From: Bdellovibrionales bacterium
GTDB lineage: Bacteria > Bdellovibrionota > Bdellovibrionia > Bdellovibrionales > UBA1609
Reading direction: 5' to 3'
NCBI GenBank assembly: GCA_016716765.1
Contig: JADJVA010000020.1
Span: 926,459 to 990,458, forward strand
Length of the DNA stretch: 64,000 nucleotides
Of the stretch, positions 1 through 64,000 are shown piece after piece. A model generated the notes under the pieces. It made no database searches. It had not been told where the DNA came from and saw nothing but the letters and a program-made list of their open reading frames with translations. A program made the translations under genes and the position numbers. The first letter of the stretch is position 1; every line of letters begins with the position of its first letter.

Positions 1-2
1 AC

Positions 3-42
3 TCCCTCCTATTGTATAGATTATTCTATACAATAGGAGGGA
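3..42. repeat. Perfect 18-bp inverted repeat (TCCCTCCTATTGTATAGA / TCTATACAATAGGAGGGA) with a 4-nt spacer, about 18 nt upstream of the MerR/B12 regulator start. Candidate operator or RNA hairpin.
   Basis: Positions 3-20 are the exact reverse complement of 25-42. The repeat lies at the window edge, so upstream context is unknown. Confidence 0.8.
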
Positions 43-60
43 ATATGCTAGAATGAATTG

Positions 61-1020
61 ATGAGAAATACTGGGGAAACATATAAAATACGACAAGTCA
101 TTGATCTAACCGGAGTGAGTGAGTTTTTACTGCGCGCCTGGGAGGATCGCTACGCGGCCATTAAACCGGCACGATCTAAAACAGGACGTCGCCTCTATAG
201 TCAAAATGATGTTCTAAAAGTACGGGCTCTGTTCTCGCTGACCCAGATGGGACATCGAGTGGGAGACATCGCTCAATTGGGCTTGAATGAACTCAATCAG
301 ATGCTTAATCAAGACCTTGGGAATGGAAATCTTGAGAATCCAAATCTGAGCCCTTTCGTAAAAGAAATAATGACACAGGCCAAGCAATTTGCCTGGCAAG
401 ATGTACGCAAGCTCATTTTGGGGAATCATAAAATGTGGACACAGCAAAAGGGAAAGACTAGATCCCTGAATTGGATTCACAGCTTGATTGTACCTCTTCT
501 CTCTGAGATAGGCCGACAGACTGATGCCGGTCACCTCTCTATTGCCGAAGAGCATATTTTGTCTGCTATCATCAAAGAAAGCTTGAGCTTTCAATTTGAT
601 AAAAGACCGCCAAATAAGAAAAGACCGCGCATCGTTTTCGCCACTCCTGAGGGAGATTATCATGACATGGGAATTGCAATTGGGGCTTACGTCGCAAATA
701 GCCTGGGTGCTAACACTCTTTTTCTTGGGGCACACATGCCAAAAACTGAGCTCGCAGCGGTCTGTGTTCGATATAAGACCACTCATTTGGTTCTCAGTTC
801 CACTTCCGACAAAATAGATGGGGCAAAGGATCAGTATCTCAAATACTTAAATTTTTTAGATCGCAATTTGAATACTAAAATTTCGATTTGGCTAGCCGGA
901 AGAAATTCTCAGAAATATGAACCTTCATTAAAACGACCGTTTCGGATCATTGAGTCTTTCGAAGTATTCGAAACAGAAGTTAGAAAAGCGGTTCGTCTGT
1001 CGGAGACTCTCAGGCAGTAG
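61..1020 (+). CDS. MerR-family transcriptional regulator with a C-terminal cobalamin-binding domain (CarH/LitR-like light-responsive repressor type)
   Basis: N-terminal MerR HTH (YKIRQVIDLTGVSEFLLRAWEDRY...RRLYSQNDV). C-terminal B12-binding signature DxHxxG (DYHDMG) within a Rossmann-like RIVFATPEGDYHDMGIAIGA...THLVLSS. An upstream W...EEH resembles the CarH adenosyl cap. The ATG at 61 is preferred over the TTG at 58. Confidence 0.75.
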   Translation: MRNTGETYKIRQVIDLTGVSEFLLRAWEDRYAAIKPARSKTGRRLYSQNDVLKVRALFSLTQMGHRVGDIAQLGLNELNQMLNQDLGNGNLENPNLSPFVKEIMTQAKQFAWQDVRKLILGNHKMWTQQKGKTRSLNWIHSLIVPLLSEIGRQTDAGHLSIAEEHILSAIIKESLSFQFDKRPPNKKRPRIVFATPEGDYHDMGIAIGAYVANSLGANTLFLGAHMPKTELAAVCVRYKTTHLVLSSTSDKIDGAKDQYLKYLNFLDRNLNTKISIWLAGRNSQKYEPSLKRPFRIIESFEVFETEVRKAVRLSETLRQ

Positions 1021-1133
1021 GGCAAACCTGCAAGTCTCATGAATCAGGGTTAAGGTTAAGCATTAGAATCAAGAATCAATCTAGCTTATCAAAACCAATT
1101 GCATTTTATTTCTACGCCAGCTATAAAAGAGGC

Positions 1134-1436
1134 GTGAGAATAAAATTGTTTTTTTTCATTGCTGCTCGCTTCTGTTTTCACTCAATTTCTATTTTATCCC
1201 ACTTACACGTTCAACCTGACGTCAAACATACGCTTGAAAGCGAATGTCTGCTTTGTACGGTCATTCATACTTCTTCAAGCGCAGATACTCCAAAATTTGA
1301 TTCGATTCAAAGTAACACCATTAAACACTTAGCAAAAATCAAATATGACTCCTCTCTCTTCCTTGAATTTGAGAATGAAAATGAATTCGCTCGTGGACCA
1401 CCTCCTTCAGGCATTTCCCATCTCTCACTGAATTAA
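1134..1436 (+). CDS. Hypothetical small membrane/secreted protein with a His-rich segment and CxxC (HLHVQPDVKHTLESECLLC)
   Basis: ORF depends on a GTG start with poorly spaced AAGAGG. It has a hydrophobic N-terminus and no family I can name. The position ahead of the metal-uptake genes is suggestive only. Confidence 0.25.
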   Translation: MRIKLFFFIAARFCFHSISILSHLHVQPDVKHTLESECLLCTVIHTSSSADTPKFDSIQSNTIKHLAKIKYDSSLFLEFENENEFARGPPPSGISHLSLN

Positions 1437-1495
1437 AGACATGCCAATTTCAAATTGAATTTGAATATTTGATCGCTATCGATCGGAGGTACTCT

Positions 1496-2563
1496 ATGAG
1501 ACAACTCATTTCACTTGTTATTTTACTTTCCTGCTCATTCAGTCATGCCCAAGGCAGATCGAATCCTGATATCAGCGTTAATTTTCTTGGACTCTATTTA
1601 AATGGAAATGGGGTCTCAAGTGACCCACAGGAGCCAGCACACAAAGGCTTTTCTCTGCAAGAGGCTGAACTTCAATTCATGTCTGACGTAGATTCATATT
1701 TGCGGGCCAGCGCCCTCTTTTCTGTGGGTAAAGAGGCCGGCGGCGAATATGCTATCGATCCAGAGGAGATCTTTCTTGAGACAATATCGCTTCCAAAAAT
1801 CAGCTTACGTGCCGGTAAATTTAAGATGGCGTTTGGCAAACACAACCAACTTCACACGCATGCTTTCCCCTTTATTGATGCTCCCCTGATTCTCCAGAGA
1901 TTGGTTGGTGAGGAAGGACTCAATGAAAGTGGAATCTCAGCTGCTCTGCTCCTACCTGCTTCTTGGTATTCTGAACTGACGCTCCAGGCTTTTAGTCTGA
2001 CAAATGAAGAGCTCTATGGCAGCACAGATTCAAACCACACAGGCGGACTCGTTCGCTTCAAAAATTTGTGGGATTTGACGGACGATCTCACACTGGAATT
2101 TGGCGTTTCAAGCACGCAGGGCAGAAATGAACTCAATGAAATTGCTGAGGTGACTGGTACAGACCTCACCCTTAAGTGGCGTCCAGCCAAAGGGGGCAAA
2201 TACAACGCCTTTATTTGGTCCACAGAATATTTGGATAGTCGTCGACCTGGCCGATTGCTCGATCCAGCCGATTCTAGCTCCCCATCTATTGCTGCTCTCG
2301 CCGGATATGCGACTTGGGTCCAATACCAATTTACTCAGCGCTGGTGGGCTCAAGCGCGCTATGAGGTCCTGGGTACAACCCACTCCGAAGGCATACCTAA
2401 ACAAAATAAACAGAGCTTTTTGGTTGGTTTCTTCCCCACTGAATTCTCCGGGTTCCGCCTTCAATATGATCACCTCGAGTCATCTGGAAACGATAGACAT
2501 GAGGACACCATTGGATTGCAGTACAACGTCACCATTGGCGCTCACCCTGCTCATTCCTACTAA
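1496..2563 (+). CDS. Outer-membrane beta-barrel (porin-like) protein linked to the metal-uptake genes
   Basis: GGAGG sits 6 nt upstream of the ATG at 1496. Signal peptide MRQLISLVILLSCSFSHAQG. Alternating amphipathic strand pattern. It sits immediately upstream of the ZnuA-like gene. Confidence 0.6.
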   Translation: MRQLISLVILLSCSFSHAQGRSNPDISVNFLGLYLNGNGVSSDPQEPAHKGFSLQEAELQFMSDVDSYLRASALFSVGKEAGGEYAIDPEEIFLETISLPKISLRAGKFKMAFGKHNQLHTHAFPFIDAPLILQRLVGEEGLNESGISAALLLPASWYSELTLQAFSLTNEELYGSTDSNHTGGLVRFKNLWDLTDDLTLEFGVSSTQGRNELNEIAEVTGTDLTLKWRPAKGGKYNAFIWSTEYLDSRRPGRLLDPADSSSPSIAALAGYATWVQYQFTQRWWAQARYEVLGTTHSEGIPKQNKQSFLVGFFPTEFSGFRLQYDHLESSGNDRHEDTIGLQYNVTIGAHPAHSY

Positions 2564-2580
2564 TCATTCTTAAGAAGGAG

Positions 2581-3489
2581 ATGCCAGTGAAACAGATCTT
2601 TTTGGTTATTGTTCTTTTATTTTTTTCTGCCCCTTTGGCTTTTGCAAAATTGAATGTGGTCACAACCATCACTGACTTACGAGCGGTCGCTGAAGAAGTT
2701 GGCGGAGAACATATTTTTGTTGAAAGTATCGCAAAGGGCACTCAAGATCCCCACTTTATCGAAGCAAAGCCTTCCTTTATGATTAAAGTGAGCCGGGCAG
2801 ATCTCTTGGTTTCTGTGGGGCTCGATTTGGAAGTGGGCTGGCTGCCCAGTCTCATGCAAGGGGCACGAAATCCAAAAATAGCGAAGGGTCAAAAGGGATT
2901 CCTTGAGGTCGGTTCACTCGTTCAACCGATCGAAGTCACCACTGGTAAAATCTCACGCGCTGCGGGTGACGTCCACCCACTGGGCAATCCACATGTCACT
3001 CTCGACCCACAGAGGCTTGGAGATATTGCAGTTATTATTTCCGAAAGACTTGGTGAACTCGATCCCGGGAACGCTGCTCAATATCAAAAAAACGCAAAGT
3101 CCTTGAAATCGCGTTTAATAAAGAAAACGGTAGACTGGCAGGCTCGAATCGAGAGGTCTGGAATTAAAAAAATTGTGTCGTATCACAAAACCTTATCCTA
3201 TTTCTTTGATCGATTTCAAATCTCGAACGAAGCAATACTTGAACCTAAACCAGGCCTTCCACCCACCTCTGGTCACATTCTGAATGTGATAGATCTGATG
3301 AAAAACAAGAAAATATCACTTATCTTGGTCGAAAACTATTTTGACCCTACCGTAACTAACAAGATTGTGAATGAACTTCCAAGTGTCAGAACAGAAACTG
3401 TGGCCGTTGCCGTCGATGGATCACCTCAAGTGAAAACGATTGATGATCTGTTTGAGAAATTAGTTGCGTCCATCGAGGGAAAAAATTAG
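2581..3489 (+). CDS. Metal (Zn/Mn-type) ABC transporter substrate-binding protein, ZnuA/TroA family
   Basis: Signal peptide followed by KLNVVTTITDLRAVAEEVGGEHIFVESIAKGTQDPHFIEAKPS, typical of cluster A-I SBPs. The GTG at 2587 has better SD spacing and may be the true start. Confidence 0.8.
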   Translation: MPVKQIFLVIVLLFFSAPLAFAKLNVVTTITDLRAVAEEVGGEHIFVESIAKGTQDPHFIEAKPSFMIKVSRADLLVSVGLDLEVGWLPSLMQGARNPKIAKGQKGFLEVGSLVQPIEVTTGKISRAAGDVHPLGNPHVTLDPQRLGDIAVIISERLGELDPGNAAQYQKNAKSLKSRLIKKTVDWQARIERSGIKKIVSYHKTLSYFFDRFQISNEAILEPKPGLPPTSGHILNVIDLMKNKKISLILVENYFDPTVTNKIVNELPSVRTETVAVAVDGSPQVKTIDDLFEKLVASIEGKN

Positions 3490-3498
3490 GGGGTTCTG

Positions 3499-4344
3499 AT
3501 GCAGCACGATTGGATCCAAGTATTTCACTTTTTAGCGGCACCATTTGCCATGTGTCTCATTCTTGCTGGGATTCATTGCTACCTAGGCCTTCACGTTTTA
3601 GCTAGAGGTGTTATATTTGTTGATTTAAGTTTAGCGCAGGTCGCTGCCTTTGGCGCAACTCTAGCTATTTATTTTGGATTCGAGCATCACTCGCCTGCTA
3701 CCTACCTGACTTCTCTCGGCTGCACGTTTTGTGCAGCCGCATTGTTTGCAATGGCTCGAAAACATGAAAAGCTTTTCTCGCAAGAAGCCATCATTGGGAT
3801 CGTGTATGCCCTGGCTTCTGCTGCGGTCGTTCTTGTCGTCGACAAAATTGCACATGGTGCTGAACACATCAAAGATCTCCTGGTCGGGCAAGTTCTTTGG
3901 GTAACCTGGACAGATGTGCTTAAGACGGGACTCATCTATCTGGGCGTTTCGATGGTTCACTATATTTTTCGTCACCAACTTTTGGCAGCTTCGTTTCATG
4001 GTTCCACCAATAATTCAGGTTTTTGGGATTTCTTGTTTTATGCCCTTTTTGGTGTCGTTATCACTTCTTCCGTAAGCGTGGCCGGCGTGCTACAGGTCTT
4101 TGCTTATCTGATTGTTCCATCTGTCGTCGGAACTCTTTTCTTCAAAACCATACGTGCACGACTTCTATTTGGGTGGACCCTGGGATTTGCCCTGAGCTTT
4201 TCATGCCTGTGGCTCAGTTACATCTGGGATCTACCTGCCGGCGCGTTTATTGTTGTCTGTTTTTCGTCATTGCCCATTCTGTTGCTTATGGGCAAAGTCA
4301 TGCATCGCTTGAAGGCCTCGGTTCAGGAACAGCCATCCGTGTAG
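3499..4344 (+). CDS. Metal ABC transporter permease (ABC-3/ZnuB family)
   Basis: Polytopic hydrophobic protein of about 280 aa directly after the SBP gene. Length and TM pattern are typical of ZnuB/TroD. Confidence 0.7.
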   Translation: MQHDWIQVFHFLAAPFAMCLILAGIHCYLGLHVLARGVIFVDLSLAQVAAFGATLAIYFGFEHHSPATYLTSLGCTFCAAALFAMARKHEKLFSQEAIIGIVYALASAAVVLVVDKIAHGAEHIKDLLVGQVLWVTWTDVLKTGLIYLGVSMVHYIFRHQLLAASFHGSTNNSGFWDFLFYALFGVVITSSVSVAGVLQVFAYLIVPSVVGTLFFKTIRARLLFGWTLGFALSFSCLWLSYIWDLPAGAFIVVCFSSLPILLLMGKVMHRLKASVQEQPSV

Positions 4345-4422
4345 GAGCGGTCAAGAGATGAATGCAAGGATAACAAACAAAAAGATAGAAATTCACTGAA
4401 AAAGGCCTTTAGAAATTATCTT

Positions 4423-5100
4423 TTATTTGCTGCTGGCTGCAATACCATCAAACATCAGGCCTACAGTAAAATAGGACCCAGATAGATCTATTGCGTTAAG
4501 ACTGTTAATTGTTCCAGTACTCTTAAAGCCCTTTACCTCATTGGATTCAACTCCACCTTCCACAACAAGATAGAATTTCTTGTAACCAATCGCCACTGAT
4601 CCTCCATAGCTGGAGTAGGAACTTGCAAACCAAGCATTGGTATCCTTTCGAGTCAACTCTCCGTCTTGCGTGGCAGTCTTCATCTTATAACTTGTGTTGG
4701 TCCCGCCGAATCCAGCAAAAGCATCTATCCGAACGATGTCCGTTTTAAAAAATGGAACTCGCACCACGGCCAAAGCTGAATCCTGATCAATCTGAGACTC
4801 AAACTCAGTGGACGAAACAGAGACCAGCTCATCTCTCGAAATGTTGCGTTTTGTATAACGGAGCCCCACATCGACATACTTTAGAACGGGGTACAAAATC
4901 TCGGCGCCGAACTGTGGCATTGAATCCACTTCCTTTAATCCTTGAGCATTTAACTCCGCGTTGACGTTTACTGGATCGACCACAGTCGATCCAATAAATA
5001 CTCGTCCTTGAACTGGGACGTTGTTAGCCAAAGCTACATGTGCCGCTGAGATGATCGTCAAAATACAAATCAGGAGAGAAATATAATGATAACGCCACAT
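4423..5100 (-). CDS. Small outer-membrane beta-barrel protein (OmpW/OmpA-barrel-like size class)
   Basis: Internal start MWRYHYISLLICILTIISAAHVALA (signal peptide) preceded by AAGGAG. Alternating strand pattern. C-terminal region ...YFTVGLMFDGIAASSK. Confidence 0.55.
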   Translation of the reverse strand: MWRYHYISLLICILTIISAAHVALANNVPVQGRVFIGSTVVDPVNVNAELNAQGLKEVDSMPQFGAEILYPVLKYVDVGLRYTKRNISRDELVSVSSTEFESQIDQDSALAVVRVPFFKTDIVRIDAFAGFGGTNTSYKMKTATQDGELTRKDTNAWFASSYSSYGGSVAIGYKKFYLVVEGGVESNEVKGFKSTGTINSLNAIDLSGSYFTVGLMFDGIAASSK

Positions 5101-5222
5101 TTTCACAGACTCCTTCAACAAGATATGTTTGTTGGCACTTCTAAACTTTAGGAATATATGAGATTTCGCGCAAGTCCAGAGCACAGCAGGTCTAGCCACA
5201 AATTTGAACCTTCCGGCCTCGA

Positions 5223-5615
5223 CTATTTAATAATGTGAAAGGAGAGAAAGAAAAATCCAAGTAAGGGAGGTATCGCCTGCAGCAATGCAGCCATACGCAA
5301 CCGGGGGACAGAAAACCAAAGCACACATCCAGAAACTACCATGGATACACCACAAAAACTCGTTAAAACACCTGCAAGCATGATTTGCTTTTGCATAACA
5401 AAATAGAGTCCCAATAGTGTACCCACACTGAGATACAAATTATAAAAACCCTGATTAAAGGCCCAAATTTTCTGAATTTGATGGTCGGCTTCAGAAATAC
5501 CCAATTTTTTATGGAATCCATCACGCTGAAAGAGGATTGCCTCGAAGAAAAAGAAACCAATATGAATGAGGGCCGCGATACCAAAAAGAAAAAAACTGAT
5601 CCATTCCACTTTCAT
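5223..5615 (-). CDS. DUF1304-family membrane protein
   Basis: Four TM segments. The motifs IHIGFFFFEAILF and AFNQGFYNLYLSVG match my recollection of DUF1304. Confidence 0.6.
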   Translation of the reverse strand: MKVEWISFFLFGIAALIHIGFFFFEAILFQRDGFHKKLGISEADHQIQKIWAFNQGFYNLYLSVGTLLGLYFVMQKQIMLAGVLTSFCGVSMVVSGCVLWFSVPRLRMAALLQAIPPLLGFFFLSFHIIK

Positions 5616-5665
5616 AGAATCAACCAGAACATGAATTCAATCAAAATTCAAGACCTCCTTTGAGT

Positions 5666-6604
5666 TCACTTTCCCGACTCACTTCCGAGGCGAGAGCGCC
5701 CCAACCGCTCCAGGTCTTCACGAACTAGCTCCGCCATTCTGGTCCACTGGCTTACGCCGACATGCTCCTCGTCAATGAGCATGTGATAGGCATGTCGTTC
5801 ATCGAGGGTCAGAGCCTGGATTTCGATAAATTTAAAATTTGGGAAATAAGTCTGAGTGATCTCCTTCACTCCCTGTGCATTCACCACGAGATCGCGAGGA
5901 TCAATAAAAACAACTCCCTTGAGAGGAAGTTGTTTTTTAATACTGAGCTCTTTGTCAAATTCTGAAAGAATGTCGAACGTGGAAAAAGTTGGCATCAGTC
6001 CGATAAAATCAAAATGGCGATATTTGAAGGGAATACCGCTAGGAACAAGCATTCTGTTCGGCCAAACTGCTCGAACCGTGTCCATAACCCAAGCAGGAAC
6101 ATGAACTGAAAGCGCAGGCGAAAATCCAAGGAAGTAGTCGCAATGAATTCCTTGAGATATATGCCTTTCGAGAAGAAGAAGACCCCCTAGCGAATATCCC
6201 GAACATACAAAGGGCCTCGTCAGTTCCTTTGACCAAATCTTAATCTGCTCATTCCAAGCGTCTCTCTGCAACGAAAAAACTGATTCCGGATCAGCCTTGT
6301 GCCCAACCAAACGTGGAGCCAGGACATTGAACCCTGCATTCTGTAACAATCGGGCAATCGGTTTCATTCCCTCCGCATCAAAATTCAGTCCGTGAAGAAC
6401 GATGGCTGAACCAATCGGATTCTCTACGGACAATACGACATCTTCCGTCCTCTTAGAATGAGGCGACTGCTCAGATAGCGATTTCGTCAAACCTCCAACA
6501 TAAGCACTGATTCCCCAGCTCCTGAAGGCAATGAATCCTAATACACCAAAAACCAGAATTGAAATGGCTGCGTATTTCATATAAGTCATACTATATTCAA
6601 ACAA
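5666..6604 (-). CDS. Alpha/beta-fold hydrolase with an N-terminal membrane anchor
   Basis: Nucleophile elbow GYSLGG, N-terminal TM (AAISILVFGVLGFIAF), and length typical of lipase/esterase-type hydrolases. Confidence 0.65.
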   Translation of the reverse strand: MFEYSMTYMKYAAISILVFGVLGFIAFRSWGISAYVGGLTKSLSEQSPHSKRTEDVVLSVENPIGSAIVLHGLNFDAEGMKPIARLLQNAGFNVLAPRLVGHKADPESVFSLQRDAWNEQIKIWSKELTRPFVCSGYSLGGLLLLERHISQGIHCDYFLGFSPALSVHVPAWVMDTVRAVWPNRMLVPSGIPFKYRHFDFIGLMPTFSTFDILSEFDKELSIKKQLPLKGVVFIDPRDLVVNAQGVKEITQTYFPNFKFIEIQALTLDERHAYHMLIDEEHVGVSQWTRMAELVREDLERLGRSRLGSESGK

Positions 6605-6745
6605 AGCCCCTCTTGCAACCGCCTCTCATTGCTGCGTTTCCACTCCAAGCTTTGTCAAGAAATCTCCATACTCCCTTTAAACTGGATTCGCACACTTCTG
6701 ATAAATGAGCCAGACTTGCCGCAATTGGATTCACGGAGGTCTTCC

Positions 6746-7672
6746 ATGAGAGATGAAAAATTGGTCGTCTTAGTGACTGGATGCAGCTCAGGAATAGGAT
6801 TCGCCCTTGCTCAAGAACTCTATAAATTAAATTCATTTCGAGTGGTTGTCACCGCGCGCCCTTCCTCAGTGCATCGCTTAATTCAGGCATTTACAGAAAA
6901 TGAAAATTTTATCATAAGGGAGTTAGACGTTAGATCTGAAAGAAGTCGCGAAGCCATCATTTCCGACATTTATAGGAAATGGAAGTCAATTGACGTGATT
7001 GTCAACAACGCGGGAATCTCCTACCGCTCAGTCATGGAACACATGGATGCGACATCTGAACTCCACCAAATAGAAACGAACTACATTGGACCGATAGACC
7101 TTATCCGTCGCATCATCCCTTCAATGAGAGAAAAGGGTTTTGGACGAATCATTAATGTTTCTTCTGTCAGCGGATTCATCGCGATGCCAACAATGGCCTC
7201 CTACACAGCCTCTAAACATGCTCTTGAAGGAGCCTCAGAATCTCTCTGGCACGAACTGAAGCCATTTGGAATACGCGTCAGCCTCGTCCAGCCAGGCTTC
7301 GTGAATTCAGAGTCCTACAAAAAAGTATACCTCACAAAAACGGCGACCTTGAGCCAAGAACTCGAGGGTCCGTACTCCGACTATTATCATCACATGGCGC
7401 CTTTTATTGAAAAACTCATGCTCCTTTCTCAGAGGACTCCGAGAGATATCGCAAAGAAAATTATAGGACTCATCCTGAAAAGACATCCGCGCCTCTTCAT
7501 CCCCGCGACTCCCGACGCACTACTTTTTGGATGTCTAAAAAAACTTATTCCACGACGTGTTTTTCATTTGCTGATGTTTTGGCTACTGCCCAATTCAAAG
7601 CAATGGGCTACGAATCATCAGTCGCTCTCCAAGACCCCTCTGCTCGCGTTTCCGCCAGCCAGCAAGTCTTAA
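6746..7672 (+). CDS. Short-chain dehydrogenase/reductase (SDR)
   Basis: TGCSSGIG cofactor motif, NNAG, and catalytic YTASKHAL (YxxxK). GGAGG lies 6 nt upstream of the ATG at 6746. Confidence 0.85.
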   Translation: MRDEKLVVLVTGCSSGIGFALAQELYKLNSFRVVVTARPSSVHRLIQAFTENENFIIRELDVRSERSREAIISDIYRKWKSIDVIVNNAGISYRSVMEHMDATSELHQIETNYIGPIDLIRRIIPSMREKGFGRIINVSSVSGFIAMPTMASYTASKHALEGASESLWHELKPFGIRVSLVQPGFVNSESYKKVYLTKTATLSQELEGPYSDYYHHMAPFIEKLMLLSQRTPRDIAKKIIGLILKRHPRLFIPATPDALLFGCLKKLIPRRVFHLLMFWLLPNSKQWATNHQSLSKTPLLAFPPASKS

Positions 7673-7685
7673 AAATAAGAGAGCG

Positions 7686-8384
7686 CTAAGTCTGTTTTGG
7701 CTGGACCACAATGGAATATCCAACGCCCTTAATTGTAACCAGCCTGACCCTTGATCCTTTGGTTTTTCGTCTGAGATTGGCAATATGGCTGTCAACGGTT
7801 CTGTCCGTTATGGAGGTCCCAGGCCACACAATATCCAGAATTTTCTCTCGACTAAACACAATTTCTTGCCTTCTCGACAAGAGATCTAGAATTCTCGTTT
7901 CTATGAGAGTCAATTGCAAATCCTCTTTTGCCTCCCCCTTATCTAGGAATACTTTGCATTTAGCGAAATCAATTGTCAGATCACCAACGCGCCGGATTTC
8001 ACTGTGAGCCATGTCTCTCCTGCTCTTTTCTATTTTTGAAAAAAGCCTTGCTCTGAGCTCAAGCGGTTCAAATGGCTTCATAATAAAGTCGTCGGCTCCC
8101 AGGCTAAATGCCGTAACTTTGTGAGAAACAGAGGGCTCTCCCGTGAGAAAAACAATAGGAATATCTTTTAATATTCCCTTGGAGATATTCTTGAAAATAA
8201 AATCAATCCCGTTTCCATCCGGCAACTCAATATCTACGAGAATGGCATCGAATTGGGAAGAAAGTAATGCCCTTTCTGCCTCCTTAATTCTCTCTACCAC
8301 CAAAAGATCAACGCCAGGCAGAGTGCCCCGAACGAGCACATGATAAACAGGGTCATCCTCGATATATAATATTCGGGCACGCAT
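7686..8384 (-). CDS. OmpR/PhoB-family response regulator
   Basis: REC domain (RILYIEDD...ILVDIELPDGNG...KPF) plus a winged-helix output (LTLIETRILDLL...IKGVGYSIV). Confidence 0.9.
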   Translation of the reverse strand: MRARILYIEDDPVYHVLVRGTLPGVDLLVVERIKEAERALLSSQFDAILVDIELPDGNGIDFIFKNISKGILKDIPIVFLTGEPSVSHKVTAFSLGADDFIMKPFEPLELRARLFSKIEKSRRDMAHSEIRRVGDLTIDFAKCKVFLDKGEAKEDLQLTLIETRILDLLSRRQEIVFSREKILDIVWPGTSITDRTVDSHIANLRRKTKGSRVRLVTIKGVGYSIVVQPKQT

Positions 8385-8521
8385 CTGGCCACCTTATTTG
8401 GTCTGCTTAGACTCGTCAAATTCATATGGAGGAAACTTCATACTCGCTCCATTCCCAAATAAACTTAACCCCCTAAGCTTCCATGGGGAGATACTCAAAA
8501 TAAGCGGAAGGGCAGGCTGAA

Positions 8522-9013
8522 ATGCAGCAAAGAGAAGATTTTTCAATATCGACAAATCCTTCGACGGGAAGCTTAGAGCCACAAGTAAGTTTTGTCTCAC
8601 CCTTGAGGATTCTGATCGTCGAGGATGACTTTACCTTTGAGCCCATTTGGGAATTTATTTTTTCCTCACTTGGAGTCCCAGTTCAATACAAGTGGGCGAT
8701 TAGCTATACCGAAGCTGCAAAGTTGATGATACACACTCTAACCCAGAAGCCATTATTTGATATTGTTATCTCAGACATTTTTTTGTCAGGCCCGGAGTCA
8801 GGCTTGGATCTTTGGAAAAAATTCGCAAAGCATTTTCCTAAAACCTTCCTGTTGATCTCTCGATCGGAAGAATCTAAGGTGCGGAAGCACGCGGATCATG
8901 CTGAATTTGCTCCGACTTATATCCGGAAGCCTTTAGAACCTGACTCTTGCATTCAGATTTTAAAGGAAATGATTGGAAAGAGATCAGTTGCCAAAAAGGA
9001 TTCTGAAGCTTGA
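8522..9013 (+). CDS. Single-domain response-regulator receiver protein
   Basis: LRILIVEDDF...DIVISDIFLSG...IRKPL. The stop overlaps the downstream kinase start by 4 nt. Confidence 0.7.
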   Translation: MQQREDFSISTNPSTGSLEPQVSFVSPLRILIVEDDFTFEPIWEFIFSSLGVPVQYKWAISYTEAAKLMIHTLTQKPLFDIVISDIFLSGPESGLDLWKKFAKHFPKTFLLISRSEESKVRKHADHAEFAPTYIRKPLEPDSCIQILKEMIGKRSVAKKDSEA

Positions 9014-11211
9014 ACTTTAAAAGGCGCTTTTTTTGGAAGTTTGTCTTGTTTTTTGGAATGGGTGCGCTCGCCCTGGTATCGACAAAATTGCAGTTGGAAC
9101 ACTCGAAGACCAGGCAATTAATCAGTAGAAGGTACGGGGCACAAAAGAAGCAAACAACATTGAACTCAGTCGTCTCCGAGTTGAGAACCTGGGAGCCACT
9201 CCTCAGTCATAGCGCTCCCTCTAAAGAGATATCTCCCTCTTCGTTGGATTTCTTGAAAGCTTCGACAAAAAAAATAGATACTTATTTTGAAACACTAAAC
9301 TCATTAGATTCAGAAGGTGCGGAAGAGAAGTCCTTGTTTCATGCTCTCAGGAATGAATGGATCGAAAAGTCATTGAAGATTCAATCACTTCAAACTATTG
9401 ACTCTGTAGCAGAAATTAACTTAACTAAAATTGGATTTTTAATCGATCATTTAAATGAACTAAATAGAGAAGTTGCTGAGGAGGTCCATCCAATCATCCT
9501 CTCTGAGTCTTCGTTTATTGAAAGTCACATCGACTGGCTTTTCTATGGCTCTTTGTCTTTGACCCTCCTTTCAGGTCTCTTTCTTGTTTATGACCACAAA
9601 TCGATGCGCAGAGTTCTCCTTTCACTCAAAAAATCTCAGGATGAGGCTGTGCGATCCTCGAATTTAAAAACCCAATTTCTCGCTACGATAAGCCATGAAA
9701 TCAGAACTCCTCTTAACGGAATTGTTGCTTTGTCCGACCTCCTTATCAAGAGGCAAGCTGAAAAACCCGATCCGCAATTTCTCCAGACGATATCTGATTC
9801 CGGAAAAACTCTGATGAGAATTGTAGACGATATCCTGGAATTCTCCAAGTATGAGTCTGGCCTAGTTGACATCAAGTACAAGAATTTTGAATTAAAAAAT
9901 CTCATCGACGGTATTTTAGGTGGACTAAATCCAAAAGCCGAAGCCAAGGGAATTTACTTGGTTTCTAAATTTAGGCAAGGATTGCCAGTAAGGGTAATCG
10001 GAGACAAGGAACGCTTATCTCAAATCTTATTCAATATCATTGGGAACGCGATTAAGTTTACAAGCACGGGCGGTGTCATCCTAACGGTAGAAAGACTCCG
10101 AGAAGATGGCGAGGATTTCAGATTTACAATCCAGGATACCGGCATTGGCATGACACCGGACCAAACTGCGAAGATCTTTCAACCTTTTGTTCAATTTGAG
10201 AAGTCCGGCACATCCGGGGAGCCTGGATGTGGACTCGGTCTCTGTATCAGCCAAAAGCTTGTTCAAGCTATGGGAGGCGAGCTCAAAGTCTTTTCCAAAG
10301 CTCAAAGTGGCACTGAGATAAATTTCGAAATTCCATTGAAACTGACGAGAGATAGAGATGCAGGTCCAACTGCTTCAGTAGTAAAGAAAACTAAAAAGAT
10401 AACAAGAGAAACAGAGACACGAGGTCAGAATTATCGAGATCTAATTTTGGTTGCTGAAGATGTGAAGTCAAATCAAATTGTCATATCAGCTATTTTGAAG
10501 GAGTTGGGTTTTCAGTCCGTTATAGCCAAAAATGGAAGCGAGGCCCTTTCTATGGTTATTCAAAGAGGAAAGTCGTTTGCTATGATCCTTATGGATTGCC
10601 AAATGCCTGAAATGGATGGATTTGAAGCCACTAAAAGAATAAAGAAGCTTGGAAATCACTTTATTCCAGTGTTGGCAATGACTGCCGACGTGAGTGCTCA
10701 AAACAAGATCGCGTGTATGAATTCAGGAATGGATGAAGTGATTGCGAAGCCAATTTCTTTGGAATATATGAAGGCCCGATTAGATTGCTATTTGGGTGCT
10801 GAATATAAAGCGACGCTGCCAATCGCTCTGGAATCTCTCAGCGAAAAAATTGGGAGGGTGGCTACAGGTAAGGTTTTGAAATTCTATTTGGAAAGCCTCA
10901 GGGAGATTTTGTCTTTTGAAAAAATCTTTGATCGATACAAGGACCTGACTGAATTGACGCGGCTTGGTCACAAACTCAAGTCATCCTCATATACGGTCGG
11001 AGCCATCGAATTAGGGAAGGCCTTTGAAAAATTGGAATCCTGTAGTGATTTCGATTCGGCCATCGGATTTTTCAACGACGATATTCGACCACTCATTTAC
11101 AAAACCTACAGAGAAATGAACTCGTTAAGCCTGAGAACTGAAAAGAAAGCAATCAATCTGAGCTCCTACAGAAATATTGAATCACGGGCCACCAGCCATG
11201 TTCGAGGATAG
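9010..11211 (+). CDS. Hybrid sensor histidine kinase (2 TM, HisKA, HATPase_c, REC, C-terminal HPt)
   Basis: H-box FLATISHEIRTPLNG. N/G boxes (IIGNAIKFT, DTGIGM, GLGLCIS). REC (LVAEDVKSNQ...MDCQMPEMDG...KP). HPt-like HKLKSSSYTVGA. TTG start. Confidence 0.9.
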   Translation: MNFKRRFFWKFVLFFGMGALALVSTKLQLEHSKTRQLISRRYGAQKKQTTLNSVVSELRTWEPLLSHSAPSKEISPSSLDFLKASTKKIDTYFETLNSLDSEGAEEKSLFHALRNEWIEKSLKIQSLQTIDSVAEINLTKIGFLIDHLNELNREVAEEVHPIILSESSFIESHIDWLFYGSLSLTLLSGLFLVYDHKSMRRVLLSLKKSQDEAVRSSNLKTQFLATISHEIRTPLNGIVALSDLLIKRQAEKPDPQFLQTISDSGKTLMRIVDDILEFSKYESGLVDIKYKNFELKNLIDGILGGLNPKAEAKGIYLVSKFRQGLPVRVIGDKERLSQILFNIIGNAIKFTSTGGVILTVERLREDGEDFRFTIQDTGIGMTPDQTAKIFQPFVQFEKSGTSGEPGCGLGLCISQKLVQAMGGELKVFSKAQSGTEINFEIPLKLTRDRDAGPTASVVKKTKKITRETETRGQNYRDLILVAEDVKSNQIVISAILKELGFQSVIAKNGSEALSMVIQRGKSFAMILMDCQMPEMDGFEATKRIKKLGNHFIPVLAMTADVSAQNKIACMNSGMDEVIAKPISLEYMKARLDCYLGAEYKATLPIALESLSEKIGRVATGKVLKFYLESLREILSFEKIFDRYKDLTELTRLGHKLKSSSYTVGAIELGKAFEKLESCSDFDSAIGFFNDDIRPLIYKTYREMNSLSLRTEKKAINLSSYRNIESRATSHVRG

Positions 11212-11549
11212 GAGTTGAAGTGAGTACAGGCGGAACCTTGAAAAAATTAAAAATCGATAACCGCCTTGATAGTCATCTCAGGTTTCAATTTTCTCAATGG
11301 AATTGACCCGGCCGGTCAATCTAGGTGTTTTGCCTCAGGATCACGGAGCATGGCCTCAATAAATACCTCTCCACTCAGCTCAAAAACTTTTGTGAGTTCA
11401 GGCGTACAATTGAGAAGCAACGAGAAATTTGACCAACGCAAGCACTTCACTGAGATCCAATTTGATGAATTACAAATCATCTGGTAGTTAGTTAAGGTTC
11501 CATAAGGACAATCTAAACTCGTCTTAATCTTTCTCAAAGGAGCTTCAAA

Positions 11550-12032
11550 ATGATTCGCGAAGTTGAAGGGGATATCTTACTCTCAAAGGCAGAGGCCCTC
11601 GCTCATGGTGTCGCCGTGGATGACGATTTCAAACAAGGTCTGGCTTTACAGCTTCGTGAACGATGGCCTTCACTTTACAAGGACTTTCGTCACTACTGTC
11701 AGACTCAATCTCCGAGCGAAGGGGAATTCTGGACCTGGAAGGGAGCGGGAAGCAGCGCCATCATCAATCTTCTCACCCAAAAGCCGCCTCTCTCCAAAGG
11801 ACAACATCCGGGTAAGGCGACCTTGAGCAATGTTGGCCATTGCTTGAAGAAATTGGCCTCGGAAGTTAAATCAAATGGTTACAAGAGTCTTGCCATCACA
11901 AAACTTGCCACAGGGGTCGGAGGTCTCGAATGGAAAGACGTAAAACCTTTGATAGACCAACATCTAGGTTCACTTGATATCCCCGTGTTTGTGTATTCCA
12001 AATATGTGAAGGATAAATCGGGCGAGCAATAA
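11550..12032 (+). CDS. Stand-alone macro domain protein of the TARG1/DarG-like class
   Basis: EGDILLSKAEALAHGVAVDDDFKQGLA... and ...KSLAITKLATGVGGLEWKDVKPLI...IPVFVY are colinear with human TARG1 as I recall it (EGDLF..SLAHCISED..MGAGIA ... LSMPRIGCGLDRLQWENV...ITVY). Confidence 0.65.
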   Translation: MIREVEGDILLSKAEALAHGVAVDDDFKQGLALQLRERWPSLYKDFRHYCQTQSPSEGEFWTWKGAGSSAIINLLTQKPPLSKGQHPGKATLSNVGHCLKKLASEVKSNGYKSLAITKLATGVGGLEWKDVKPLIDQHLGSLDIPVFVYSKYVKDKSGEQ

Positions 12033-12056
12033 AATTGTAAATAAGGGGGGGGTATC

Positions 12057-12186
12057 ATGGGTAAAATGGCTTTGCTCACGGGAGCAAGTGAGAGGATTGG
12101 AGAATGCATTTGCAGTTCGTTTGGCAGATGACCAATTCAAGATTGAAGTCCGAAGATCACTGAAAATAAGTTTATTCGGTCTCTAG
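12057..12186 (+). pseudogene. N-terminal remnant of an SDR gene, frame-disrupted and truncated by the 3' end of pflA
   Basis: A strong G-rich SD precedes MGKMALLTGASERIGE, which stops after 24 codons. The +1 frame continues as ENAFAVRLADDQFKIEV. Together these form the classic TGxxxxIG-xxA-xxLA Rossmann start. There is no remainder of the gene. Confidence 0.55.
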
Positions 12187-12909
12187 TCCAACTCGTCTAA
12201 ATATTTCCTGAACTCTTACCAGTTGCTCTCGGCTTGGGGGCAATGTTTTATCTAATTCATATTTAAAGCCCATTTGCTTCCATTTGTATTCGCCCATTTT
12301 ATGAAAGGGAAGCACCTGGACCTTCGCAATGTTCTTTCTCTTGGATATCAAATTTGCGAGCGAAGTGACCTCATCCTCTGAATCGGTCAGACCAGGAACA
12401 AGAACAAAGCGCACCCAGGTTTTTTTTTCGATTTGCTCCAAGTAATCAAGCATGTTCAATGTTGGCCCCAATTTAACTCCCGTCACTTTTCTGTACGTCT
12501 TGGGGTCAAAGGCCTTAATGTCGAGTAGAACCAAGTTCACAGAATCAACAGCCGAAGATTGTTTCGAATTTATCTGAAAGTTAAATCCGGAGGTATCGAG
12601 AGCCGTATGAATATTAGCCTCGCGACAAGCGTCCGCAAGATCTCCTATGAAGTCAGGTTGGAGAAGCGGTTCTCCGCCTGTAAATGTAACTCCGCCTCCA
12701 GACTTTTCAAAATAAGCTCGGTATCGCCAAATCTCACGAAAGAGTTCCTCTGTCGTCACCTCACGCCCTTCATGTGGATGACGGGTATCGGGATTGTGAC
12801 AATACAGGCAACGAAGCGAACAGCCTTGCATAAAAACAAGATAGCGAACCCCAGGACCATCCACGGTACCGCAAGTTTCAATTGAGTGAATGCGTCCTTT
12901 CACGGACAT
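12172..12909 (-). CDS. pflA: Pyruvate formate-lyase activating enzyme (radical SAM)
   Basis: CSLRCLYCHNPDT radical-SAM cluster motif, 245 aa, and a start overlapping the pflB stop (TGATG). Confidence 0.95.
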   Translation of the reverse strand: MSVKGRIHSIETCGTVDGPGVRYLVFMQGCSLRCLYCHNPDTRHPHEGREVTTEELFREIWRYRAYFEKSGGGVTFTGGEPLLQPDFIGDLADACREANIHTALDTSGFNFQINSKQSSAVDSVNLVLLDIKAFDPKTYRKVTGVKLGPTLNMLDYLEQIEKKTWVRFVLVPGLTDSEDEVTSLANLISKRKNIAKVQVLPFHKMGEYKWKQMGFKYELDKTLPPSREQLVRVQEIFRRVGLETE

Positions 12910-15149
12910 CAGGTGCCTAATTTTTCGTGAAAAGTGCGGCGCACAACCTCTTCCTGCTGCTCACGAGTCAATTTGATAAAATTGACGGCATATCCCGACA
13001 CACGAATTGTGAGTTGTGGAAACTCCTCGGGGTGATCCATCGCCTTTAAAAGAGTATCGCGATCAAGCACATTCACATTCATGTGATGACCCCCATCGTG
13101 AAAATAGGCTGTCAACAATCCGATCAAATTTGTAACTTGATCTCTCTCTGTTGATCCCAAGGCCTTCGGAATAATAGAGAATGTGTTGGAGATGCCATCC
13201 CTGGCGTAGCGATAAGGAATCTTTGCCACTGACTCCATTGCTGCCACTGCGCCATGGGTCTCGCGGCCATGCATAGGATTTGCTCCTGGAGCAAAGGCTT
13301 CGCCAAGTCTTCTCCCGTCAGGAGTACACCCCGTCTTTTTTCCATAGACAACATTTGAAGTGATCGTCAGAACAGACAAAGTGGGAATTGCTTCCCGGTA
13401 AGTCTTTTGCTTTCGCAGTTTATTCATGAAGCGCTTCACAATATCGACCGCGATCAAATCAACCCGATCATCATTATTGCCATACTGGGGATAGTTTTCG
13501 GTGCTCCGAATAAAATCTACCGCAAGCCCACGCTCATCCCTCACCACTTTAACTTCTGAATAACGAATGGCAGACAAAGAATCTGCGACGACTGACAAGC
13601 CAGCCATGCCAGTCGCAAGAAACCGCTCCACGTGAGTGTCGTGCAATGACATTTCAATTTTTTCATAGCAGTATTTGTCATGCATATAGTGAATCACGTT
13701 CAAAGTATTCACATAAAGGTGTGCCAACCATTCCAACATCAAATCAAATTTATGAAGCACGTCTTCATATTGAAGAACATCGCCCATCACTGGAGCGAAT
13801 TCCGGACCGACCTGCTGACCGCTGATCTCGTCGCGACCACCGTTAATCGCATAGAGCAAGCATTTTGCAAGATTGGCGCGAGCACCAAAAAATTGCATTT
13901 GCTTTCCAATTTTAGCCGCAGAAACACAGCAGGCAATTGCATAGTCGTCGCCAAACGTATGGCGCATCAGATCATCATTTTCATATTGTATCGAACTCTT
14001 ATCGATCGAAACTTTTGCGCAATACTGTTTGAAAGGCTCGGGCAAGCGTTCCGCCCACAATACAGTGAGATTTGGCTCTGGCGCAGGACCCAGATTGTAC
14101 AAAGTGTGCAAAAATCTGAAGCTCGTACGAGTCACCAAAGACCGTCCGTCTTCGCTCATACCTCCAATGGATTCCGTGACCCAGGTTGGATCTCCTGAAA
14201 AGAGCTGATCATATTCGGGAGTCCGAGAAAATCGAACCATCCTCAATTTCATCACAAACTGATCCACCAACTCCTGGGCCTGAGTTTCAGTCAATTCTCC
14301 AGCTTTCAAATCTCTTTCTATATATATATCAAAGAAAGAGGAGACTCTTCCCAACGACATGGCTGCCCCATTCTGCTCTTTGACGGCAGACAGATAGGCA
14401 AAATAGGTCCACTGAATCGCTTCTTTCGCTGTGTTAGCTGGCCGACTGATATCAAAACCATAACTGGCAGCCATCACCTTGAGGGACTGAAGGGCTTTGA
14501 TTTGCTCAAAAAGCTCTTCGCGGCTACGAAGACTATCAGACTCAAGATCAATTTCTTCGCAGTCTTTGAGATCATTTTCCTTTTTTTTAATTAAACGATC
14601 AACTCCATAAAGAGCCACTCTTCTATAGTCGCCTATGATTCGCCCTCGACCGTAGGCATCTGGAAGACCCGTGATGATTCCTGACTTTCTCGCAGCCATC
14701 ATCTCTGGCGTGTAAGCCGCAAAAACTCCATCATTGTGAGTTTTTCGATGTTTCTGAAAAAAATCAATAAGGCTTGGGTTCATCTTGTAACCGTAAGACT
14801 CTAAAGCATCCGCCGCCATCCGTACTCCACCGTAAGCGACAAGTGCCCTCTTCAGTGGTCTATCTGTTTGAAGGCCAACTATTTTTTCCAAATTCTTATC
14901 AATGTATCCGGGCCCGTGAGAGGTAATTGAAGAAACAACTTCGGTATCGGCATCAAGAATTCCCTTTTGTCTTTCCTCCTTCATGAGACCAAGCACTCGA
15001 TCCCATAGCTCAGACGTTTCCTGGCTTGGACCAACAAGAAAGCTCGCATCACCTTCATAGGCTTGATAATTTTTCTGGATAAAATCGCGCACGTTTATCT
15101 CAGATTCCCAACGACCTGATTCCCACCGACCGGTAACATTGTATTTCAT
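12909..15149 (-). CDS. pflB: Formate C-acetyltransferase (pyruvate formate-lyase)
   Basis: Glycyl-radical motif RVSGYAVNF, catalytic IACCVSA, N-terminal [11 protein letters not shown], 746 aa. Confidence 0.95.
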
Positions 15150-15219
15150 ACTTCCCCCCCCGAATTGAAATAAGGCTACTACATGGAGGTCCGAAACTAA
15201 AGACCATTAAAAACAACTT

Positions 15220-16251
15220 TTAACAAATTCTTGGCAACTGTTCTCCACTCTGTTTTTCAAGAGAATAAGTTGTGCCGAATTCTGTTTCAATGAGCAAACG
15301 CCCAACAGAGCCATCCAATACAGTTCCGATAGCGGAGGAAGAGGGATCAAATTTTTTTAAGATCTTAAGGCATTCTGCCACAGCTGAATTGGGGACGATT
15401 GCTACCATCGTTCCTTCATTGGCACAAAACAAGGGATCAAGACCCAGCATTTCGCAGGCACCAGAAACCGAACTATCAACACATATCATTTTTTCCTTTA
15501 TTTTCATCTCAAGAACTCGCGTTTGCGCAAGCTCAATCAGCGCTGTGGCCAAACCGCCTCGAGTTAAATCCCGCATGACGTGAACTTCTGCATTTGATCT
15601 CAAGAGCTCCTTCACTCGTGGCCATAGATGAGAACAATCAGACTGGATCGATGATTCAAAGCCGAGATTTGCTCGATCTGCCATAATAGATATTCCGTGC
15701 CGGCCAATGGGGCCACTGAGAACAATCACATCTCCCGTACAGATATTTCTTGGAACAAAAGAATTCTTTGAAGGAGGTATCCCAATTCCACTGACATTGA
15801 TATAAATGCCATCTCCTCTTCCCCGTTCAACAACCTTTGTGTCGCCCGCAACAACTTTGACTCCGATTTCCCGAGCGGCCTGAGCCATCGAATCGACGAT
15901 TCGAATAAAATCTTTGATCGCCAGACCCTCCTCCAAGATAAAACCAACGGACAACCATCGTGGCTCGGCCCCTCCCATAGCCAAATCATTGCATGTTCCC
16001 GTCACGGCCAACTTGCCTATGTCTCCACCTCGAAAAAAAATTGGATTCACAACAAAGGAATCTGTCGCAAAACATAACTTGGAACTATCCAAAAATAGAT
16101 TGGCACAATCACTTGCCTCATTTAAACAATTCGAATCAAATGCCGGTTTTAAAATTTCATCAATCAATTGCTGTGTGAGGCGCCCACCTCCCCCATGAGC
16201 CAAGGTGATCGTAGGATATCTTTCAAATGGAAATCGACAGATCCAATCCAT
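15220..16251 (-). CDS. hypE: Hydrogenase maturation protein HypE
   Basis: AIR-synthase-like fold sequence ending in the HypE C-terminal PRIC motif. Confidence 0.9.
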   Translation of the reverse strand: MDWICRFPFERYPTITLAHGGGGRLTQQLIDEILKPAFDSNCLNEASDCANLFLDSSKLCFATDSFVVNPIFFRGGDIGKLAVTGTCNDLAMGGAEPRWLSVGFILEEGLAIKDFIRIVDSMAQAAREIGVKVVAGDTKVVERGRGDGIYINVSGIGIPPSKNSFVPRNICTGDVIVLSGPIGRHGISIMADRANLGFESSIQSDCSHLWPRVKELLRSNAEVHVMRDLTRGGLATALIELAQTRVLEMKIKEKMICVDSSVSGACEMLGLDPLFCANEGTMVAIVPNSAVAECLKILKKFDPSSSAIGTVLDGSVGRLLIETEFGTTYSLEKQSGEQLPRIC

Positions 16252-16263
16252 ATTAGGCTCTCT

Positions 16264-17379
16264 CTATTCTTTCGTTAACTTTCCTTCGAACCGACGATAT
16301 TTCCAATACGCAGCACAGGCCCCTTCATTCGAAACCATCGTCGCACCCAAGGGATTGTCAGGATGACAAATCCTATCAAAAGCCTCACAATCGTGGGGCT
16401 TCCTTATTCCTTGCAAGATCAGTCCACTGATGCAGTTTACAGGAGACACCGATAACTCTCTTTCAGCTAATTTTTCTCTAAAGCGAATTTCAGCATCGAA
16501 TTTGCGATAGGCTTCACTCAAAGTTAATCCGCTCCCATCAATTGCACCAAGACCCCGCCACTCTTTCTTTACAATCACGAACACGTCCTTCAAGATATCT
16601 TGAGCCACAGGATTTCCGCCCTCCGATACCGCGCGCGTGTACTGATTTTCGACTTCGAACCGACCTTCTTCAAGCTGGCGAACAAGGAGGTAAATTCCCT
16701 CTAAAAGATCGAGCGGTTCAAAACCCGTAATGACGATCGGAGTTTTGTATTTTGCAGAAATAGGTGCGTACTCATGATAACCCATAACCGCGCACACGTG
16801 ACCGGCCGCAAGAAATCCCTGGACTCGATTTTCGGCCGCTGACAGAATACTTTCCATCGCTGGCGGAACCAGGACATGAGACACGAGAACCGAGAAGTTC
16901 TGGATTCCCTTTTTATCAGCCATGTAAATAGCCATTGCGTTCGCAGGCGCGGTCGTTTCAAATCCAATTGCAAAAAAAACAACTTCTCTATCTGGATTCC
17001 TCTCGGCCAACTGAAGGGCATCCATAGGAGAGTAGACAATGCGCACATCTGCGCCCTGGGCCTTGGCTGAAAATAAATCCTGATGACTACCTGGAACCCT
17101 TAACATATCTCCAAAGGTACAAAATATAAGATTCGGAATCTTGGCCAGCACGATAGCACAATCTATTTTGTCAATCGGTGTGACACAGACTGGACAGCCC
17201 GGTCCGTGTACCAATTCGATTTTATCTGGCAACATTTGATCTATCCCATAGCGAACGATGCTGTGAGTTTGTCCTCCACAGATCTCCATCAGAACCCAAG
17301 GGCGAGTGCAGATCCTGCGGATTGAATCGATAATTTTCGCAGCCCGAATTGGATCCCGGTATTCAGCCATAAATTTCAC
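16264..17379 (-). CDS. hypD: Hydrogenase maturation protein HypD
   Basis: [10 protein letters not shown] and GFETT motifs, 371 aa. Confidence 0.9.
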
Positions 17380-17381
17380 GT

Positions 17382-17654
17382 TCAGTCTCCTGGCTTTCCC
17401 AGTTCCCCCATTTCTCCCAGTGTCCGATAAATCAAATCGGCTTCGTCCTTCTTTAGGCGGGTGATGGCAAAACCCACATGAACCAGGACGTAATCCCCCA
17501 CAACAGCCTCTGGCACGTAGGTTAAGTTCACTTCTTTCACAATTCCACCAAAACTCACAAAACCTCCGCGGAGAATGAGATCTGCTCGATCTGGCAAGCG
17601 AATCACTTCGGTTGTTGAAATTTTCTCAATGCGACCAGGTACTCCGAGACACAT
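17382..17654 (-). CDS. hypC: Hydrogenase assembly chaperone HypC
   Basis: N-terminal MCLGVPG with the essential Cys2, 90 aa. Confidence 0.9.
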
Positions 17655-19936
17655 ACAATTTGTCCTACCGCAATTCCCCCATCATTGGAAGGAATGTCTC
17701 TATTCCAAAAAACTTCGATTCTACGTTCACGCAAAGCTCTCACTACAAGCTCAAGAAGGAGCGCATTTTGAAAAACTCCCCCACTTAGAACGACAGGCTT
17801 TTTTTTACAAAATTCCAAATTCCTCTGTAAAATCTCAATCAAGAGAGTGACCAATAACTGATGAAAATCAAAGGCAAGGACCGTCCTCTTTTCCTTTTCG
17901 CAAGGCTCAATGCAACAGGCCGAAAAGAGACTTCGAACGTAGTCTCTCCAATCCCACCGGAACAGACCGTCAGATCCCGTTTCGAAAAGAATCGATTTCA
18001 ATTCAACAGAGAATCCACTGCTACCGAGGTCAGTCTCGCCCAACTTCTCAGCCAAGCTCTCGAGTTCAATGGCTGCCTGCCCCTCATAACTTGAAAAATG
18101 TCGTACCTCTAAAAGAGATGAAACTCCATCGAAAAAACGGCCGAGGCTAGATGATTTGACGGAGACTGGCCGCAATGATTCCATCTGCTCAATTGAAAAT
18201 TGACATCGAAGATTTTGCCACCAGAAGCTTGAAACAATTTGGTCCAAAGAAACTCCGGCCTCGCGGAGAAGACTGAAGGCCACCCTCCAGGGTTCACGTG
18301 AAGCTCGGTCGCCACCGAGCAATGGAAAAGCCCGAAAGCTAGCGATTCTCTTCAATTCATCTTGGGAAAACAAAATAACCTCTGAGCCCCAGCTAGAACC
18401 ATCTGTTCCATACCCAGTCCCATCCCATGCCACTCCTACCACTGGCTTTGAATTCAATTCCCTCTCTGCCAGAACACCGGCAATATGAGCACAGTGATGC
18501 TGCACGGGTATATACTCCTCACCGCAGACTTCGTTAGCCATGATGCTACTGCGATAGTCAGGATGAAGATCGAAAATAACCAGCGGATTTTCTATTGAAT
18601 ATTCCTTGAGCCAGTCTGATCTGAGCTTGCGATGACGATCGTCCACCCCAGTCGCGCCCATTTGTCCAAGATAGGGACTCAAGACGATACTCCGACCCGT
18701 CCCAACTGCAATTGAATTTTTCAGATCGGCTCCAAGAGCGATGAGGGGTTTTGGCTGGAGTCTCTTCACTGACAATCTCAGAGGATATCCCCTCCCCCGG
18801 CGAAGACAGCAAGTCTCACCCATCACAACTTGAACCACAGAATCATCGCCAGAGTGGGCTATTTCCAAGTCATGATCCAAAAATAAATCTGCAATGCCCC
18901 TGAGCTCAGAAAGAGCCTGCTCAATTCGAAAGCAAATTGGCTCACTTCCGCGATTTCCACTGGTGGCGACCAGCGGACCCCCAAACATTTTTAATAATTC
19001 AAGATAGTAGGCGGAAGATGCAAGCATGATTCCCACACGATGAAGTCCGGGTGCCACCCCGTCGCACAAAAGCAGTGTTGGCGATTTTTTTCTTAACAAA
19101 ACAATTGGAGCCACAGGGCTCTCCAATGCTTTGATTTCCTCATCCCCAACCAGCGAGATCGCTCGGGCCTGAGAAATATCCTGAACCATCACAGCAAAGG
19201 GCTTTGCTGGCCGTCTCTTTCTTCTTCTCAACTCCTCAATACTTTCAATGCCCCTTGCATCACACATCAAGTGAAATCCTGAGCTCCCCTTTACGGCAAG
19301 AATCTTTCCTGATTTGAGCGCCGCACAGGCGAGCTGAAGGGCTTCCTTTGCGCTCGCCAAAGGCTCTCCGCTCGGGGTTCTCAATTTGAGAGATGGACCA
19401 CACTGAGGACAAGAGATACCCTGAACGTGAAAACGTCGATTCTCAGGATCCTCGTACTCATCCTGACATTCAGAGCAAAACGGAAAGGACCTCCAAGAAG
19501 TCAACTTCCTATCATAGGGCATCCCAATAGAGACACTCTGGCGAGGCCCACATTCGGCGCATGAAATAAAAGAAAAGCCGAACCTTCGATCCTTTGGGTC
19601 CTGATATTCCTTTCTACATTCGCTGCAAATGGCTCTGTCGGGGCTAAGAACTGAGGATTTTGGATTAAAAAAATGGCTTTCATCAATTTTAAAATTGAAT
19701 TCACGAACAACTGGAGAAAGGTACTTTTTTTCAACCACTTCTCCCGCTTCTCCAATGAGTTGCTCAAATTTCTCGAGATCCCCTGCATTTTGCGATTGTG
19801 CCTCGATGAGGACAGCATCTGATTCGTTCAAAACTCGTCCTGTAATCCCATGGGCTTTCGCCATTCTTAGAATTTTTGGTCGAATTCCCATTCCCTGAAC
19901 AAGACCCGTGATCCGAAACTCAATTCGAATAGACAC
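17603..19936 (-). CDS. hypF: Carbamoyltransferase HypF
   Basis: Acylphosphatase-like N-terminus, two zinc-finger pairs (CSECRKEY...CAECGPR; CSECQDEY...CPQCGP), and YrdC-like and Kae1-like regions. The 3' end overlaps hypC by 52 nt. Confidence 0.9.
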
Positions 19937-19949
19937 CTTGATTGATCCT

Positions 19950-20216
19950 TTAGTCTTCAGCGACTTGAACTGACATCAAAACAGCGTCCTGAGCTCTCGG
20001 ATCATGAATATCAGAGGAGATTTCAAAGTTAACCTGGGCCTTCTCAGCAAGACTTCCCCTTGCATCCTCCGCAAAATGCTCAAGAAAATGCTCTGGAGTC
20101 AAATGCGAGAGCGCGCCAATCCACACAGAAATACTGACAACAGCCTTCGCTTTTTCGCTTTTTGCTATTCTATTCACTTCGCGAACAAGATCCTTCATCA
20201 TTGCAACTTCATGCAT
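19950..20216 (-). CDS. HypA-like nickel metallochaperone lacking the zinc-finger domain
   Basis: MHE N-terminus and the first ~60 aa are colinear with HypA. The protein is only 88 aa and contains no cysteine at all, so there is no CxxC...CxxC. It stops 13 nt before the hypF start. Confidence 0.6.
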   Translation of the reverse strand: MHEVAMMKDLVREVNRIAKSEKAKAVVSISVWIGALSHLTPEHFLEHFAEDARGSLAEKAQVNFEISSDIHDPRAQDAVLMSVQVAED

Positions 20217-20275
20217 TTTCCGCTCTCCTTACTCGCTATTCTCAATTGCCCTAAAAAAGACCTATTTTTGCTCTC

Positions 20276-20743
20276 TCAACTTGTGGCAAACTCCTGGCGA
20301 ACGTAAGCGATAACTTCTGGAATCATTGATCGCATTCCAGAGCTCAGCTCTTCGCCCATTTGAAAATTTACCCCTTTTACTCCGATAACAATCAATTCAT
20401 CTGGTATTTTATCCAAAGCTCGAGAGAGTTCAATGGCCTGACCTACTCCGAGCACATGAGAAGAAGTACCTGACAGACTGGCTGGGAGCGAGTCTTCCTT
20501 TGCATCCCACTTTTTTATCGGAACTAAATCGTCGGTTTCCATTGCATCAAGTACAATAACCTTTCTATGAGAGCTGAAGATATCTAGCAAATCTGTAATA
20601 TCGCCACTGCTCTTAATGACAGAAAAAAGGGTTTCCCCTCCGCTGATCAACTGATCAGCTACGATCCAAGAAAAAGCATCGTCTCCGCGATTCGGATTAG
20701 CCAAACAGACTAGAGCCTTATGGGTTAGCATCTTCACGCTCAA
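20276..20743 (-). CDS. Hydrogenase maturation endopeptidase (HyaD/HoxW family)
   Basis: LANPNRGDDAFSW (GNxxxxDD-type) and a conserved His region SSHVLGVGQ. It overlaps the large-subunit 3' end. Confidence 0.8.
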   Translation of the reverse strand: MSVKMLTHKALVCLANPNRGDDAFSWIVADQLISGGETLFSVIKSSGDITDLLDIFSSHRKVIVLDAMETDDLVPIKKWDAKEDSLPASLSGTSSHVLGVGQAIELSRALDKIPDELIVIGVKGVNFQMGEELSSGMRSMIPEVIAYVRQEFATS

Positions 20744-22076
20744 TTTTCAAAAAATGAGTGGCACAGGAAATACAGGGGTCATAATTCCGAACCGTCTGCT
20801 CACAACGATGTCGAAGTTCGTTTTCTGATGACGAAAAATAATGCCGAACGACCTCAAAAAGATCAGATTCGATTGTCTTTTGATTCTGCGAAGTCGGCGG
20901 TATAATTTTAGCCTCTTTGATTTTTCCATCGGAGCCAATTTCGTAACGATGATAAAGAAGACCCCGAGGAGCCTCAGTACACCCATGGCCAATCCCCGCT
21001 TTTACCTCATAGTTGACAAAGGCCGGCCCCCTGGCCGAATAAGCTTCAATAATCCTAAGACTTTCCTCGCAAGCGAACAAAATCTCCAACGAGCGAACAA
21101 TAATACTCTTGAAAGGATTTCGACAATCTTTGACTTCAAAATTAATGTCCCTTGCACACTCTCGTACATTCTCTGGCAGCCTGGCTTCATTGTGAAAATA
21201 TCTCGCAAGTGGACCAACCAGGTATTCGCCCCTCTCCTTTAGAACCGAATGTAGGGCGTTAGATCGAGCGACATGGAGTTCCTGAAAATGGTCTAAATAC
21301 GATGGCACTTCAATGTCCAATCCTCTATTGGAAATGATTCGACCACTGTTAATGGGGTATTCCTTTGGATGAAAGAATGAGACAAATTCGTAGTCCCTCT
21401 CAAAATCAGGGAACTCCAAGTTCGCCACAAAGCGAACTGTTTCCGCAGCGATGTCTCTTGCTTGCTTCAAAGGCTCCAGCATTTTTCGCAGTTGGGAAGG
21501 GTCCGGTAGCTTATAAAACCCACCTACCTTCACATTGATGGGGTGAATCTCGCGGCCTCCGACCAATTTCATGAGATCATTCCCAATTTTCTTAAGTTGC
21601 AATCCCTGAGAAACCACCTTTGGATATTTCTTTGCCATTGTTATGGCATCTTCAAAACCGAGAAAATCAGGAGCATGGAGCATATAGACATGCAAGGTAT
21701 GACTCTCAATCCACTCCCCACAAAAAATCAAACGACGTAACTCACAAATTTCATTCGTCAGTTCAATGCCCAATGCGGATTCCATCGCCTGAACAGCGCT
21801 CATTTGATAGGCAATCGGACAAATTCCACAAATGCGGGAAGTGATGTCACAAGCTTCCGTCAAATCACGGCCACGTAACAAAGCCTCAAAATACCTCGGG
21901 GGTTCAAATATTTTAAATTGTACCTCCTCGATCTCCTGCCCTTTTGTACGAATATAAAGAGATCCCTCTCCTTCTACTCGTGCCAAGTAGTCAACTTTAA
22001 TTGTTCTTGTTTTAAGACCGGACTGGGCACCTGGTCTAATTCCCGCCTTAATTTTAATTTCAGAATCAGAACTCAT
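20718..22076 (-). CDS. [NiFe]-hydrogenase large (alpha) subunit, group 3b-like
   Basis: N-terminal [10 protein letters not shown] and C-terminal DPCISCATH Ni-Fe ligand motifs, 452 aa. The four-subunit B-G-D-A operon order matches archaeal sulfhydrogenase. Confidence 0.9.
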
Positions 22077-22972
22077 GTGTCTTTCCTATTTGTGTCTTCC
22101 CTATCTGTGTCTCGGCCAACCAATGACTCAGTCTCTCCCAATGCCTCGGCCTTCTCCCTGTTTTTTTGAAAATCTTCCGAAGCCTCGTGAAAAGTTTTGT
22201 TGCCAGTATAATAGGTTTGCAGGGATCTGCTCACGAAGTCCGGAGACGCCCTTTTCATGGAGACCATCCAATCTCCCAGAGCACGAGGATTGGAACTATC
22301 TTGAGGCCCATAGCAGCCATAACAACCTCGGTTAAATCGGGGACATATTGATCCGCAGCCTGCATGGGTGATAGGCCCCAGGCAAGGCGTCCCATGAGCC
22401 ACCATAACACAGACGTTGCCATCTAATTTACAATCGACACACTCACTGTAAGAGTTAATATTTGGTTTGCGTCCGTGTAAAAATGCCGAAATAACCTCTA
22501 AAAGTTGAGTCTTATTGATTGGACAACCCTGGAGTTCAAAATCAACCTTGACGTGGTTTGAAATCGGAGTCGAAGTCGCCAGAGCGCTGATATAATCCGG
22601 CTGGGCATAGACGTATTTTCTATATTCCTCTTCACGAGCATAATTGCGCAAGGCCTGCACCCCACCCGAAGTCGCACAGGCTCCGATTGTCACCAAATGC
22701 CGCGATTGATTCCGAACATCCTTGATTCGGTCGGCGTCGTGAGAGGTCGTGATTGAGCCCTCAACCAATGAAAGATCATAAGGACCAGGGAGAACGTGAC
22801 GACTCGCTTCTGCAAAGTTAGCGATCTCAATGATTTCAGCAATACCAAGCAGCTCATCCTCACAATCAAGCAAACTCAATTGACAGCCATCGCAGGACGC
22901 AAATTTCCAAACGGCCAACTTAGGCTTGATTTTAGCTCTATTATTCCTCGCCTGACTCGACTTCTTTCTCAT
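22073..22972 (-). CDS. [NiFe]-hydrogenase small (delta) subunit, group 3b-like
   Basis: [24 protein letters not shown] and ELQGCPI Fe-S motifs of the NuoB-like small subunit. It has a charged C-terminal tail. Confidence 0.85.
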
Positions 22973-22975
22973 GAA

Positions 22976-23806
22976 TCAAAATTCTCTTCTCAGAAAAGTG
23001 GAACTCAATCTATCAAATGAAAAAACAGGACCGTCTTTGCAGATAAACTCTCCACCGTATTGACAATGACCGCAAAAACCCACCGCGCATTGCATGTTGC
23101 GCTCCATGGAAACGTAAATGTCTCTCTCTGCTATCCCGCGTCCTAAAAGGGGGTCCGCAATAAAGCGCATCATGATCTCAGGTCCGCAAACCATCACAAG
23201 GCTTTTCTTAGGGTCCAAATCTAAGTTCGGAATCAATTTTGTTACGGCCCCGACGTGACCCTTCCAACTCGGTCCGGCCGCGTCGACAGCCACGCTCAGT
23301 TCAACCCCGAGCTTTCGCCATTGACTGAACTCCTTTTTAAAAACCAAATCTTTAGGGGACCTCGCTCCATAGAGAACACTCAAACGACCATATCTGCTCT
23401 TGTTAGCCAGGTAAGCGTAAATAACAGGACGCAAAGGAGCCAGGCCGATTCCGCCTGCGATTAAAAATATATCCTTCTCTAGTGCCTTGTCCAGAGGCCA
23501 TGGCACTCCAAAGGGTCCTCTGAGTCCAAGTTGGCTTTTCTCTGTCAATATTTTCATTCTTCTTGTCACGGTTCCTACTGCCCGAATGGTGTGAATATAG
23601 CGATCAGCCTTGGCGGAGTCTCCGCTGATAGAAATGGGAACCTCTCCCACTCCAAACTGGTAAAGCATATTGAACTGGCCTGGCGAAAACTCCATGCTTT
23701 GCTGAGAATCTTCGGGAACCAACTCGATCGTGAACACATCACTCGTCTCCTGAGTGCACTTAACAATGCGATAGGGAACTGGAAGGAGGGAATTTTTTGA
23801 TTTCAA
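22976..23806 (-). CDS. Hydrogenase gamma subunit (FAD/NAD(P)-binding with C-terminal 2Fe-2S)
   Basis: Ferredoxin-reductase-like fold (RAVGTVTR, IAGGIGLAP) and the C-terminal cluster CAVGFCGHCQ. Confidence 0.85.
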   Translation of the reverse strand: MKSKNSLLPVPYRIVKCTQETSDVFTIELVPEDSQQSMEFSPGQFNMLYQFGVGEVPISISGDSAKADRYIHTIRAVGTVTRRMKILTEKSQLGLRGPFGVPWPLDKALEKDIFLIAGGIGLAPLRPVIYAYLANKSRYGRLSVLYGARSPKDLVFKKEFSQWRKLGVELSVAVDAAGPSWKGHVGAVTKLIPNLDLDPKKSLVMVCGPEIMMRFIADPLLGRGIAERDIYVSMERNMQCAVGFCGHCQYGGEFICKDGPVFSFDRLSSTFLRREF

Positions 23807-24273
23807 TGGCCACCCTTTCCATAAATGTCAATGAGTTGCAAACGAGTTGCACTCAACCGACCCGCAATAACCAAAGCAATTTTCTTCATCAAAAGGTATC
23901 CAAGTTCGGGATTATTTTCTGCCTTTTTCCGCAAGCACCCGCCGTCAAATTCAATCAAATGGGCTTGCTCCAAAACTCTCACGTCAAATTTCCACTTAAA
24001 AGGCTCCACCAGCCACGACCACCCAATAATCTCACCTGCTCCAAGTGTTTCAACCAAGAGAGCTCCATGCCCCTGCATGTGTGTCTCTATAGCCACTCTC
24101 CCCTTTTTAAGAACATAAAAAGCCTGAGCCGCATCGCCCTCGTGAGCAAGATACTGATCGGCCTTAACGACTCGATTTTTTCCGCATCCACCAATGAGGT
24201 TTAGATATTCCTGAGGAAAATGACTGAAGAACACACAGTCATTCAATAGGTCCGAAATTTTTTTCATCATCAA
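23803..24273 (-). CDS. Stand-alone cyclic-nucleotide-binding-domain protein (no HTH) embedded in the hydrogenase operon
   Basis: cNMP-binding-like beta-roll sequence (YLAHEGDAAQAFYVLKKGRVAIE...LGAGEIIGWSWL). It is 156 aa, so there is no room for a DNA-binding domain. It overlaps both neighbours (35 nt and 4 nt). Confidence 0.7.
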   Translation of the reverse strand: MMMKKISDLLNDCVFFSHFPQEYLNLIGGCGKNRVVKADQYLAHEGDAAQAFYVLKKGRVAIETHMQGHGALLVETLGAGEIIGWSWLVEPFKWKFDVRVLEQAHLIEFDGGCLRKKAENNPELGYLLMKKIALVIAGRLSATRLQLIDIYGKGGH

Positions 24274-25402
24274 ACGCCCTTATCTCTTCTGTTAAATCTA
24301 TACCCACCGGGCACCAACTAATGCAGCGGCCACATCCGACACATCCAGATTTTCCGTATTGATCAAACCAACTTGAGACTTTGTGAGTCAACCACTGACG
24401 ATATCGAGATTTGCCGCTCTGCCTAACACTGCCGCCATGAATATAGCTATGATCAAGGCTAAAGCAAGAATCCCATTTTCTCCATCTCTCCGCGTGATCA
24501 CCTTTTAAATCAGTCGTATCTTCAACTCTTGAACAAAAACAAGTGGGACAAACCAAAGTGCAGTTCGCACAGTTGAGGCATTTCTTAGAAATCTCATCCC
24601 AGCGAACACTATGAAAGGATCTGTCTAATAACTTTTTATCCTCGACTGGCTTCATCGATCGCACCTGCGCGTCCGCCACCATGGCGACCTGCTGACTTGA
24701 AATGAGTGACTCCTCGATAGAAGTCGGATACAAACATTTCATTCGACGCAGTTCTTCCATCAACTTCTCCCCTTCGGGAGAACCGGACTTCAGCAAAAAT
24801 CGATGATTGTCGACTTCAGGAACCTCAACCAACAAGAGATCAAAACCCTCCGATATGCCTGGTCCGGTCTTCATCGATGCACAAAAACATGTTGGTGCGA
24901 CAGACATACACTGAACTGCTATCAAAATCGTCGTCGCTCGTCTTTCTTGATATGGCCTATCAACGGCTGGTCCCTCCAAAAAAATCTGATCTTGGATTCG
25001 AATAGCGGCAAGCTCACAAGCCCTCACTCCCAAAAATGCACGACGTGAGCAAGTTATCTTCTCGGGAGTAAATAAGAGCTTCCCATCTTTGTTTTTATGA
25101 GATTTCCAAAGACGCTCTTTCGGAACAAACAAAAATTTCTTCCAACTGTCTGGACCAACAGTGAACCCAAAGTAAGCCCGGTCGTCCCGCTGAGCAAGGC
25201 GGTAAAAACCCCTTTCTTGTTTCTCCGTATAGCCTCGAGGTAAGTCTTCCACCTTTTTTAGAACATCGTAGACAATCGCTTGATCCCTCACTTGGGGGCC
25301 TACGACCTCAATCCCAGAATCTTGAAGCAACTGAATCAGCGTCGCTAATCCACCCTCACCCATCTGTTCCTCGAATTGAGGCAAGTTCAATTGAGTTTTC
25401 AT
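24239..25402 (-). CDS. Hydrogenase beta subunit (4Fe-4S dicluster protein)
   Basis: CLNCANCTLVCPTCFC and GCVGCGRCISWCPVGI ferredoxin motifs, 387 aa. Confidence 0.85.
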   Translation of the reverse strand: MKTQLNLPQFEEQMGEGGLATLIQLLQDSGIEVVGPQVRDQAIVYDVLKKVEDLPRGYTEKQERGFYRLAQRDDRAYFGFTVGPDSWKKFLFVPKERLWKSHKNKDGKLLFTPEKITCSRRAFLGVRACELAAIRIQDQIFLEGPAVDRPYQERRATTILIAVQCMSVAPTCFCASMKTGPGISEGFDLLLVEVPEVDNHRFLLKSGSPEGEKLMEELRRMKCLYPTSIEESLISSQQVAMVADAQVRSMKPVEDKKLLDRSFHSVRWDEISKKCLNCANCTLVCPTCFCSRVEDTTDLKGDHAERWRKWDSCFSLDHSYIHGGSVRQSGKSRYRQWLTHKVSSWFDQYGKSGCVGCGRCISWCPVGIDLTEEIRAFDDEKNFGPIE

Positions 25403-26712
25403 GTTTTTTTCTTAAGACCCTCGCAGAAATTCCACCAATTTTTATGCAGAGTCTCTCTGTCATCGGGATGAGAGATTTCAATCAAGGCATTGGCTCGTTC
25501 TGAAAGCGTCTTTCCGTAGAGATCCACCATGCCATATTCTGTAACAATGAAATGAACCAAGGCCCTAGGAGTCACAACACCTGCCCCGACATTGAGATTC
25601 GCCACGATCCGAGGCGCCCCATTCTTCGCGCGACTGGTTAGAGCGATGATCGGCTTCCCCCCTTCAGAGAGAGACGCTCCCAAAATAAAATCCAACTGGC
25701 CTCCCGATCCAGATATCATCCGACCTCCAATTGAATCGGCGCAGACCTGTCCAGTCAAATCGACTTCCACGGCCGAGTTAATTGCAACGACTTTTGGATT
25801 GCGAGCAATATTGATTGGATTATTGATATAACCGACATCCAACTGAACCGTCGCCTGATTGTCGTGAACAAAGCGATAGAGCTCTCGCGATCCCATCAAA
25901 AAAGAGGAGACGGTCTTTCCCTTGTGCAGCTTCTTCCTACTGTTATCTACCACTCCAGCTTGGATCAGTTTCAAAGCCCCGTCTGACCACATTTCGGTAT
26001 GAATCCCAAGATATTTTCGATTGGAAAGCTGACCCAATACGGCGTCGGGTATTGCCCCGATACCCATTTGCAGAGTTGAGCCGTCCTCCACTAAATCTGC
26101 CACATAATTTCCAATTTGTTGCTCTATAGGCGTTGGCAAGGTCGGCATTTCTTCAGGCAATTCGTCATCAACCTGAACCGCATAATTGATTTTGCTCACA
26201 TGAAGAAATCCATCCCCATGTGTTCGAGGCATGTGAGGATTAATCTGAGCGATCACAATTTTGGCTTGTTCCAGAGCGGCTGGAATAATATCGACACTCG
26301 TGCCCAAGGAACAATCGCCGTGTTGGTCCGGCGGAGAAACGTGAATAAAAACCACATCAATCTTCACTCTTTTTGAACGTATTAACTGTGGGATTTCTGA
26401 TAGCGAGCAGGGCAGATAATCAACCTGAGGAGGGCAGAATCGGCTGCGGAGGTTAGCTCCCATAAAAAAGGATGAAACTTTAAAACTATCCCTATAATTT
26501 CTATCTGCATAAGGAGCTGACCCGCTTGTATGGAGATGAAAAATCTCGACATTTTTCAGACGGTCAGATTGCTGCACCATAGCTTCTATCAGACGATGAG
26601 GAGTTGCCGCAGCTCCTTGAATCAGAACTCGATCTCCAGATCGAACTGCTTGCACTGCCTCGTGGGCGCTCACCCAGTTTACTTTCGAGGTCTGAAGCTT
26701 CATGCCGCTCAC
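25399..26712 (-). CDS. Acetyl-CoA hydrolase/transferase family protein (4-hydroxybutyrate/succinyl-CoA:acetate CoA-transferase type)
   Basis: Family-typical GSGGQLDF motif, 437 aa. The stop overlaps the hydrogenase beta start by 4 nt. Confidence 0.8.
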   Translation of the reverse strand: MSGMKLQTSKVNWVSAHEAVQAVRSGDRVLIQGAAATPHRLIEAMVQQSDRLKNVEIFHLHTSGSAPYADRNYRDSFKVSSFFMGANLRSRFCPPQVDYLPCSLSEIPQLIRSKRVKIDVVFIHVSPPDQHGDCSLGTSVDIIPAALEQAKIVIAQINPHMPRTHGDGFLHVSKINYAVQVDDELPEEMPTLPTPIEQQIGNYVADLVEDGSTLQMGIGAIPDAVLGQLSNRKYLGIHTEMWSDGALKLIQAGVVDNSRKKLHKGKTVSSFLMGSRELYRFVHDNQATVQLDVGYINNPINIARNPKVVAINSAVEVDLTGQVCADSIGGRMISGSGGQLDFILGASLSEGGKPIIALTSRAKNGAPRIVANLNVGAGVVTPRALVHFIVTEYGMVDLYGKTLSERANALIEISHPDDRETLHKNWWNFCEGLKKKT

Positions 26713-26791
26713 TCCTTCTTGTATTAACTCATGATGACCGGAATTTATACCGCATAATCGGCCGCGACTCCAGATCAGCCTGACACTTCCG

Positions 26792-27244
26792 TCATGAATT
26801 TTTGTGAATCAGCCTATTTAGTGCTTCAGCATTATTTTTACCCAACACCTTGCAATATTGTTGGTAAAGATTTTTCCAACATTGATTGATTTTTGGTAAG
26901 AATTCCACTCCCTTCACCTGCAGGCAGACAACAACCTGACGTCCAGACTTCTTGCGCCTGAGGTATTTCTTTTCCTCCAACTGCCCCAGGAGACGAGTGA
27001 GAGTTGAACGATCTAAATCCATCAATTTCGCCAATACAGACGATGAAGCCGAATAAGCCTCGGATTTTCCCAAAGCCATTAGGAGAAAAGCCTGACTGGG
27101 CGACATTTCCAAATTTTTAAAGGCCTCAAAAGCCAAACGATCGATCCTACGATAAAATCGACTCATCGTAAAATAAAGACAAGCCCGAAAGCAATTGTCC
27201 AATTCTGATTCATTTGAAAAAGGCCCTTGCGTCTTCTTAATCAT
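26792..27244 (-). CDS. MarR-family transcriptional regulator
   Basis: Winged-helix region SPSQAFLLMALGK...LDRSTLTRLLGQLEEKKYLRRKK, 150 aa. Confidence 0.85.
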   Translation of the reverse strand: MIKKTQGPFSNESELDNCFRACLYFTMSRFYRRIDRLAFEAFKNLEMSPSQAFLLMALGKSEAYSASSSVLAKLMDLDRSTLTRLLGQLEEKKYLRRKKSGRQVVVCLQVKGVEFLPKINQCWKNLYQQYCKVLGKNNAEALNRLIHKNS

Positions 27245-27278
27245 TGTATATACAATTGTATATACAATGATTAAGAAG
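27233..27278. promoter_or_regulatory. 46-bp perfect palindrome whose core is two tandem copies of the self-complementary 12-mer TTGTATATACAA. Probable MarR operator in the divergent promoter region.
   Basis: 27233-27255 is the exact reverse complement of 27256-27278. The marR ATG (27244-27242) lies inside the left arm. Confidence 0.8.
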
Positions 27279-27317
27279 TCAATAGGACATTTACAACACT
27301 TTTCAAGGAGTTTTTAA

Positions 27318-27971
27318 ATGGGAAATTTAAAGGTAGCTGTTCTCGGATCTGGAACGGTAGGGGAAGTCCTCGCCAACGGCTTCCTAAAATATGGATACGA
27401 AGTGATGCGTGGCAGTCGAAACCCCTCAAAATTGAGCGATTGGAAATCAAAGAATTCAAAAAACGCAAGGATTGGCACATTTGAGGAGTCTGCCTTATTT
27501 GGAGACATTGTTGTTTTAGCAGTAAAAGGTACCGTTGCTGAGCAAGTGATAAAAAGCCTTTCTCCTTCCTCAATCAAAGGCAAGACAATCATTGACGTTA
27601 CAAATCCAATTGCAGACGTTCCACCAACCAACGGTGTGCTCAACTTCTTTACCGCAGCTAATAGCTCTCTCATGGAAGTCCTTCAAAAGGTAGCGCCCCA
27701 GGCCAATTTCGTAAAGGCCTTTTCCTGTGTCGGGGGACCTTTCATGGTGGACCCTTCTTTTCCCGGTGGAAAGCCCACCATGTTTATCTGCGGAACCAGC
27801 AGTCAGGCCAAAGGCAAAGTTCGAGAAATTCTCACTCAGTTTGGCTGGGACACCGAAGACATGGGGGGCGTTGAGGCCGCACGCGCTATTGAACCTCTTT
27901 GTATTCTTTGGTGTATTCCTGGCCTGTTGAACAACAAGTGGGGACATGCCTTTAAACTTCTGAAAATATAA
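27318..27971 (+). CDS. NAD(P)-binding oxidoreductase, NADPH-dependent F420 reductase (NpdG)-like
   Basis: N-terminal Rossmann KVAVLGSGTVG, 217 aa, and AAGGAG 8 nt upstream. Divergent from marR. Confidence 0.65.
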   Translation: MGNLKVAVLGSGTVGEVLANGFLKYGYEVMRGSRNPSKLSDWKSKNSKNARIGTFEESALFGDIVVLAVKGTVAEQVIKSLSPSSIKGKTIIDVTNPIADVPPTNGVLNFFTAANSSLMEVLQKVAPQANFVKAFSCVGGPFMVDPSFPGGKPTMFICGTSSQAKGKVREILTQFGWDTEDMGGVEAARAIEPLCILWCIPGLLNNKWGHAFKLLKI

Positions 27972-27994
27972 CTTTTGGTGAGGTTCCAATATTA

Positions 27995-28025
27995 TCAGCA
28001 GAGGGAGATCCCCTCCTTCTGCTGA
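27995..28025 (+). terminator. Stem-loop after the reductase gene (13-bp stem with one mismatch, 5-nt loop)
   Basis: TCAGCAGAGGGAG-atccc-CTCCTTCTGCTGA lies 24 nt after the stop. The following T-tract is weak. Confidence 0.4.
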
Positions 28026-28208
28026 GAATCTTCTTACATTACTCGATTCGCCAGCGCAAATAAACCTGGCATCCCATCGCAGCTTTCAATAAATATTCGG
28101 GGCGACCCACAAAGTCGGATGACTCCTTCTTTGTTTTCGGGCATTGTACCCACCATCTTCTGGAATTTTTAAAATGGGTTGGGTTCTCATAGAGATGGGA
28201 TTTATCTT

Positions 28209-29432
28209 ATGCCATTACTGACCACTTTGCTGATCCTTATCATCGTCGCCAGACTTTTTGGCCAAATTTTTCAGCGGTATCAACTGCCTTCAATTGTGGG
28301 AGAGATGTTGGCCGGCGTTCTGCTTGGGCCCAGCCTCCTGAACCTCATCCATACAAATGCCGCCCTTGCAGGAATATCAGAGCTCGCCGTGTTTCTCGTC
28401 GTTCTTTCCGCTGGATTGGAAATGAATTTTAAGGATATTGTCAGCGCCCTCACAAGCAAAGGTATCGTGATCGCCATTCTGGGATTTATTATTCCTCTGA
28501 CTGCAGGAATGCTTGTTGGCATTGCCTTTCAGCTGACCATTATGAAAACTATTTTTTTGGGGCTATGTATTTCTATCACCGCCTTGCCTGTGGCCATCAG
28601 AATTCTCCAAAACTTTGGCATTCTGGATTCTGATATCGCTCGATACTCCATAGCGACAGCGATATTTAATGATGTGGCTGCCCTTCTGGCTCTGGGAGTA
28701 ATTCTCAACCTGCCCTCTCAGGGCTCTATGTTGGCGGTGGGGATCTCAATTTTTATTATTGGAAGCAAACTCATCTTTCTTGCTGCCTGCATTCTGGGAT
28801 TCAATTGGTTTATTGAGCAATTAGTTGACCGCGGAATCCATATCCAAAAGATTCCAGAAAAAATCGTCGAGATTCTGGGAAATGAAGCCCTATTTGGAAT
28901 TGTTGTGCTTTTTGCCCTTGTTTTTGGCTCTCTGAGCGAAATTCTGGGCTTTCATTTTGTCATTGGCGCATTTTTTGGTGCGCTCTTGATTGATAAGAAG
29001 TTCTTTCTTGTATCTCGATATCATGAACTTGAAAGAACTCTTGGATCGATTACAGGTGGATTTCTGGCTCCCGTTTTCTTTGCTTATTTGGGCCTAGAAT
29101 TCAATGTGAAGGCGATGGATTCGGCCTTATTCGTCGTCGTCGTTTTAATTGTGTCAGTTCTATCAAAAGTATTTTCCGGCTGGCTGGGAGGTAAACTTCT
29201 TTCCCTTCCCCACGCGGATTGTCTTGGCATAGGCGTTATTCTTAATGGCCGGGGAATCATGGAATTGGTCGTCGCTGGAATAGCCTACCAGCGGGGACTC
29301 ATTGAACAGGGATTGTTTTCGACCTTGGTTCTCATGGGTGTTTTTACTACCATTATCACCCCACTTATGTTTAGAAAATGGGTGTCTCCCTTGCTCCCCA
29401 AACGGCTCTACTCAAACAAATTGCCTGTTTAG
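28209..29432 (+). CDS. Cation:proton antiporter (CPA2/Kef-NapA type)
   Basis: About 12 TM segments. The N-terminus LLILIIVARLFGQIFQRYQLPSIVGEMLAGVLLGPS is typical of Na+/H+ exchanger family proteins. The start is ambiguous (28179 or 28209). Confidence 0.8.
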   Translation: MPLLTTLLILIIVARLFGQIFQRYQLPSIVGEMLAGVLLGPSLLNLIHTNAALAGISELAVFLVVLSAGLEMNFKDIVSALTSKGIVIAILGFIIPLTAGMLVGIAFQLTIMKTIFLGLCISITALPVAIRILQNFGILDSDIARYSIATAIFNDVAALLALGVILNLPSQGSMLAVGISIFIIGSKLIFLAACILGFNWFIEQLVDRGIHIQKIPEKIVEILGNEALFGIVVLFALVFGSLSEILGFHFVIGAFFGALLIDKKFFLVSRYHELERTLGSITGGFLAPVFFAYLGLEFNVKAMDSALFVVVVLIVSVLSKVFSGWLGGKLLSLPHADCLGIGVILNGRGIMELVVAGIAYQRGLIEQGLFSTLVLMGVFTTIITPLMFRKWVSPLLPKRLYSNKLPV

Positions 29433-29660
29433 GACCTTTTGCAATACAACTAAACCCTATTATCAGTATCGAAGCTACGAAACTTCGACTCAATTCGTAG
29501 ACGCAACAGGGCTATTCATCATTGTCTTACAGCTGGACTTAATCTTTCTGAAACGCTTTGGCATACTAATCTCAACTCCAAGGACGTCGCGGCTTTTAGA
29601 GCTCTGACAGGGAGTTGATTGAAGGTTTTTTGACTTTTCTCAACTTTGAGAGGAAACACC

Positions 29661-30305
29661 ATGGCCGGTTTCTCCATTCAAGTCCCGCTACCGTTACCGC
29701 GACCGCGACCGCTCAAATCTGAAGCTGAAGTGAATTGCTTCTCTTCATCCTGTCAAAAATGGATGGGGGTGGCTTTCCCAGCGCCTTACCTCGCACAAAA
29801 CAGAGTGATAGGATTTTTCTCAAGAACCCAAGAATTAGTGGGGGGGTTCGCCTTGATCACTCAACCTCCCTTTCGAGTGATTTCAAGTCTCCCTGATGAG
29901 GCAGTCGCAAAAATTTCACATCTTAAATACGAACACGATTCCCTTTTTGAAATCACTGGATTGTGGCTTAACCCAAGTTACAAAAGTCGTCTGACCAATT
30001 TTCTCTTCTACTTAACAATTTACAAAGAAATTAGATTTTTACGAAGACCGTACTTTATTTACGCCTACTCTTCCTCGAAACCAAAATTGGGAGAGATCTA
30101 TTCCATTGCAAAACCCGTCACAATCTACCAAGGCCCCACTCTCCTCTTACCAGGTATGGCTGGCCCGGATGATGAAATCGTCCAGATTGGCTCCGTCGAA
30201 GCACTCAACAAAGCCTGGAGGTCAAATCCTGGTTTTCTTTTTAATCGACTGCGTCGCCCTCGTTCCTCCAGTTTTTATCAAAAACCAATGGATATAGAAT
30301 TATGA
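29661..30305 (+). CDS. Hypothetical protein, GNAT-like acyltransferase suspected (N-acyl-amino-acid-synthase-like size)
   Basis: GAGAGGA SD before the ATG at 29661. The strand-helix pattern ...LFEITGLWLNPSYKSRLTNFLFY... resembles a GNAT beta4-alpha3 core. No confident family by eye. Confidence 0.35.
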   Translation: MAGFSIQVPLPLPRPRPLKSEAEVNCFSSSCQKWMGVAFPAPYLAQNRVIGFFSRTQELVGGFALITQPPFRVISSLPDEAVAKISHLKYEHDSLFEITGLWLNPSYKSRLTNFLFYLTIYKEIRFLRRPYFIYAYSSSKPKLGEIYSIAKPVTIYQGPTLLLPGMAGPDDEIVQIGSVEALNKAWRSNPGFLFNRLRRPRSSSFYQKPMDIEL

Positions 30306-31594
30306 TAGAACCTAAACTGATAGATTTGATAGATTCGGAATTATCTTCGGGCGAGAAAAATCAATTTACCAAGAAGGCCACTGGCCTCCAGGCCGACTCA
30401 AGCCTTACCGAAAGCGTTGTTGAGAAAATTTTTAAAGACCGCTCGCACTGCCGCCTAGCTGATATTCAGGATGAGCCCGAATTGCTACGGTTTATGAATA
30501 TGCAGCCAATGCAAACGAAGAACTGGTCTCTCAGTTTTCAACGCGGGAAAGACTACTTTTCTTTTTATCGATTGAGCGGAGGGTCATTTTTCCCATTTGT
30601 CATGACAAACTCCCAAGGATCCATATGTGGATCATCGGGACTCATCAGAACCTCGACAGCTGTCAGAGGGGAGCCAAGCCTATTGGGATATTTGTGCGAT
30701 CTGCGCGTGGATCCGCGAGCGCCTGCAAGACGAAAATCTGATTGGCGATCTATTTATCTGGATCTCATCACTCAGCTTCGCACAACTCAGAACCCAAATG
30801 AAAGATGTGACTACTTTGTAACATCTGTTCTCGATACGAATCTTCGGGCACTTCAAGTATTGACGAAAAAGTTAGCAGGAATTCAATATCTTCCGCTGCA
30901 GCAATACAATGCGCGAAGCCTGCTTTTTCATCCCTGGCCAGGTATCTACAATCGATTGGACAATCACCTGCTTGTAAAAACCAATCAAAAAATTGATCGG
31001 GCCTATCTCGAGGACTGGCAAAAAATGAATGCAGGCTCTTTAGGTCTCCCTTATCTGCCTGATCAAATGGCCATAGATAAATACTTGGGACATCTCGATA
31101 ACCACTGGCGCCCCCTCAATCCCTTCCCCACGATTGAGGTGACAGATAAAGTAGGAAACAAACTTGGTGCCTGCTGGCCATGGCTCGGATCAAGTGTGCG
31201 CGCTCCGGTCGTGCAAGGGCTCTCACCATTCCTCACTCGGATGGGCGGATTGCTTCCAAAGTTTGGTCGTGCACCAATTGTCAACGGTCAACCAATGTCT
31301 CAAATATACCTGACTCACTTGATGATTCATCCCCACCTCCCCAAAGAACAAAAACATAAGGTGCTTCGAAAACTCGTCCTTGAAACCTACAAACTGGCGG
31401 CTGAGGAAAAAGTACACTTGATTACTTGGATCGAAGGGAGATGGCCAGCTGCACCTCATGCCAATCTTCCTGATGGTCTCATTTTTGATATGCCTGCGAC
31501 CATGTATCAGGTCGTCCCCACTTCTTCGCTCTCCGATTCTCGTCTCCTGCTTCCGCATCACACTCCTCTCTATCTCGAAGGAGCGTCCTTATGA
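30302..31594 (+). CDS. Hypothetical protein with a GNAT-like N-terminal half
   Basis: ATGA overlap with the upstream gene. ...FVMTNSQGSICGSSGLIRTSTAVRGEPSLLGYLCDLRVDPRA... looks like a GNAT core. 430 aa, possibly two domains. Confidence 0.35.
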   Translation: MIEPKLIDLIDSELSSGEKNQFTKKATGLQADSSLTESVVEKIFKDRSHCRLADIQDEPELLRFMNMQPMQTKNWSLSFQRGKDYFSFYRLSGGSFFPFVMTNSQGSICGSSGLIRTSTAVRGEPSLLGYLCDLRVDPRAPARRKSDWRSIYLDLITQLRTTQNPNERCDYFVTSVLDTNLRALQVLTKKLAGIQYLPLQQYNARSLLFHPWPGIYNRLDNHLLVKTNQKIDRAYLEDWQKMNAGSLGLPYLPDQMAIDKYLGHLDNHWRPLNPFPTIEVTDKVGNKLGACWPWLGSSVRAPVVQGLSPFLTRMGGLLPKFGRAPIVNGQPMSQIYLTHLMIHPHLPKEQKHKVLRKLVLETYKLAAEEKVHLITWIEGRWPAAPHANLPDGLIFDMPATMYQVVPTSSLSDSRLLLPHHTPLYLEGASL

Positions 31595-32658
31595 AGGAAT
31601 GCATGAAAGAATATCTGACGACGAGCTCTCCAGAATCGCCCCTCCCCTTTCGTCATGCCACCAACATTGATTGGTGCGGAAAGTGGTTTGAAGTTGCAAG
31701 AAAGCGTGGCGAAAATCACATTGTCTCCTTTGGTCGCGGAATACCTGACCCGAACCAAAATGGCCTTGTCCAGAAAAAAGAATTCCACAATTTCTCTCAC
31801 ACTGAGATGGACGGCATCTCGGCGATGAATGTTTGCTTACAAAAGCTAGGACAAGGCTCAAGGTTTTTTCCCGAAATGAAGAACAAAGAGGCTCCCTCCG
31901 GATTAGAAAATATCCATGCTCTTCGCAGGGCCTTAAAAAAGCAATCCGGAGCGAATGCCGATTGGATACCTCCAAACCAACCAATCAGAAATCTCAATGA
32001 AACGGCTGTGCTAGGATTCTCAGCCGATGAAACCTCTCGCATCCTAAAAGCCCTGCCTTCGCAAAAAACCAATTTGGATGGTCTTCTGTTGAGCTTGCTG
32101 GACACTAAAGCAAGGGAGCTCCTAAAAGATCCCAACCAAACAGCTAAGTGGCTTTTTCCCATCAATATGCGAGGGACTTCAATGGCAGTCGACGCGATCT
32201 GTAACCAAGTGAGCTTTATCACTCTGCTGAGCCACCCCCCTTGGTCTTCAAGCCAAATCCAAGACCAAATCAAACAGGCCCTACAAAATTCAGAACACTG
32301 GGCAAACTGGAATGTCTGTTCGATGGGCAAATATTTCGGGAACTTTGGTATGAGCTACCTTTCAAAGCGAAGCTCCAAACGAAATTTTTGGATGGGAACC
32401 TTCTCTAATCTGGGCAGCTGGCAGACAGATACCTTTTACAAGGAATGGGATCCAAGTGAGGTTTGGTTCACCTCTCCTCCCGGATCTCCCAACTATCCAA
32501 TAGGATTTGTCCATTGTGTTTTTAACGGAAAACTGAGTTTAAGCCTTAAGCTTCACCCATTTACTGGACGCGATGTGATCTGGGCAAACGACACCCTAGA
32601 ATTCATGCGTCAAAAATTGCTTCGCTCCTCAAAAACTGATGTTTCGACTGAGCCTTAA
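31591..32658 (+). CDS. Hypothetical protein with an HxxxDG motif (condensation/WS-DGAT/CAT-superfamily acyltransferase suspected)
   Basis: ATGA overlap with the upstream gene. The motif FSHTEMDGISA sits unusually close to the N-terminus (about aa 70) for this superfamily. 355 aa. Confidence 0.35.
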   Translation: MKECMKEYLTTSSPESPLPFRHATNIDWCGKWFEVARKRGENHIVSFGRGIPDPNQNGLVQKKEFHNFSHTEMDGISAMNVCLQKLGQGSRFFPEMKNKEAPSGLENIHALRRALKKQSGANADWIPPNQPIRNLNETAVLGFSADETSRILKALPSQKTNLDGLLLSLLDTKARELLKDPNQTAKWLFPINMRGTSMAVDAICNQVSFITLLSHPPWSSSQIQDQIKQALQNSEHWANWNVCSMGKYFGNFGMSYLSKRSSKRNFWMGTFSNLGSWQTDTFYKEWDPSEVWFTSPPGSPNYPIGFVHCVFNGKLSLSLKLHPFTGRDVIWANDTLEFMRQKLLRSSKTDVSTEP

Positions 32659-34000
32659 TGTGAATTCACAGAAACAGAAACACCGTCGCACTCTCTCTCG
32701 TGTACCATTTTTAATCATCACGCTCCTTTGCTGCTACATGATCCCACCCCTGTGGCCATCCGCACTTGCTGCGGCAGTATGGGACAATTTTCAGATCTCC
32801 ACCAAATGGTTTTCGACTCTCACCGAATCAAATGTTTCCTACGAAGATCTGAATCGTAGCAATGCACTCAAGATTCCTTCTCAAATTCTGGATTCTCAAC
32901 TCCGCGAGGATCTTCGCGCCTACTATTCAAGTTTCGTGGTTACTCTGCGGCCCACTTTATCGCTTTCTCGAAGGACCCAAGCTGAAGGCTTAGATCTAAA
33001 CACCAAAACAGCCAGCACCACCCTGATCAGATGGAATGAAGCTTTCGTACAGTGGAACCTTTCGGACTCATTGTTCACTGTCTATGGCGTTCAAAATTTC
33101 CAGTGGGGACCCGCTGAGTCTTTTAATCCAAGCAATGGGATTTTTCGTGAAACGGCTCAGCAGAAAATTCTAACTCACCAATCAAGAGGAAAGCATCTCC
33201 TTCGCTTCAATTACTCCTGGACCCCTCAAATAAATACAATATTTTTAGCGGAGCTATCTGATAATAGCGGCGATAGTCCGTTTCTCAAGGATGTAGAGTT
33301 TCGCCAAAAGGTACTTCAAAAAACTGAACTCAATTGGAATTCGGGATCCGACTATGCCGGAATCGTCGTCGGGGGTGAAGATTCCTCGTCTCCCTATTTT
33401 GGAGAATACTTTAATTTGTCGATATTTGAAGGGCTGAGCCTTTACGGTGATGGCAAACATCAAAGAGGAAGCGAAAGCTGGTATCCAACAGAGAATGCAA
33501 GCACCTCACTGGTCACCCTGGAACAGACTCAGCAGGAGTCTCTCCAGTTTTTTTCATCGGGCGTTCTGGGGCTGCGTTACGCTTTTGAGAATGGTTCTGA
33601 TTTGCACTACGAGTTGATCAGCTACGCACCTGGATACAGCGAACAAGATCACCAGATTTTTCTTCGAGCACTCGTCCCCTCCTCCATCGGCCAAATGCAA
33701 AAAACCTCCACTTGGATTCATCGTGTCGATGGATTGGGTCTGGAATTTCCCGGCCAAAAATTCTCTTATATATCCTTGAGAGTTCCTGATTTTTTCAGGA
33801 TTTTAAACTGGAATTTAATGGCAAGAGCGATACGATCACACACAGATCAGAGCTACCAGTACTATGTCAGCTCGGACTGGACCATGGGACCTGCCGGCAC
33901 CTGGACTCTGGCTGGGTTGTTTTCACCAAGCGCACAAAACAAAGAGTTGGGCTCACCCGCTCACACTACTATATATTTTGGCTATGAGCATGTATGGTAG
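32639..34000 (+). CDS. Putative outer-membrane beta-barrel protein
   Basis: N-terminal hydrophobic segment ending ...PSALA, abundant alternating aromatic/polar strands, and a C-terminal ...IYFGYEHVW with a terminal aromatic residue. It overlaps the upstream gene by 20 nt. Confidence 0.5.
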   Translation: MFRLSLNVNSQKQKHRRTLSRVPFLIITLLCCYMIPPLWPSALAAAVWDNFQISTKWFSTLTESNVSYEDLNRSNALKIPSQILDSQLREDLRAYYSSFVVTLRPTLSLSRRTQAEGLDLNTKTASTTLIRWNEAFVQWNLSDSLFTVYGVQNFQWGPAESFNPSNGIFRETAQQKILTHQSRGKHLLRFNYSWTPQINTIFLAELSDNSGDSPFLKDVEFRQKVLQKTELNWNSGSDYAGIVVGGEDSSSPYFGEYFNLSIFEGLSLYGDGKHQRGSESWYPTENASTSLVTLEQTQQESLQFFSSGVLGLRYAFENGSDLHYELISYAPGYSEQDHQIFLRALVPSSIGQMQKTSTWIHRVDGLGLEFPGQKFSYISLRVPDFFRILNWNLMARAIRSHTDQSYQYYVSSDWTMGPAGTWTLAGLFSPSAQNKELGSPAHTTIYFGYEHVW

Positions 34001-34048
34001 TAACACTGTCCGGTGAGCACACAAAGCCATGAAGACTGAGGCGAGAAA

Positions 34049-34768
34049 ATGATTAAGCAAACTGACCCGAAAGCCGCATTCAAGGTCCCTGAAAAATTCA
34101 TTGTGACTGTTCAAAATCTCAAGAAATCTTATCTCTTAGGAGAAACTAGGGTCCACGCCCTGAACGGTGTAAATTTGCATCTCAGCGCCGGAGCATTTAC
34201 TGCCCTTATCGGAGCTTCTGGGTCTGGTAAAAGCACCCTTTTGAATATGATTGGCTGCATAGATGACCCAAGCGAGGGCACTGTCCTCATCGATGAAATC
34301 AATATACAAAATCTGAATGACACAGAAAAAAGTCGCTTAAGAAATCAAAAAATTGGATTTATATTTCAATCGTTCAATCTGATTCCAGTCCTTAATGTTT
34401 TCGAGAATGTTGAACTTCCTCTTCTGATCCAACCTCATCTCACTCGAAAAGAAAGGGAATATCGAGTTCATCAAGCCATCTCAGACGTTGGCCTAAAGGA
34501 TTTTATACTCCACCGACCGGACCAACTTTCTGGGGGACAAAGACAAAGAGTGGCAATTGCTCGAGCCTTGGTCACTCAACCACGCCTGGTCTTAGCCGAT
34601 GAGCCCACTGCCAACCTGGATTCTCAGACCTCTCATAAAATTATCGATCTCATGCTTGAACTCAACAGAAAACACAATGTTACTTTTCTATTTTCAACTC
34701 ATGATGAAAAGCTCATGAAAAGAGTGTCCCATATTTTACATATTCAGGATGGTTTAATGACTTTATGA
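34049..34768 (+). CDS. ABC transporter ATP-binding protein, LolD/MacB-type
   Basis: Walker A GASGSGKST, signature LSGGQRQRVAIARAL, Walker B LVLADEPT. Confidence 0.9.
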   Translation: MIKQTDPKAAFKVPEKFIVTVQNLKKSYLLGETRVHALNGVNLHLSAGAFTALIGASGSGKSTLLNMIGCIDDPSEGTVLIDEINIQNLNDTEKSRLRNQKIGFIFQSFNLIPVLNVFENVELPLLIQPHLTRKEREYRVHQAISDVGLKDFILHRPDQLSGGQRQRVAIARALVTQPRLVLADEPTANLDSQTSHKIIDLMLELNRKHNVTFLFSTHDEKLMKRVSHILHIQDGLMTL

Positions 34769-36129
34769 TCAAATTCTGGAAGCTCGCCTTTTATAACCTG
34801 AGGAGAAATCGTCGACGCAATTTGGCTACAATGATTTCCATTTCGTTTGGCCTTATCGGCCTCATGATGTTCGGCGGATACGTCAATCGCACCGACAACT
34901 TTTTGCGCGTTTACACCATCTTCGCTCTCAATACCGGTCACATCGCCATTTATGCCAGAGATGGACTTGAAAAGTTTCGCTATAAACCTCAAAACCACAG
35001 TTTTGATGTCGTCTCTCAAGCTAAGATCGAAACCATACTAAATGGACACAAAGAGAAAATAGACTCTTATTCCAAAATCTTATCTGGCACTGGCCTAGTG
35101 GGAAATGGCTGCCAAAGTTTTCCCTTCTATGTATCGTCCATAGAACCCGAAATCGACCTGAAATTGCGTACTCATGAGCAAATGCTGAAATGGGCTCCAG
35201 AATTATCCAAATTCATTAAAGGCCGCGCCCTCGGCGAATACAAAGAGGAGACCTCTCCTTTGTCTATTAGCAAAGGACTCGCCCGACTACTGCACAAACC
35301 ACTGGTGTTTGATGAGGTTCCTGTCGGAGGAAATCAAATAAGGGCCATTGATTGCTCTAGCCCAGATGCAAAACAACTCATTGAATCGGATTCAAACATC
35401 CAGCTTCTGACTGGAACTTGGCAGGGAACGACCTCTGCCTTAGATGGCGAAATTGTCTCTCAATTTTCGACAGGATTTTCAGAAACAGATCAGGGGGCCT
35501 TAATAGCACCACTCAAGTACCTCCAGAATCTCTTCGATACGGATCGTATTGGTCACTACTCTGTTTGGCTTCGCAGTCCGAGTAAAATTGATTCTGTCAT
35601 GGCAACTCTCAAATCTGAACTCGCGGCAAATGATATATTGGCAGATACTTATCCCTGGTATCACGAAGACCTCAGCCCAACCTACAATGGGGCTCTCAGA
35701 TTTCTCCGAGTCATGATTGCCTTTATTGGAATCGTCTTGTCAGCTATTATTACCTTGTCCATATTGAATTCATCCACCATGACTGTAACCGAGCGCTCAG
35801 CCGAAATAGGGATGATGAGAGCTCTCGGATTTACTCGAAATCGAATTCGCCTTGTTTTTGTTCAAGAGGCCGGACTGGTTGGATGTCTTGGACTATTTGG
35901 CGGGCTTCTTTTGGGAAACCTTATTATCACGCTCATAAATGCTCAAAACATTCCATTTACTCCCCCTGGAGCCTCCCATGAAATTCCCATGCTTCTCCTG
36001 CCTCACTTTGGTTTTACTGTAATTACTTGTGGATCTATTCTTCTCCTAAATTTACTTACAACATGGTTTGTTGTTGGGCAAATCAGTCAAAAGAATATTT
36101 CTCATCTGATTATGGGACATCATGGTTAA
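34765..36129 (+). CDS. FtsX-family ABC permease with a large periplasmic domain (LolC/E-MacB-like)
   Basis: N-terminal TM, then a ~270-aa soluble region, then three C-terminal TMs with ...TERSAEIGMMRALGFTRNRI... ATGA overlap with the ATPase gene. Confidence 0.8.
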   Translation: MIKFWKLAFYNLRRNRRRNLATMISISFGLIGLMMFGGYVNRTDNFLRVYTIFALNTGHIAIYARDGLEKFRYKPQNHSFDVVSQAKIETILNGHKEKIDSYSKILSGTGLVGNGCQSFPFYVSSIEPEIDLKLRTHEQMLKWAPELSKFIKGRALGEYKEETSPLSISKGLARLLHKPLVFDEVPVGGNQIRAIDCSSPDAKQLIESDSNIQLLTGTWQGTTSALDGEIVSQFSTGFSETDQGALIAPLKYLQNLFDTDRIGHYSVWLRSPSKIDSVMATLKSELAANDILADTYPWYHEDLSPTYNGALRFLRVMIAFIGIVLSAIITLSILNSSTMTVTERSAEIGMMRALGFTRNRIRLVFVQEAGLVGCLGLFGGLLLGNLIITLINAQNIPFTPPGASHEIPMLLLPHFGFTVITCGSILLLNLLTTWFVVGQISQKNISHLIMGHHG

Positions 36130-36153
36130 GTCATTTTCAATATTGGAGATTCT

Positions 36154-36921
36154 ATGCGGACAACACAAAGACATACTCTGTATCTCAGAATCATATGCGC
36201 GTGCCTTCTCTTCGCGACACTCGCTCAGGGTGAAAGCAAATATTCGGCAGAATCTCTATTAAAGGAGTCCGACCGGGCTCGTGGAGCTGCTGATCAAACC
36301 GAAGGAATATCATGGAAAGCCCACATCCATACAGAGGACAACGGAAATACCTCCAATATCGACTATCTCATCAAAGTTCGTGGAGACAATGCAATCGCCG
36401 AGGCACTTTTCCCCCCTCGAAATAAAGGACAGATAAGCCTCTTCAACAATCGTAGCGTTTGGTTTTATAAACCGGGTTTAAAAAAACCCGTTTCGGTATC
36501 ACCACGCCAAAAGCTATCTGGCCAAGCGGCCAATGGTGATATTGCCTCGACAAATTACGCCCGCGATTATATTGGGAAAATTGTGGGAGAGGAAAATCTC
36601 GATGGAATTCAGACTTACAAATTGGAACTGAAAGCCAAGGTAAAGGATGTCACTTACGATCAAATCCTCTACTGGATATCAAAGGACAAGCGGCTGGCGA
36701 TCAAGGCCGACTTCCTAACAGTGAACGGGGCTCCCTTTAAAAGGGCTACTTTCCAATATGATAACCATCTTTCTCTTGGCGGAAAGACCTTCCCCTTTGT
36801 GAGCAAGATGAGCATTGTCGACGTAAACAATGAAAAAAATCTGACGACTCTCTCGTATCAGGAACCAAAAGAAGAAAAGCACTCCGCAAACATCTTCAAT
36901 ATCAATAATATTATTAGGTGA
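36154..36921 (+). CDS. Outer-membrane lipoprotein-sorting (LolA-like) protein
   Basis: Signal peptide (LRIICACLLFATLAQG), then YKLELKAKVKDVTYDQILYWISKDKRLAIKADF, typical of LolA-like proteins encoded next to FtsX permeases. Confidence 0.65.
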   Translation: MRTTQRHTLYLRIICACLLFATLAQGESKYSAESLLKESDRARGAADQTEGISWKAHIHTEDNGNTSNIDYLIKVRGDNAIAEALFPPRNKGQISLFNNRSVWFYKPGLKKPVSVSPRQKLSGQAANGDIASTNYARDYIGKIVGEENLDGIQTYKLELKAKVKDVTYDQILYWISKDKRLAIKADFLTVNGAPFKRATFQYDNHLSLGGKTFPFVSKMSIVDVNNEKNLTTLSYQEPKEEKHSANIFNINNIIR

Positions 36922-38249
36922 TGAGAATGAAATGGCCCCAAACTCTTCTCTTAGCATGGAGAAATGTAATTCGACACTGGAGACATTCACTCTCAACCCT
37001 CATTGCGATTGCGGGTGGCTTCACTGCGATTTGCCTTTTTGATGGCTTCATGGAGGGAATCAAACAGCAAAGTTTGGAGTCGTTTTCAGTTCGTTTTATG
37101 ATGGGCGATGTCATTATCGAAAGGCCCGAGACCCAATTTCATCTCACGGACGGCGATTTTTCTTATACTTTGAGCAAAGAAGAGCAGATCTTTCTTGAAG
37201 AATTTTTCCAGCAGGATCCTGATTTTTTGATGCGCTCTCGATTTCTTGGCGTCCTCGGCATGGCTGACAATGGATCCACTCATGCAATTTTTTACGGAAG
37301 TGGATATGATTTAATTGACGGGACAAAAATGCGGGGACCCATTTGGGACTGGAATACTCTGGCCGGAAAACCATTGCACCTGTCCAATCCATTCTCTGCC
37401 CTGCTGGGGCAGGGACTTGGAAAGCGTTTGGGCTGCGAGATGGAAAACCCCAAACCAGAGCTTCATCCGGAGGGTGGTTATGCCCACGAAGACAGGCCAT
37501 TTCGCTGTCAATCAAATAGACTTCAGATTTCGGCTACCACCGAGTCGGGACAGATCAATGCCTTCGATGTTGAAGTGGCCGGAATTATAGATGTATCTAT
37601 TCGGGAATTGGATTCCAAATACATTAGTTTTTCTCTCGAAACCGCTCAACGATTACTCAACACTGATCGTATTTTGCGCACCACCGTAAAACTCAAGGAT
37701 CCCTCCATGGTTGGACCGTTTACTTCTCGCTTGCGGGAGAAGGCTCGGGAAAGAGGATTTAATTTTGATATAATACCCGTGATGGAACATCAGGTATCAA
37801 AAATTACTCGCGACGGATTAAGACTCATTTCCTTATTTCGAGGACTTTTTATGACGATTGTTATTCTGATCAGTATTCTGTCTATTGCTAACACAATGAT
37901 GAAAGCTGTGACTGAGCGAACCAGAGAAATTGGCACCTTGCGAAGTCTCGGTCTCCTTCCAAACGAAATCCGCAGAATCTTTGCTTGCGAAGGCACATTT
38001 ATCGCAGTCAACTCGAGTCTTCTGGGCTTGGTATTTACGCTTATCATTTCGACCTTAATCAATATCAGTCGACTCAGCTACTCCGCCGGCATATTGGCAA
38101 CTCCCTTGCCATTGCGTGTATTTTGGGTACCAGAATCTTGGGGGAGCATCTCCATCTTGCTGATGAGTCTCGCTTTTGTGACGGCCTGGGTGGCCTCAAG
38201 AAAGGCAACTTCCAGAGTCATTGCCGATAATCTCCGTCATGTGACATAG
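36918..38249 (+). CDS. Second FtsX-family ABC permease
   Basis: Same architecture as 34765-36129 (...TERTREIGTLRSLGLLPNEI...). The start overlaps the LolA-like stop. Confidence 0.8.
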   Translation: MMRMKWPQTLLLAWRNVIRHWRHSLSTLIAIAGGFTAICLFDGFMEGIKQQSLESFSVRFMMGDVIIERPETQFHLTDGDFSYTLSKEEQIFLEEFFQQDPDFLMRSRFLGVLGMADNGSTHAIFYGSGYDLIDGTKMRGPIWDWNTLAGKPLHLSNPFSALLGQGLGKRLGCEMENPKPELHPEGGYAHEDRPFRCQSNRLQISATTESGQINAFDVEVAGIIDVSIRELDSKYISFSLETAQRLLNTDRILRTTVKLKDPSMVGPFTSRLREKARERGFNFDIIPVMEHQVSKITRDGLRLISLFRGLFMTIVILISILSIANTMMKAVTERTREIGTLRSLGLLPNEIRRIFACEGTFIAVNSSLLGLVFTLIISTLINISRLSYSAGILATPLPLRVFWVPESWGSISILLMSLAFVTAWVASRKATSRVIADNLRHVT

Positions 38250-38422
38250 GAAAGTTCAGTGACAACCCCTCAAATGCCCTACTTACAGGTGTTTTGCAGA
38301 TCTTTCCCATTTTTTGCGATGCTTTTATCATTGTGATCTTATTTCTCTTCTGCTAGTGTCCCCGATCCAGAGAATGCTAAAAGGAAATCAAAAACAATTA
38401 ATCACAACCTTCAGGAGGCTCT

Positions 38423-38806
38423 ATGCTTCGTTTTCTAGTTTTGGCTACAACTTCATTCTTATCGATCGCCCCACTCGCACAGGCATCTTTTGGCCGAGCA
38501 CCAACCAAAACTGGAGATTACTGTCTAGACCAAGGCTTTGAAGTGCTGAAAAAGAGATTTGGAGCGGATCACGACATTGCATTCAAATACACAGTTGGAG
38601 AAAGCCCGAGAGTTTCCAATGCGCTTCAATATGCTTATACCATTAGCGATCTCTGTTCTGGAGTTTTTTATCTTTCCACTGGTGCTGGAATTGACATTCA
38701 AAACTGCACAAATGTTCATTATGGGCGAGTTCCTAAAAAATTCGTTGGGATTGAAGCGGACGGCCAATGCAAACAGATTTTGCCACACTCTGAACCTGTT
38801 GAATAA
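38423..38806 (+). CDS. Small secreted hypothetical protein
   Basis: Signal peptide MLRFLVLATTSFLSIAPLAQA. 127 aa with 4 Cys. Confidence 0.5.
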   Translation: MLRFLVLATTSFLSIAPLAQASFGRAPTKTGDYCLDQGFEVLKKRFGADHDIAFKYTVGESPRVSNALQYAYTISDLCSGVFYLSTGAGIDIQNCTNVHYGRVPKKFVGIEADGQCKQILPHSEPVE

Positions 38807-38918
38807 GTTCATTAGTGACGATGTGGTAACATCTATTCATTTATAAACCGAAGTGTGGCACGAACAGAACTGGTGATCTCAGGAGTTAGTGCCATACAGA
38901 TATCTCTCTGTCGCTCTT

Positions 38919-41564
38919 CTATCCTGTGTTTCTCATTCCAGCAGAAATACCACTGATGGTCAGAGCAAGAATTCTTTGCGCCCAGGTGTCGTCAGGATTT
39001 TCGCGATATATTTTTAGAAAATGGCACTGCAAAATATTTAAGACATCTACGTAAGGAGTTCTTACGCTGATAGATCTTCGCAATACGGGATTGTCTTCCA
39101 AAAGCCTTTTGTGACCAGTGATTTGAGCCAATGTCGAAACAGACAGTCGATAGGCTTCAATTATCTCAAGAGTCAGATCTTGATTCCCCTGACTCACGAG
39201 AGTATCTGAATAGCGTTTAAAAACAGAGATATCGACTTTGGCCAATACCATTTCCAACAAATCCAGCGTTGCTTTGAAAAATGGCCACTCTTTGTACATC
39301 AATCTGAGTTGGCGAAGCTCACCCCTTGCTATTGACGCCTCTAAGGCCTCCCCAAGTCCAAACCACGACGGAAGCAAACCGCGGTTTTGGGTCCAAGAAT
39401 AGACCCAAGGAATTGCCCTCAATGAATCAAGGTTAATGCCTGCCTTTCTTCGTGCTGGACGACTTCCAATCTTAAAGAGCGCTAATTCCTGGACCGGCGT
39501 CACCTCTGTAAAATATGAAATGAATCTTTCGTTTTCGTAAATGAATTTTCGAAAAGAGCGACTTGAGTCTTCAGCGAGTCGATCCACAATTGAATACCAA
39601 ATTTTCTTTTCTTTTGGAGGCCTAGATACAGCGGCTTCAAGAACTCCGGCCACATAGAGATCCAGCGTACGTTCAGCAATTCCGGGAAGACCAAATTTGC
39701 CGTGAACTGTTTCTCCTTGTTCTGTTACCCGCAAACGTCCATTTCCACTTCCCCGCGGAAGCGCCAACAGAGCCAAATGAATTGGGCCACCACCTCGACC
39801 AATGCTACCCCCTCGCCCGTGAAAGAACTCAAAACCAATTCCCTTCTGGTGAGCCAATTCCTCCAGCTCTGTTTGAATTTGATGAAGAAGCCAAGCTGAA
39901 GCCAAACGCCCTGATCGCTTCGCTGAATCCGAATACCCAAGCATTACCATTTGGTAATTTCCCACATATTTCCTATAGTAAGAAAGATCGAGAAGCGATT
40001 CTAAAATCCTTCGACCATTTTTTAGGGCCTCGGGAGTTTCAAACAGAGGTACGACTGGCAAATGCCTCTTGAGATTTGCTATTTTTAACAAGACAAACGC
40101 TTCTAGTAAATCAGAAGGTTCCTCGGTCATTGAAATCACATAAGATCGGAAGCAATCTTCAGGAAAATCATTGATGAGGTTGCAAGTGTCCAGCACTTCT
40201 CGTCCCAATGCCGACCACTCCGGAGGTCTCTCAATTATTTTTTCGTCATTCAAAATATCAAGCAGGACTTTTTGTTTTCCTTGCTCATTCAGTTCGCGAT
40301 AATTCTCTTTAAAGAGATGGAAAACCAGTTCAGCAACAACTTCTTCATGCACATCAGAGGATTGACGTATATCCAAACTCAAGAGGGCCACTCCAAATAT
40401 CTCTAAGCGGCGAATCAAATCAAGAGTCCTTCCTTGCGCCAAATCATTTGCTCCAATGGAAACCAGACTTCGATACACAACCTTCAAAGGCTCAATTATT
40501 TCACTCTTTCCAATTAGATTTCCTCGCGAAACTTCCAAGCCATTCAGATTTTTCAGAACCACTTGTTTTGACTTTTCAATATCATGACTAAGTTTATCAA
40601 GTAGGATCCGATAGGGTTCAGCCGGCTCCCCACCCCCAACCAAATCCAAGAGTTCAGAAGAGGCGCTCTTAAAGGACATCTCCTTGAGAAGCCAGTCGAC
40701 TTCGCTCAAAATTAATTGATAGCCACTAGACATTCCCTTGTAAAGAACCTGTCTTGTTACCTGGGCTGTCACATAGGGATTTCCATCTCGATCGCCACCT
40801 ACCCAAGAAGAGAAACGTATTGGCCTGGCATTCAAACTTATTTCTTCTTTCAAATATCTCAGCGCCGAATCATTCAATCTTCGATAAAATCGAGGAACCG
40901 CATCCCAAAGCACTTCTTCGACAATGGAAAATCCGCTGAGGGATTCCGTAAAAGGAGTCGGACCGGCCTCCTGAACAATTTCCGTCAAACACAGGGCACG
41001 AATATTCCTATCTAAGGATTTTTTTGCCTGTTCCTTTTCCCATCTGGTAGAATCTCTCCGGTCCAGAATTGCCAAATTTTGTGTCACATGCTTATAACGG
41101 CGAATGGCGGATTGGCGCATCGATTCTGTCGGATGAGACGTCAAAACAAGATCTACTTCCATTTGATTTAATTTCTCGACAACTTGAGAAATCATTTTTG
41201 GTTTCAAGTTTTTTAAAAAAGCCTCCACACTCCCCTTTTGCGGAAGACTGGAATGTGTCTCATAATAGAGACGACGCCGAGTTCTATGGTGCTGTTCTGC
41301 CGCGTTTGCGAGGCGAAGGAACTCTGTAAAAGACCTCGCAATTTTGAAAGACTTTTCAGATCCTGATAGCCTGAGAAATCTTTCGATACTTCCGATTGAT
41401 CTACGGCTTCCTCGTCTCAAATCCTTTGCCCAACGGCGAACAAGTTCAACCTCCTTGAGGAATTCTGGAGAATGAGATTCGGCCAATACCCTGCCCAGTC
41501 GAGAGCCCAAATCTCTAATATTCGATCTCAAGGCCTGTGCGCTATAGGTTCCTGATTTAACCAC
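38919..41564 (-). CDS. ppc: Phosphoenolpyruvate carboxylase
   Basis: VMLGYSDSAKRSG, FHGRGGSIGRGGGP, and the C-terminal GMRNTG. 881 aa. Confidence 0.95.
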   Translation of the reverse strand: MVKSGTYSAQALRSNIRDLGSRLGRVLAESHSPEFLKEVELVRRWAKDLRRGSRRSIGSIERFLRLSGSEKSFKIARSFTEFLRLANAAEQHHRTRRRLYYETHSSLPQKGSVEAFLKNLKPKMISQVVEKLNQMEVDLVLTSHPTESMRQSAIRRYKHVTQNLAILDRRDSTRWEKEQAKKSLDRNIRALCLTEIVQEAGPTPFTESLSGFSIVEEVLWDAVPRFYRRLNDSALRYLKEEISLNARPIRFSSWVGGDRDGNPYVTAQVTRQVLYKGMSSGYQLILSEVDWLLKEMSFKSASSELLDLVGGGEPAEPYRILLDKLSHDIEKSKQVVLKNLNGLEVSRGNLIGKSEIIEPLKVVYRSLVSIGANDLAQGRTLDLIRRLEIFGVALLSLDIRQSSDVHEEVVAELVFHLFKENYRELNEQGKQKVLLDILNDEKIIERPPEWSALGREVLDTCNLINDFPEDCFRSYVISMTEEPSDLLEAFVLLKIANLKRHLPVVPLFETPEALKNGRRILESLLDLSYYRKYVGNYQMVMLGYSDSAKRSGRLASAWLLHQIQTELEELAHQKGIGFEFFHGRGGSIGRGGGPIHLALLALPRGSGNGRLRVTEQGETVHGKFGLPGIAERTLDLYVAGVLEAAVSRPPKEKKIWYSIVDRLAEDSSRSFRKFIYENERFISYFTEVTPVQELALFKIGSRPARRKAGINLDSLRAIPWVYSWTQNRGLLPSWFGLGEALEASIARGELRQLRLMYKEWPFFKATLDLLEMVLAKVDISVFKRYSDTLVSQGNQDLTLEIIEAYRLSVSTLAQITGHKRLLEDNPVLRRSISVRTPYVDVLNILQCHFLKIYRENPDDTWAQRILALTISGISAGMRNTG

Positions 41565-42144
41565 TTGCTGCTAATTCCTTTCCAGCCTTTAGTTCCTTGT
41601 ATCTAAAACAGCTCGTCAAATGATCGTTAACCATTCCAACTGCCTGCATATGTGCATAAACAATAGTTGAACCAACAAATTTAAAACCTCGCTTCTTGAG
41701 ATCTTTGCTCCAGAGATCAGATATTTCAGTTTTGGCAGGAAGGTCCCCCATATTTTTTCGGCGATTATGAATGGGTTTTCCTTTAACAAAGGCCCATTGA
41801 TAACTCGAGAAGGAACCAAATTCCTTTTGAACGTCTAAAAAACATTGCGCGTTTGTTATGGCAGACGCAATCTTCAACCTATTTCTGACTATCAGTGCAT
41901 TATTTAAAAGCTTTTGAACCTCTCTCTTTCCGTACTTGGCTACGACTTCAGGATCAAAATTTGCGAACGCCCTTCGATATCCCTCTCGCTTACGTAGAAT
42001 GGTCAACCAGGATAAGCCCGCCTGCGCCCCTTCCAAAATTAAAAACTCAAATAACTTTCTGTCATCATAAACAGGAACTCCCCATTCAAGATCGTGATAA
42101 TTGACATAGAGAGGATCCTGGCCACACCACCCACAGCGCTTCAT
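41557..42144 (-). CDS. tag: DNA-3-methyladenine glycosylase I
   Basis: MKRCGWCGQDPLYVNYHDLEWGVPVYDDRKLFEFLILEGAQAGLSW matches the Tag N-terminus. The internal ATG at 42144 is chosen on that basis. Confidence 0.9.
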   Translation of the reverse strand: MKRCGWCGQDPLYVNYHDLEWGVPVYDDRKLFEFLILEGAQAGLSWLTILRKREGYRRAFANFDPEVVAKYGKREVQKLLNNALIVRNRLKIASAITNAQCFLDVQKEFGSFSSYQWAFVKGKPIHNRRKNMGDLPAKTEISDLWSKDLKKRGFKFVGSTIVYAHMQAVGMVNDHLTSCFRYKELKAGKELAASG

Positions 42145-42270
42145 CAAATAGTTCCTTTCAAGAATGATATGTTTATAAACCATATGCCGTAAAATATGGT
42201 CAATACAGGATTCTGATATTTCGCTTGTCAGATGAACCAGATTTGGCTAGGTTTTCGAGCGTCATACTCC

Positions 42271-42349
<79 letters not shown>

Positions 42350-42651
42350 TCTTGCCATCTATGTCATTGCCAAGGTAAAGTCCCTCTCTGTTGCTTAATT
42401 CTTGGATATTGTTAAACAATTAGACAAGATTTTTTTCTAACTAGTTGAAACTACATACTTGAAGTTCGGTTCGAAGTTTGCTTATCAGAACAGTAACGCA
42501 TCTTGTTTTATTCACCGAGCGAAAATTTATTACTACTTAGGATGAGTGGAATGCCTCAATTGCGCCAATGGATGGGGATTTTTACGATTGTAGTTGCTTT
42601 AAATGAGCATCAGTTCGCCGAGGCGGGCCCCCTTCTTCTCGAGGCTCTGAA

Positions 42652-43038
42652 ATGGCTTCCCAGTCGGGTGATCTGGGAAAGGACGACGGCGAAGCCCTTC
42701 TTCAGGAGCTCACAGAAACAGAGAGCTTGGAAAAAGAGCTCAGAGATGACCCAGCAAAAGATACGAATAAACAAGTCACAGACAGAAACCCTGCGTGGTC
42801 CAGCCTTCCTCCAGCAAACAGCGAGAAGGCGCGCCTAAGTCATCAGGATAGTGACGTCGATGAAAAAATAAATGCGTTTCACAGGGGTCAAGAACTACAT
42901 GCGACTCCAGTACCTAAACTATCGATCGAGGAACTGGAGGACAGATGTTCGCCAAGACCACATCGCCCACCTCATATGACCCGAGAGAAAACGACTAAAA
43001 ATAGAAAATTTATTACTATTACTTTCAAAGAACAGTAG
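42652..43038 (+). CDS. Hypothetical acidic/proline-rich protein; frame assignment uncertain
   Basis: ORF of 128 aa overlapping a second ORF (42503-42838) that carries a signal-peptide-like start. No recognisable family. Confidence 0.25.
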   Translation: MASQSGDLGKDDGEALLQELTETESLEKELRDDPAKDTNKQVTDRNPAWSSLPPANSEKARLSHQDSDVDEKINAFHRGQELHATPVPKLSIEELEDRCSPRPHRPPHMTREKTTKNRKFITITFKEQ

Positions 43039-43098
43039 TCGCCCCAATTATAGCTATAGTTACAGAATATAAATTTTCGAGCTCAAGTTCAAACATTC

Positions 43099-43944
43099 TC
43101 AAGAGCGTTGTGAATTTGTCCTTCTTTGAATCTCCCGCATTTCATCATCAAGAAAGTAGGCAGCATTCTCCCCGAGCTTGCGAACGCGTTCGATAATCAC
43201 CCGAGCCTGATCGAATCTTCCGTTTGCCATAAGCATATTCACATATGCTCTGGTCACTTTAATCTGAATGACTCCAGGCTTTGATTCGAGAATATGATCA
43301 AAATATGTCATTGCCATTTCAATTTTGCTCGTTATCGCCAAAACTTTGGCATACTCAAATAGAATTTCGCTCTCTCGTCCTCCAGCCTTTACATAATCGG
43401 CGAACGTCAAAGTCGCGTCATTCCATCTTCCTAACTTAGACTGCACGAGTGCCAAGGCCGATGTGTACTTAATTTCCTTTGAATTGTGGAGGTGCAACTT
43501 CGACAGCGTCGTTGCAACACAGTTCAATTCAGCACGCCTTTCACAAATCTCGGCTTTTCTCTCTAAATCTGCGATCTGAGCTATACCTGCTAGTTCCTTC
43601 CCTTTTATCAAAGCTATTTCAACAGCGTACGAATCCCATTGTATGACATGGATCACTCCCAAAACCAACAATACGGCTGCACCAACAAGTCCAGCAGCCG
43701 TTCTCGAATCGCTCTGAGACTCAGCGTGGGCTGATCTTAAAGAACTTGTCCAACCGCACTCACACACCGCCATTTGCATAAATATTCGATCCTTCGTGAT
43801 CGTTTTGCCACAGATCGGACAGCTGAGATGTCTGAGCTTCCCCTGATGAATTATATTTGTGCCATAAGCCATTGTGCAATTCCCTTCAATATGTTTCAAA
43901 TCGAGACAAGTCGAATCTCTCCAAATACTTGCGCTCTTGAACAT
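43099..43944 (-). CDS. Membrane-anchored TPR-repeat protein with an N-terminal zinc-ribbon
   Basis: CPICGKT...CECGW cysteine pairs, one TM (AAGLVGAAVLLVLGVIHVI), and a C-terminal TPR-like helical repeat pattern. The start is ambiguous (43944 or 43872). Confidence 0.55.
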   Translation of the reverse strand: MFKSASIWRDSTCLDLKHIEGNCTMAYGTNIIHQGKLRHLSCPICGKTITKDRIFMQMAVCECGWTSSLRSAHAESQSDSRTAAGLVGAAVLLVLGVIHVIQWDSYAVEIALIKGKELAGIAQIADLERKAEICERRAELNCVATTLSKLHLHNSKEIKYTSALALVQSKLGRWNDATLTFADYVKAGGRESEILFEYAKVLAITSKIEMAMTYFDHILESKPGVIQIKVTRAYVNMLMANGRFDQARVIIERVRKLGENAAYFLDDEMREIQRRTNSQRS

Positions 43945-44105
43945 ATCGCAAGAATTATGCCTCCCAAACCTGGGACCATTTCTCTTAGTTCGGCGAAAAC
44001 TGTTAAGTGAACGACAAGGTTCAGTATCCTAACACTTTCTAGAACAAAGAGATTATCCTGAGCCACCTCCTCAAGCCTCATTTCGTTGCAGGAATGACTG
44101 AAGCA

Positions 44106-45446
44106 TTAATCCTCTCCAGGTACGCGCGCCTTTTGGAACCCTTCTCCCTCTTCTATAACCTCACTATTGTCCGCGAAGGGATCCTGTCGCTGAGGCACGG
44201 GCTTCTGCGGTGGCAACTTCTGTGGTGGTGGCGGCTTCTGTGGTGCTGTCTTCTCACCTTGAGGCTCAGTTTGGCCCCGCATTTTATCCTTCAGCAGTCT
44301 TTCTTTTACGTCGATAACAAAATCTTTAATGCCTTCATCTACTTCAACTTGAGCCACCATCGCTCCATCGATAGACTGACGATCGTTGACGATCTCGTAG
44401 GCGTCGGAAGCACGAATATCTCCTCTTTCCACAGCTTTTGCGATTTCAACATCCATGATTTGCATGCCGTCTTTTTTTCCAACCAGCATGGAATTTTCGA
44501 TTTGAAATGTTTTTCCTTCGCGAATAAGATTGGCAACAGCCTCATTATTAACCAAAATATCCTGAAAGCACTTAAGTTTTGTTTTATCAAAATTTAGAAC
44601 AAGTTTCTGGGAAACCACCAGCCGCAAGGTTTCCGCTAAAACAGTACGAATCTCCGCCTGTTCGCCTGATGCAAAACTACTGATAATTCGATCAATCGTC
44701 TTTGCTGCAGAGTTAGTATGAAGTGTTGACAATACCAAGTGCCCGGTTTCGGCCGCATGTATTGCCGCCATCATGGTTTCCTGATCGCGCATCTCCCCAA
44801 CAAGTATGACATCGGGATCCTCTCGCATGGCGGCCCTAAGAGCTGTCCCAAACGTAACAAAATCGTGTCCTAAGGATCTTTGGTTAACTAAACATTTTTT
44901 ACTCTCGTGGATATATTCAATAGGATCCTCAATCGTTACAATATGGCCTTTCTGATGTTCATTTATGTAATCAATCATTGCAGCTAAAGTCGTTGACTTC
45001 CCAGACCCAGTCGGTCCAGTGAGCAAAATCAATCCATTGTAATAGGAACATGCCTTTTTCAATACTGGGGGCATTCGCAGTTCATCAAGAGTTGGAGGCT
45101 TCATGGGCAACAATCTCAAAACAAATGCCATCCCATGTCGCTGATGAAAGAGGTGGGCCCGAAAGACTCCAATACCAGGAGATTGAAACGAAAAATCGAC
45201 GCTCTTTTTTTCCTCGAATTCTTTACGCTGGCGGTCTCCTAGAATCGGATAAACTAAATTTTTTACCTCATCAGGCTTGAAGGGAGGAATATCTATTTTC
45301 TCCATTTGGCCGCGAACCCGAATCATAGGCGGATTATTTGCGGAGACATGAAGATCGGAACCTCCATTGCGTAATAAGCATTTGAGAAGACTGAGAAAAA
45401 GTCTTCCTGCTCGGGGAGGCGTATTCTGGTTGATCGAGGATTCCAT
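44106..45446 (-). CDS. PilT-family type IV pilus retraction ATPase paralog with a ~90-aa Pro/Gln-rich C-terminal extension
   Basis: Walker A GPTGSGKSTT, TIEDPIE, ILVGEMRD, GHLVLSTLHT. The tail reads ...TAPQKPPPPQKLPPQKPVPQRQDPF... Confidence 0.85.
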   Translation of the reverse strand: MESSINQNTPPRAGRLFLSLLKCLLRNGGSDLHVSANNPPMIRVRGQMEKIDIPPFKPDEVKNLVYPILGDRQRKEFEEKKSVDFSFQSPGIGVFRAHLFHQRHGMAFVLRLLPMKPPTLDELRMPPVLKKACSYYNGLILLTGPTGSGKSTTLAAMIDYINEHQKGHIVTIEDPIEYIHESKKCLVNQRSLGHDFVTFGTALRAAMREDPDVILVGEMRDQETMMAAIHAAETGHLVLSTLHTNSAAKTIDRIISSFASGEQAEIRTVLAETLRLVVSQKLVLNFDKTKLKCFQDILVNNEAVANLIREGKTFQIENSMLVGKKDGMQIMDVEIAKAVERGDIRASDAYEIVNDRQSIDGAMVAQVEVDEGIKDFVIDVKERLLKDKMRGQTEPQGEKTAPQKPPPPQKLPPQKPVPQRQDPFADNSEVIEEGEGFQKARVPGED

Positions 45447-45608
45447 CCAAGTTCATTTCGGATTATTGAGGCTACTTATCGAGAGAGGGGAAAAAATCTG
45501 GCCTTACAATGGTTTCGATTTGAGATCGTCTCAATTTGGGATTCTCACTGAAAAATTTCCGGGATTCTTCCCAGCTGCAATTGGGACATTTGCATTTGTC
45601 ACTTAAAA

Positions 45609-46280
45609 TTGGCACCTTCCCCCAATATTCCATTCGAATATGCCGATAACAGTGCGATGAGCAAAGGACTTAGAAACTTTATTCCAAGGGCGCCTAGGTA
45701 TGTGCTACGACCCAACGACGAGCGCTTTCTGCGATTTGCGCATCACGATGATCGGAGTAATTCCTATGCAACCAGATTTTTAAACCTTTCTGAAACTGGC
45801 CTCGCCTTTGTGATCGATCGCGATACGGCTCCACAAATTGGTGATATCATCAAGATTGAGTTCCCTGTTCCAGGTGACGGCCAAGTCGCCTGGTTTGCTC
45901 GCGTTATTCGAATTGAAGAATATGTCGCCGAAAAAAGTTGGCATCGGCGCCTCGACCAGAGTCTAGACGATTATGTTGTTGTCGGAGTCAGATTCCACGA
46001 TCTCCCGGTAGGACATCAGAATGCCATTCGCGCAGCGCTCAATCATAAATTCAACGCAATACTAAGGGAACGTTACCGAGAAAATTTCTATCAATTTAGC
46101 AGCTTTTTGGCCGCCCACTTCTGGAAGAGTGTGGTCTACCTGGCACTAGCTATCACGACTTTTCTCATTCTCTATTTTTTCTCGCTCCCTAGCGCCAATT
46201 ATGATCAAGACCATGGAGCCCCCTGGGGACAGCGTTTTCCCGCTCTCAATTTTTTTTCTGAGAAAAAAGGGAACGAGTAG
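45609..46280 (+). CDS. PilZ-domain protein with a C-terminal TM segment
   Basis: RYVLR (RxxxR) is followed 24 aa later by NLSETG (NxSxxG). C-terminal TM VVYLALAITTFLILYFF. TTG start, or the internal ATG at 45657. Confidence 0.7.
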   Translation: MAPSPNIPFEYADNSAMSKGLRNFIPRAPRYVLRPNDERFLRFAHHDDRSNSYATRFLNLSETGLAFVIDRDTAPQIGDIIKIEFPVPGDGQVAWFARVIRIEEYVAEKSWHRRLDQSLDDYVVVGVRFHDLPVGHQNAIRAALNHKFNAILRERYRENFYQFSSFLAAHFWKSVVYLALAITTFLILYFFSLPSANYDQDHGAPWGQRFPALNFFSEKKGNE

Positions 46281-46324
46281 CTCGTCACCTGCAAATTGCG
46301 CTCACAAGAAACAATGGAGCCCGG

Positions 46325-47008
46325 TCACTTAAATAGGTCTTTTGCCGCACGTTTTGCTTCGGCTACCCAAGCCAGATAGGTTCCGCGGTCGATCGAGCGA
46401 GCGCCCAAAACCTTCATGTGAGGAGTGAGAGTTTGAATATCCATCCACTGCATACCTTGTGCTTTTAATCTCTCAATAAGACTTAATAAACACACTTTTG
46501 ATGCGTTATCCTGACAGTAAAACATACTTTCTGCACTGAATACGCCTCCAACACAAACTCCATACAATCCACCAATCAGGCTTCCTTGATCCCAACATTC
46601 AACACTGTGAGCGAAACCCATCTTGTGAAATTCCAAGTAAGCATTTACCATCTGAGGAGTAATCCAAGTTCCCGTCTGATCGGGACGATAACTATCGGCA
46701 CAAGATTCAATGACTCCTAAAAAATCTTTATTTACCGTCACATTCCAAGAACATCGTCGCAGATATTTGGCAAGCGACCTCGGTATGTGCAATTCATCGA
46801 AAACCAAAACTCCCCGCTGAGGTGGACAAAACCAAAGAATCGGGTCGCTCTCGGAGTGCGGCCACGGAAAAATACCGAAACTGTAAGCTTCAAAAAGAAG
46901 GTCAGGAGTTACTTCATCAGTCACGGCCACAACTCCCTCGGCCAGGGCGTGACGAGGATCTAAAAAAAATTCCCGACGCTCTTTATAGAGGTTCAATGCT
47001 TTAAGCAA
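46325..47008 (-). CDS. aat: Leucyl/phenylalanyl-tRNA--protein transferase
   Basis: GIFPWP motif and family-typical length (227 aa). It overlaps the recQ 3' end by 16 nt. Confidence 0.85.
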   Translation of the reverse strand: MLKALNLYKERREFFLDPRHALAEGVVAVTDEVTPDLLFEAYSFGIFPWPHSESDPILWFCPPQRGVLVFDELHIPRSLAKYLRRCSWNVTVNKDFLGVIESCADSYRPDQTGTWITPQMVNAYLEFHKMGFAHSVECWDQGSLIGGLYGVCVGGVFSAESMFYCQDNASKVCLLSLIERLKAQGMQWMDIQTLTPHMKVLGARSIDRGTYLAWVAEAKRAAKDLFK

Positions 47009-48447
47009 TTGTCACACCGGCCACAGGACGATGCCCCCTTCAGTCCAAAATGCCTATAAATGATTGCAAGCCTACATTGGTCGCTTTGACTAAACTGGAC
47101 CATCGACAGCAAAGCTTTTTGCAAAGATCGCAACCGCTTTTCGTGGAGCACTGGATCCATGAGCTCGTCGGGCGGATCCCCAAGAATTTGGTAGGTTCTC
47201 AGATCACGGTTTTCCCACTCCAGCACACCCCACCTTTCAAGTAAATTCAGAGTCGTTTCAACTCGAAAGTCTCGACTGTTATAAAAGTTCATTTGTTGCC
47301 GAAGATATTCGGCTCCCTCTGCCACGACTTCGTTTCGCCTTATTGACAATAAATTCAAAATACTCCGAATAAATCCAGGATCCGGAGTTGTCCATTTGAT
47401 AAAATCAGATTGGATACTAACATCATCCTGATCAAACAAAAGATGCACCCACGATGGCTGACCATCACGACCCGCACGCCCGATTTCCTGATAATAAGAT
47501 TCCAAAGAGCCCGGAAGTTCGCTGTGAACAATAAGCCGAATATCAGCCTTGTCCACCCCTAACCCAAAGGCTGGAGTCGCCAACATCAAGCCATCTTCAG
47601 AGCGGAGAAACATTTCCTGATTATTGCGTCTCACATCATCAGGCAATTGGCCATGATAACGAAAGAAAGAAAACCCCAGTCGCCGCAACTCCTGGGATGT
47701 TTTTTCAAGCGTGGAAACCAAAGAGAAATAAACGACCCCGGGACCTCGTATTTGATGCCTGAGCCCGACAATATTTCTGATTTTCTCATCAAGTCCAACA
47801 ACTCCGTGCACACTGATGTGAAGGTTGTCCCTTTCAATACCTGAGATAAACTCCTGGGCATCCTCCCCGAAACGAAGTTCACGACGAATATCATGGCGAA
47901 TTTCGGGTGTTGCCGTTGCAGTCAATGCCGCTGTGGGAGGAGCTCCTAACTCCATCCTGATATCGCCTAGCCGCGAATAGTCTGGGCGAAAATCACTTCC
48001 CCACTGCGAAATACAATGGGCCTCATCCACAACCAACAGCGATATCCTGTTTTTTTCCAAGGCCTGGCGAAACTCGAGTTTTCGAAATCGCTCTGGAGTT
48101 ACGTAAAGGATCTTAAAACTCCCTTCTGCCAATTGACGGTAGGCTCGTTCTCTCTCCAATTTACCGAGCGAAGAATTAATATAGGCAGCAGCAATGCCGC
48201 GCTTCTTCAGCGCATCAACCTGATCTTTCATGAGAGCAATGAGAGGAGAAAAAACAAGCGTCAGCCCCGGAAGAATCTGACTTGGAAGTTGATAGCAAAG
48301 GGATTTACCAGCCCCGGTCGACATGACAACCAGAGCCGACCCGCCCGAAACTAAAAAATCCACCACTTCAGCCTGGCCTGGCCGGAATTCAGAATGTCCA
48401 AAAAGACGTTCCAGAACCTCAACGTGCGACTCAAGCTTCCTATTCAT
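46993..48447 (-). CDS. recQ: RecQ-family ATP-dependent DNA helicase (short form without HRDC)
   Basis: GAGKSLCYQLP, DEAHCISQWGSDFRPDY, ALTATAT, and the C-terminal zinc motif CGRCDNC. Confidence 0.85.
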   Translation of the reverse strand: MNRKLESHVEVLERLFGHSEFRPGQAEVVDFLVSGGSALVVMSTGAGKSLCYQLPSQILPGLTLVFSPLIALMKDQVDALKKRGIAAAYINSSLGKLERERAYRQLAEGSFKILYVTPERFRKLEFRQALEKNRISLLVVDEAHCISQWGSDFRPDYSRLGDIRMELGAPPTAALTATATPEIRHDIRRELRFGEDAQEFISGIERDNLHISVHGVVGLDEKIRNIVGLRHQIRGPGVVYFSLVSTLEKTSQELRRLGFSFFRYHGQLPDDVRRNNQEMFLRSEDGLMLATPAFGLGVDKADIRLIVHSELPGSLESYYQEIGRAGRDGQPSWVHLLFDQDDVSIQSDFIKWTTPDPGFIRSILNLLSIRRNEVVAEGAEYLRQQMNFYNSRDFRVETTLNLLERWGVLEWENRDLRTYQILGDPPDELMDPVLHEKRLRSLQKALLSMVQFSQSDQCRLAIIYRHFGLKGASSCGRCDNCLKH

Positions 48448-48849
48448 GAAGCCTCATTCTCACACAAATAAAATAAATATTCTCTAATAATATCAAATAC
48501 TTCAATCGACTCATTTTCCATTAACTCAATTTCGGTCACAAGAATAACATGCGAACATCCGACTCGGCTCCATCTTTGAGACGATGTTCCTTCGCGCATA
48601 TATTACGGCATTTTATCATCTCTTTTTGCTCTTTGGTAAACTTCATGCTAACTATCTGCCCCGCTGGATTTTCTAATTAGCTGATCGAATTTGTTAACTA
48701 ATTGACTTTCCGCGATATTGGCAAAACTTTCGATCAATTGAAAGGCGGCAGACGGACTCCCCCTCCATTTTGGTGGGTTGTTTTTTCTTCCGCTGATTTT
48801 TCTCATCTCAGGATCACAAGATGAGGACGTAAAAGAGAGGTTAGGTTTC

Positions 48850-50955
48850 ATGTCTAAATGGGATATTAATAAGGTTCGAAATATCGGGATTTCCGCCCAC
48901 ATTGATTCGGGCAAGACAACCCTAACTGAGCGCATACTCTTTTACACTGGACGGATACATGCCATTCATGACGTTCGTGGAAAAGATGGGGTTGGGGCAA
49001 AAATGGATTCCATGGAACTGGAAAGAGAACGTGGAATTACAATCCAATCAGCTGCCACCAACGTTCATTGGAAAGACATTGAGATCAATATCATCGACAC
49101 CCCCGGCCACGTGGATTTCACAATTGAAGTAGAACGGGCCCTCAGAGTTCTTGATGGAGCTGTGTTGGTTCTCTGTGGAGTTGCCGGTGTTCAATCTCAG
49201 TCACTGACTGTTGATCGTCAAATGCGTCGCTACAACGTTCCACGCGTGGCCTTTATCAACAAACTTGATCGGGCCGGAGCTAATCCCTATCGTGTCACCG
49301 AGATGCTACGCGATAAATTGCGCCATAACGCCGTTATGATGCAAATCCCAATTGGCGCCGAAGACAAGTTTGAAGGAATCATCGACTTGGTCACAATGAA
49401 AGCCTATTACTTTCACGGCGATAATGGAGAAAATATCGAAGAAAAGGACATTCCTGCGGATTTCCTTGATCGAGCCAAACAATTTCGTAAGGAATTGATT
49501 GGAAAGGCAGCTGATTTTGATGATGTCGTGGGAGAGAAGTACTTAATGGAAGAGGAGCCCACAAACGATGAAATCAAGACCGCAATCAGGAAAGGCTGCC
49601 TGAGTCTCGAACTCACTCCTGTTTTTATTGGATCGGCCTACAAAAATAAGGGTGTTCAGAAACTTCTTGATGGAGTCAGTGAGTACCTTCCCAATCCAGC
49701 CGAGGTCATCAATAAGGGTCTTGATCAGGCCAATAATGAGGCAGAGGTTATTCTGTCGTCGACAGGAGACAAGCCCCTTGTCGCTCTTGCCTTTAAACTT
49801 GAAGATGGACGATTTGGTCAGTTGACCTATATGAGACTCTATCAAGGAACAATGAAAAGAGGGGACTTTATTACCAATATGGCCAACGGTAAGAAAGTCA
49901 AAATCCCGCGCCTCGTGCGGATGCATTCAGATGAAATGCAAGAAATCGAAGATGCTTCTGCGGGAGACATCGTGGCTCTGTTTGGTGTTGACTGCTCTTC
50001 GGGGGATACCTTCACCGATGGAACTGTTGAGATCACCATGACCTCAATGTTTGTTCCTGATGCTGTGATTTCTCTGGCCATTTCACCGAAAGACAAAACT
50101 GCGGCGGCAAACTTTTCTAAAGCTCTCAGTAAGTTCCGCAAAGAAGATCCAACCTTCCGCGTTCACCGTGACGAGGAATCCAACGAAACGATCATCAGCG
50201 GAATGGGAGAACTCCATCTTGATGTCTACATTGAGAGGATGAAAAGAGAGTTCAAAGTCGAAACGATTGCGGGAGCCCCCCAAGTAGCCTATCGAGAAAC
50301 AATTGGGATAGAAGCCGGTTATGATTATACCCATAAAAAGCAAACCGGTGGATCTGGTCAGTTTGCTAAAGTTATCGGGAAAATGCGTCCCATTCCTCCC
50401 GAGAACGGCATCAATTACAAATTCAACTGTAATGTTGTGGGCGGTCGCATTCCCAAAGAATTTATTCCAGCCGTTGACAAGGGCTTTCAGGAAGCCGTCA
50501 AAAAGGGAACACTCATTGGATTCCCCATCGTCAACATTGAGTTGGACTTGGATGATGGAGCCTACCATGACGTCGATTCAAGCGAAATGGCCTTCCGCAT
50601 TTGCGCCATTCAGGCCTTTCGTCAAGGTTATGAGAAGGCCAACCCAACTGCCCTCGAGCCTTTGATGAAACTCGAGGTTTCTGCACCAGAAGAATTTCAA
50701 GGCAGCGTGATGGGCCAGGTGAATCAACGAAGGGGAATGATCGGCGGGACCCGCACCGAAGAGGGGTTTGTTACCGTTGAGGCAGAAGTTCCCCTTTCAG
50801 AGATGTTTGGCTATTCGACTGACTTACGTTCGGCGACCCAAGGCAAAGGAGAATTTACAATGGAGTTCTCACGATATGCCGCTTGTCCCCGAAGTATTCA
50901 AGAAGAGCTCGTAAAGAAATATCATGAAAGATTGGCAGCTGAAGCAAAGAAATAG
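48850..50955 (+). CDS. fusA: Translation elongation factor G, not in an rpsL-rpsG-fusA-tuf context
   Basis: [22 protein letters not shown]. 701 aa from the ATG at 48850, which is preceded by AGAGAGG. The 72-nt upstream ORF extension has no support. Confidence 0.9.
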
Positions 50956-50986
50956 CCAGACCTAGTTACGTCTTAAAGAGGGAACC

Positions 50987-51541
50987 ATGATCCTCAGCGA
51001 TAAAACGATCGGTGAGATGTTGAGCCGCGGAGAGCTCGGCATTGAGCCTTTGACGAGCCAATCGATTCAACCTGCATCTGTTGACTGCCGCCTCGGCAGT
51101 CATTTCTTGATGCTTGAAGATCGAGGTATGTCTGTTCTGGAGCTCAGTTCTGAAATCAAATATCGGGAATTCAATGGCGAGGCTATTGTGATGCCTCCTC
51201 AATCTTTTTTGCTTGCAACCACCATGGAGTACGTACGATTGCCCAACAACCTCACAGCTTTTGTGGAGGGGCGCAGCTCCATTGGAAGAATGGGGCTCTT
51301 CATTCAAAATGCAGGATGGGTAGATCCTGGCTTTGAAGGACAAATTACTCTTGAACTTTTTAATGCCAACTCACTTCCCATTCGTCTAGAAGCTGGGCGA
51401 AGAATTTGCCAACTGGTTTTTTGCAAGATGGACCAAATGGCTTTAAATCCTTATCGTGGTAAATACCAAGGCCAAATGTTAACCACAGGCAGCCGGGTCT
51501 TCCTTGATTCCGAGGCGAGTCAGATTCCTGACCCGTCTTAA
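50987..51541 (+). CDS. dcd: dCTP deaminase
   Basis: MILSDKTI... and [32 protein letters not shown]. 184 aa. Confidence 0.9.
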
Positions 51542-51769
51542 CTCTTGGGCATAATCCAAATAATCTATTTATTTTAAGTATTTCGATATAATCCCAGATC
51601 TGTTCATTGAGTTTGTTGTGCTTTTTAAAGGAATCTGGCAAGATTCGATATCTGTGGTCGGAACGGTGTTGTTCCTAAAATAAGGATGATTTTTTCTCTC
51701 AATGGATAATGGTCAGTCTAGGAAAATTTTTGCTCAAATATTTGTGGGAGTTTCTGAGGCCCTAAAAGG

Positions 51770-52813
51770 ATGAGCCTCTTAGTCATTTACATATTTTTCT
51801 CCGTGTCGATTTCCTTTGCCTGTTCTCTCATGGAATCGGTTATTTTATCGGTCTCTCCTGCTTATATGATGATTGCGGCAAAGAAGGGCCGTCGCAGTGG
51901 CCAAATTCTCCAGGAACTAAAGTCTCAAATCGACCGACCATTAGCGGCCATTCTCACTGCCAACACCGTTGCAAATACTGTTGGTGCGGCCGCAGTGGGG
52001 GTCGAGATCCATAGTCTTTATGGGAATGAGTTCGTCGCCGTGGGCTCAGTAATCCTGACTTTGGTGATTCTTATTTTTTCGGAGATAATCCCAAAGACAA
52101 TGGGCACTATGTACTGGAAAACCCTTGCGCCCATGTGTAGTTATACCATTCGAGCCCTGATCATTGTCACCTATCCTTTTGTGCTCTTGTCTGAAGGCCT
52201 TCGGGGATTGCTTGGGAGAAGGCCCGCCCATCGCATGACCCGAGAGGAAATGATCATGACGGCAGAAATGGGAGCCAATGAAGGAACTTTGCATCCCAAA
52301 GAAAGCCACGTGATTCGCAACCTTCTCATGCTCGATAAGGTAAAAGTTTCCGACATTATGACCCCTCGATCAGTTATCTTCGCATTTGAGGAAGGAAAGA
52401 CGGTGGGGGAAGTTATGTCAGAACACCTCCCTCTGCGGTTTTCCCGAATTCCGATTTACAACGAAAACCTAGATAACATCATCGGAATGACTCATCGTTA
52501 CAAGCTCATGGAAGCAGCTTCCCATGATCATGACAGCGTAACTATTGAAAAACTCATGAGTCCCATCCACACGATTCCAGAGGGTGTCTCCGTTGCGGCA
52601 GCACTTGATCAATTCATCAAGCGCCGTGAGCACATCTTTCTGGTCGTGGATGACTACGGAACAACGAGCGGACTGGTGAGTCTCGAGGATGCGGTCGAGA
52701 CTCTTCTTGGGGTCGAAATCGTCGATGAATTGGACTCTGTTACCGACATGAGACAATATGCCAGAGAGCTTTGGCGTGACCGCAAGCAACAGAAGGCATG
52801 GCCAGTAAAGTGA
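51770..52813 (+). CDS. CNNM/HlyC-CorC-family membrane protein (DUF21 plus CBS pair)
   Basis: Four N-terminal TMs, then a CBS pair (VSDIMTPRS..., ...IFLVVDDYGTTSGLVSLEDAVETLLG). No C-terminal CorC_HlyC domain is visible. Confidence 0.8.
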   Translation: MSLLVIYIFFSVSISFACSLMESVILSVSPAYMMIAAKKGRRSGQILQELKSQIDRPLAAILTANTVANTVGAAAVGVEIHSLYGNEFVAVGSVILTLVILIFSEIIPKTMGTMYWKTLAPMCSYTIRALIIVTYPFVLLSEGLRGLLGRRPAHRMTREEMIMTAEMGANEGTLHPKESHVIRNLLMLDKVKVSDIMTPRSVIFAFEEGKTVGEVMSEHLPLRFSRIPIYNENLDNIIGMTHRYKLMEAASHDHDSVTIEKLMSPIHTIPEGVSVAAALDQFIKRREHIFLVVDDYGTTSGLVSLEDAVETLLGVEIVDELDSVTDMRQYARELWRDRKQQKAWPVK

Positions 52814-53133
52814 GCCAAACCAGATTGATCTTCGTTTATGTCACCACTCCAAGCGAGCAAATCGCCCTGGAGATTGCGAAAGCAGCTATCAATGAAAAAC
52901 TCGGTGCCTGCGCCAATATTCTTCCGGAGATGAAATCCGTCTATGAATGGCAGGGGAATTTATGCGAAGAATCTGAAACTCTGCTGATCATTAAGACGGA
53001 AGCTTCACGCTATCAGGATCTTGAAAAGAAGGTTTTGGAACTTCATCCCCATGAGTGTCCTTGCATCGTTGCTCTCCCCATACAGGATGGGCACTCCAAA
53101 TTCCTTTCTTGGATTGAAAAACAGACTTCCTAA
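52798..53133 (+). CDS. cutA: Divalent-cation tolerance protein CutA
   Basis: LIFVYVTTPS...LGACANILPEMKSVYEWQG...SETLLIIKT...HPHECPCIVALP. 111 aa. Confidence 0.85.
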   Translation: MASKVSQTRLIFVYVTTPSEQIALEIAKAAINEKLGACANILPEMKSVYEWQGNLCEESETLLIIKTEASRYQDLEKKVLELHPHECPCIVALPIQDGHSKFLSWIEKQTS

Positions 53134-53195
53134 ACCAACCCCATTGCTGATAATCAGTCACTCACTCACTTTTCATTCATTCTCAAGGAGGTCTC

Positions 53196-53741
53196 ATGAC
53201 TCAAATTCCCAAAATGGAACTTGCCGCAGAAATCTACAGAGTAGCTTACCTCACCGGCAACTTTAAATTGCGATCTGGACAGCTTTCAAAAGAGTATTTT
53301 GATAAGTATCGCTTTGAATCTCAACCGCGCCTGCTCAAGGCAATTGCCAGCCACCTTGTCCCTATGATCCCACCCGAGACCGAAGTGCTGGCTGGTTTAG
53401 AGATGGGTGGTATACCTATTGCCACAGCCCTCTCCCTCGAAACGGGCTTGCCCATCGTTTTCGTCCGAAAGGAAGCCAAAGATTATGGGACCTGTCTCTT
53501 TGCCGAAGGCTCCGAGATTAAGGGAAAACATGTTTGTGTCGTAGAGGACGTTGTTACAACAGGTGGACAGATCGTTCTCTCAACTAAGGATTTGCGAGGT
53601 TCCGGAGCAATTATTCACCATGTTATCTGTGTCATTCACCGTGGAACAGGCCAGCAGCCAGAATCCCTAACGGAATCAGGGCTCATCCTCTCTGCGCTCT
53701 TTACGATGAGTGAACTCAAAAATTCCGTAAATATTACTTAA
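53196..53741 (+). CDS. pyrE: Orotate phosphoribosyltransferase
   Basis: PRPP-binding motif VCVVEDVVTTGGQ and N-terminal FKLRSGQLSKEYFD. Confidence 0.9.
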   Translation: MTQIPKMELAAEIYRVAYLTGNFKLRSGQLSKEYFDKYRFESQPRLLKAIASHLVPMIPPETEVLAGLEMGGIPIATALSLETGLPIVFVRKEAKDYGTCLFAEGSEIKGKHVCVVEDVVTTGGQIVLSTKDLRGSGAIIHHVICVIHRGTGQQPESLTESGLILSALFTMSELKNSVNIT

Positions 53742-53805
53742 TCCCTCTTCAAATTCTTGGCACTTGACGCTATTGAAGCTATAACCAAGAAGATTTTTAG
53801 TCCAC

Positions 53806-53882
53806 GCACCCTTAGCTCAATTGGATAGAGTATGTGACTTCGGATCACAGGGTTCCAGGTTCGAGTCCTGGAGGGTGCGCCA
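53806..53882 (+). tRNA. tRNA-Arg (anticodon TCG), CCA encoded
   Basis: Hand-folded: acceptor GCACCCT/AGGGTGC, anticodon arm TGTGA-CTTCGGA-TCACA, T-arm CCAGG-TTCGAGT-CCTGG. Confidence 0.9.
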
Positions 53883-53980
53883 ATTCTCATTTTGAAATTT
53901 TTGTAAAATCCATTAAATTTAAAGACTTAGGCCAATATAGTCTGGGTCATTGCTGAAAACTTGTTTTTCCAAGGTTTTTC

Positions 53981-54180
53981 ATGGATAATAAAGATATGGA
54001 AAAACAGGCAACTCTTTCTACAAGTATTGATTCTGATCTTAAAAAAGCTTTGGCTGCATTTTGTAAAAGCGAGGGCTTAAAATTCAAAGTGTTGTTGAGA
54101 ATGCTATTCGTGAGCAACTCGAAGATGAAATTGATCTTGCTAGCTATGACGAACGAAAGAACGAAGAAGAAATTCTCTGA
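53981..54180 (+). pseudogene. RHH/RelB-type antitoxin gene with an apparent 1-nt frameshift
   Basis: Frame 1 reads MDNKDMEKQATLSTSIDSDLKKALAAFCKSEGLK. From 54082 a different frame reads IQSVVENAIREQLEDEIDLASYDERKNEEEIL and stops at 54178-54180. The junction is an A4 run (54079-54082). As assembled, frame 1 reads through into relE, giving the 165-aa track ORF. Confidence 0.6.
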
Positions 54181-54205
54181 CTGCGGTACTGAAGAAGCTC
54201 AAAAA

Positions 54206-54478
54206 ATGAGTTCTAAGGTTTACGAAGTCGTTTTTAAAAAGAGTGCAGCTAAAGAACTCCAGGGGTTGCCGCAAAAAATCCAGCGGAAGATAATAGATGC
54301 AATTCAGCTTATTTCATTAAATCCATACACAGAACTACTTCAAATAAAAAAGATGAAGGGTGCTGAATCCCTCTATCGAATTCGTATTCAAGATTATCGT
54401 GTCATCTACTTGATTGAAAACAAAATGATTAAAGTCACGATTATCAAAATCGGTCATCGCAAAGAGGTTTATGAGTAG
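54206..54478 (+). CDS. relE: RelE/ParE-family type II toxin
   Basis: MSSKVYEVVFKKSAAKEL...LYRIRIQDYRVIYLIENKMIKVTIIKIGHRKEVYE, the canonical RelE-superfamily pattern. 90 aa from the internal ATG. Confidence 0.75.
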   Translation: MSSKVYEVVFKKSAAKELQGLPQKIQRKIIDAIQLISLNPYTELLQIKKMKGAESLYRIRIQDYRVIYLIENKMIKVTIIKIGHRKEVYE

Positions 54479-54822
54479 ACGACGCGTGTAGATCAAATTT
54501 CAAGAAAAAACAATAGTATCTGCCGCCCTTGTCGCGGATAATTTTTAGCTGAGAATGTCAAGATATATGTTTAGAAGAAACCCTCATTTCGCTGGAATTC
54601 TGTTCGAATCATCGGAAAGTATTCAAACGAGTTTTATGAATTTTGATCTCGATGTCGTTTTTCTTACGAAAACAAACTCCATTAGTAAGACCTTCTAAAC
54701 CCTTATATAAGTCGGCCAGTCAGGAGAAATGGGTGCGATATTTAGAAACCTGCACACGCAGTTCTAAACGACTCAAGCTGGCCGCACCAATTTGTCAATT
54801 TGCAGTCCAAAAACGTTGGGTT

Positions 54823-55050
54823 TTAGACAACTTCAAAGAAATCTATTCCAAACGCCACAAGAGATTCCTCAGGAGACTTTTTAATTTTCTGTGAGACCTC
54901 CTCTATAAATTCTGAAATACGTCTCTGCAGTGATTTGATATCATCTTCGCTCAAAGTTACAACCATTGAAAGGTGCACATCAGTATTACGTGCAAGACGC
55001 ATATTCTGCAGCGTTTGAAGCCGCCAGTTTTTATGAATCCAAGAGAACGC
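54823..55050 (-). pseudogene. C-terminal fragment of a TIGR02147/DUF4423-like gene, abutting the stop of the OMP gene
   Basis: Translation WRLQTLQNMRLARNTDVHLSMVVTLSEDDIKSLQRRISEFIEEVSQKIKKSPEESLVAFGIDFFEVV aligns without gaps to the C-terminus of the 58293-58868 ORF (about 19 identities in 66 by eye). The longest ATG ORF is 59 aa, so it is missing from the track. Confidence 0.55.
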
Positions 55051-55052
55051 GT

Positions 55053-56168
55053 CTAATAGACGTAACTCATGGCCACGCGAGACATGATATTTCCACCAGT
55101 CAGAGTGCCACCGGAAGTTCCAAAACTTCCGTCGAGTTTGAACCCGCTAAAGTGAAGAGTCATACCACAGGCCACCGAAGTGGTGTCGGGATTGGACCTG
55201 TCCACAGACGAGGAACCCGTTACCTTGACTTTGTATTGATTGAGCAGAGTCGCCTGCGTAGCGGAGCCACGTAAACTCAACCATTTCGCGACTTGCCCTT
55301 CCGCCCCTAATCCAAGCTTAAGATCTAAGATGTCCGTGTTCTGGGTCGCTGCCCCTGAACCCATCTCCATATTCATGCTACGGAGTTCAGAGAAATAAAA
55401 GATCATCGACCGCTTGCCAAATTCCTCAACATGAGCCACTCCCGCCATCAAAAGAAGAGATCCAAAATCGGTGCTCGTCGAACTGGCGTCCGGCGTGTAT
55501 TCCGCACCCTTTTTGAACAGACTCCCATAAAAACGATAGTGCTCCCCTTTATAGATGGCATTGAGTTGCAATCCCATTTCACCTTTGTAGTCGTCGCCGT
55601 CGGCCGCTGCTCCATCGGCTTCGTCAAACAGGTGTAAGATTCCAAAGAATTCGAGGTTATCGCCGATATAGGCTCCCGCACGCACTCCGGCGAAGGTCTC
55701 AGAACGATCAATTCCACCGGTAGTTTCATCGACGTTTTTGGAATAATTAAATCCAAACCCAAAACGATTGGCCGCACCAACATTGGTTCCCCAAGTCACA
55801 TCGATGGTATTGTCAGGCTTTAAAAGCGAAGTGCTCAGAATGTTTCGTACAAAAATGGCTTCTTCGTTCTCGTTGCCTAAGTAAATCGCAAAGGGGATGC
55901 TGGCCTTGCCATCCCACCAGCCGCCCTCCCCCTTGGGGGTCGCGACGGTGTCTTCTTTGTTTGCTGTGCCGCTGACACCCCACTCAAAGCTGAGACGCCG
56001 ATCTAGATTATGAATATAAGCGGGATTGAGAAAAATGTTGCGTTCATCCTGAATATAGAATGAACCCGATGAATTTTGTCCTAGAGCTTCCAGCCGCGAC
56101 TTCGTCGCCCAAGCCACTGGCATCGGCAAAAAGGCCCCGCAGATAAAATAACAAATCACTCGCATCAT
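55053..56168 (-). CDS. Outer-membrane beta-barrel protein, paralog A
   Basis: Signal peptide ...LPMPVAWA, then TKSRLEALGQNSSGSFYIQDERNIFLNPAYI. C-terminal ...GGNIMSRVAMSYVY with a terminal aromatic residue. Confidence 0.75.
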   Translation of the reverse strand: MMRVICYFICGAFLPMPVAWATKSRLEALGQNSSGSFYIQDERNIFLNPAYIHNLDRRLSFEWGVSGTANKEDTVATPKGEGGWWDGKASIPFAIYLGNENEEAIFVRNILSTSLLKPDNTIDVTWGTNVGAANRFGFGFNYSKNVDETTGGIDRSETFAGVRAGAYIGDNLEFFGILHLFDEADGAAADGDDYKGEMGLQLNAIYKGEHYRFYGSLFKKGAEYTPDASSTSTDFGSLLLMAGVAHVEEFGKRSMIFYFSELRSMNMEMGSGAATQNTDILDLKLGLGAEGQVAKWLSLRGSATQATLLNQYKVKVTGSSSVDRSNPDTTSVACGMTLHFSGFKLDGSFGTSGGTLTGGNIMSRVAMSYVY

Positions 56169-56183
56169 CTAAAATCCACCCTG

Positions 56184-57308
56184 TTAATAAGTGTAGGCCA
56201 TCGCAACGCGAGACATGAGGTTACCGGCATTCAATGTCCCACCGGCTGTCGTGAAACTGCCGTCGAGACGGAAGCCATTGAGTAGCACGGACATACCGCC
56301 CGCAACAGTCGCGGAATCCTCAATCGAGTTGGTGGTGGACGGAATTCCCGTCGTCTTATTCGTTTCATCATTGAGAAGCACCCCTTGAGTGACCGAACCA
56401 CGCAGCGACAACCATCTTTTCACTTGGCCTTCAACACCAAAACCAACCAACAGTTGAGTGGTTTCACGCTTACGCTTGACGGATTCCCCTTGTTCCAAAG
56501 ACTCACGCTCCAGTTGCGCGAAGCACATCAGAAACGCATGGCGGTTGCTCAATTCCTCCGTATGACTCGCGCCCACGGTCAACTCAAGTGCGCTTAAGTC
56601 CTGACTCGTGCCGCCGGCGACTTCATACCCAGAATCCTTTTTGCGGATTTGCCCCCAGATTCGGTATTTGTCGAGATTATAGATCGCACCTGCCTTCAAT
56701 CCCAACTTGCCTTTGTAGTCATCGTCATCAACCGCCGCCCCTTCTGCTTCATCAACCAAAGCCAGATGACCGTAAAACTCCCAATTTTCACCCAAAAGAA
56801 CACCCGCACGGAAACCAACAAAGGTCTCTGATTTTTCTACACTTGCGACGGTGGCTTCATCTTTGTTTTTTGAAAGAGTCGCTCCAAGGCCCCAGCGATT
56901 GGTCGTTTCCGACCCCATTCCCCAAGTAAAATCAAGAGTGTTATCAGGCATCAGGAACGTACCCGAAGCGGCAGAGCCGGCCAGATTTCGAAAGTAAATG
57001 GATTCATTATCCTCGTTACCGAGATAGATTGTGTATGGAAAAGAACCCTCATTTTCAAACCATCCGCCTTCTGCTTTCGGTGCAGTAACGGTATCGGTTT
57101 TACTGGCCCCTCCGTCATTGCCCCACTCGAGATTGATCCGTCGATCGATCTTATGAACATACGCCGGATTCAAAAAGATATTGCGCTCGTCTTTGATAAA
57201 GAAGGAGCCCATCGAATCTTGACTCAGAGCCTCGAGACGTGACTTGGTTGCAAAAGCCGGTGTTCCCCCGATGACTGCCGCGACCAACAAAAACCAAAAC
57301 TCCCACAT
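56184..57308 (-). CDS. Outer-membrane beta-barrel protein, paralog B
   Basis: Internal start MWEFWFLLVAAVIGGTPAFA, then TKSRLEALSQDSMGSFFIKDERNIFLNPAYV. C-terminal ...AGNLMSRVAMAYTY. Colinear with paralog A. Confidence 0.75.
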   Translation of the reverse strand: MWEFWFLLVAAVIGGTPAFATKSRLEALSQDSMGSFFIKDERNIFLNPAYVHKIDRRINLEWGNDGGASKTDTVTAPKAEGGWFENEGSFPYTIYLGNEDNESIYFRNLAGSAASGTFLMPDNTLDFTWGMGSETTNRWGLGATLSKNKDEATVASVEKSETFVGFRAGVLLGENWEFYGHLALVDEAEGAAVDDDDYKGKLGLKAGAIYNLDKYRIWGQIRKKDSGYEVAGGTSQDLSALELTVGASHTEELSNRHAFLMCFAQLERESLEQGESVKRKRETTQLLVGFGVEGQVKRWLSLRGSVTQGVLLNDETNKTTGIPSTTNSIEDSATVAGGMSVLLNGFRLDGSFTTAGGTLNAGNLMSRVAMAYTY

Positions 57309-57461
57309 GATTTCGTCCCTCCCGAAAACACGAACATTGATGTAATGAACAGGAGGATTAAACACTCGGACAGCAAAAGAGCAATTCAAAAAAGCTGGAG
57401 AAAAAATCAATATTTCTAAAAGCAGACTCCTCTGTTCTCACTCAATCACCCAGGCGAGACT

Positions 57462-57490
57462 CTGTCGGACTTATTTGGAAAGTCCGACAG
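57462..57490. other. Perfect 10-bp stem / 9-nt loop hairpin between the DUF333 gene and OMP paralog B
   Basis: CTGTCGGACT-tatttggaa-AGTCCGACAG. There is no flanking T-tract on either strand. Confidence 0.6.
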
Positions 57491-57568
57491 CAACTGGCAA
57501 CTAGCAAATGGTGAACGGTGAATGGTTTCGCCGCTCCGCCCCTCTAGCCATTGCGGAAATCAGCAGGT

Positions 57569-57955
57569 TTAGGGCCGGGTGACAACATCGATGACGCGAA
57601 AGAGCGCCCACTGGTTTACTACGCAGTAGCCAGCTGTTCCTTCAGGCGTCTCGATCATCCTGAGAGTGCCTGCGATATCGAGGCAATTAACTGCTGCCGG
57701 GTTGGGCATCCCGCCTGGGCCGTAATTGTGGTCCTTGACTAGCCCCCGCTCCAACATAGCATGGAAGAGTGTCCATTGCTCGATCACGCAGTTGGCGTTT
57801 TCTCCCTCTGGCGTAACGACAGACTCCAAGGCGCCGCCTAGTTGAATGCAATTGACCGCAGCCGGATTGGCCGGACCGATACTAGACCCACCGCCCGCAT
57901 GGGCTATGCCCTTCATTGAAGTAAGGATGAAAACTGACAGAATTAGTTTTTTCAT
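57569..57955 (-). CDS. Secreted protein with two tandem DUF333 (putative hemolysin-like) domains
   Basis: Signal peptide MKKLILSVFILTSMKGIAHA. Two copies of NPAAVNC..GG/AG.L......EG....CV..QW.LF. AGAGGGG SD. Confidence 0.65.
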   Translation of the reverse strand: MKKLILSVFILTSMKGIAHAGGGSSIGPANPAAVNCIQLGGALESVVTPEGENANCVIEQWTLFHAMLERGLVKDHNYGPGGMPNPAAVNCLDIAGTLRMIETPEGTAGYCVVNQWALFRVIDVVTRP

Positions 57956-58074
57956 TTTTGGTTCCCCTCTTTCTTCACTTGTTTTCGACCAATTCTTGTG
58001 AGAACTCAATTACCATGTTATCAAAATATGAAGGCTAAATTTGATAAAATATTAAATAGTAATGCAGACGAGTT

Positions 58075-58868
58075 ATGCAGATCTTTAGACACAAAACTTA
58101 CCATGCGATTCTTCAGGAATGGATTGCCCATGAAAAATCAAAGGGACCCCGGCTTCAGCTGGCACGAGCTGCAGGGTGTAGTCCGTCCTGGCTCACCCGG
58201 GTATTGGCCGATGAAGTTCAACTCACCCCGGACCAAGCTGCTGGGATCGCTGATTACTTGCATCTCACTGATGATGAAACGGACCCTTTCTGTTGCTTGT
58301 CGATCTGGAGCGGGCAGCAACGCCCTTGCTCAAGAGGTGGATCCAGCGCAAGCTGACGGAGCTTAGCCGCGAAAGCCGCAAACTGCGGAGTGCGCTTAAG
58401 GGCGAATCAGCAGTTTCACAAGAAAATGCGATCAAATATTATTCAAGTTGGATTTACGCAGGAGTCCACGTTGCTTGTATGATCAAAGTTCAGTCTCCCA
58501 GTGAAGTTGCAAAACTTTTGAATCTTTCTGAATCAAGGGTCGGGAGAGTCATCAAGGAACTGCGGGATATGGGACTTGTGAATTCTGAAAGTGAGGGATT
58601 TATAGCTGTTTCAAAGGGTGTGCACCTGCCGGCTGGTTCCGACCATGGCAATTCGGGTCACGCCATCTGGAGACAAAAAGTGATCCAGTATTTTCAGGAA
58701 GGGGGCGGGGAGGGCCTGCACTACTCCGGTGTCCACTGTCTCTCTCGGGCCGATATTGATCGTATTCAGGAGTTGCTAAAAAGCGCTGTGCTCAATTGCC
58801 GAGAAGTGATTAGGGATTCGCCATCAGAGACGCTAGCAGTGATGTGTGTTGATTGGTTTGAGTTGTGA
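58075..58868 (+). pseudogene. TIGR02147/DUF4423-like putative regulator, split by an apparent 1-nt frameshift
   Basis: The N-terminal frame (58075-58356) gives an HTH-like ...LARAAGCSPSWLTRVLADEVQLTPDQAAGIADYLHLTDDETDPF. Another frame continues FLLLVDLERAATPLLKRW... to 58868. The junction is at a CCC/TTT run (58284-58289). Confidence 0.6.
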
Positions 58869-58931
58869 TCCCTTAAGGTGGGAGGAAAGGAAGGCCATTG
58901 ACAGACACAAAGCCATCTCAATTTGACACGA

Positions 58932-58959
58932 TTGACAAATTCTCTTTCTCCTTTATAAT
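58932..58959 (+). promoter_or_regulatory. Consensus sigma70-type promoter TTGACA-16 nt-TATAAT upstream of arsR, followed by an imperfect inverted repeat
   Basis: TTGACA at 58932-58937 and TATAAT at 58954-58959. Downstream ACTTATTGG-ctaattaa-CCGATAAGG (7/9 complementary) is a plausible ArsR operator. Confidence 0.5.
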
Positions 58960-58992
58960 TAACTTATTGGCTAATTAACCGATAAGGTAATT

Positions 58993-59355
58993 ATGAGGCA
59001 AGGCGAGGATAAATTAAATCTGACTTTTATGGCTCTCTCAGATCCTACTCGTAGAGCAATATTAGCTCAATTGTCCAGAGGCGAAAGTACTGTGCAAGAG
59101 CTCTCCAAGCCATTTGATATTTCCGCTCCGGCAATAACCAAACATCTTAAAGTCCTCGAAAAGGCCGGGCTTATTTCCAGAAGTAAAGAGGCTCAATGGC
59201 GCCCGTGCCGTATAAAAGCCGAGGCACTTAAAGACGCCGCAGATTGGATTGGTAACTATAGAATATTTTGGGAAGAAAGTTTCGACAGACTTGATACTTA
59301 TTTAAAGAAATTAACAGGGAAGAAGAGGGGAAATAGAAATGGCCGCAAAAAATAA
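58993..59355 (+). CDS. ArsR/SmtB-family transcriptional regulator
   Basis: FMALSDPTRRAILAQLSRGESTVQELSKPFDISAPAITKHLKVLEKAGLI. Confidence 0.9.
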   Translation: MRQGEDKLNLTFMALSDPTRRAILAQLSRGESTVQELSKPFDISAPAITKHLKVLEKAGLISRSKEAQWRPCRIKAEALKDAADWIGNYRIFWEESFDRLDTYLKKLTGKKRGNRNGRKK

Positions 59356-60304
59356 ACCAAATGAACTCTATATCGAACGCATTTATGATGCTCCACTTAA
59401 GATGGTCTGGGAGGCTTGGGTTGACCCCAAACAAGTGGCTCAATGGTGGGGGCCGCGCGGGTTTACTCTGACCAGCCATAGTAAAGACGTGCGAACAGGC
59501 GGCCATTGGAACTACACAATGCATGGACCGGATGGGGTCGACTATCCCAACAAGACAAAATATCTTGAAGTCGAAAAATATTCTCGTATGGTTTATGATC
59601 ATGGTGGGAACGATGATCAGCCGCCCCTGTTTCGTGTGACTGTCAATTTTATTGATCTTAAAGGCAAAACCAGAATGGAAATGACTATGGCCCTAGCTAC
59701 AGCTGAAGCCGCATCTGAAACCAAGAAATTTATCAAAAAAGCTGGAGGAAATTCGACTTGGGACCGGCTTGCTGAATTCTTAGAAATGGAATCTACAAAT
59801 CAAGATGTTTTTGTGATCAATCAAACTTTTGATGCTCCATTAAACTTGATGTTTGAATTGTGGACCGACCCAAAGCACCTTGGTCTTTGGATGGGGCCAG
59901 CTGGTTCTAGAATAGATTATTTAAAAGCTGACATTAAACCTGGTGGAAGTGCCTTTTATTGCATGACAGGCGCCGGAGACACAAAGATATACGGAAAAGC
60001 AAACTATCTAGAAATTGTTAAACCCCATCAACTTGTCTATACCCAACATTTCTGCGACAAAAATGAAAAGATGGCTCGTCACCCAATGGCCCCTACTTGG
60101 CCTGAGGTCATGAAGACAATTGTTAAACTGGAGGCTGAAGGCCCTGATAAAACCCGTGTGACTGTCAAATCTTGGTACTTCTATTCATATTGTGGAAAGC
60201 AACGAGAATTGAGGTTTTGGCCAAGCTTGCCTATCGCAATTCGAAAGGCGCATCTTATTGCAATTTTCCTGATAGAAATGACATTTATGGGCTCATTTTT
60301 GTAA
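59339..60304 (+). CDS. Tandem SRPBCC (AHSA1/Aha1-like) domain protein
   Basis: Two copies of the ...R.(Y/F)DAPL..(V/M)(W/F)E.W.DP... start (ERIYDAPLKMVWEAWVDPKQ; NQTFDAPLNLMFELWTDPKH). The last ~40 aa look atypical (see findings). Confidence 0.7.
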   Translation: MAAKNKPNELYIERIYDAPLKMVWEAWVDPKQVAQWWGPRGFTLTSHSKDVRTGGHWNYTMHGPDGVDYPNKTKYLEVEKYSRMVYDHGGNDDQPPLFRVTVNFIDLKGKTRMEMTMALATAEAASETKKFIKKAGGNSTWDRLAEFLEMESTNQDVFVINQTFDAPLNLMFELWTDPKHLGLWMGPAGSRIDYLKADIKPGGSAFYCMTGAGDTKIYGKANYLEIVKPHQLVYTQHFCDKNEKMARHPMAPTWPEVMKTIVKLEAEGPDKTRVTVKSWYFYSYCGKQRELRFWPSLPIAIRKAHLIAIFLIEMTFMGSFL

Positions 60305-60423
60305 CACTTGACAATCATGAAGGATTACATAGTCATTCCATGATCTTCAAAAACCAACGTAATCTCGCTACTTAATCTCTGTCACCACTTTTGGTACTTC
60401 GCTTGCTTTGATATTCGATTACT

Positions 60424-60978
60424 ATGAAAAGAAAAAATATCTTATTAAAATATATCATAAGCATCTCAATCGCAATTTTTCAAGTTGGCTGTGGCAAAGA
60501 TCGCTCTAGTAGCACCTCAAACACAGGAACCACTACAGCATTCCAATGTTATTCAACATCTGGGACGGCAGTGACCAATAGCTCCTGTGCAAATACCACT
60601 GGATACTACTGTATTCAAACAAATGGTGGAACGACCGTATCAAACACTAATTGCTCCAGCAGTACATCGACGTATCAGTGCTACACGAGTACTGGTTCTT
60701 CAGTTGCAAACAGCTATTGCTCAAATTCGACAGGCTATTATTGTCTGTCGAATGGTGTTGCCGTCGCAAATAGTTATTGCGCGAGTAACTCCTCCACAAC
60801 AACAAATGGTGTGTGCGCTGGATTCTATTATTATTCTGGCGGGTATGTAGGTGGATATTATTATCCGGCCGGTCAGTATTACTGCAACCCAACATCAACT
60901 AATTACAATAATTGTTCCGGCGTAACGATGACAAGCATGAACTCGTCTACATACGGTCAAACTATGACGTGTCAGTAA
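60424..60978 (+). CDS. Cys/Tyr/Ser/Thr/Asn-rich lipoprotein with internal repeats
   Basis: Lipobox-like IFQVGC. Two ~42-aa modules QCY(S/T)..G..V.NS.C.N.TGYYC......V.N..C. Tyr/Gly-rich C-terminal part (GFYYYSGGYVGGYYYPAGQYYC). Confidence 0.6.
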   Translation: MKRKNILLKYIISISIAIFQVGCGKDRSSSTSNTGTTTAFQCYSTSGTAVTNSSCANTTGYYCIQTNGGTTVSNTNCSSSTSTYQCYTSTGSSVANSYCSNSTGYYCLSNGVAVANSYCASNSSTTTNGVCAGFYYYSGGYVGGYYYPAGQYYCNPTSTNYNNCSGVTMTSMNSSTYGQTMTCQ

Positions 60979-61267
60979 ATTGTAATCGTATCAAATTGAG
61001 ATAGTTCTTCTACCCAGATTGCCATGCCACATAATTCTAATCTTCGGAGTTTACGCAAGCCGTAAAGGCCATGAATGACCAGTCATTGAATGTCTTTAGG
61101 TCATCATGACTCAAAAGCAAGCCTATTTCGTTAAAGTCATTTTTCTATAAAAATATTTAGTTAGAAAGTCGGTTTTTTCCACAATTGCTCACAGTTTATG
61201 CTCGATGCTGTACATAAGGGAGCGAACTAAAATGTGCTCGAACTAATACGTACTATTGGAGAAAAAT

Positions 61268-61858
61268 ATGAAAATAAAAACACCCTTTGTCGCAAGCCTT
61301 CTAATTGGAGTGGTTTGCGCTCACGCAGAATCCCCCCGCCCAGAACTAAATCTAACCTCAGAACAGCGCAGTTGCCTAGAAGGCGAAATCGGCAAACCAG
61401 GTGAAGGCAGCCGCCCATCTAGAGAGCAAATGGAAGCGGCTTTCAACGCCTGCGAAGTACAAGCACCACAAGTTCCTCCTGGCGGCAGATTGAGGGGGCG
61501 TCAATTTACAGATCAGCAAAAAACCTGTCTTGAAGGAAAAATCGGTAAGCCTGGCGACCGAGGCAGCCGTCCTTCGAGAGAAAAAATGGAAGCCGCATTT
61601 AAATCTTGCGGAGTTCAACCGCCAAAACGACCTGTATTTTCGCGCGACCAATCTCTTAATTTTGATTCACTAAGCGAACGATTCGCAGCAGCAACTAATG
61701 ATGATGAAAAATCAGCAATCCGAGAATCTATGAGTATCCTATTTCAAGCGACATCCGATGAGACGAAAAGAGATCAGATTAGAGAGTTCCTAAAACAAAA
61801 CCCAGAAAATTGGATAACGCCAACAACTGAAAGACAGGCGTCGAGTGCAGTGAAATAA
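61268..61858 (+). CDS. Secreted protein with two copies of a Cys-pair module (CLEG.IGKPG..SRPSRE.MEAAF..C)
   Basis: Signal peptide MKIKTPFVASLLIGVVCAHA from the ATG at 61268 (GGAG upstream). The module repeats at aa ~33-67 and ~84-120 of the track ORF. Confidence 0.65.
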   Translation: MKIKTPFVASLLIGVVCAHAESPRPELNLTSEQRSCLEGEIGKPGEGSRPSREQMEAAFNACEVQAPQVPPGGRLRGRQFTDQQKTCLEGKIGKPGDRGSRPSREKMEAAFKSCGVQPPKRPVFSRDQSLNFDSLSERFAAATNDDEKSAIRESMSILFQATSDETKRDQIREFLKQNPENWITPTTERQASSAVK

Positions 61859-61902
61859 CAATTCCTCTGAAACTAAATGAAATTCGGAAGCGAGATGAAT
61901 AT

Positions 61903-63498
61903 ATGAGCCCTAATACAATGATTCAGAAATCTTTATTAATAACTGTGCTGGCACTTGGATCTGCCGCTTGGGCAGCGGGCGACTTTCCGCCTGGAGGCAT
62001 GAGAGGTGGCCCTCAACTTTCTAACACTCAAAAAACCTGTTTAGAAACCAAGATGGGAAAGCCTGGCGATGAAGGGAGTCGGCCTTCGAGAGAAAAAATG
62101 GAAAGTGTCTTCAAGGAATGTGGAGTAACTCCGCCTTCGTCAGGTATACCCAGACTTCCGAGCAGGACAAATCAAAATCTTGGTGACACTCAAAAGACTT
62201 CAGCGACAAAGATAGATCCTTCCGCCGTCATTTCTGAATTAAAGCCATTGCGTGGTGAAAACAATGATTATCTGCGACTTGATGGAAAAATTCCAAAAGC
62301 ATGCAAAGAAAAAATATCTATAAGGATGACCTGTGCGGATGAGGACAAGGTCTCATTCGCAATAAGTGAGCTAACCCAAGATGCCTTCGCCTGTTTGAAA
62401 GACAATCAAAAAAAATGCCAAGCCAAAAATTCTTCAGCGGAATGTATTTCATTTGATGAATTATCTAAGGACAGACAACTGCAAGGCAAGTTTACGTCCA
62501 AACTTGAGTTAAAAACGGCTAAGTCAGAATGTTCAAAAATTAAAATTCAATCTGCCAAAGTCACAATTCTCAAAAATTATTTCGATCCAAGTCTTGCGAA
62601 AACAGAGGCAGGCAAATGTACTGAGTGCCAATCGCAAAGTGGTCAATTTGAAAAGCTACAAGCTCAAGTTCAGGCGCTAAAGAACGTTGTTAATAAGCAG
62701 AACGAAACTCTCTCAAAAATGCCCGATCTTTCCAAGGGGCCTCCTGGCGGCAGAGATGATTTAGAAAGGAAATTTGCTGGTGGCCGACGCCCACCACGAG
62801 ATGAAGATATGGATGAAAATTTCGATGAGGATATGCCAAAGCGCCCTCGCAGAGAAGCTGGAGGAGATCGAGGCATGATGGGTGGCATGAATATGGGCAG
62901 AGCTAATGGCGGAATGAACGCTATGGGCATGGGCGGAATGTCGTCCATGATGGGTGGCTATGGTGGCGGAATGAATATGATGGGCATGGGCGGAATGTCG
63001 TCCATGATGGGCGGTTATGGTGGCGGAATGAATATGATGGGCATGGGCGGAATGTCGTCCATGATGGGCGGTTATGGTGGCGGAATGAATATGATGGGCT
63101 TGGGCGGAATGTCGTCCATGATGGGCGGTTATGGTGGCGGAATGAATATGATGGGCTTGGGCGGAATGTCGTCCATGATGGGCGGTTATGGTGGCGGAAT
63201 GAATATGATGGGCTTGGGCGGAATGTCGTCCATGATGGGCGGTTACAGTGGCGGAATGAATATGATGGGCTTGGGCGGAATGTCGTCCATGATGGGCGGT
63301 TACGGTGGCGGAATTGGAGGGATGTCACCGTACTCCAGCTACGGCAGCACAAATATTATGCCAATGGGTTGGATGGGCAGGATGAACAACAGGTCCTCTT
63401 ACATGGGTTACTCTGGTGGCTCCTCATATTTAGGTGGGTATGGTAATTTTAATTTATCGTTGCCTAGTTCTTACTCAACTTATTTTAGGGGTTATTGA
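61903..63498 (+). CDS. Secreted protein: one Cys-pair module, a Cys/Lys-rich middle, a charged linker, and a Gly/Met/Ser/Tyr-rich repetitive C-terminus
   Basis: Signal peptide ...LALGSAAWA. Module QKTCLETKMGKPGDEGSRPSREKMESVFKECG. Seven 19-aa units of G(M/L)GGMSSMMGGYGGGMNMM. Confidence 0.7.
   Translation: MSPNTMIQKSLLITVLALGSAAWAAGDFPPGGMRGGPQLSNTQKTCLETKMGKPGDEGSRPSREKMESVFKECGVTPPSSGIPRLPSRTNQNLGDTQKTSATKIDPSAVISELKPLRGENNDYLRLDGKIPKACKEKISIRMTCADEDKVSFAISELTQDAFACLKDNQKKCQAKNSSAECISFDELSKDRQLQGKFTSKLELKTAKSECSKIKIQSAKVTILKNYFDPSLAKTEAGKCTECQSQSGQFEKLQAQVQALKNVVNKQNETLSKMPDLSKGPPGGRDDLERKFAGGRRPPRDEDMDENFDEDMPKRPRREAGGDRGMMGGMNMGRANGGMNAMGMGGMSSMMGGYGGGMNMMGMGGMSSMMGGYGGGMNMMGMGGMSSMMGGYGGGMNMMGLGGMSSMMGGYGGGMNMMGLGGMSSMMGGYGGGMNMMGLGGMSSMMGGYSGGMNMMGLGGMSSMMGGYGGGIGGMSPYSSYGSTNIMPMGWMGRMNNRSSYMGYSGGSSYLGGYGNFNLSLPSSYSTYFRGY
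62926..63324 (+). repeat. Seven near-identical 57-bp tandem repeats, in frame within the CDS
   Basis: Unit GGCATGGGCGGAATGTCGTCCATGATGGGCGGTTATGGTGGCGGAATGAATATGATG. Copies differ by 0-3 nt (ATG/TTG, GGT/GGC, TAT/TAC, GGT/AGT). The last copy decays after ~45 nt. Confidence 0.9.
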
Positions 63499-63571
63499 GT
63501 AAGACCAAATTATTAATTTCAGGTTTGTTCTAAATATGGCGAAAAAATCGTTAAGAATAGGAATGCAATAT

Positions 63572-64000
63572 ATGAATGTGCTTTTAGTTGAAGATGATCC
63601 AGCTTTAGCTCGAGGAATCCAAGTCATTTTAGAGATTGAGGGCTACCGGACCTTCTGGGCGTCCAATTTAAAATCAGCTTACGAAATTAATGAAGGAGAA
63701 AAATTAGGACTTGTCATACTCGACCTAGGGCTTGCGGATGGCAGTGGATTTGATTTTTTGACTAAAGTCCGAGAATCTGGCTCACGACTGCCGATCATTG
63801 TACTCACCGCAAAGACAGATGAAGACTCGATCGTTGAAGGACTTCAGCGCGGGGCTAATGATTATATGAAAAAGCCCTTTGGCAACCGGGAACTTTTGGC
63901 GCGAATCAAAGCTATTCTTAGGGAGCCGCAGTTAAGGGAAAATCAATTTCGCTTTGGTGATCTTCTTCTCTTGGTTGACCAACGAGTTGTAAAATATAAG
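63572..64000 (+). CDS. OmpR/PhoB-family response regulator, 3'-truncated by the window end
   Basis: MNVLLVEDDPALARG...LVILDLGLADGSG...KKPF...FRFGDLLLLVDQR. Not in the track because no stop is reached. An alternative ATG lies at 63563. Confidence 0.85.
   Translation, partial: MNVLLVEDDPALARGIQVILEIEGYRTFWASNLKSAYEINEGEKLGLVILDLGLADGSGFDFLTKVRESGSRLPIIVLTAKTDEDSIVEGLQRGANDYMKKPFGNRELLARIKAILREPQLRENQFRFGDLLLLVDQRVVKYK

Follow-up and report, generated by a model that had tools for sequence, protein, structure and literature searches.

Group 3b [NiFe]-hydrogenases are bidirectional. In the soluble hydrogenase of Ralstonia eutropha, HoxI, a subunit with a cNMP-binding domain, reportedly makes it possible for NADPH to activate the enzyme. 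Among the NADP-coupled [NiFe]-hydrogenases of group 3b, the archetype is sulfhydrogenase I of Pyrococcus furiosus and Thermococcus kodakarensis (HydBGDA; PDB 9nez, 9e15, and 5yxy). Enzymes of this group are common in aerobes, and in the obligate aerobe Mycobacterium smegmatis the hypoxia-induced group 3b hydrogenase Hyh (Hyd3) carries out fermentative H2 production during hypoxia (bioRxiv 10.1101/2023.09.11.557286). A gene for a cNMP-domain protein is known from other 3b clusters, where it has been termed HoxI-like (PMC12319191, PMC13332983), and a related cluster of Rhodococcus equi carries one as well (PMC13332983); the analogy of such proteins with HoxI was drawn in PMC12319191. The literature that we searched treats the Bdellovibrionota as aerobic organoheterotrophs, in line with the view of the lineage taken in a sequence-only reading of the DNA described here, and a 2026 paper calls true anaerobes in the phylum "previously unknown." With such enzymes widespread among aerobes and a hypoxia role documented in M. 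smegmatis, the hydrogenase alone would be unsurprising in such a lineage.

We analyzed a 64,000-nucleotide stretch of Bdellovibrionales-labelled DNA (the window). On its minus strand, 14 intact, tightly packed ORFs span exactly positions 12172-26712, with neighboring genes overlapping by up to 52 nt or separated by at most 70 nt, so that both the gene number and the overlapping or very short junctions are as the sequence-only reading had described them. A fifteenth co-directional gene, encoding a MarR-family regulator, lies beyond that span. Gene identities were assigned by Pfam and NCBIfam profile searches and by PDB sequence matches, and the protease, HypF/C/D/E, the HypA-like ORF, the CoA-transferase-family enzyme, and PflB/PflA, all named earlier, were each identified by Pfam and NCBIfam. 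No convincing internal terminator was predicted between the gene blocks, and the cluster probably forms a single transcription unit. None of the individual enzymes is new; the locus consists of known parts in a lineage-specific arrangement. Its features are as follows.

27255..27282, minus strand: best sigma-70-like promoter match on the module strand (TTGACT-16-TACAAT, 10/12)
27233..27278, no strand assigned: 46-bp perfect palindrome, CTTCTTAATCATTGTATATACA-AT-TGTATATACAATGATTAAGAAG, with two copies of TTGTATATACAA inside
26792..27244, minus strand: MarR-family regulator (Pfam MarR_2, E=4e-9)
25399..26703, minus strand: Family-I CoA-transferase, 434 aa (Pfam AcetylCoA_hydro N and C domains)
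24239..25402, minus strand: iron-sulfur hydrogenase beta subunit, HydB/AsrA-like (Pfam Fer4_22, E=1e-33)
23803..24270, minus strand: cNMP-binding-domain protein, ~155 aa (Pfam cNMP_binding PF00027, E=9e-14, 51.6 bits)
22976..23806, minus strand: hydrogenase gamma subunit, FAD/NAD(P)-binding plus 2Fe-2S, HydG/AsrB-like (Pfam NAD_binding_1, DHODB_Fe-S_bind)
22073..22972, minus strand: hydrogenase small subunit delta (Pfam Oxidored_q6)
20718..22076, minus strand: [NiFe] large subunit alpha, group 3b (PDB and NCBIfam matches)
20276..20731, minus strand: hydrogenase maturation endopeptidase (TIGR00072, 68 bits, above the cut-off of 47; Pfam HycI)
19950..20216, minus strand: mini-HypA, 88 aa (Pfam HypA, 40 bits, above the cut-off of 28.9)
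17603..19936, minus strand: HypF carbamoyltransferase (five Pfam domains in canonical order)
17382..17654, minus strand: HypC (Pfam HupF_HypC, E=1e-20)
16264..17379, minus strand: HypD (Pfam HypD, E=1e-149)
15220..16251, minus strand: HypE (Pfam AIRS, AIRS_C)
12909..15149, minus strand: pyruvate formate-lyase PflB (TIGR01255, 1160 bits, above the cut-off of 994)
12172..12909, minus strand: PFL-activating radical-SAM enzyme PflA (TIGR02493, 321 bits, above the cut-off of 232)

The hydrogenase belongs to group 3b, as had been proposed, since each of the four core subunits finds its best match, end to end, in its counterpart in sulfhydrogenase I (PDB 9nez). The alpha subunit scored 239 bits against 9nez_D, versus 161 for Mvh, 127 for 3d, and 114 for Frh enzymes, and the delta subunit scored 144 bits against sulfhydrogenase 1 delta versus 48-88 bits against Mvh/Frh; the best scores for beta (9nez_B, sulfhydrogenase 1 beta) and gamma (9nez_C) were 131 and 156 bits. 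The top NCBIfam matches were HydB/ShyB for beta, ShyD/HydD for delta, and ShyA (285) and HydA (268) for alpha, all far under the equivalog cut-offs (e.g., 285 versus 700 for ShyA), and the window subunits are therefore homologues rather than orthologues in the NCBI sense. The alpha subunit, which is identical to MBK9040095.1, carries the NiFe ligand motifs RICGIC (Cys83, Cys86) and DPCISCATH (Cys435, Cys438), the latter followed by an 11-aa C-terminal tail. No RRxF motif was seen by eye in the delta N-terminus, so the enzyme lacks a twin-arginine signal and is assigned to the cytosol. An enzyme of this group would be predicted to evolve or take up H2 in an NAD(P)H-linked reaction.

The core order beta-gamma-delta-alpha put forward for a four-subunit enzyme holds, but the hydrogenase operon comprises five genes, with the cNMP-domain gene inserted between beta and gamma. 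This gene occupies the same position in 64 of the 69 bacterial loci examined, which come from many phyla, and its product is probably a fifth subunit or a regulator of the hydrogenase. The phosphate-binding cassette of the protein departs from the canonical sequence (GWSW...P(Y)RW(H)FDARA), with Lys for Arg in the window copy.

The maturation genes fell short of the full Hyp set that had been claimed, in that HypB is missing and the "HypA" is an 88-aa, cysteine-free mini-HypA. No CobW/HypB-type protein was found in the module or among the scanned window ORFs, all of 120 aa or more, and HypB may be encoded elsewhere in the genome. The Pfam match of mini-HypA covers only profile positions 1-66 of 112, and its TIGR00100 score (37) lies under the cut-off of 88. 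It begins MHEVAMM, and the N-terminal MHE nickel site is thus present, while the zinc domain (two CxxC pairs) is absent. Homologues of 85-90 aa occur in 25 loci of several phyla; all 25 start with MHE, and 24 contain no cysteine. Judging from these sequences, the most fitting name is HypA-like protein lacking the zinc domain. HypC, whose gene shares 52 nt with the end of hypF, starts MCLG and so retains the essential Cys2. HypE follows HypD, as in most related loci.

The CoA-transferase starts at an ATG preceded by AAGGAG and overlaps the beta gene by 4 nt. Its Glu in GIHTEMWSDG aligns to E238 of AbfT, the catalytic residue of that enzyme, and is thus conserved. Its best PDB matches were 9vag (431 bits), 2oas, and 3gk7, and solved members of the family scored 353-431 bits over the full length. 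The assignment to an acetyl-CoA-transferase family stands at the level of AcetylCoA_hydro; the subfamily, however, is 4-hydroxybutyrate/butyryl-CoA:acetate, which defines a candidate substrate range only, since the TIGR03948 score of 268 is under the butyryl-CoA:acetate equivalog cut-off of 675. An acetate:succinate (Ach1/AarC) type was ruled out, as matches to ASCT/Ach1-type enzymes reached 37-59 bits versus 431, and the succinate CoA-transferase models scored 85-100, far under their cut-offs. Membership in a subfamily without known acetate:succinate activity was counted against the explanation that we favor below. To our knowledge, linkage to a hydrogenase is undescribed for the 4-hydroxybutyrate/butyryl-CoA:acetate family.

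PflB and PflA both pass the NCBI equivalog cut-offs with their motifs intact, which bears out the earlier naming of both: PflB, identical to MBK9040088.1, carries the glycyl-radical motif RVSGY at 716 and the Cys-Cys pair at 407-408, and PflA has CxxxCxxC at residue 30 (CSLRCLYC). In one report, the gene pflA strongly marks anaerobes (PMC12846827). The scan of the window covered ORFs of at least 120 aa, minus five short ORFs of 120-163 aa. Among the ORFs scanned we found no match for formate dehydrogenase, FocA, or the components of formate hydrogenlyase (i.e., FdhF and a membrane-bound group-4 hydrogenase), in keeping with the earlier statement that the window holds neither formate dehydrogenase nor FHL. 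A gap of 70 nt, in which pflB could have its own promoter, precedes this gene, and no FNR-type box was found in the intergenic regions of the module. Both observations, together with the lack of a formate route in the scanned ORFs, were counted against the favored explanation.

The MarR gene lies 88 nt upstream of the CoA-transferase start on the same strand. It is present in the assemblies L001 and L003 of the same species and absent from L004, a relative at 77% identity; its translation start is uncertain, with a 114-aa gene call in L001. The 32-nt core of the palindrome had no match in 100 shuffles, and in L001 a paired T>C/A>G change keeps the symmetry, features that point to a putative operator, probably bound by the MarR protein. 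The number of promoter-like sites in the region does not exceed the shuffled expectation; the best promoter match is therefore weak alone and notable only because it overlaps the palindrome.

With moderate confidence, we propose that the cluster is a hypoxia or fermentation redox-balancing unit of this lineage, in which an inherited 3b cassette has been joined by the CoA-transferase, pflBA, and the MarR gene with its operator. The cassette would run from beta through the cNMP-domain protein, gamma, delta, alpha, the protease, mini-HypA, and HypF to HypC, D, and E, with the CoA-transferase added at the 5' end, pflBA at the 3' end, and the MarR gene and palindromic operator in front. When respiration fails, PflA would install the glycyl radical on PflB, which would convert pyruvate to acetyl-CoA and formate without making NADH. 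The CoA-transferase would then move CoA from acetyl-CoA onto another carboxylate, so that acetate leaves and the thioester energy is kept. NAD(P)H generated by oxidations further upstream would be re-oxidized through gamma (FAD, 2Fe-2S), the iron-sulfur clusters of beta and delta, and the NiFe site of alpha, yielding H2, with the cNMP-domain protein as a regulatory or nucleotide-binding fifth component. For this unit we infer co-transcription, the catalytic direction of the hydrogenase, the CoA acceptor, MarR control, and the physiological trigger.

The 11-gene core from beta to HypE is kept in the relatives L169 and L170 at 71-74% large-subunit identity and is partly visible in L171, where the contig breaks off inside hypF; the same order recurs across phyla. 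In almost all other lineages the core occurs without PFL or the CoA-transferase. Adjacency of the CoA-transferase is confined to the window's species and L004, where it lies 7 nt from beta, and hydrogenase-PFL adjacency was found in 2 of 69 informative loci, both from the window's species. Elsewhere in related genomes, PflBA and the CoA-transferase are each found alone in varied contexts, and PflBA stands alone in the nearest PflB relatives. The "compact kit" of the sequence-only reading is thus not inherited as a unit. Indeed, the PFL linkage could be recent and not yet functionally meaningful, given its adjacency in one species and the occurrence of PflBA alone elsewhere.

An unlikely alternative is that the hydrogenase works mainly in uptake, turning H2 from neighboring fermenters into NAD(P)H under microoxic conditions, with PFL and the CoA-transferase as unrelated passengers. 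It would accord with the wide occurrence of the core cassette without these two partners and with the description of group 3b enzymes as bidirectional and, in aerobic methanotrophs, as using H2 to generate NAD(P)H (PMC12319191). However, all that this lineage has added to the cassette are genes for making and handling acetyl-CoA anaerobically, the characterized bacterial precedent is H2 production, and the 4-nt overlap between the CoA-transferase and beta genes points to co-expression.

Slightly less probable still is a neutral accident of gene order, in which PFL would supply formate or acetyl-CoA for low-oxygen biosynthesis and the CoA-transferase would activate scavenged short-chain acids, each regulated independently of the hydrogenase. 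The solitary PflBA and CoA-transferase genes of related genomes, the restriction of the hydrogenase-PFL linkage to one species, and the gaps ahead of pflB (70 nt) and the CoA-transferase gene (88 nt) are what such an accident would predict. Against it, all 15 genes lie on one strand with no strong terminator predicted between blocks, and the arrangement persists between assemblies sharing ~95% DNA identity, although the adjoining flank varies.

The same 14-gene order was found in independent assemblies of the window's species (L001-L003), as well as in further same-species cluster members whose contigs are 1.0-1.5 Mb long. A "Bdellovibrionales bacterium" MAG at NCBI has proteins identical to three of those in the window, which agrees with the Bdellovibrio-like host suspected earlier. 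The module and the rest of the window have similar GC (0.458 versus 0.455) and GC3 (0.437 versus 0.449). In neighbor-joining trees without bootstrap, with taxon names on few of the tips, the large subunit falls in one clade with those of three other Bdellovibrionales-labelled MAGs; the nearest named relatives of the CoA-transferase and PflB are Bdellovibrio-labelled, as are those of three different genes in all. Since GC and GC3 are host-like and the large subunit groups in this way, the horizontal transfer for which composition and phylogeny checks had been suggested is unsupported as a recent event. Although the host label is the NCBI name of an uncultured MAG, a chimeric contig, mis-binned MAG, or recent foreign island is very improbable in view of the 1.49-Mb contig that carries the window proteins, the order shared by several independent assemblies, the flanks syntenic with L004 (a Na+/H+ exchanger, four unknown ORFs, and a Macro-domain gene), the flank-like composition, and the three genes with Bdellovibrio-labelled relatives. 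We therefore hold the 11-gene cassette to be chromosomal and vertically inherited, with the same moderate confidence as the redox-balancing proposal of which it is part.

From its gene content, the cluster suggests oxygen-free survival in a supposedly air-breathing group. More tentatively, this Bdellovibrionales-labelled lineage, which the protein accession range hints might stem from activated sludge, may be a facultative fermenter that splits pyruvate with PFL, excretes acetate and formate, and in anoxia releases H2 through a cNMP-domain-regulated 3b hydrogenase. If so, its anaerobic energy metabolism would be defined at the gene level, in a phylum that is represented in culture by aerobic predators, and it would be a source of H2 and formate for its community. 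With this cluster, the question of anaerobic Bdellovibrio-like life can be put to specific genes and to an environmental population that recurs. Two features of the widespread bacterial 3b cassette have received little study, a cNMP-domain gene that is nearly universal and a mini-HypA that lacks the zinc domain and has no HypB next to it; they bear on the regulation and maturation of common 3b hydrogenases. Overall, its ecological interest is moderate and its mechanistic novelty low.

Among known systems, sulfhydrogenase I shares with the window the Cys ligand motifs and the gene order beta...gamma-delta-alpha. The window operon differs in the cNMP-domain gene between beta and gamma, for whose product no counterpart was found among the solved sulfhydrogenase chains. 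In R. eutropha, HoxI is likewise a small protein with a cNMP domain, and its gene sits in the operon of a cytosolic NAD(P)-linked [NiFe]-hydrogenase; the likeness is one of domain and operon position, as HoxI belongs to a group 3d enzyme and the window's hydrogenase to 3b, and the window protein departs from the usual sequence in the cassette for binding the cyclic phosphate. The CoA-transferase shares full-length similarity and the catalytic glutamate with AbfT of Clostridium aminobutyricum (PDB 3gk7) and the butyryl-CoA:acetate CoA-transferases, although its score is under the equivalog cut-off for the latter. Enterobacterial mixed-acid fermentation has in common with the window true PflB/PflA equivalogs and H2 as a predicted end product. 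Enterobacteria, however, have formate hydrogenlyase, whereas the window ORFs scanned show no FdhF or group-4 hydrogenase; H2 would thus derive from NAD(P)H rather than from formate, which by this analogy may be an end product or be handled elsewhere. Hyh of M. smegmatis, likened to the window enzyme by group and role rather than by a sequence similarity score, is under DosR control and has no link to PFL or a CoA-transferase, whereas in the window a MarR gene, the CoA-transferase, and pflBA adjoin the hydrogenase; both belong to the same group, and by analogy both would get rid of surplus reductant as H2 once O2 is exhausted.

The interval 12172-26712 is filled by fourteen minus-strand ORFs, and the ORF listing thus agrees with the run of 14 consecutive genes and short junctions first described from the sequence alone. 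Neighboring genes overlap by up to 52 nt (hypF/hypC) and are at most 70 nt apart (hypE/pflB). Pfam and NCBIfam profiles gave the gene identities listed below.

Genes of the module in transcription order (coordinates where individually specified)
1st, minus strand: AcetylCoA_hydro-family CoA-transferase
2nd, minus strand: iron-sulfur beta subunit (Fer4_22)
3rd, 23803-24270, minus strand: cNMP-binding-domain protein
4th, minus strand: FAD/NAD(P) gamma subunit
5th, minus strand: small subunit delta
6th, minus strand: NiFe large subunit alpha
7th, minus strand: maturation protease
8th, 19950-20216, minus strand: HypA-like ORF
9th to 12th, minus strand: HypF, HypC, HypD and HypE, in that order
13th and 14th, minus strand: PflB, then PflA

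Since promoter and terminator consensus scans of the module gave counts not above shuffled expectation, we take its operon structure exclusively from spacing and strand, and the genes are probably co-transcribed. The end of hypF also shares 52-64 nt with the start of hypC in relatives (window 17603-17654; 14423-14474 in L001, a locus of the window's own species; 8606-8669 in L170, a relative at 74% large-subunit identity).

The assignment of the hydrogenase to group 3b, proposed at the outset, is well supported by sequence comparison. The alpha subunit aligned end to end with that of Pyrococcus sulfhydrogenase I (9nez_D; 239 bits) and scored well below this against Mvh (161), Frh (114), and a 3d enzyme (127), while the best match of beta, gamma, and delta was in each case the corresponding 9nez chain. 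Group 3b is further indicated by the four cysteine ligands and the 11-residue C-terminal tail for the protease in alpha, and by the absence of a twin-arginine motif from the small subunit. The hydrogenase had been described as four subunits in the order beta-gamma-delta-alpha; we found five genes instead, with a gene for a ~155-aa cNMP-binding-domain protein between beta and gamma. A comparison of 159 genomic and metagenomic group 3b loci showed beta and the cNMP gene to be equally frequent, with delta, gamma, and the protease mostly present. Among the 69 loci with both beta and gamma, which come from many phyla, the order was beta-cNMP-gamma in 64 and cNMP-beta-gamma in 3, and the remaining 2 had no cNMP gene. 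At the cyclic-phosphate site of canonical domains, the cNMP-domain protein carries a conserved GWSW...P(Y)RW(H)FDARA, and its phosphate-binding cassette is divergent.

In the group 3b loci, the structural genes are commonly followed by the protease, mini-HypA, and HypF, C, D, and E. The description of a full Hyp set was too generous for the window: HypF, C, D, and E were identified, whereas HypB had no match among the scanned window ORFs of at least 120 aa (all but five, of 120-163 aa). In addition, the HypA-like ORF (88 aa) has the nickel-binding MHE start, contains no cysteine, and has a profile match limited to positions 1-66 of 112, so that the zinc domain is missing. HypA-like proteins that begin with MHE and measure 85-90 aa lie beside the protease and hypF at 25 loci in several phyla, among them L004 (a relative at 77% large-subunit identity), L009, L020, L043, L065, L092, and L163. 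They are cysteine-free at 24 of the 25, and in most cases there is no intervening HypB gene. Judged by sequence, mini-HypA looks like HypA with its zinc domain excised.

PflB and PflA were correctly named from the start, as both exceed equivalog cut-offs (TIGR01255, 1,160 bits against 994; TIGR02493, 321 bits against 232) with intact catalytic motifs, namely the RVSGY glycyl-radical motif and Cys-Cys pair of PflB and the CxxxCxxC cluster motif of PflA. Formate dehydrogenase, group-4 hydrogenase, and FocA had no match in the scanned ORFs of at least 120 aa (all but the same five), in line with the earlier statement that the window lacks formate dehydrogenase and FHL. For the CoA-transferase, the family suggested earlier stands, and its placement can be narrowed: by its scores against solved members (353-431 bits) and its conserved catalytic Glu, it belongs to the 4-hydroxybutyrate / butyryl-CoA:acetate subfamily. 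It scores below every NCBIfam equivalog cut-off, and its substrate is not fixed by an equivalog match. An acetate:succinate CoA-transferase was considered and dropped, given scores of 37-59 bits against acetate:succinate or Ach1-type enzymes.

Homologues of the CoA-transferase (~65% identity) occur in other Bdellovibrionota-type contigs (L086, L087, and L088). Their neighbors encode universal stress proteins, CBS-domain proteins, a Zn-alcohol dehydrogenase, and histidine kinases of the PAS type, a setting reminiscent of stress or hypoxia regulons. A PEP carboxylase gene lies at 38919-41564, 12 kb from the module; as pure speculation, this enzyme and a reductive TCA branch could yield succinate, which would take up electrons or accept CoA.

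In the best-supported reading, the module serves fermentation and redox balance when oxygen is short. Pyruvate cleavage by PFL would give acetyl-CoA and formate with no NADH formed, the CoA-transferase would recycle CoA and release acetate, and the hydrogenase would re-oxidize NAD(P)H and form H2. The CoA acceptor and the fate of formate are inferred. A rival reading turns the hydrogenase around, with H2 uptake supplying NAD(P)H; H2 evolution is presumably the catalytic direction.

The module may also be under MarR control, as a MarR gene (26792-27244, same strand) lies 88 nt upstream. A 46-bp perfect palindrome at 27233-27278, with two TTGTATATACAA copies, spans the MarR start and the best promoter-like match (27255-27282), and sits in a divergent region shared with an F420_oxidored-family gene (27318-27971). 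In L001 (~95% DNA identity; counterpart at 4797-4846), one arm has T>C and the other a compensating A>G, which points to constraint on the symmetry of the sequence. A search for FNR/CRP-type boxes (TTGAT-N4-ATCAA, one mismatch) gave five matches, no more than expected by chance, and none in the module intergenic regions.

A second rival holds that the genes are neutral neighbors with independent functions, and the distribution of their adjacency bears on how the cluster was assembled. L169 and L170 (72% and 74% large-subunit identity) have an 11-gene core through hypE, and in L171 (71%) the core is visible as far as hypF, where the contig ends. None of the three has the CoA-transferase upstream, and no PFL was found beyond hypE in L169, the only one of these contigs to extend past it. 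L004 has the CoA-transferase directly upstream of the core and, immediately after hypF, a Macro-domain gene that in the window lies beyond pflA. Overall, pflBA lies beside the hydrogenase in 2 of 69 loci with sufficient downstream sequence, both from the window's own species, and the CoA-transferase does so in that species and L004 only. The nearest PflB relatives have pflBA on its own, and other CoA-transferase relatives have the gene among Usp, Zn-ADH, CBS, and PAS-kinase genes. A scan of metagenome contigs added 80 group 3b loci, none closer than 69%, and supplied nothing intermediate between the window's species and the 77% relative; the genome-contig scan did not include the window's own species among its matches. 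Given this patchy adjacency, the 14.5-kb "kit", first taken as a unit, is a cassette of wide distribution to which this lineage has added genes at either end.

A third rival, an artefact of binning or assembly, is unlikely, as several assemblies have the cluster, with syntenic flanks and matching composition. On a 1.49-Mb contig of an NCBI MAG named "Bdellovibrionales bacterium", MBK9040095.1, MBK9040088.1, and MBK9040113.1 have the same sequences as the window's large subunit, PflB, and PEP carboxylase, respectively, which bears out the suspected Bdellovibrio-like host. At least two further NCBI MAGs, along with assemblies from JGI, ENA, and Logan, contain near-identical copies. Judging by its protein accessions, the MAG may belong to a set from activated sludge. 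The sequence-only reading had proposed GC comparison with the flanks and phylogenies as tests of horizontal transfer, and neither favors it. GC is 0.458 in the module and 0.455 in the other 40 window genes (GC3, 0.437 and 0.449). In neighbor-joining trees, built without support values and with taxon names on few tips, the large subunit (n = 41) clusters with those of three further Bdellovibrionales-labelled MAGs and away from Acidobacteriota, Ignavibacteriota, Zixibacteria, Chloroflexota, and others, and PflB falls in a small clade including a "Bdellovibrio sp." MAG, apart from cyanobacterial and clostridial clades. The nearest named CoA-transferase relatives are almost all Bdellovibrionales or Bdellovibrionota MAGs. 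With this host-like composition, these relatives, and flank synteny with L004, we rejected recent horizontal acquisition.

Elsewhere, L001 carries a 666-bp extra segment (19951-20616; window junction 12125/12126) between pflA and the Macro-domain gene, which makes up the greater part of a gene for a short-chain dehydrogenase. In the window, four plus-strand ORFs in a row (219-453 aa; 29646-34000) without Pfam match lie upstream of ABC / FtsX / LolA-like transporter genes; similar-sized ORFs, also without Pfam match, adjoin a Na+/H+ exchanger in L001 and L004. The region 53806-58009 is a possible integrated island: after tRNA-Arg(TCG) come an ORF for a ParE-like toxin (53981-54478) and then ORFs of clearly higher GC3 (0.54-0.57), two without Pfam match.

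In the literature searched, Bdellovibrionota are treated as aerobic organoheterotrophs, and true anaerobes among them are called previously unknown. A study of activated-sludge Bdellovibrionota mentions neither hydrogenase nor formate, and fermentation only in other contexts; no account of the cluster turned up in our searches on PFL and group 3b hydrogenases of Bdellovibrionota. The pflA gene has been reported to be a strong anaerobe marker (PMC12846827). Collectively, what was first read from the sequence is real and mostly correct, with moderate ecological interest and low mechanistic novelty. All the enzymes come from known families, and their proteins are already in NCBI under correct generic names; the particular features are the host and the unusual, lineage-specific gene arrangement. 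None of the solved archaeal sulfhydrogenase chains corresponds to the bacterial cNMP-domain protein, which earlier studies noted in further 3b clusters and compared with HoxI of the Ralstonia eutropha soluble hydrogenase (PMC12319191, PMC13332983). As precedent for the fermentative reading we take Hyh, the group 3b hydrogenase of the obligate aerobe M. smegmatis, which makes H2 during hypoxia (bioRxiv 10.1101/2023.09.11.557286).
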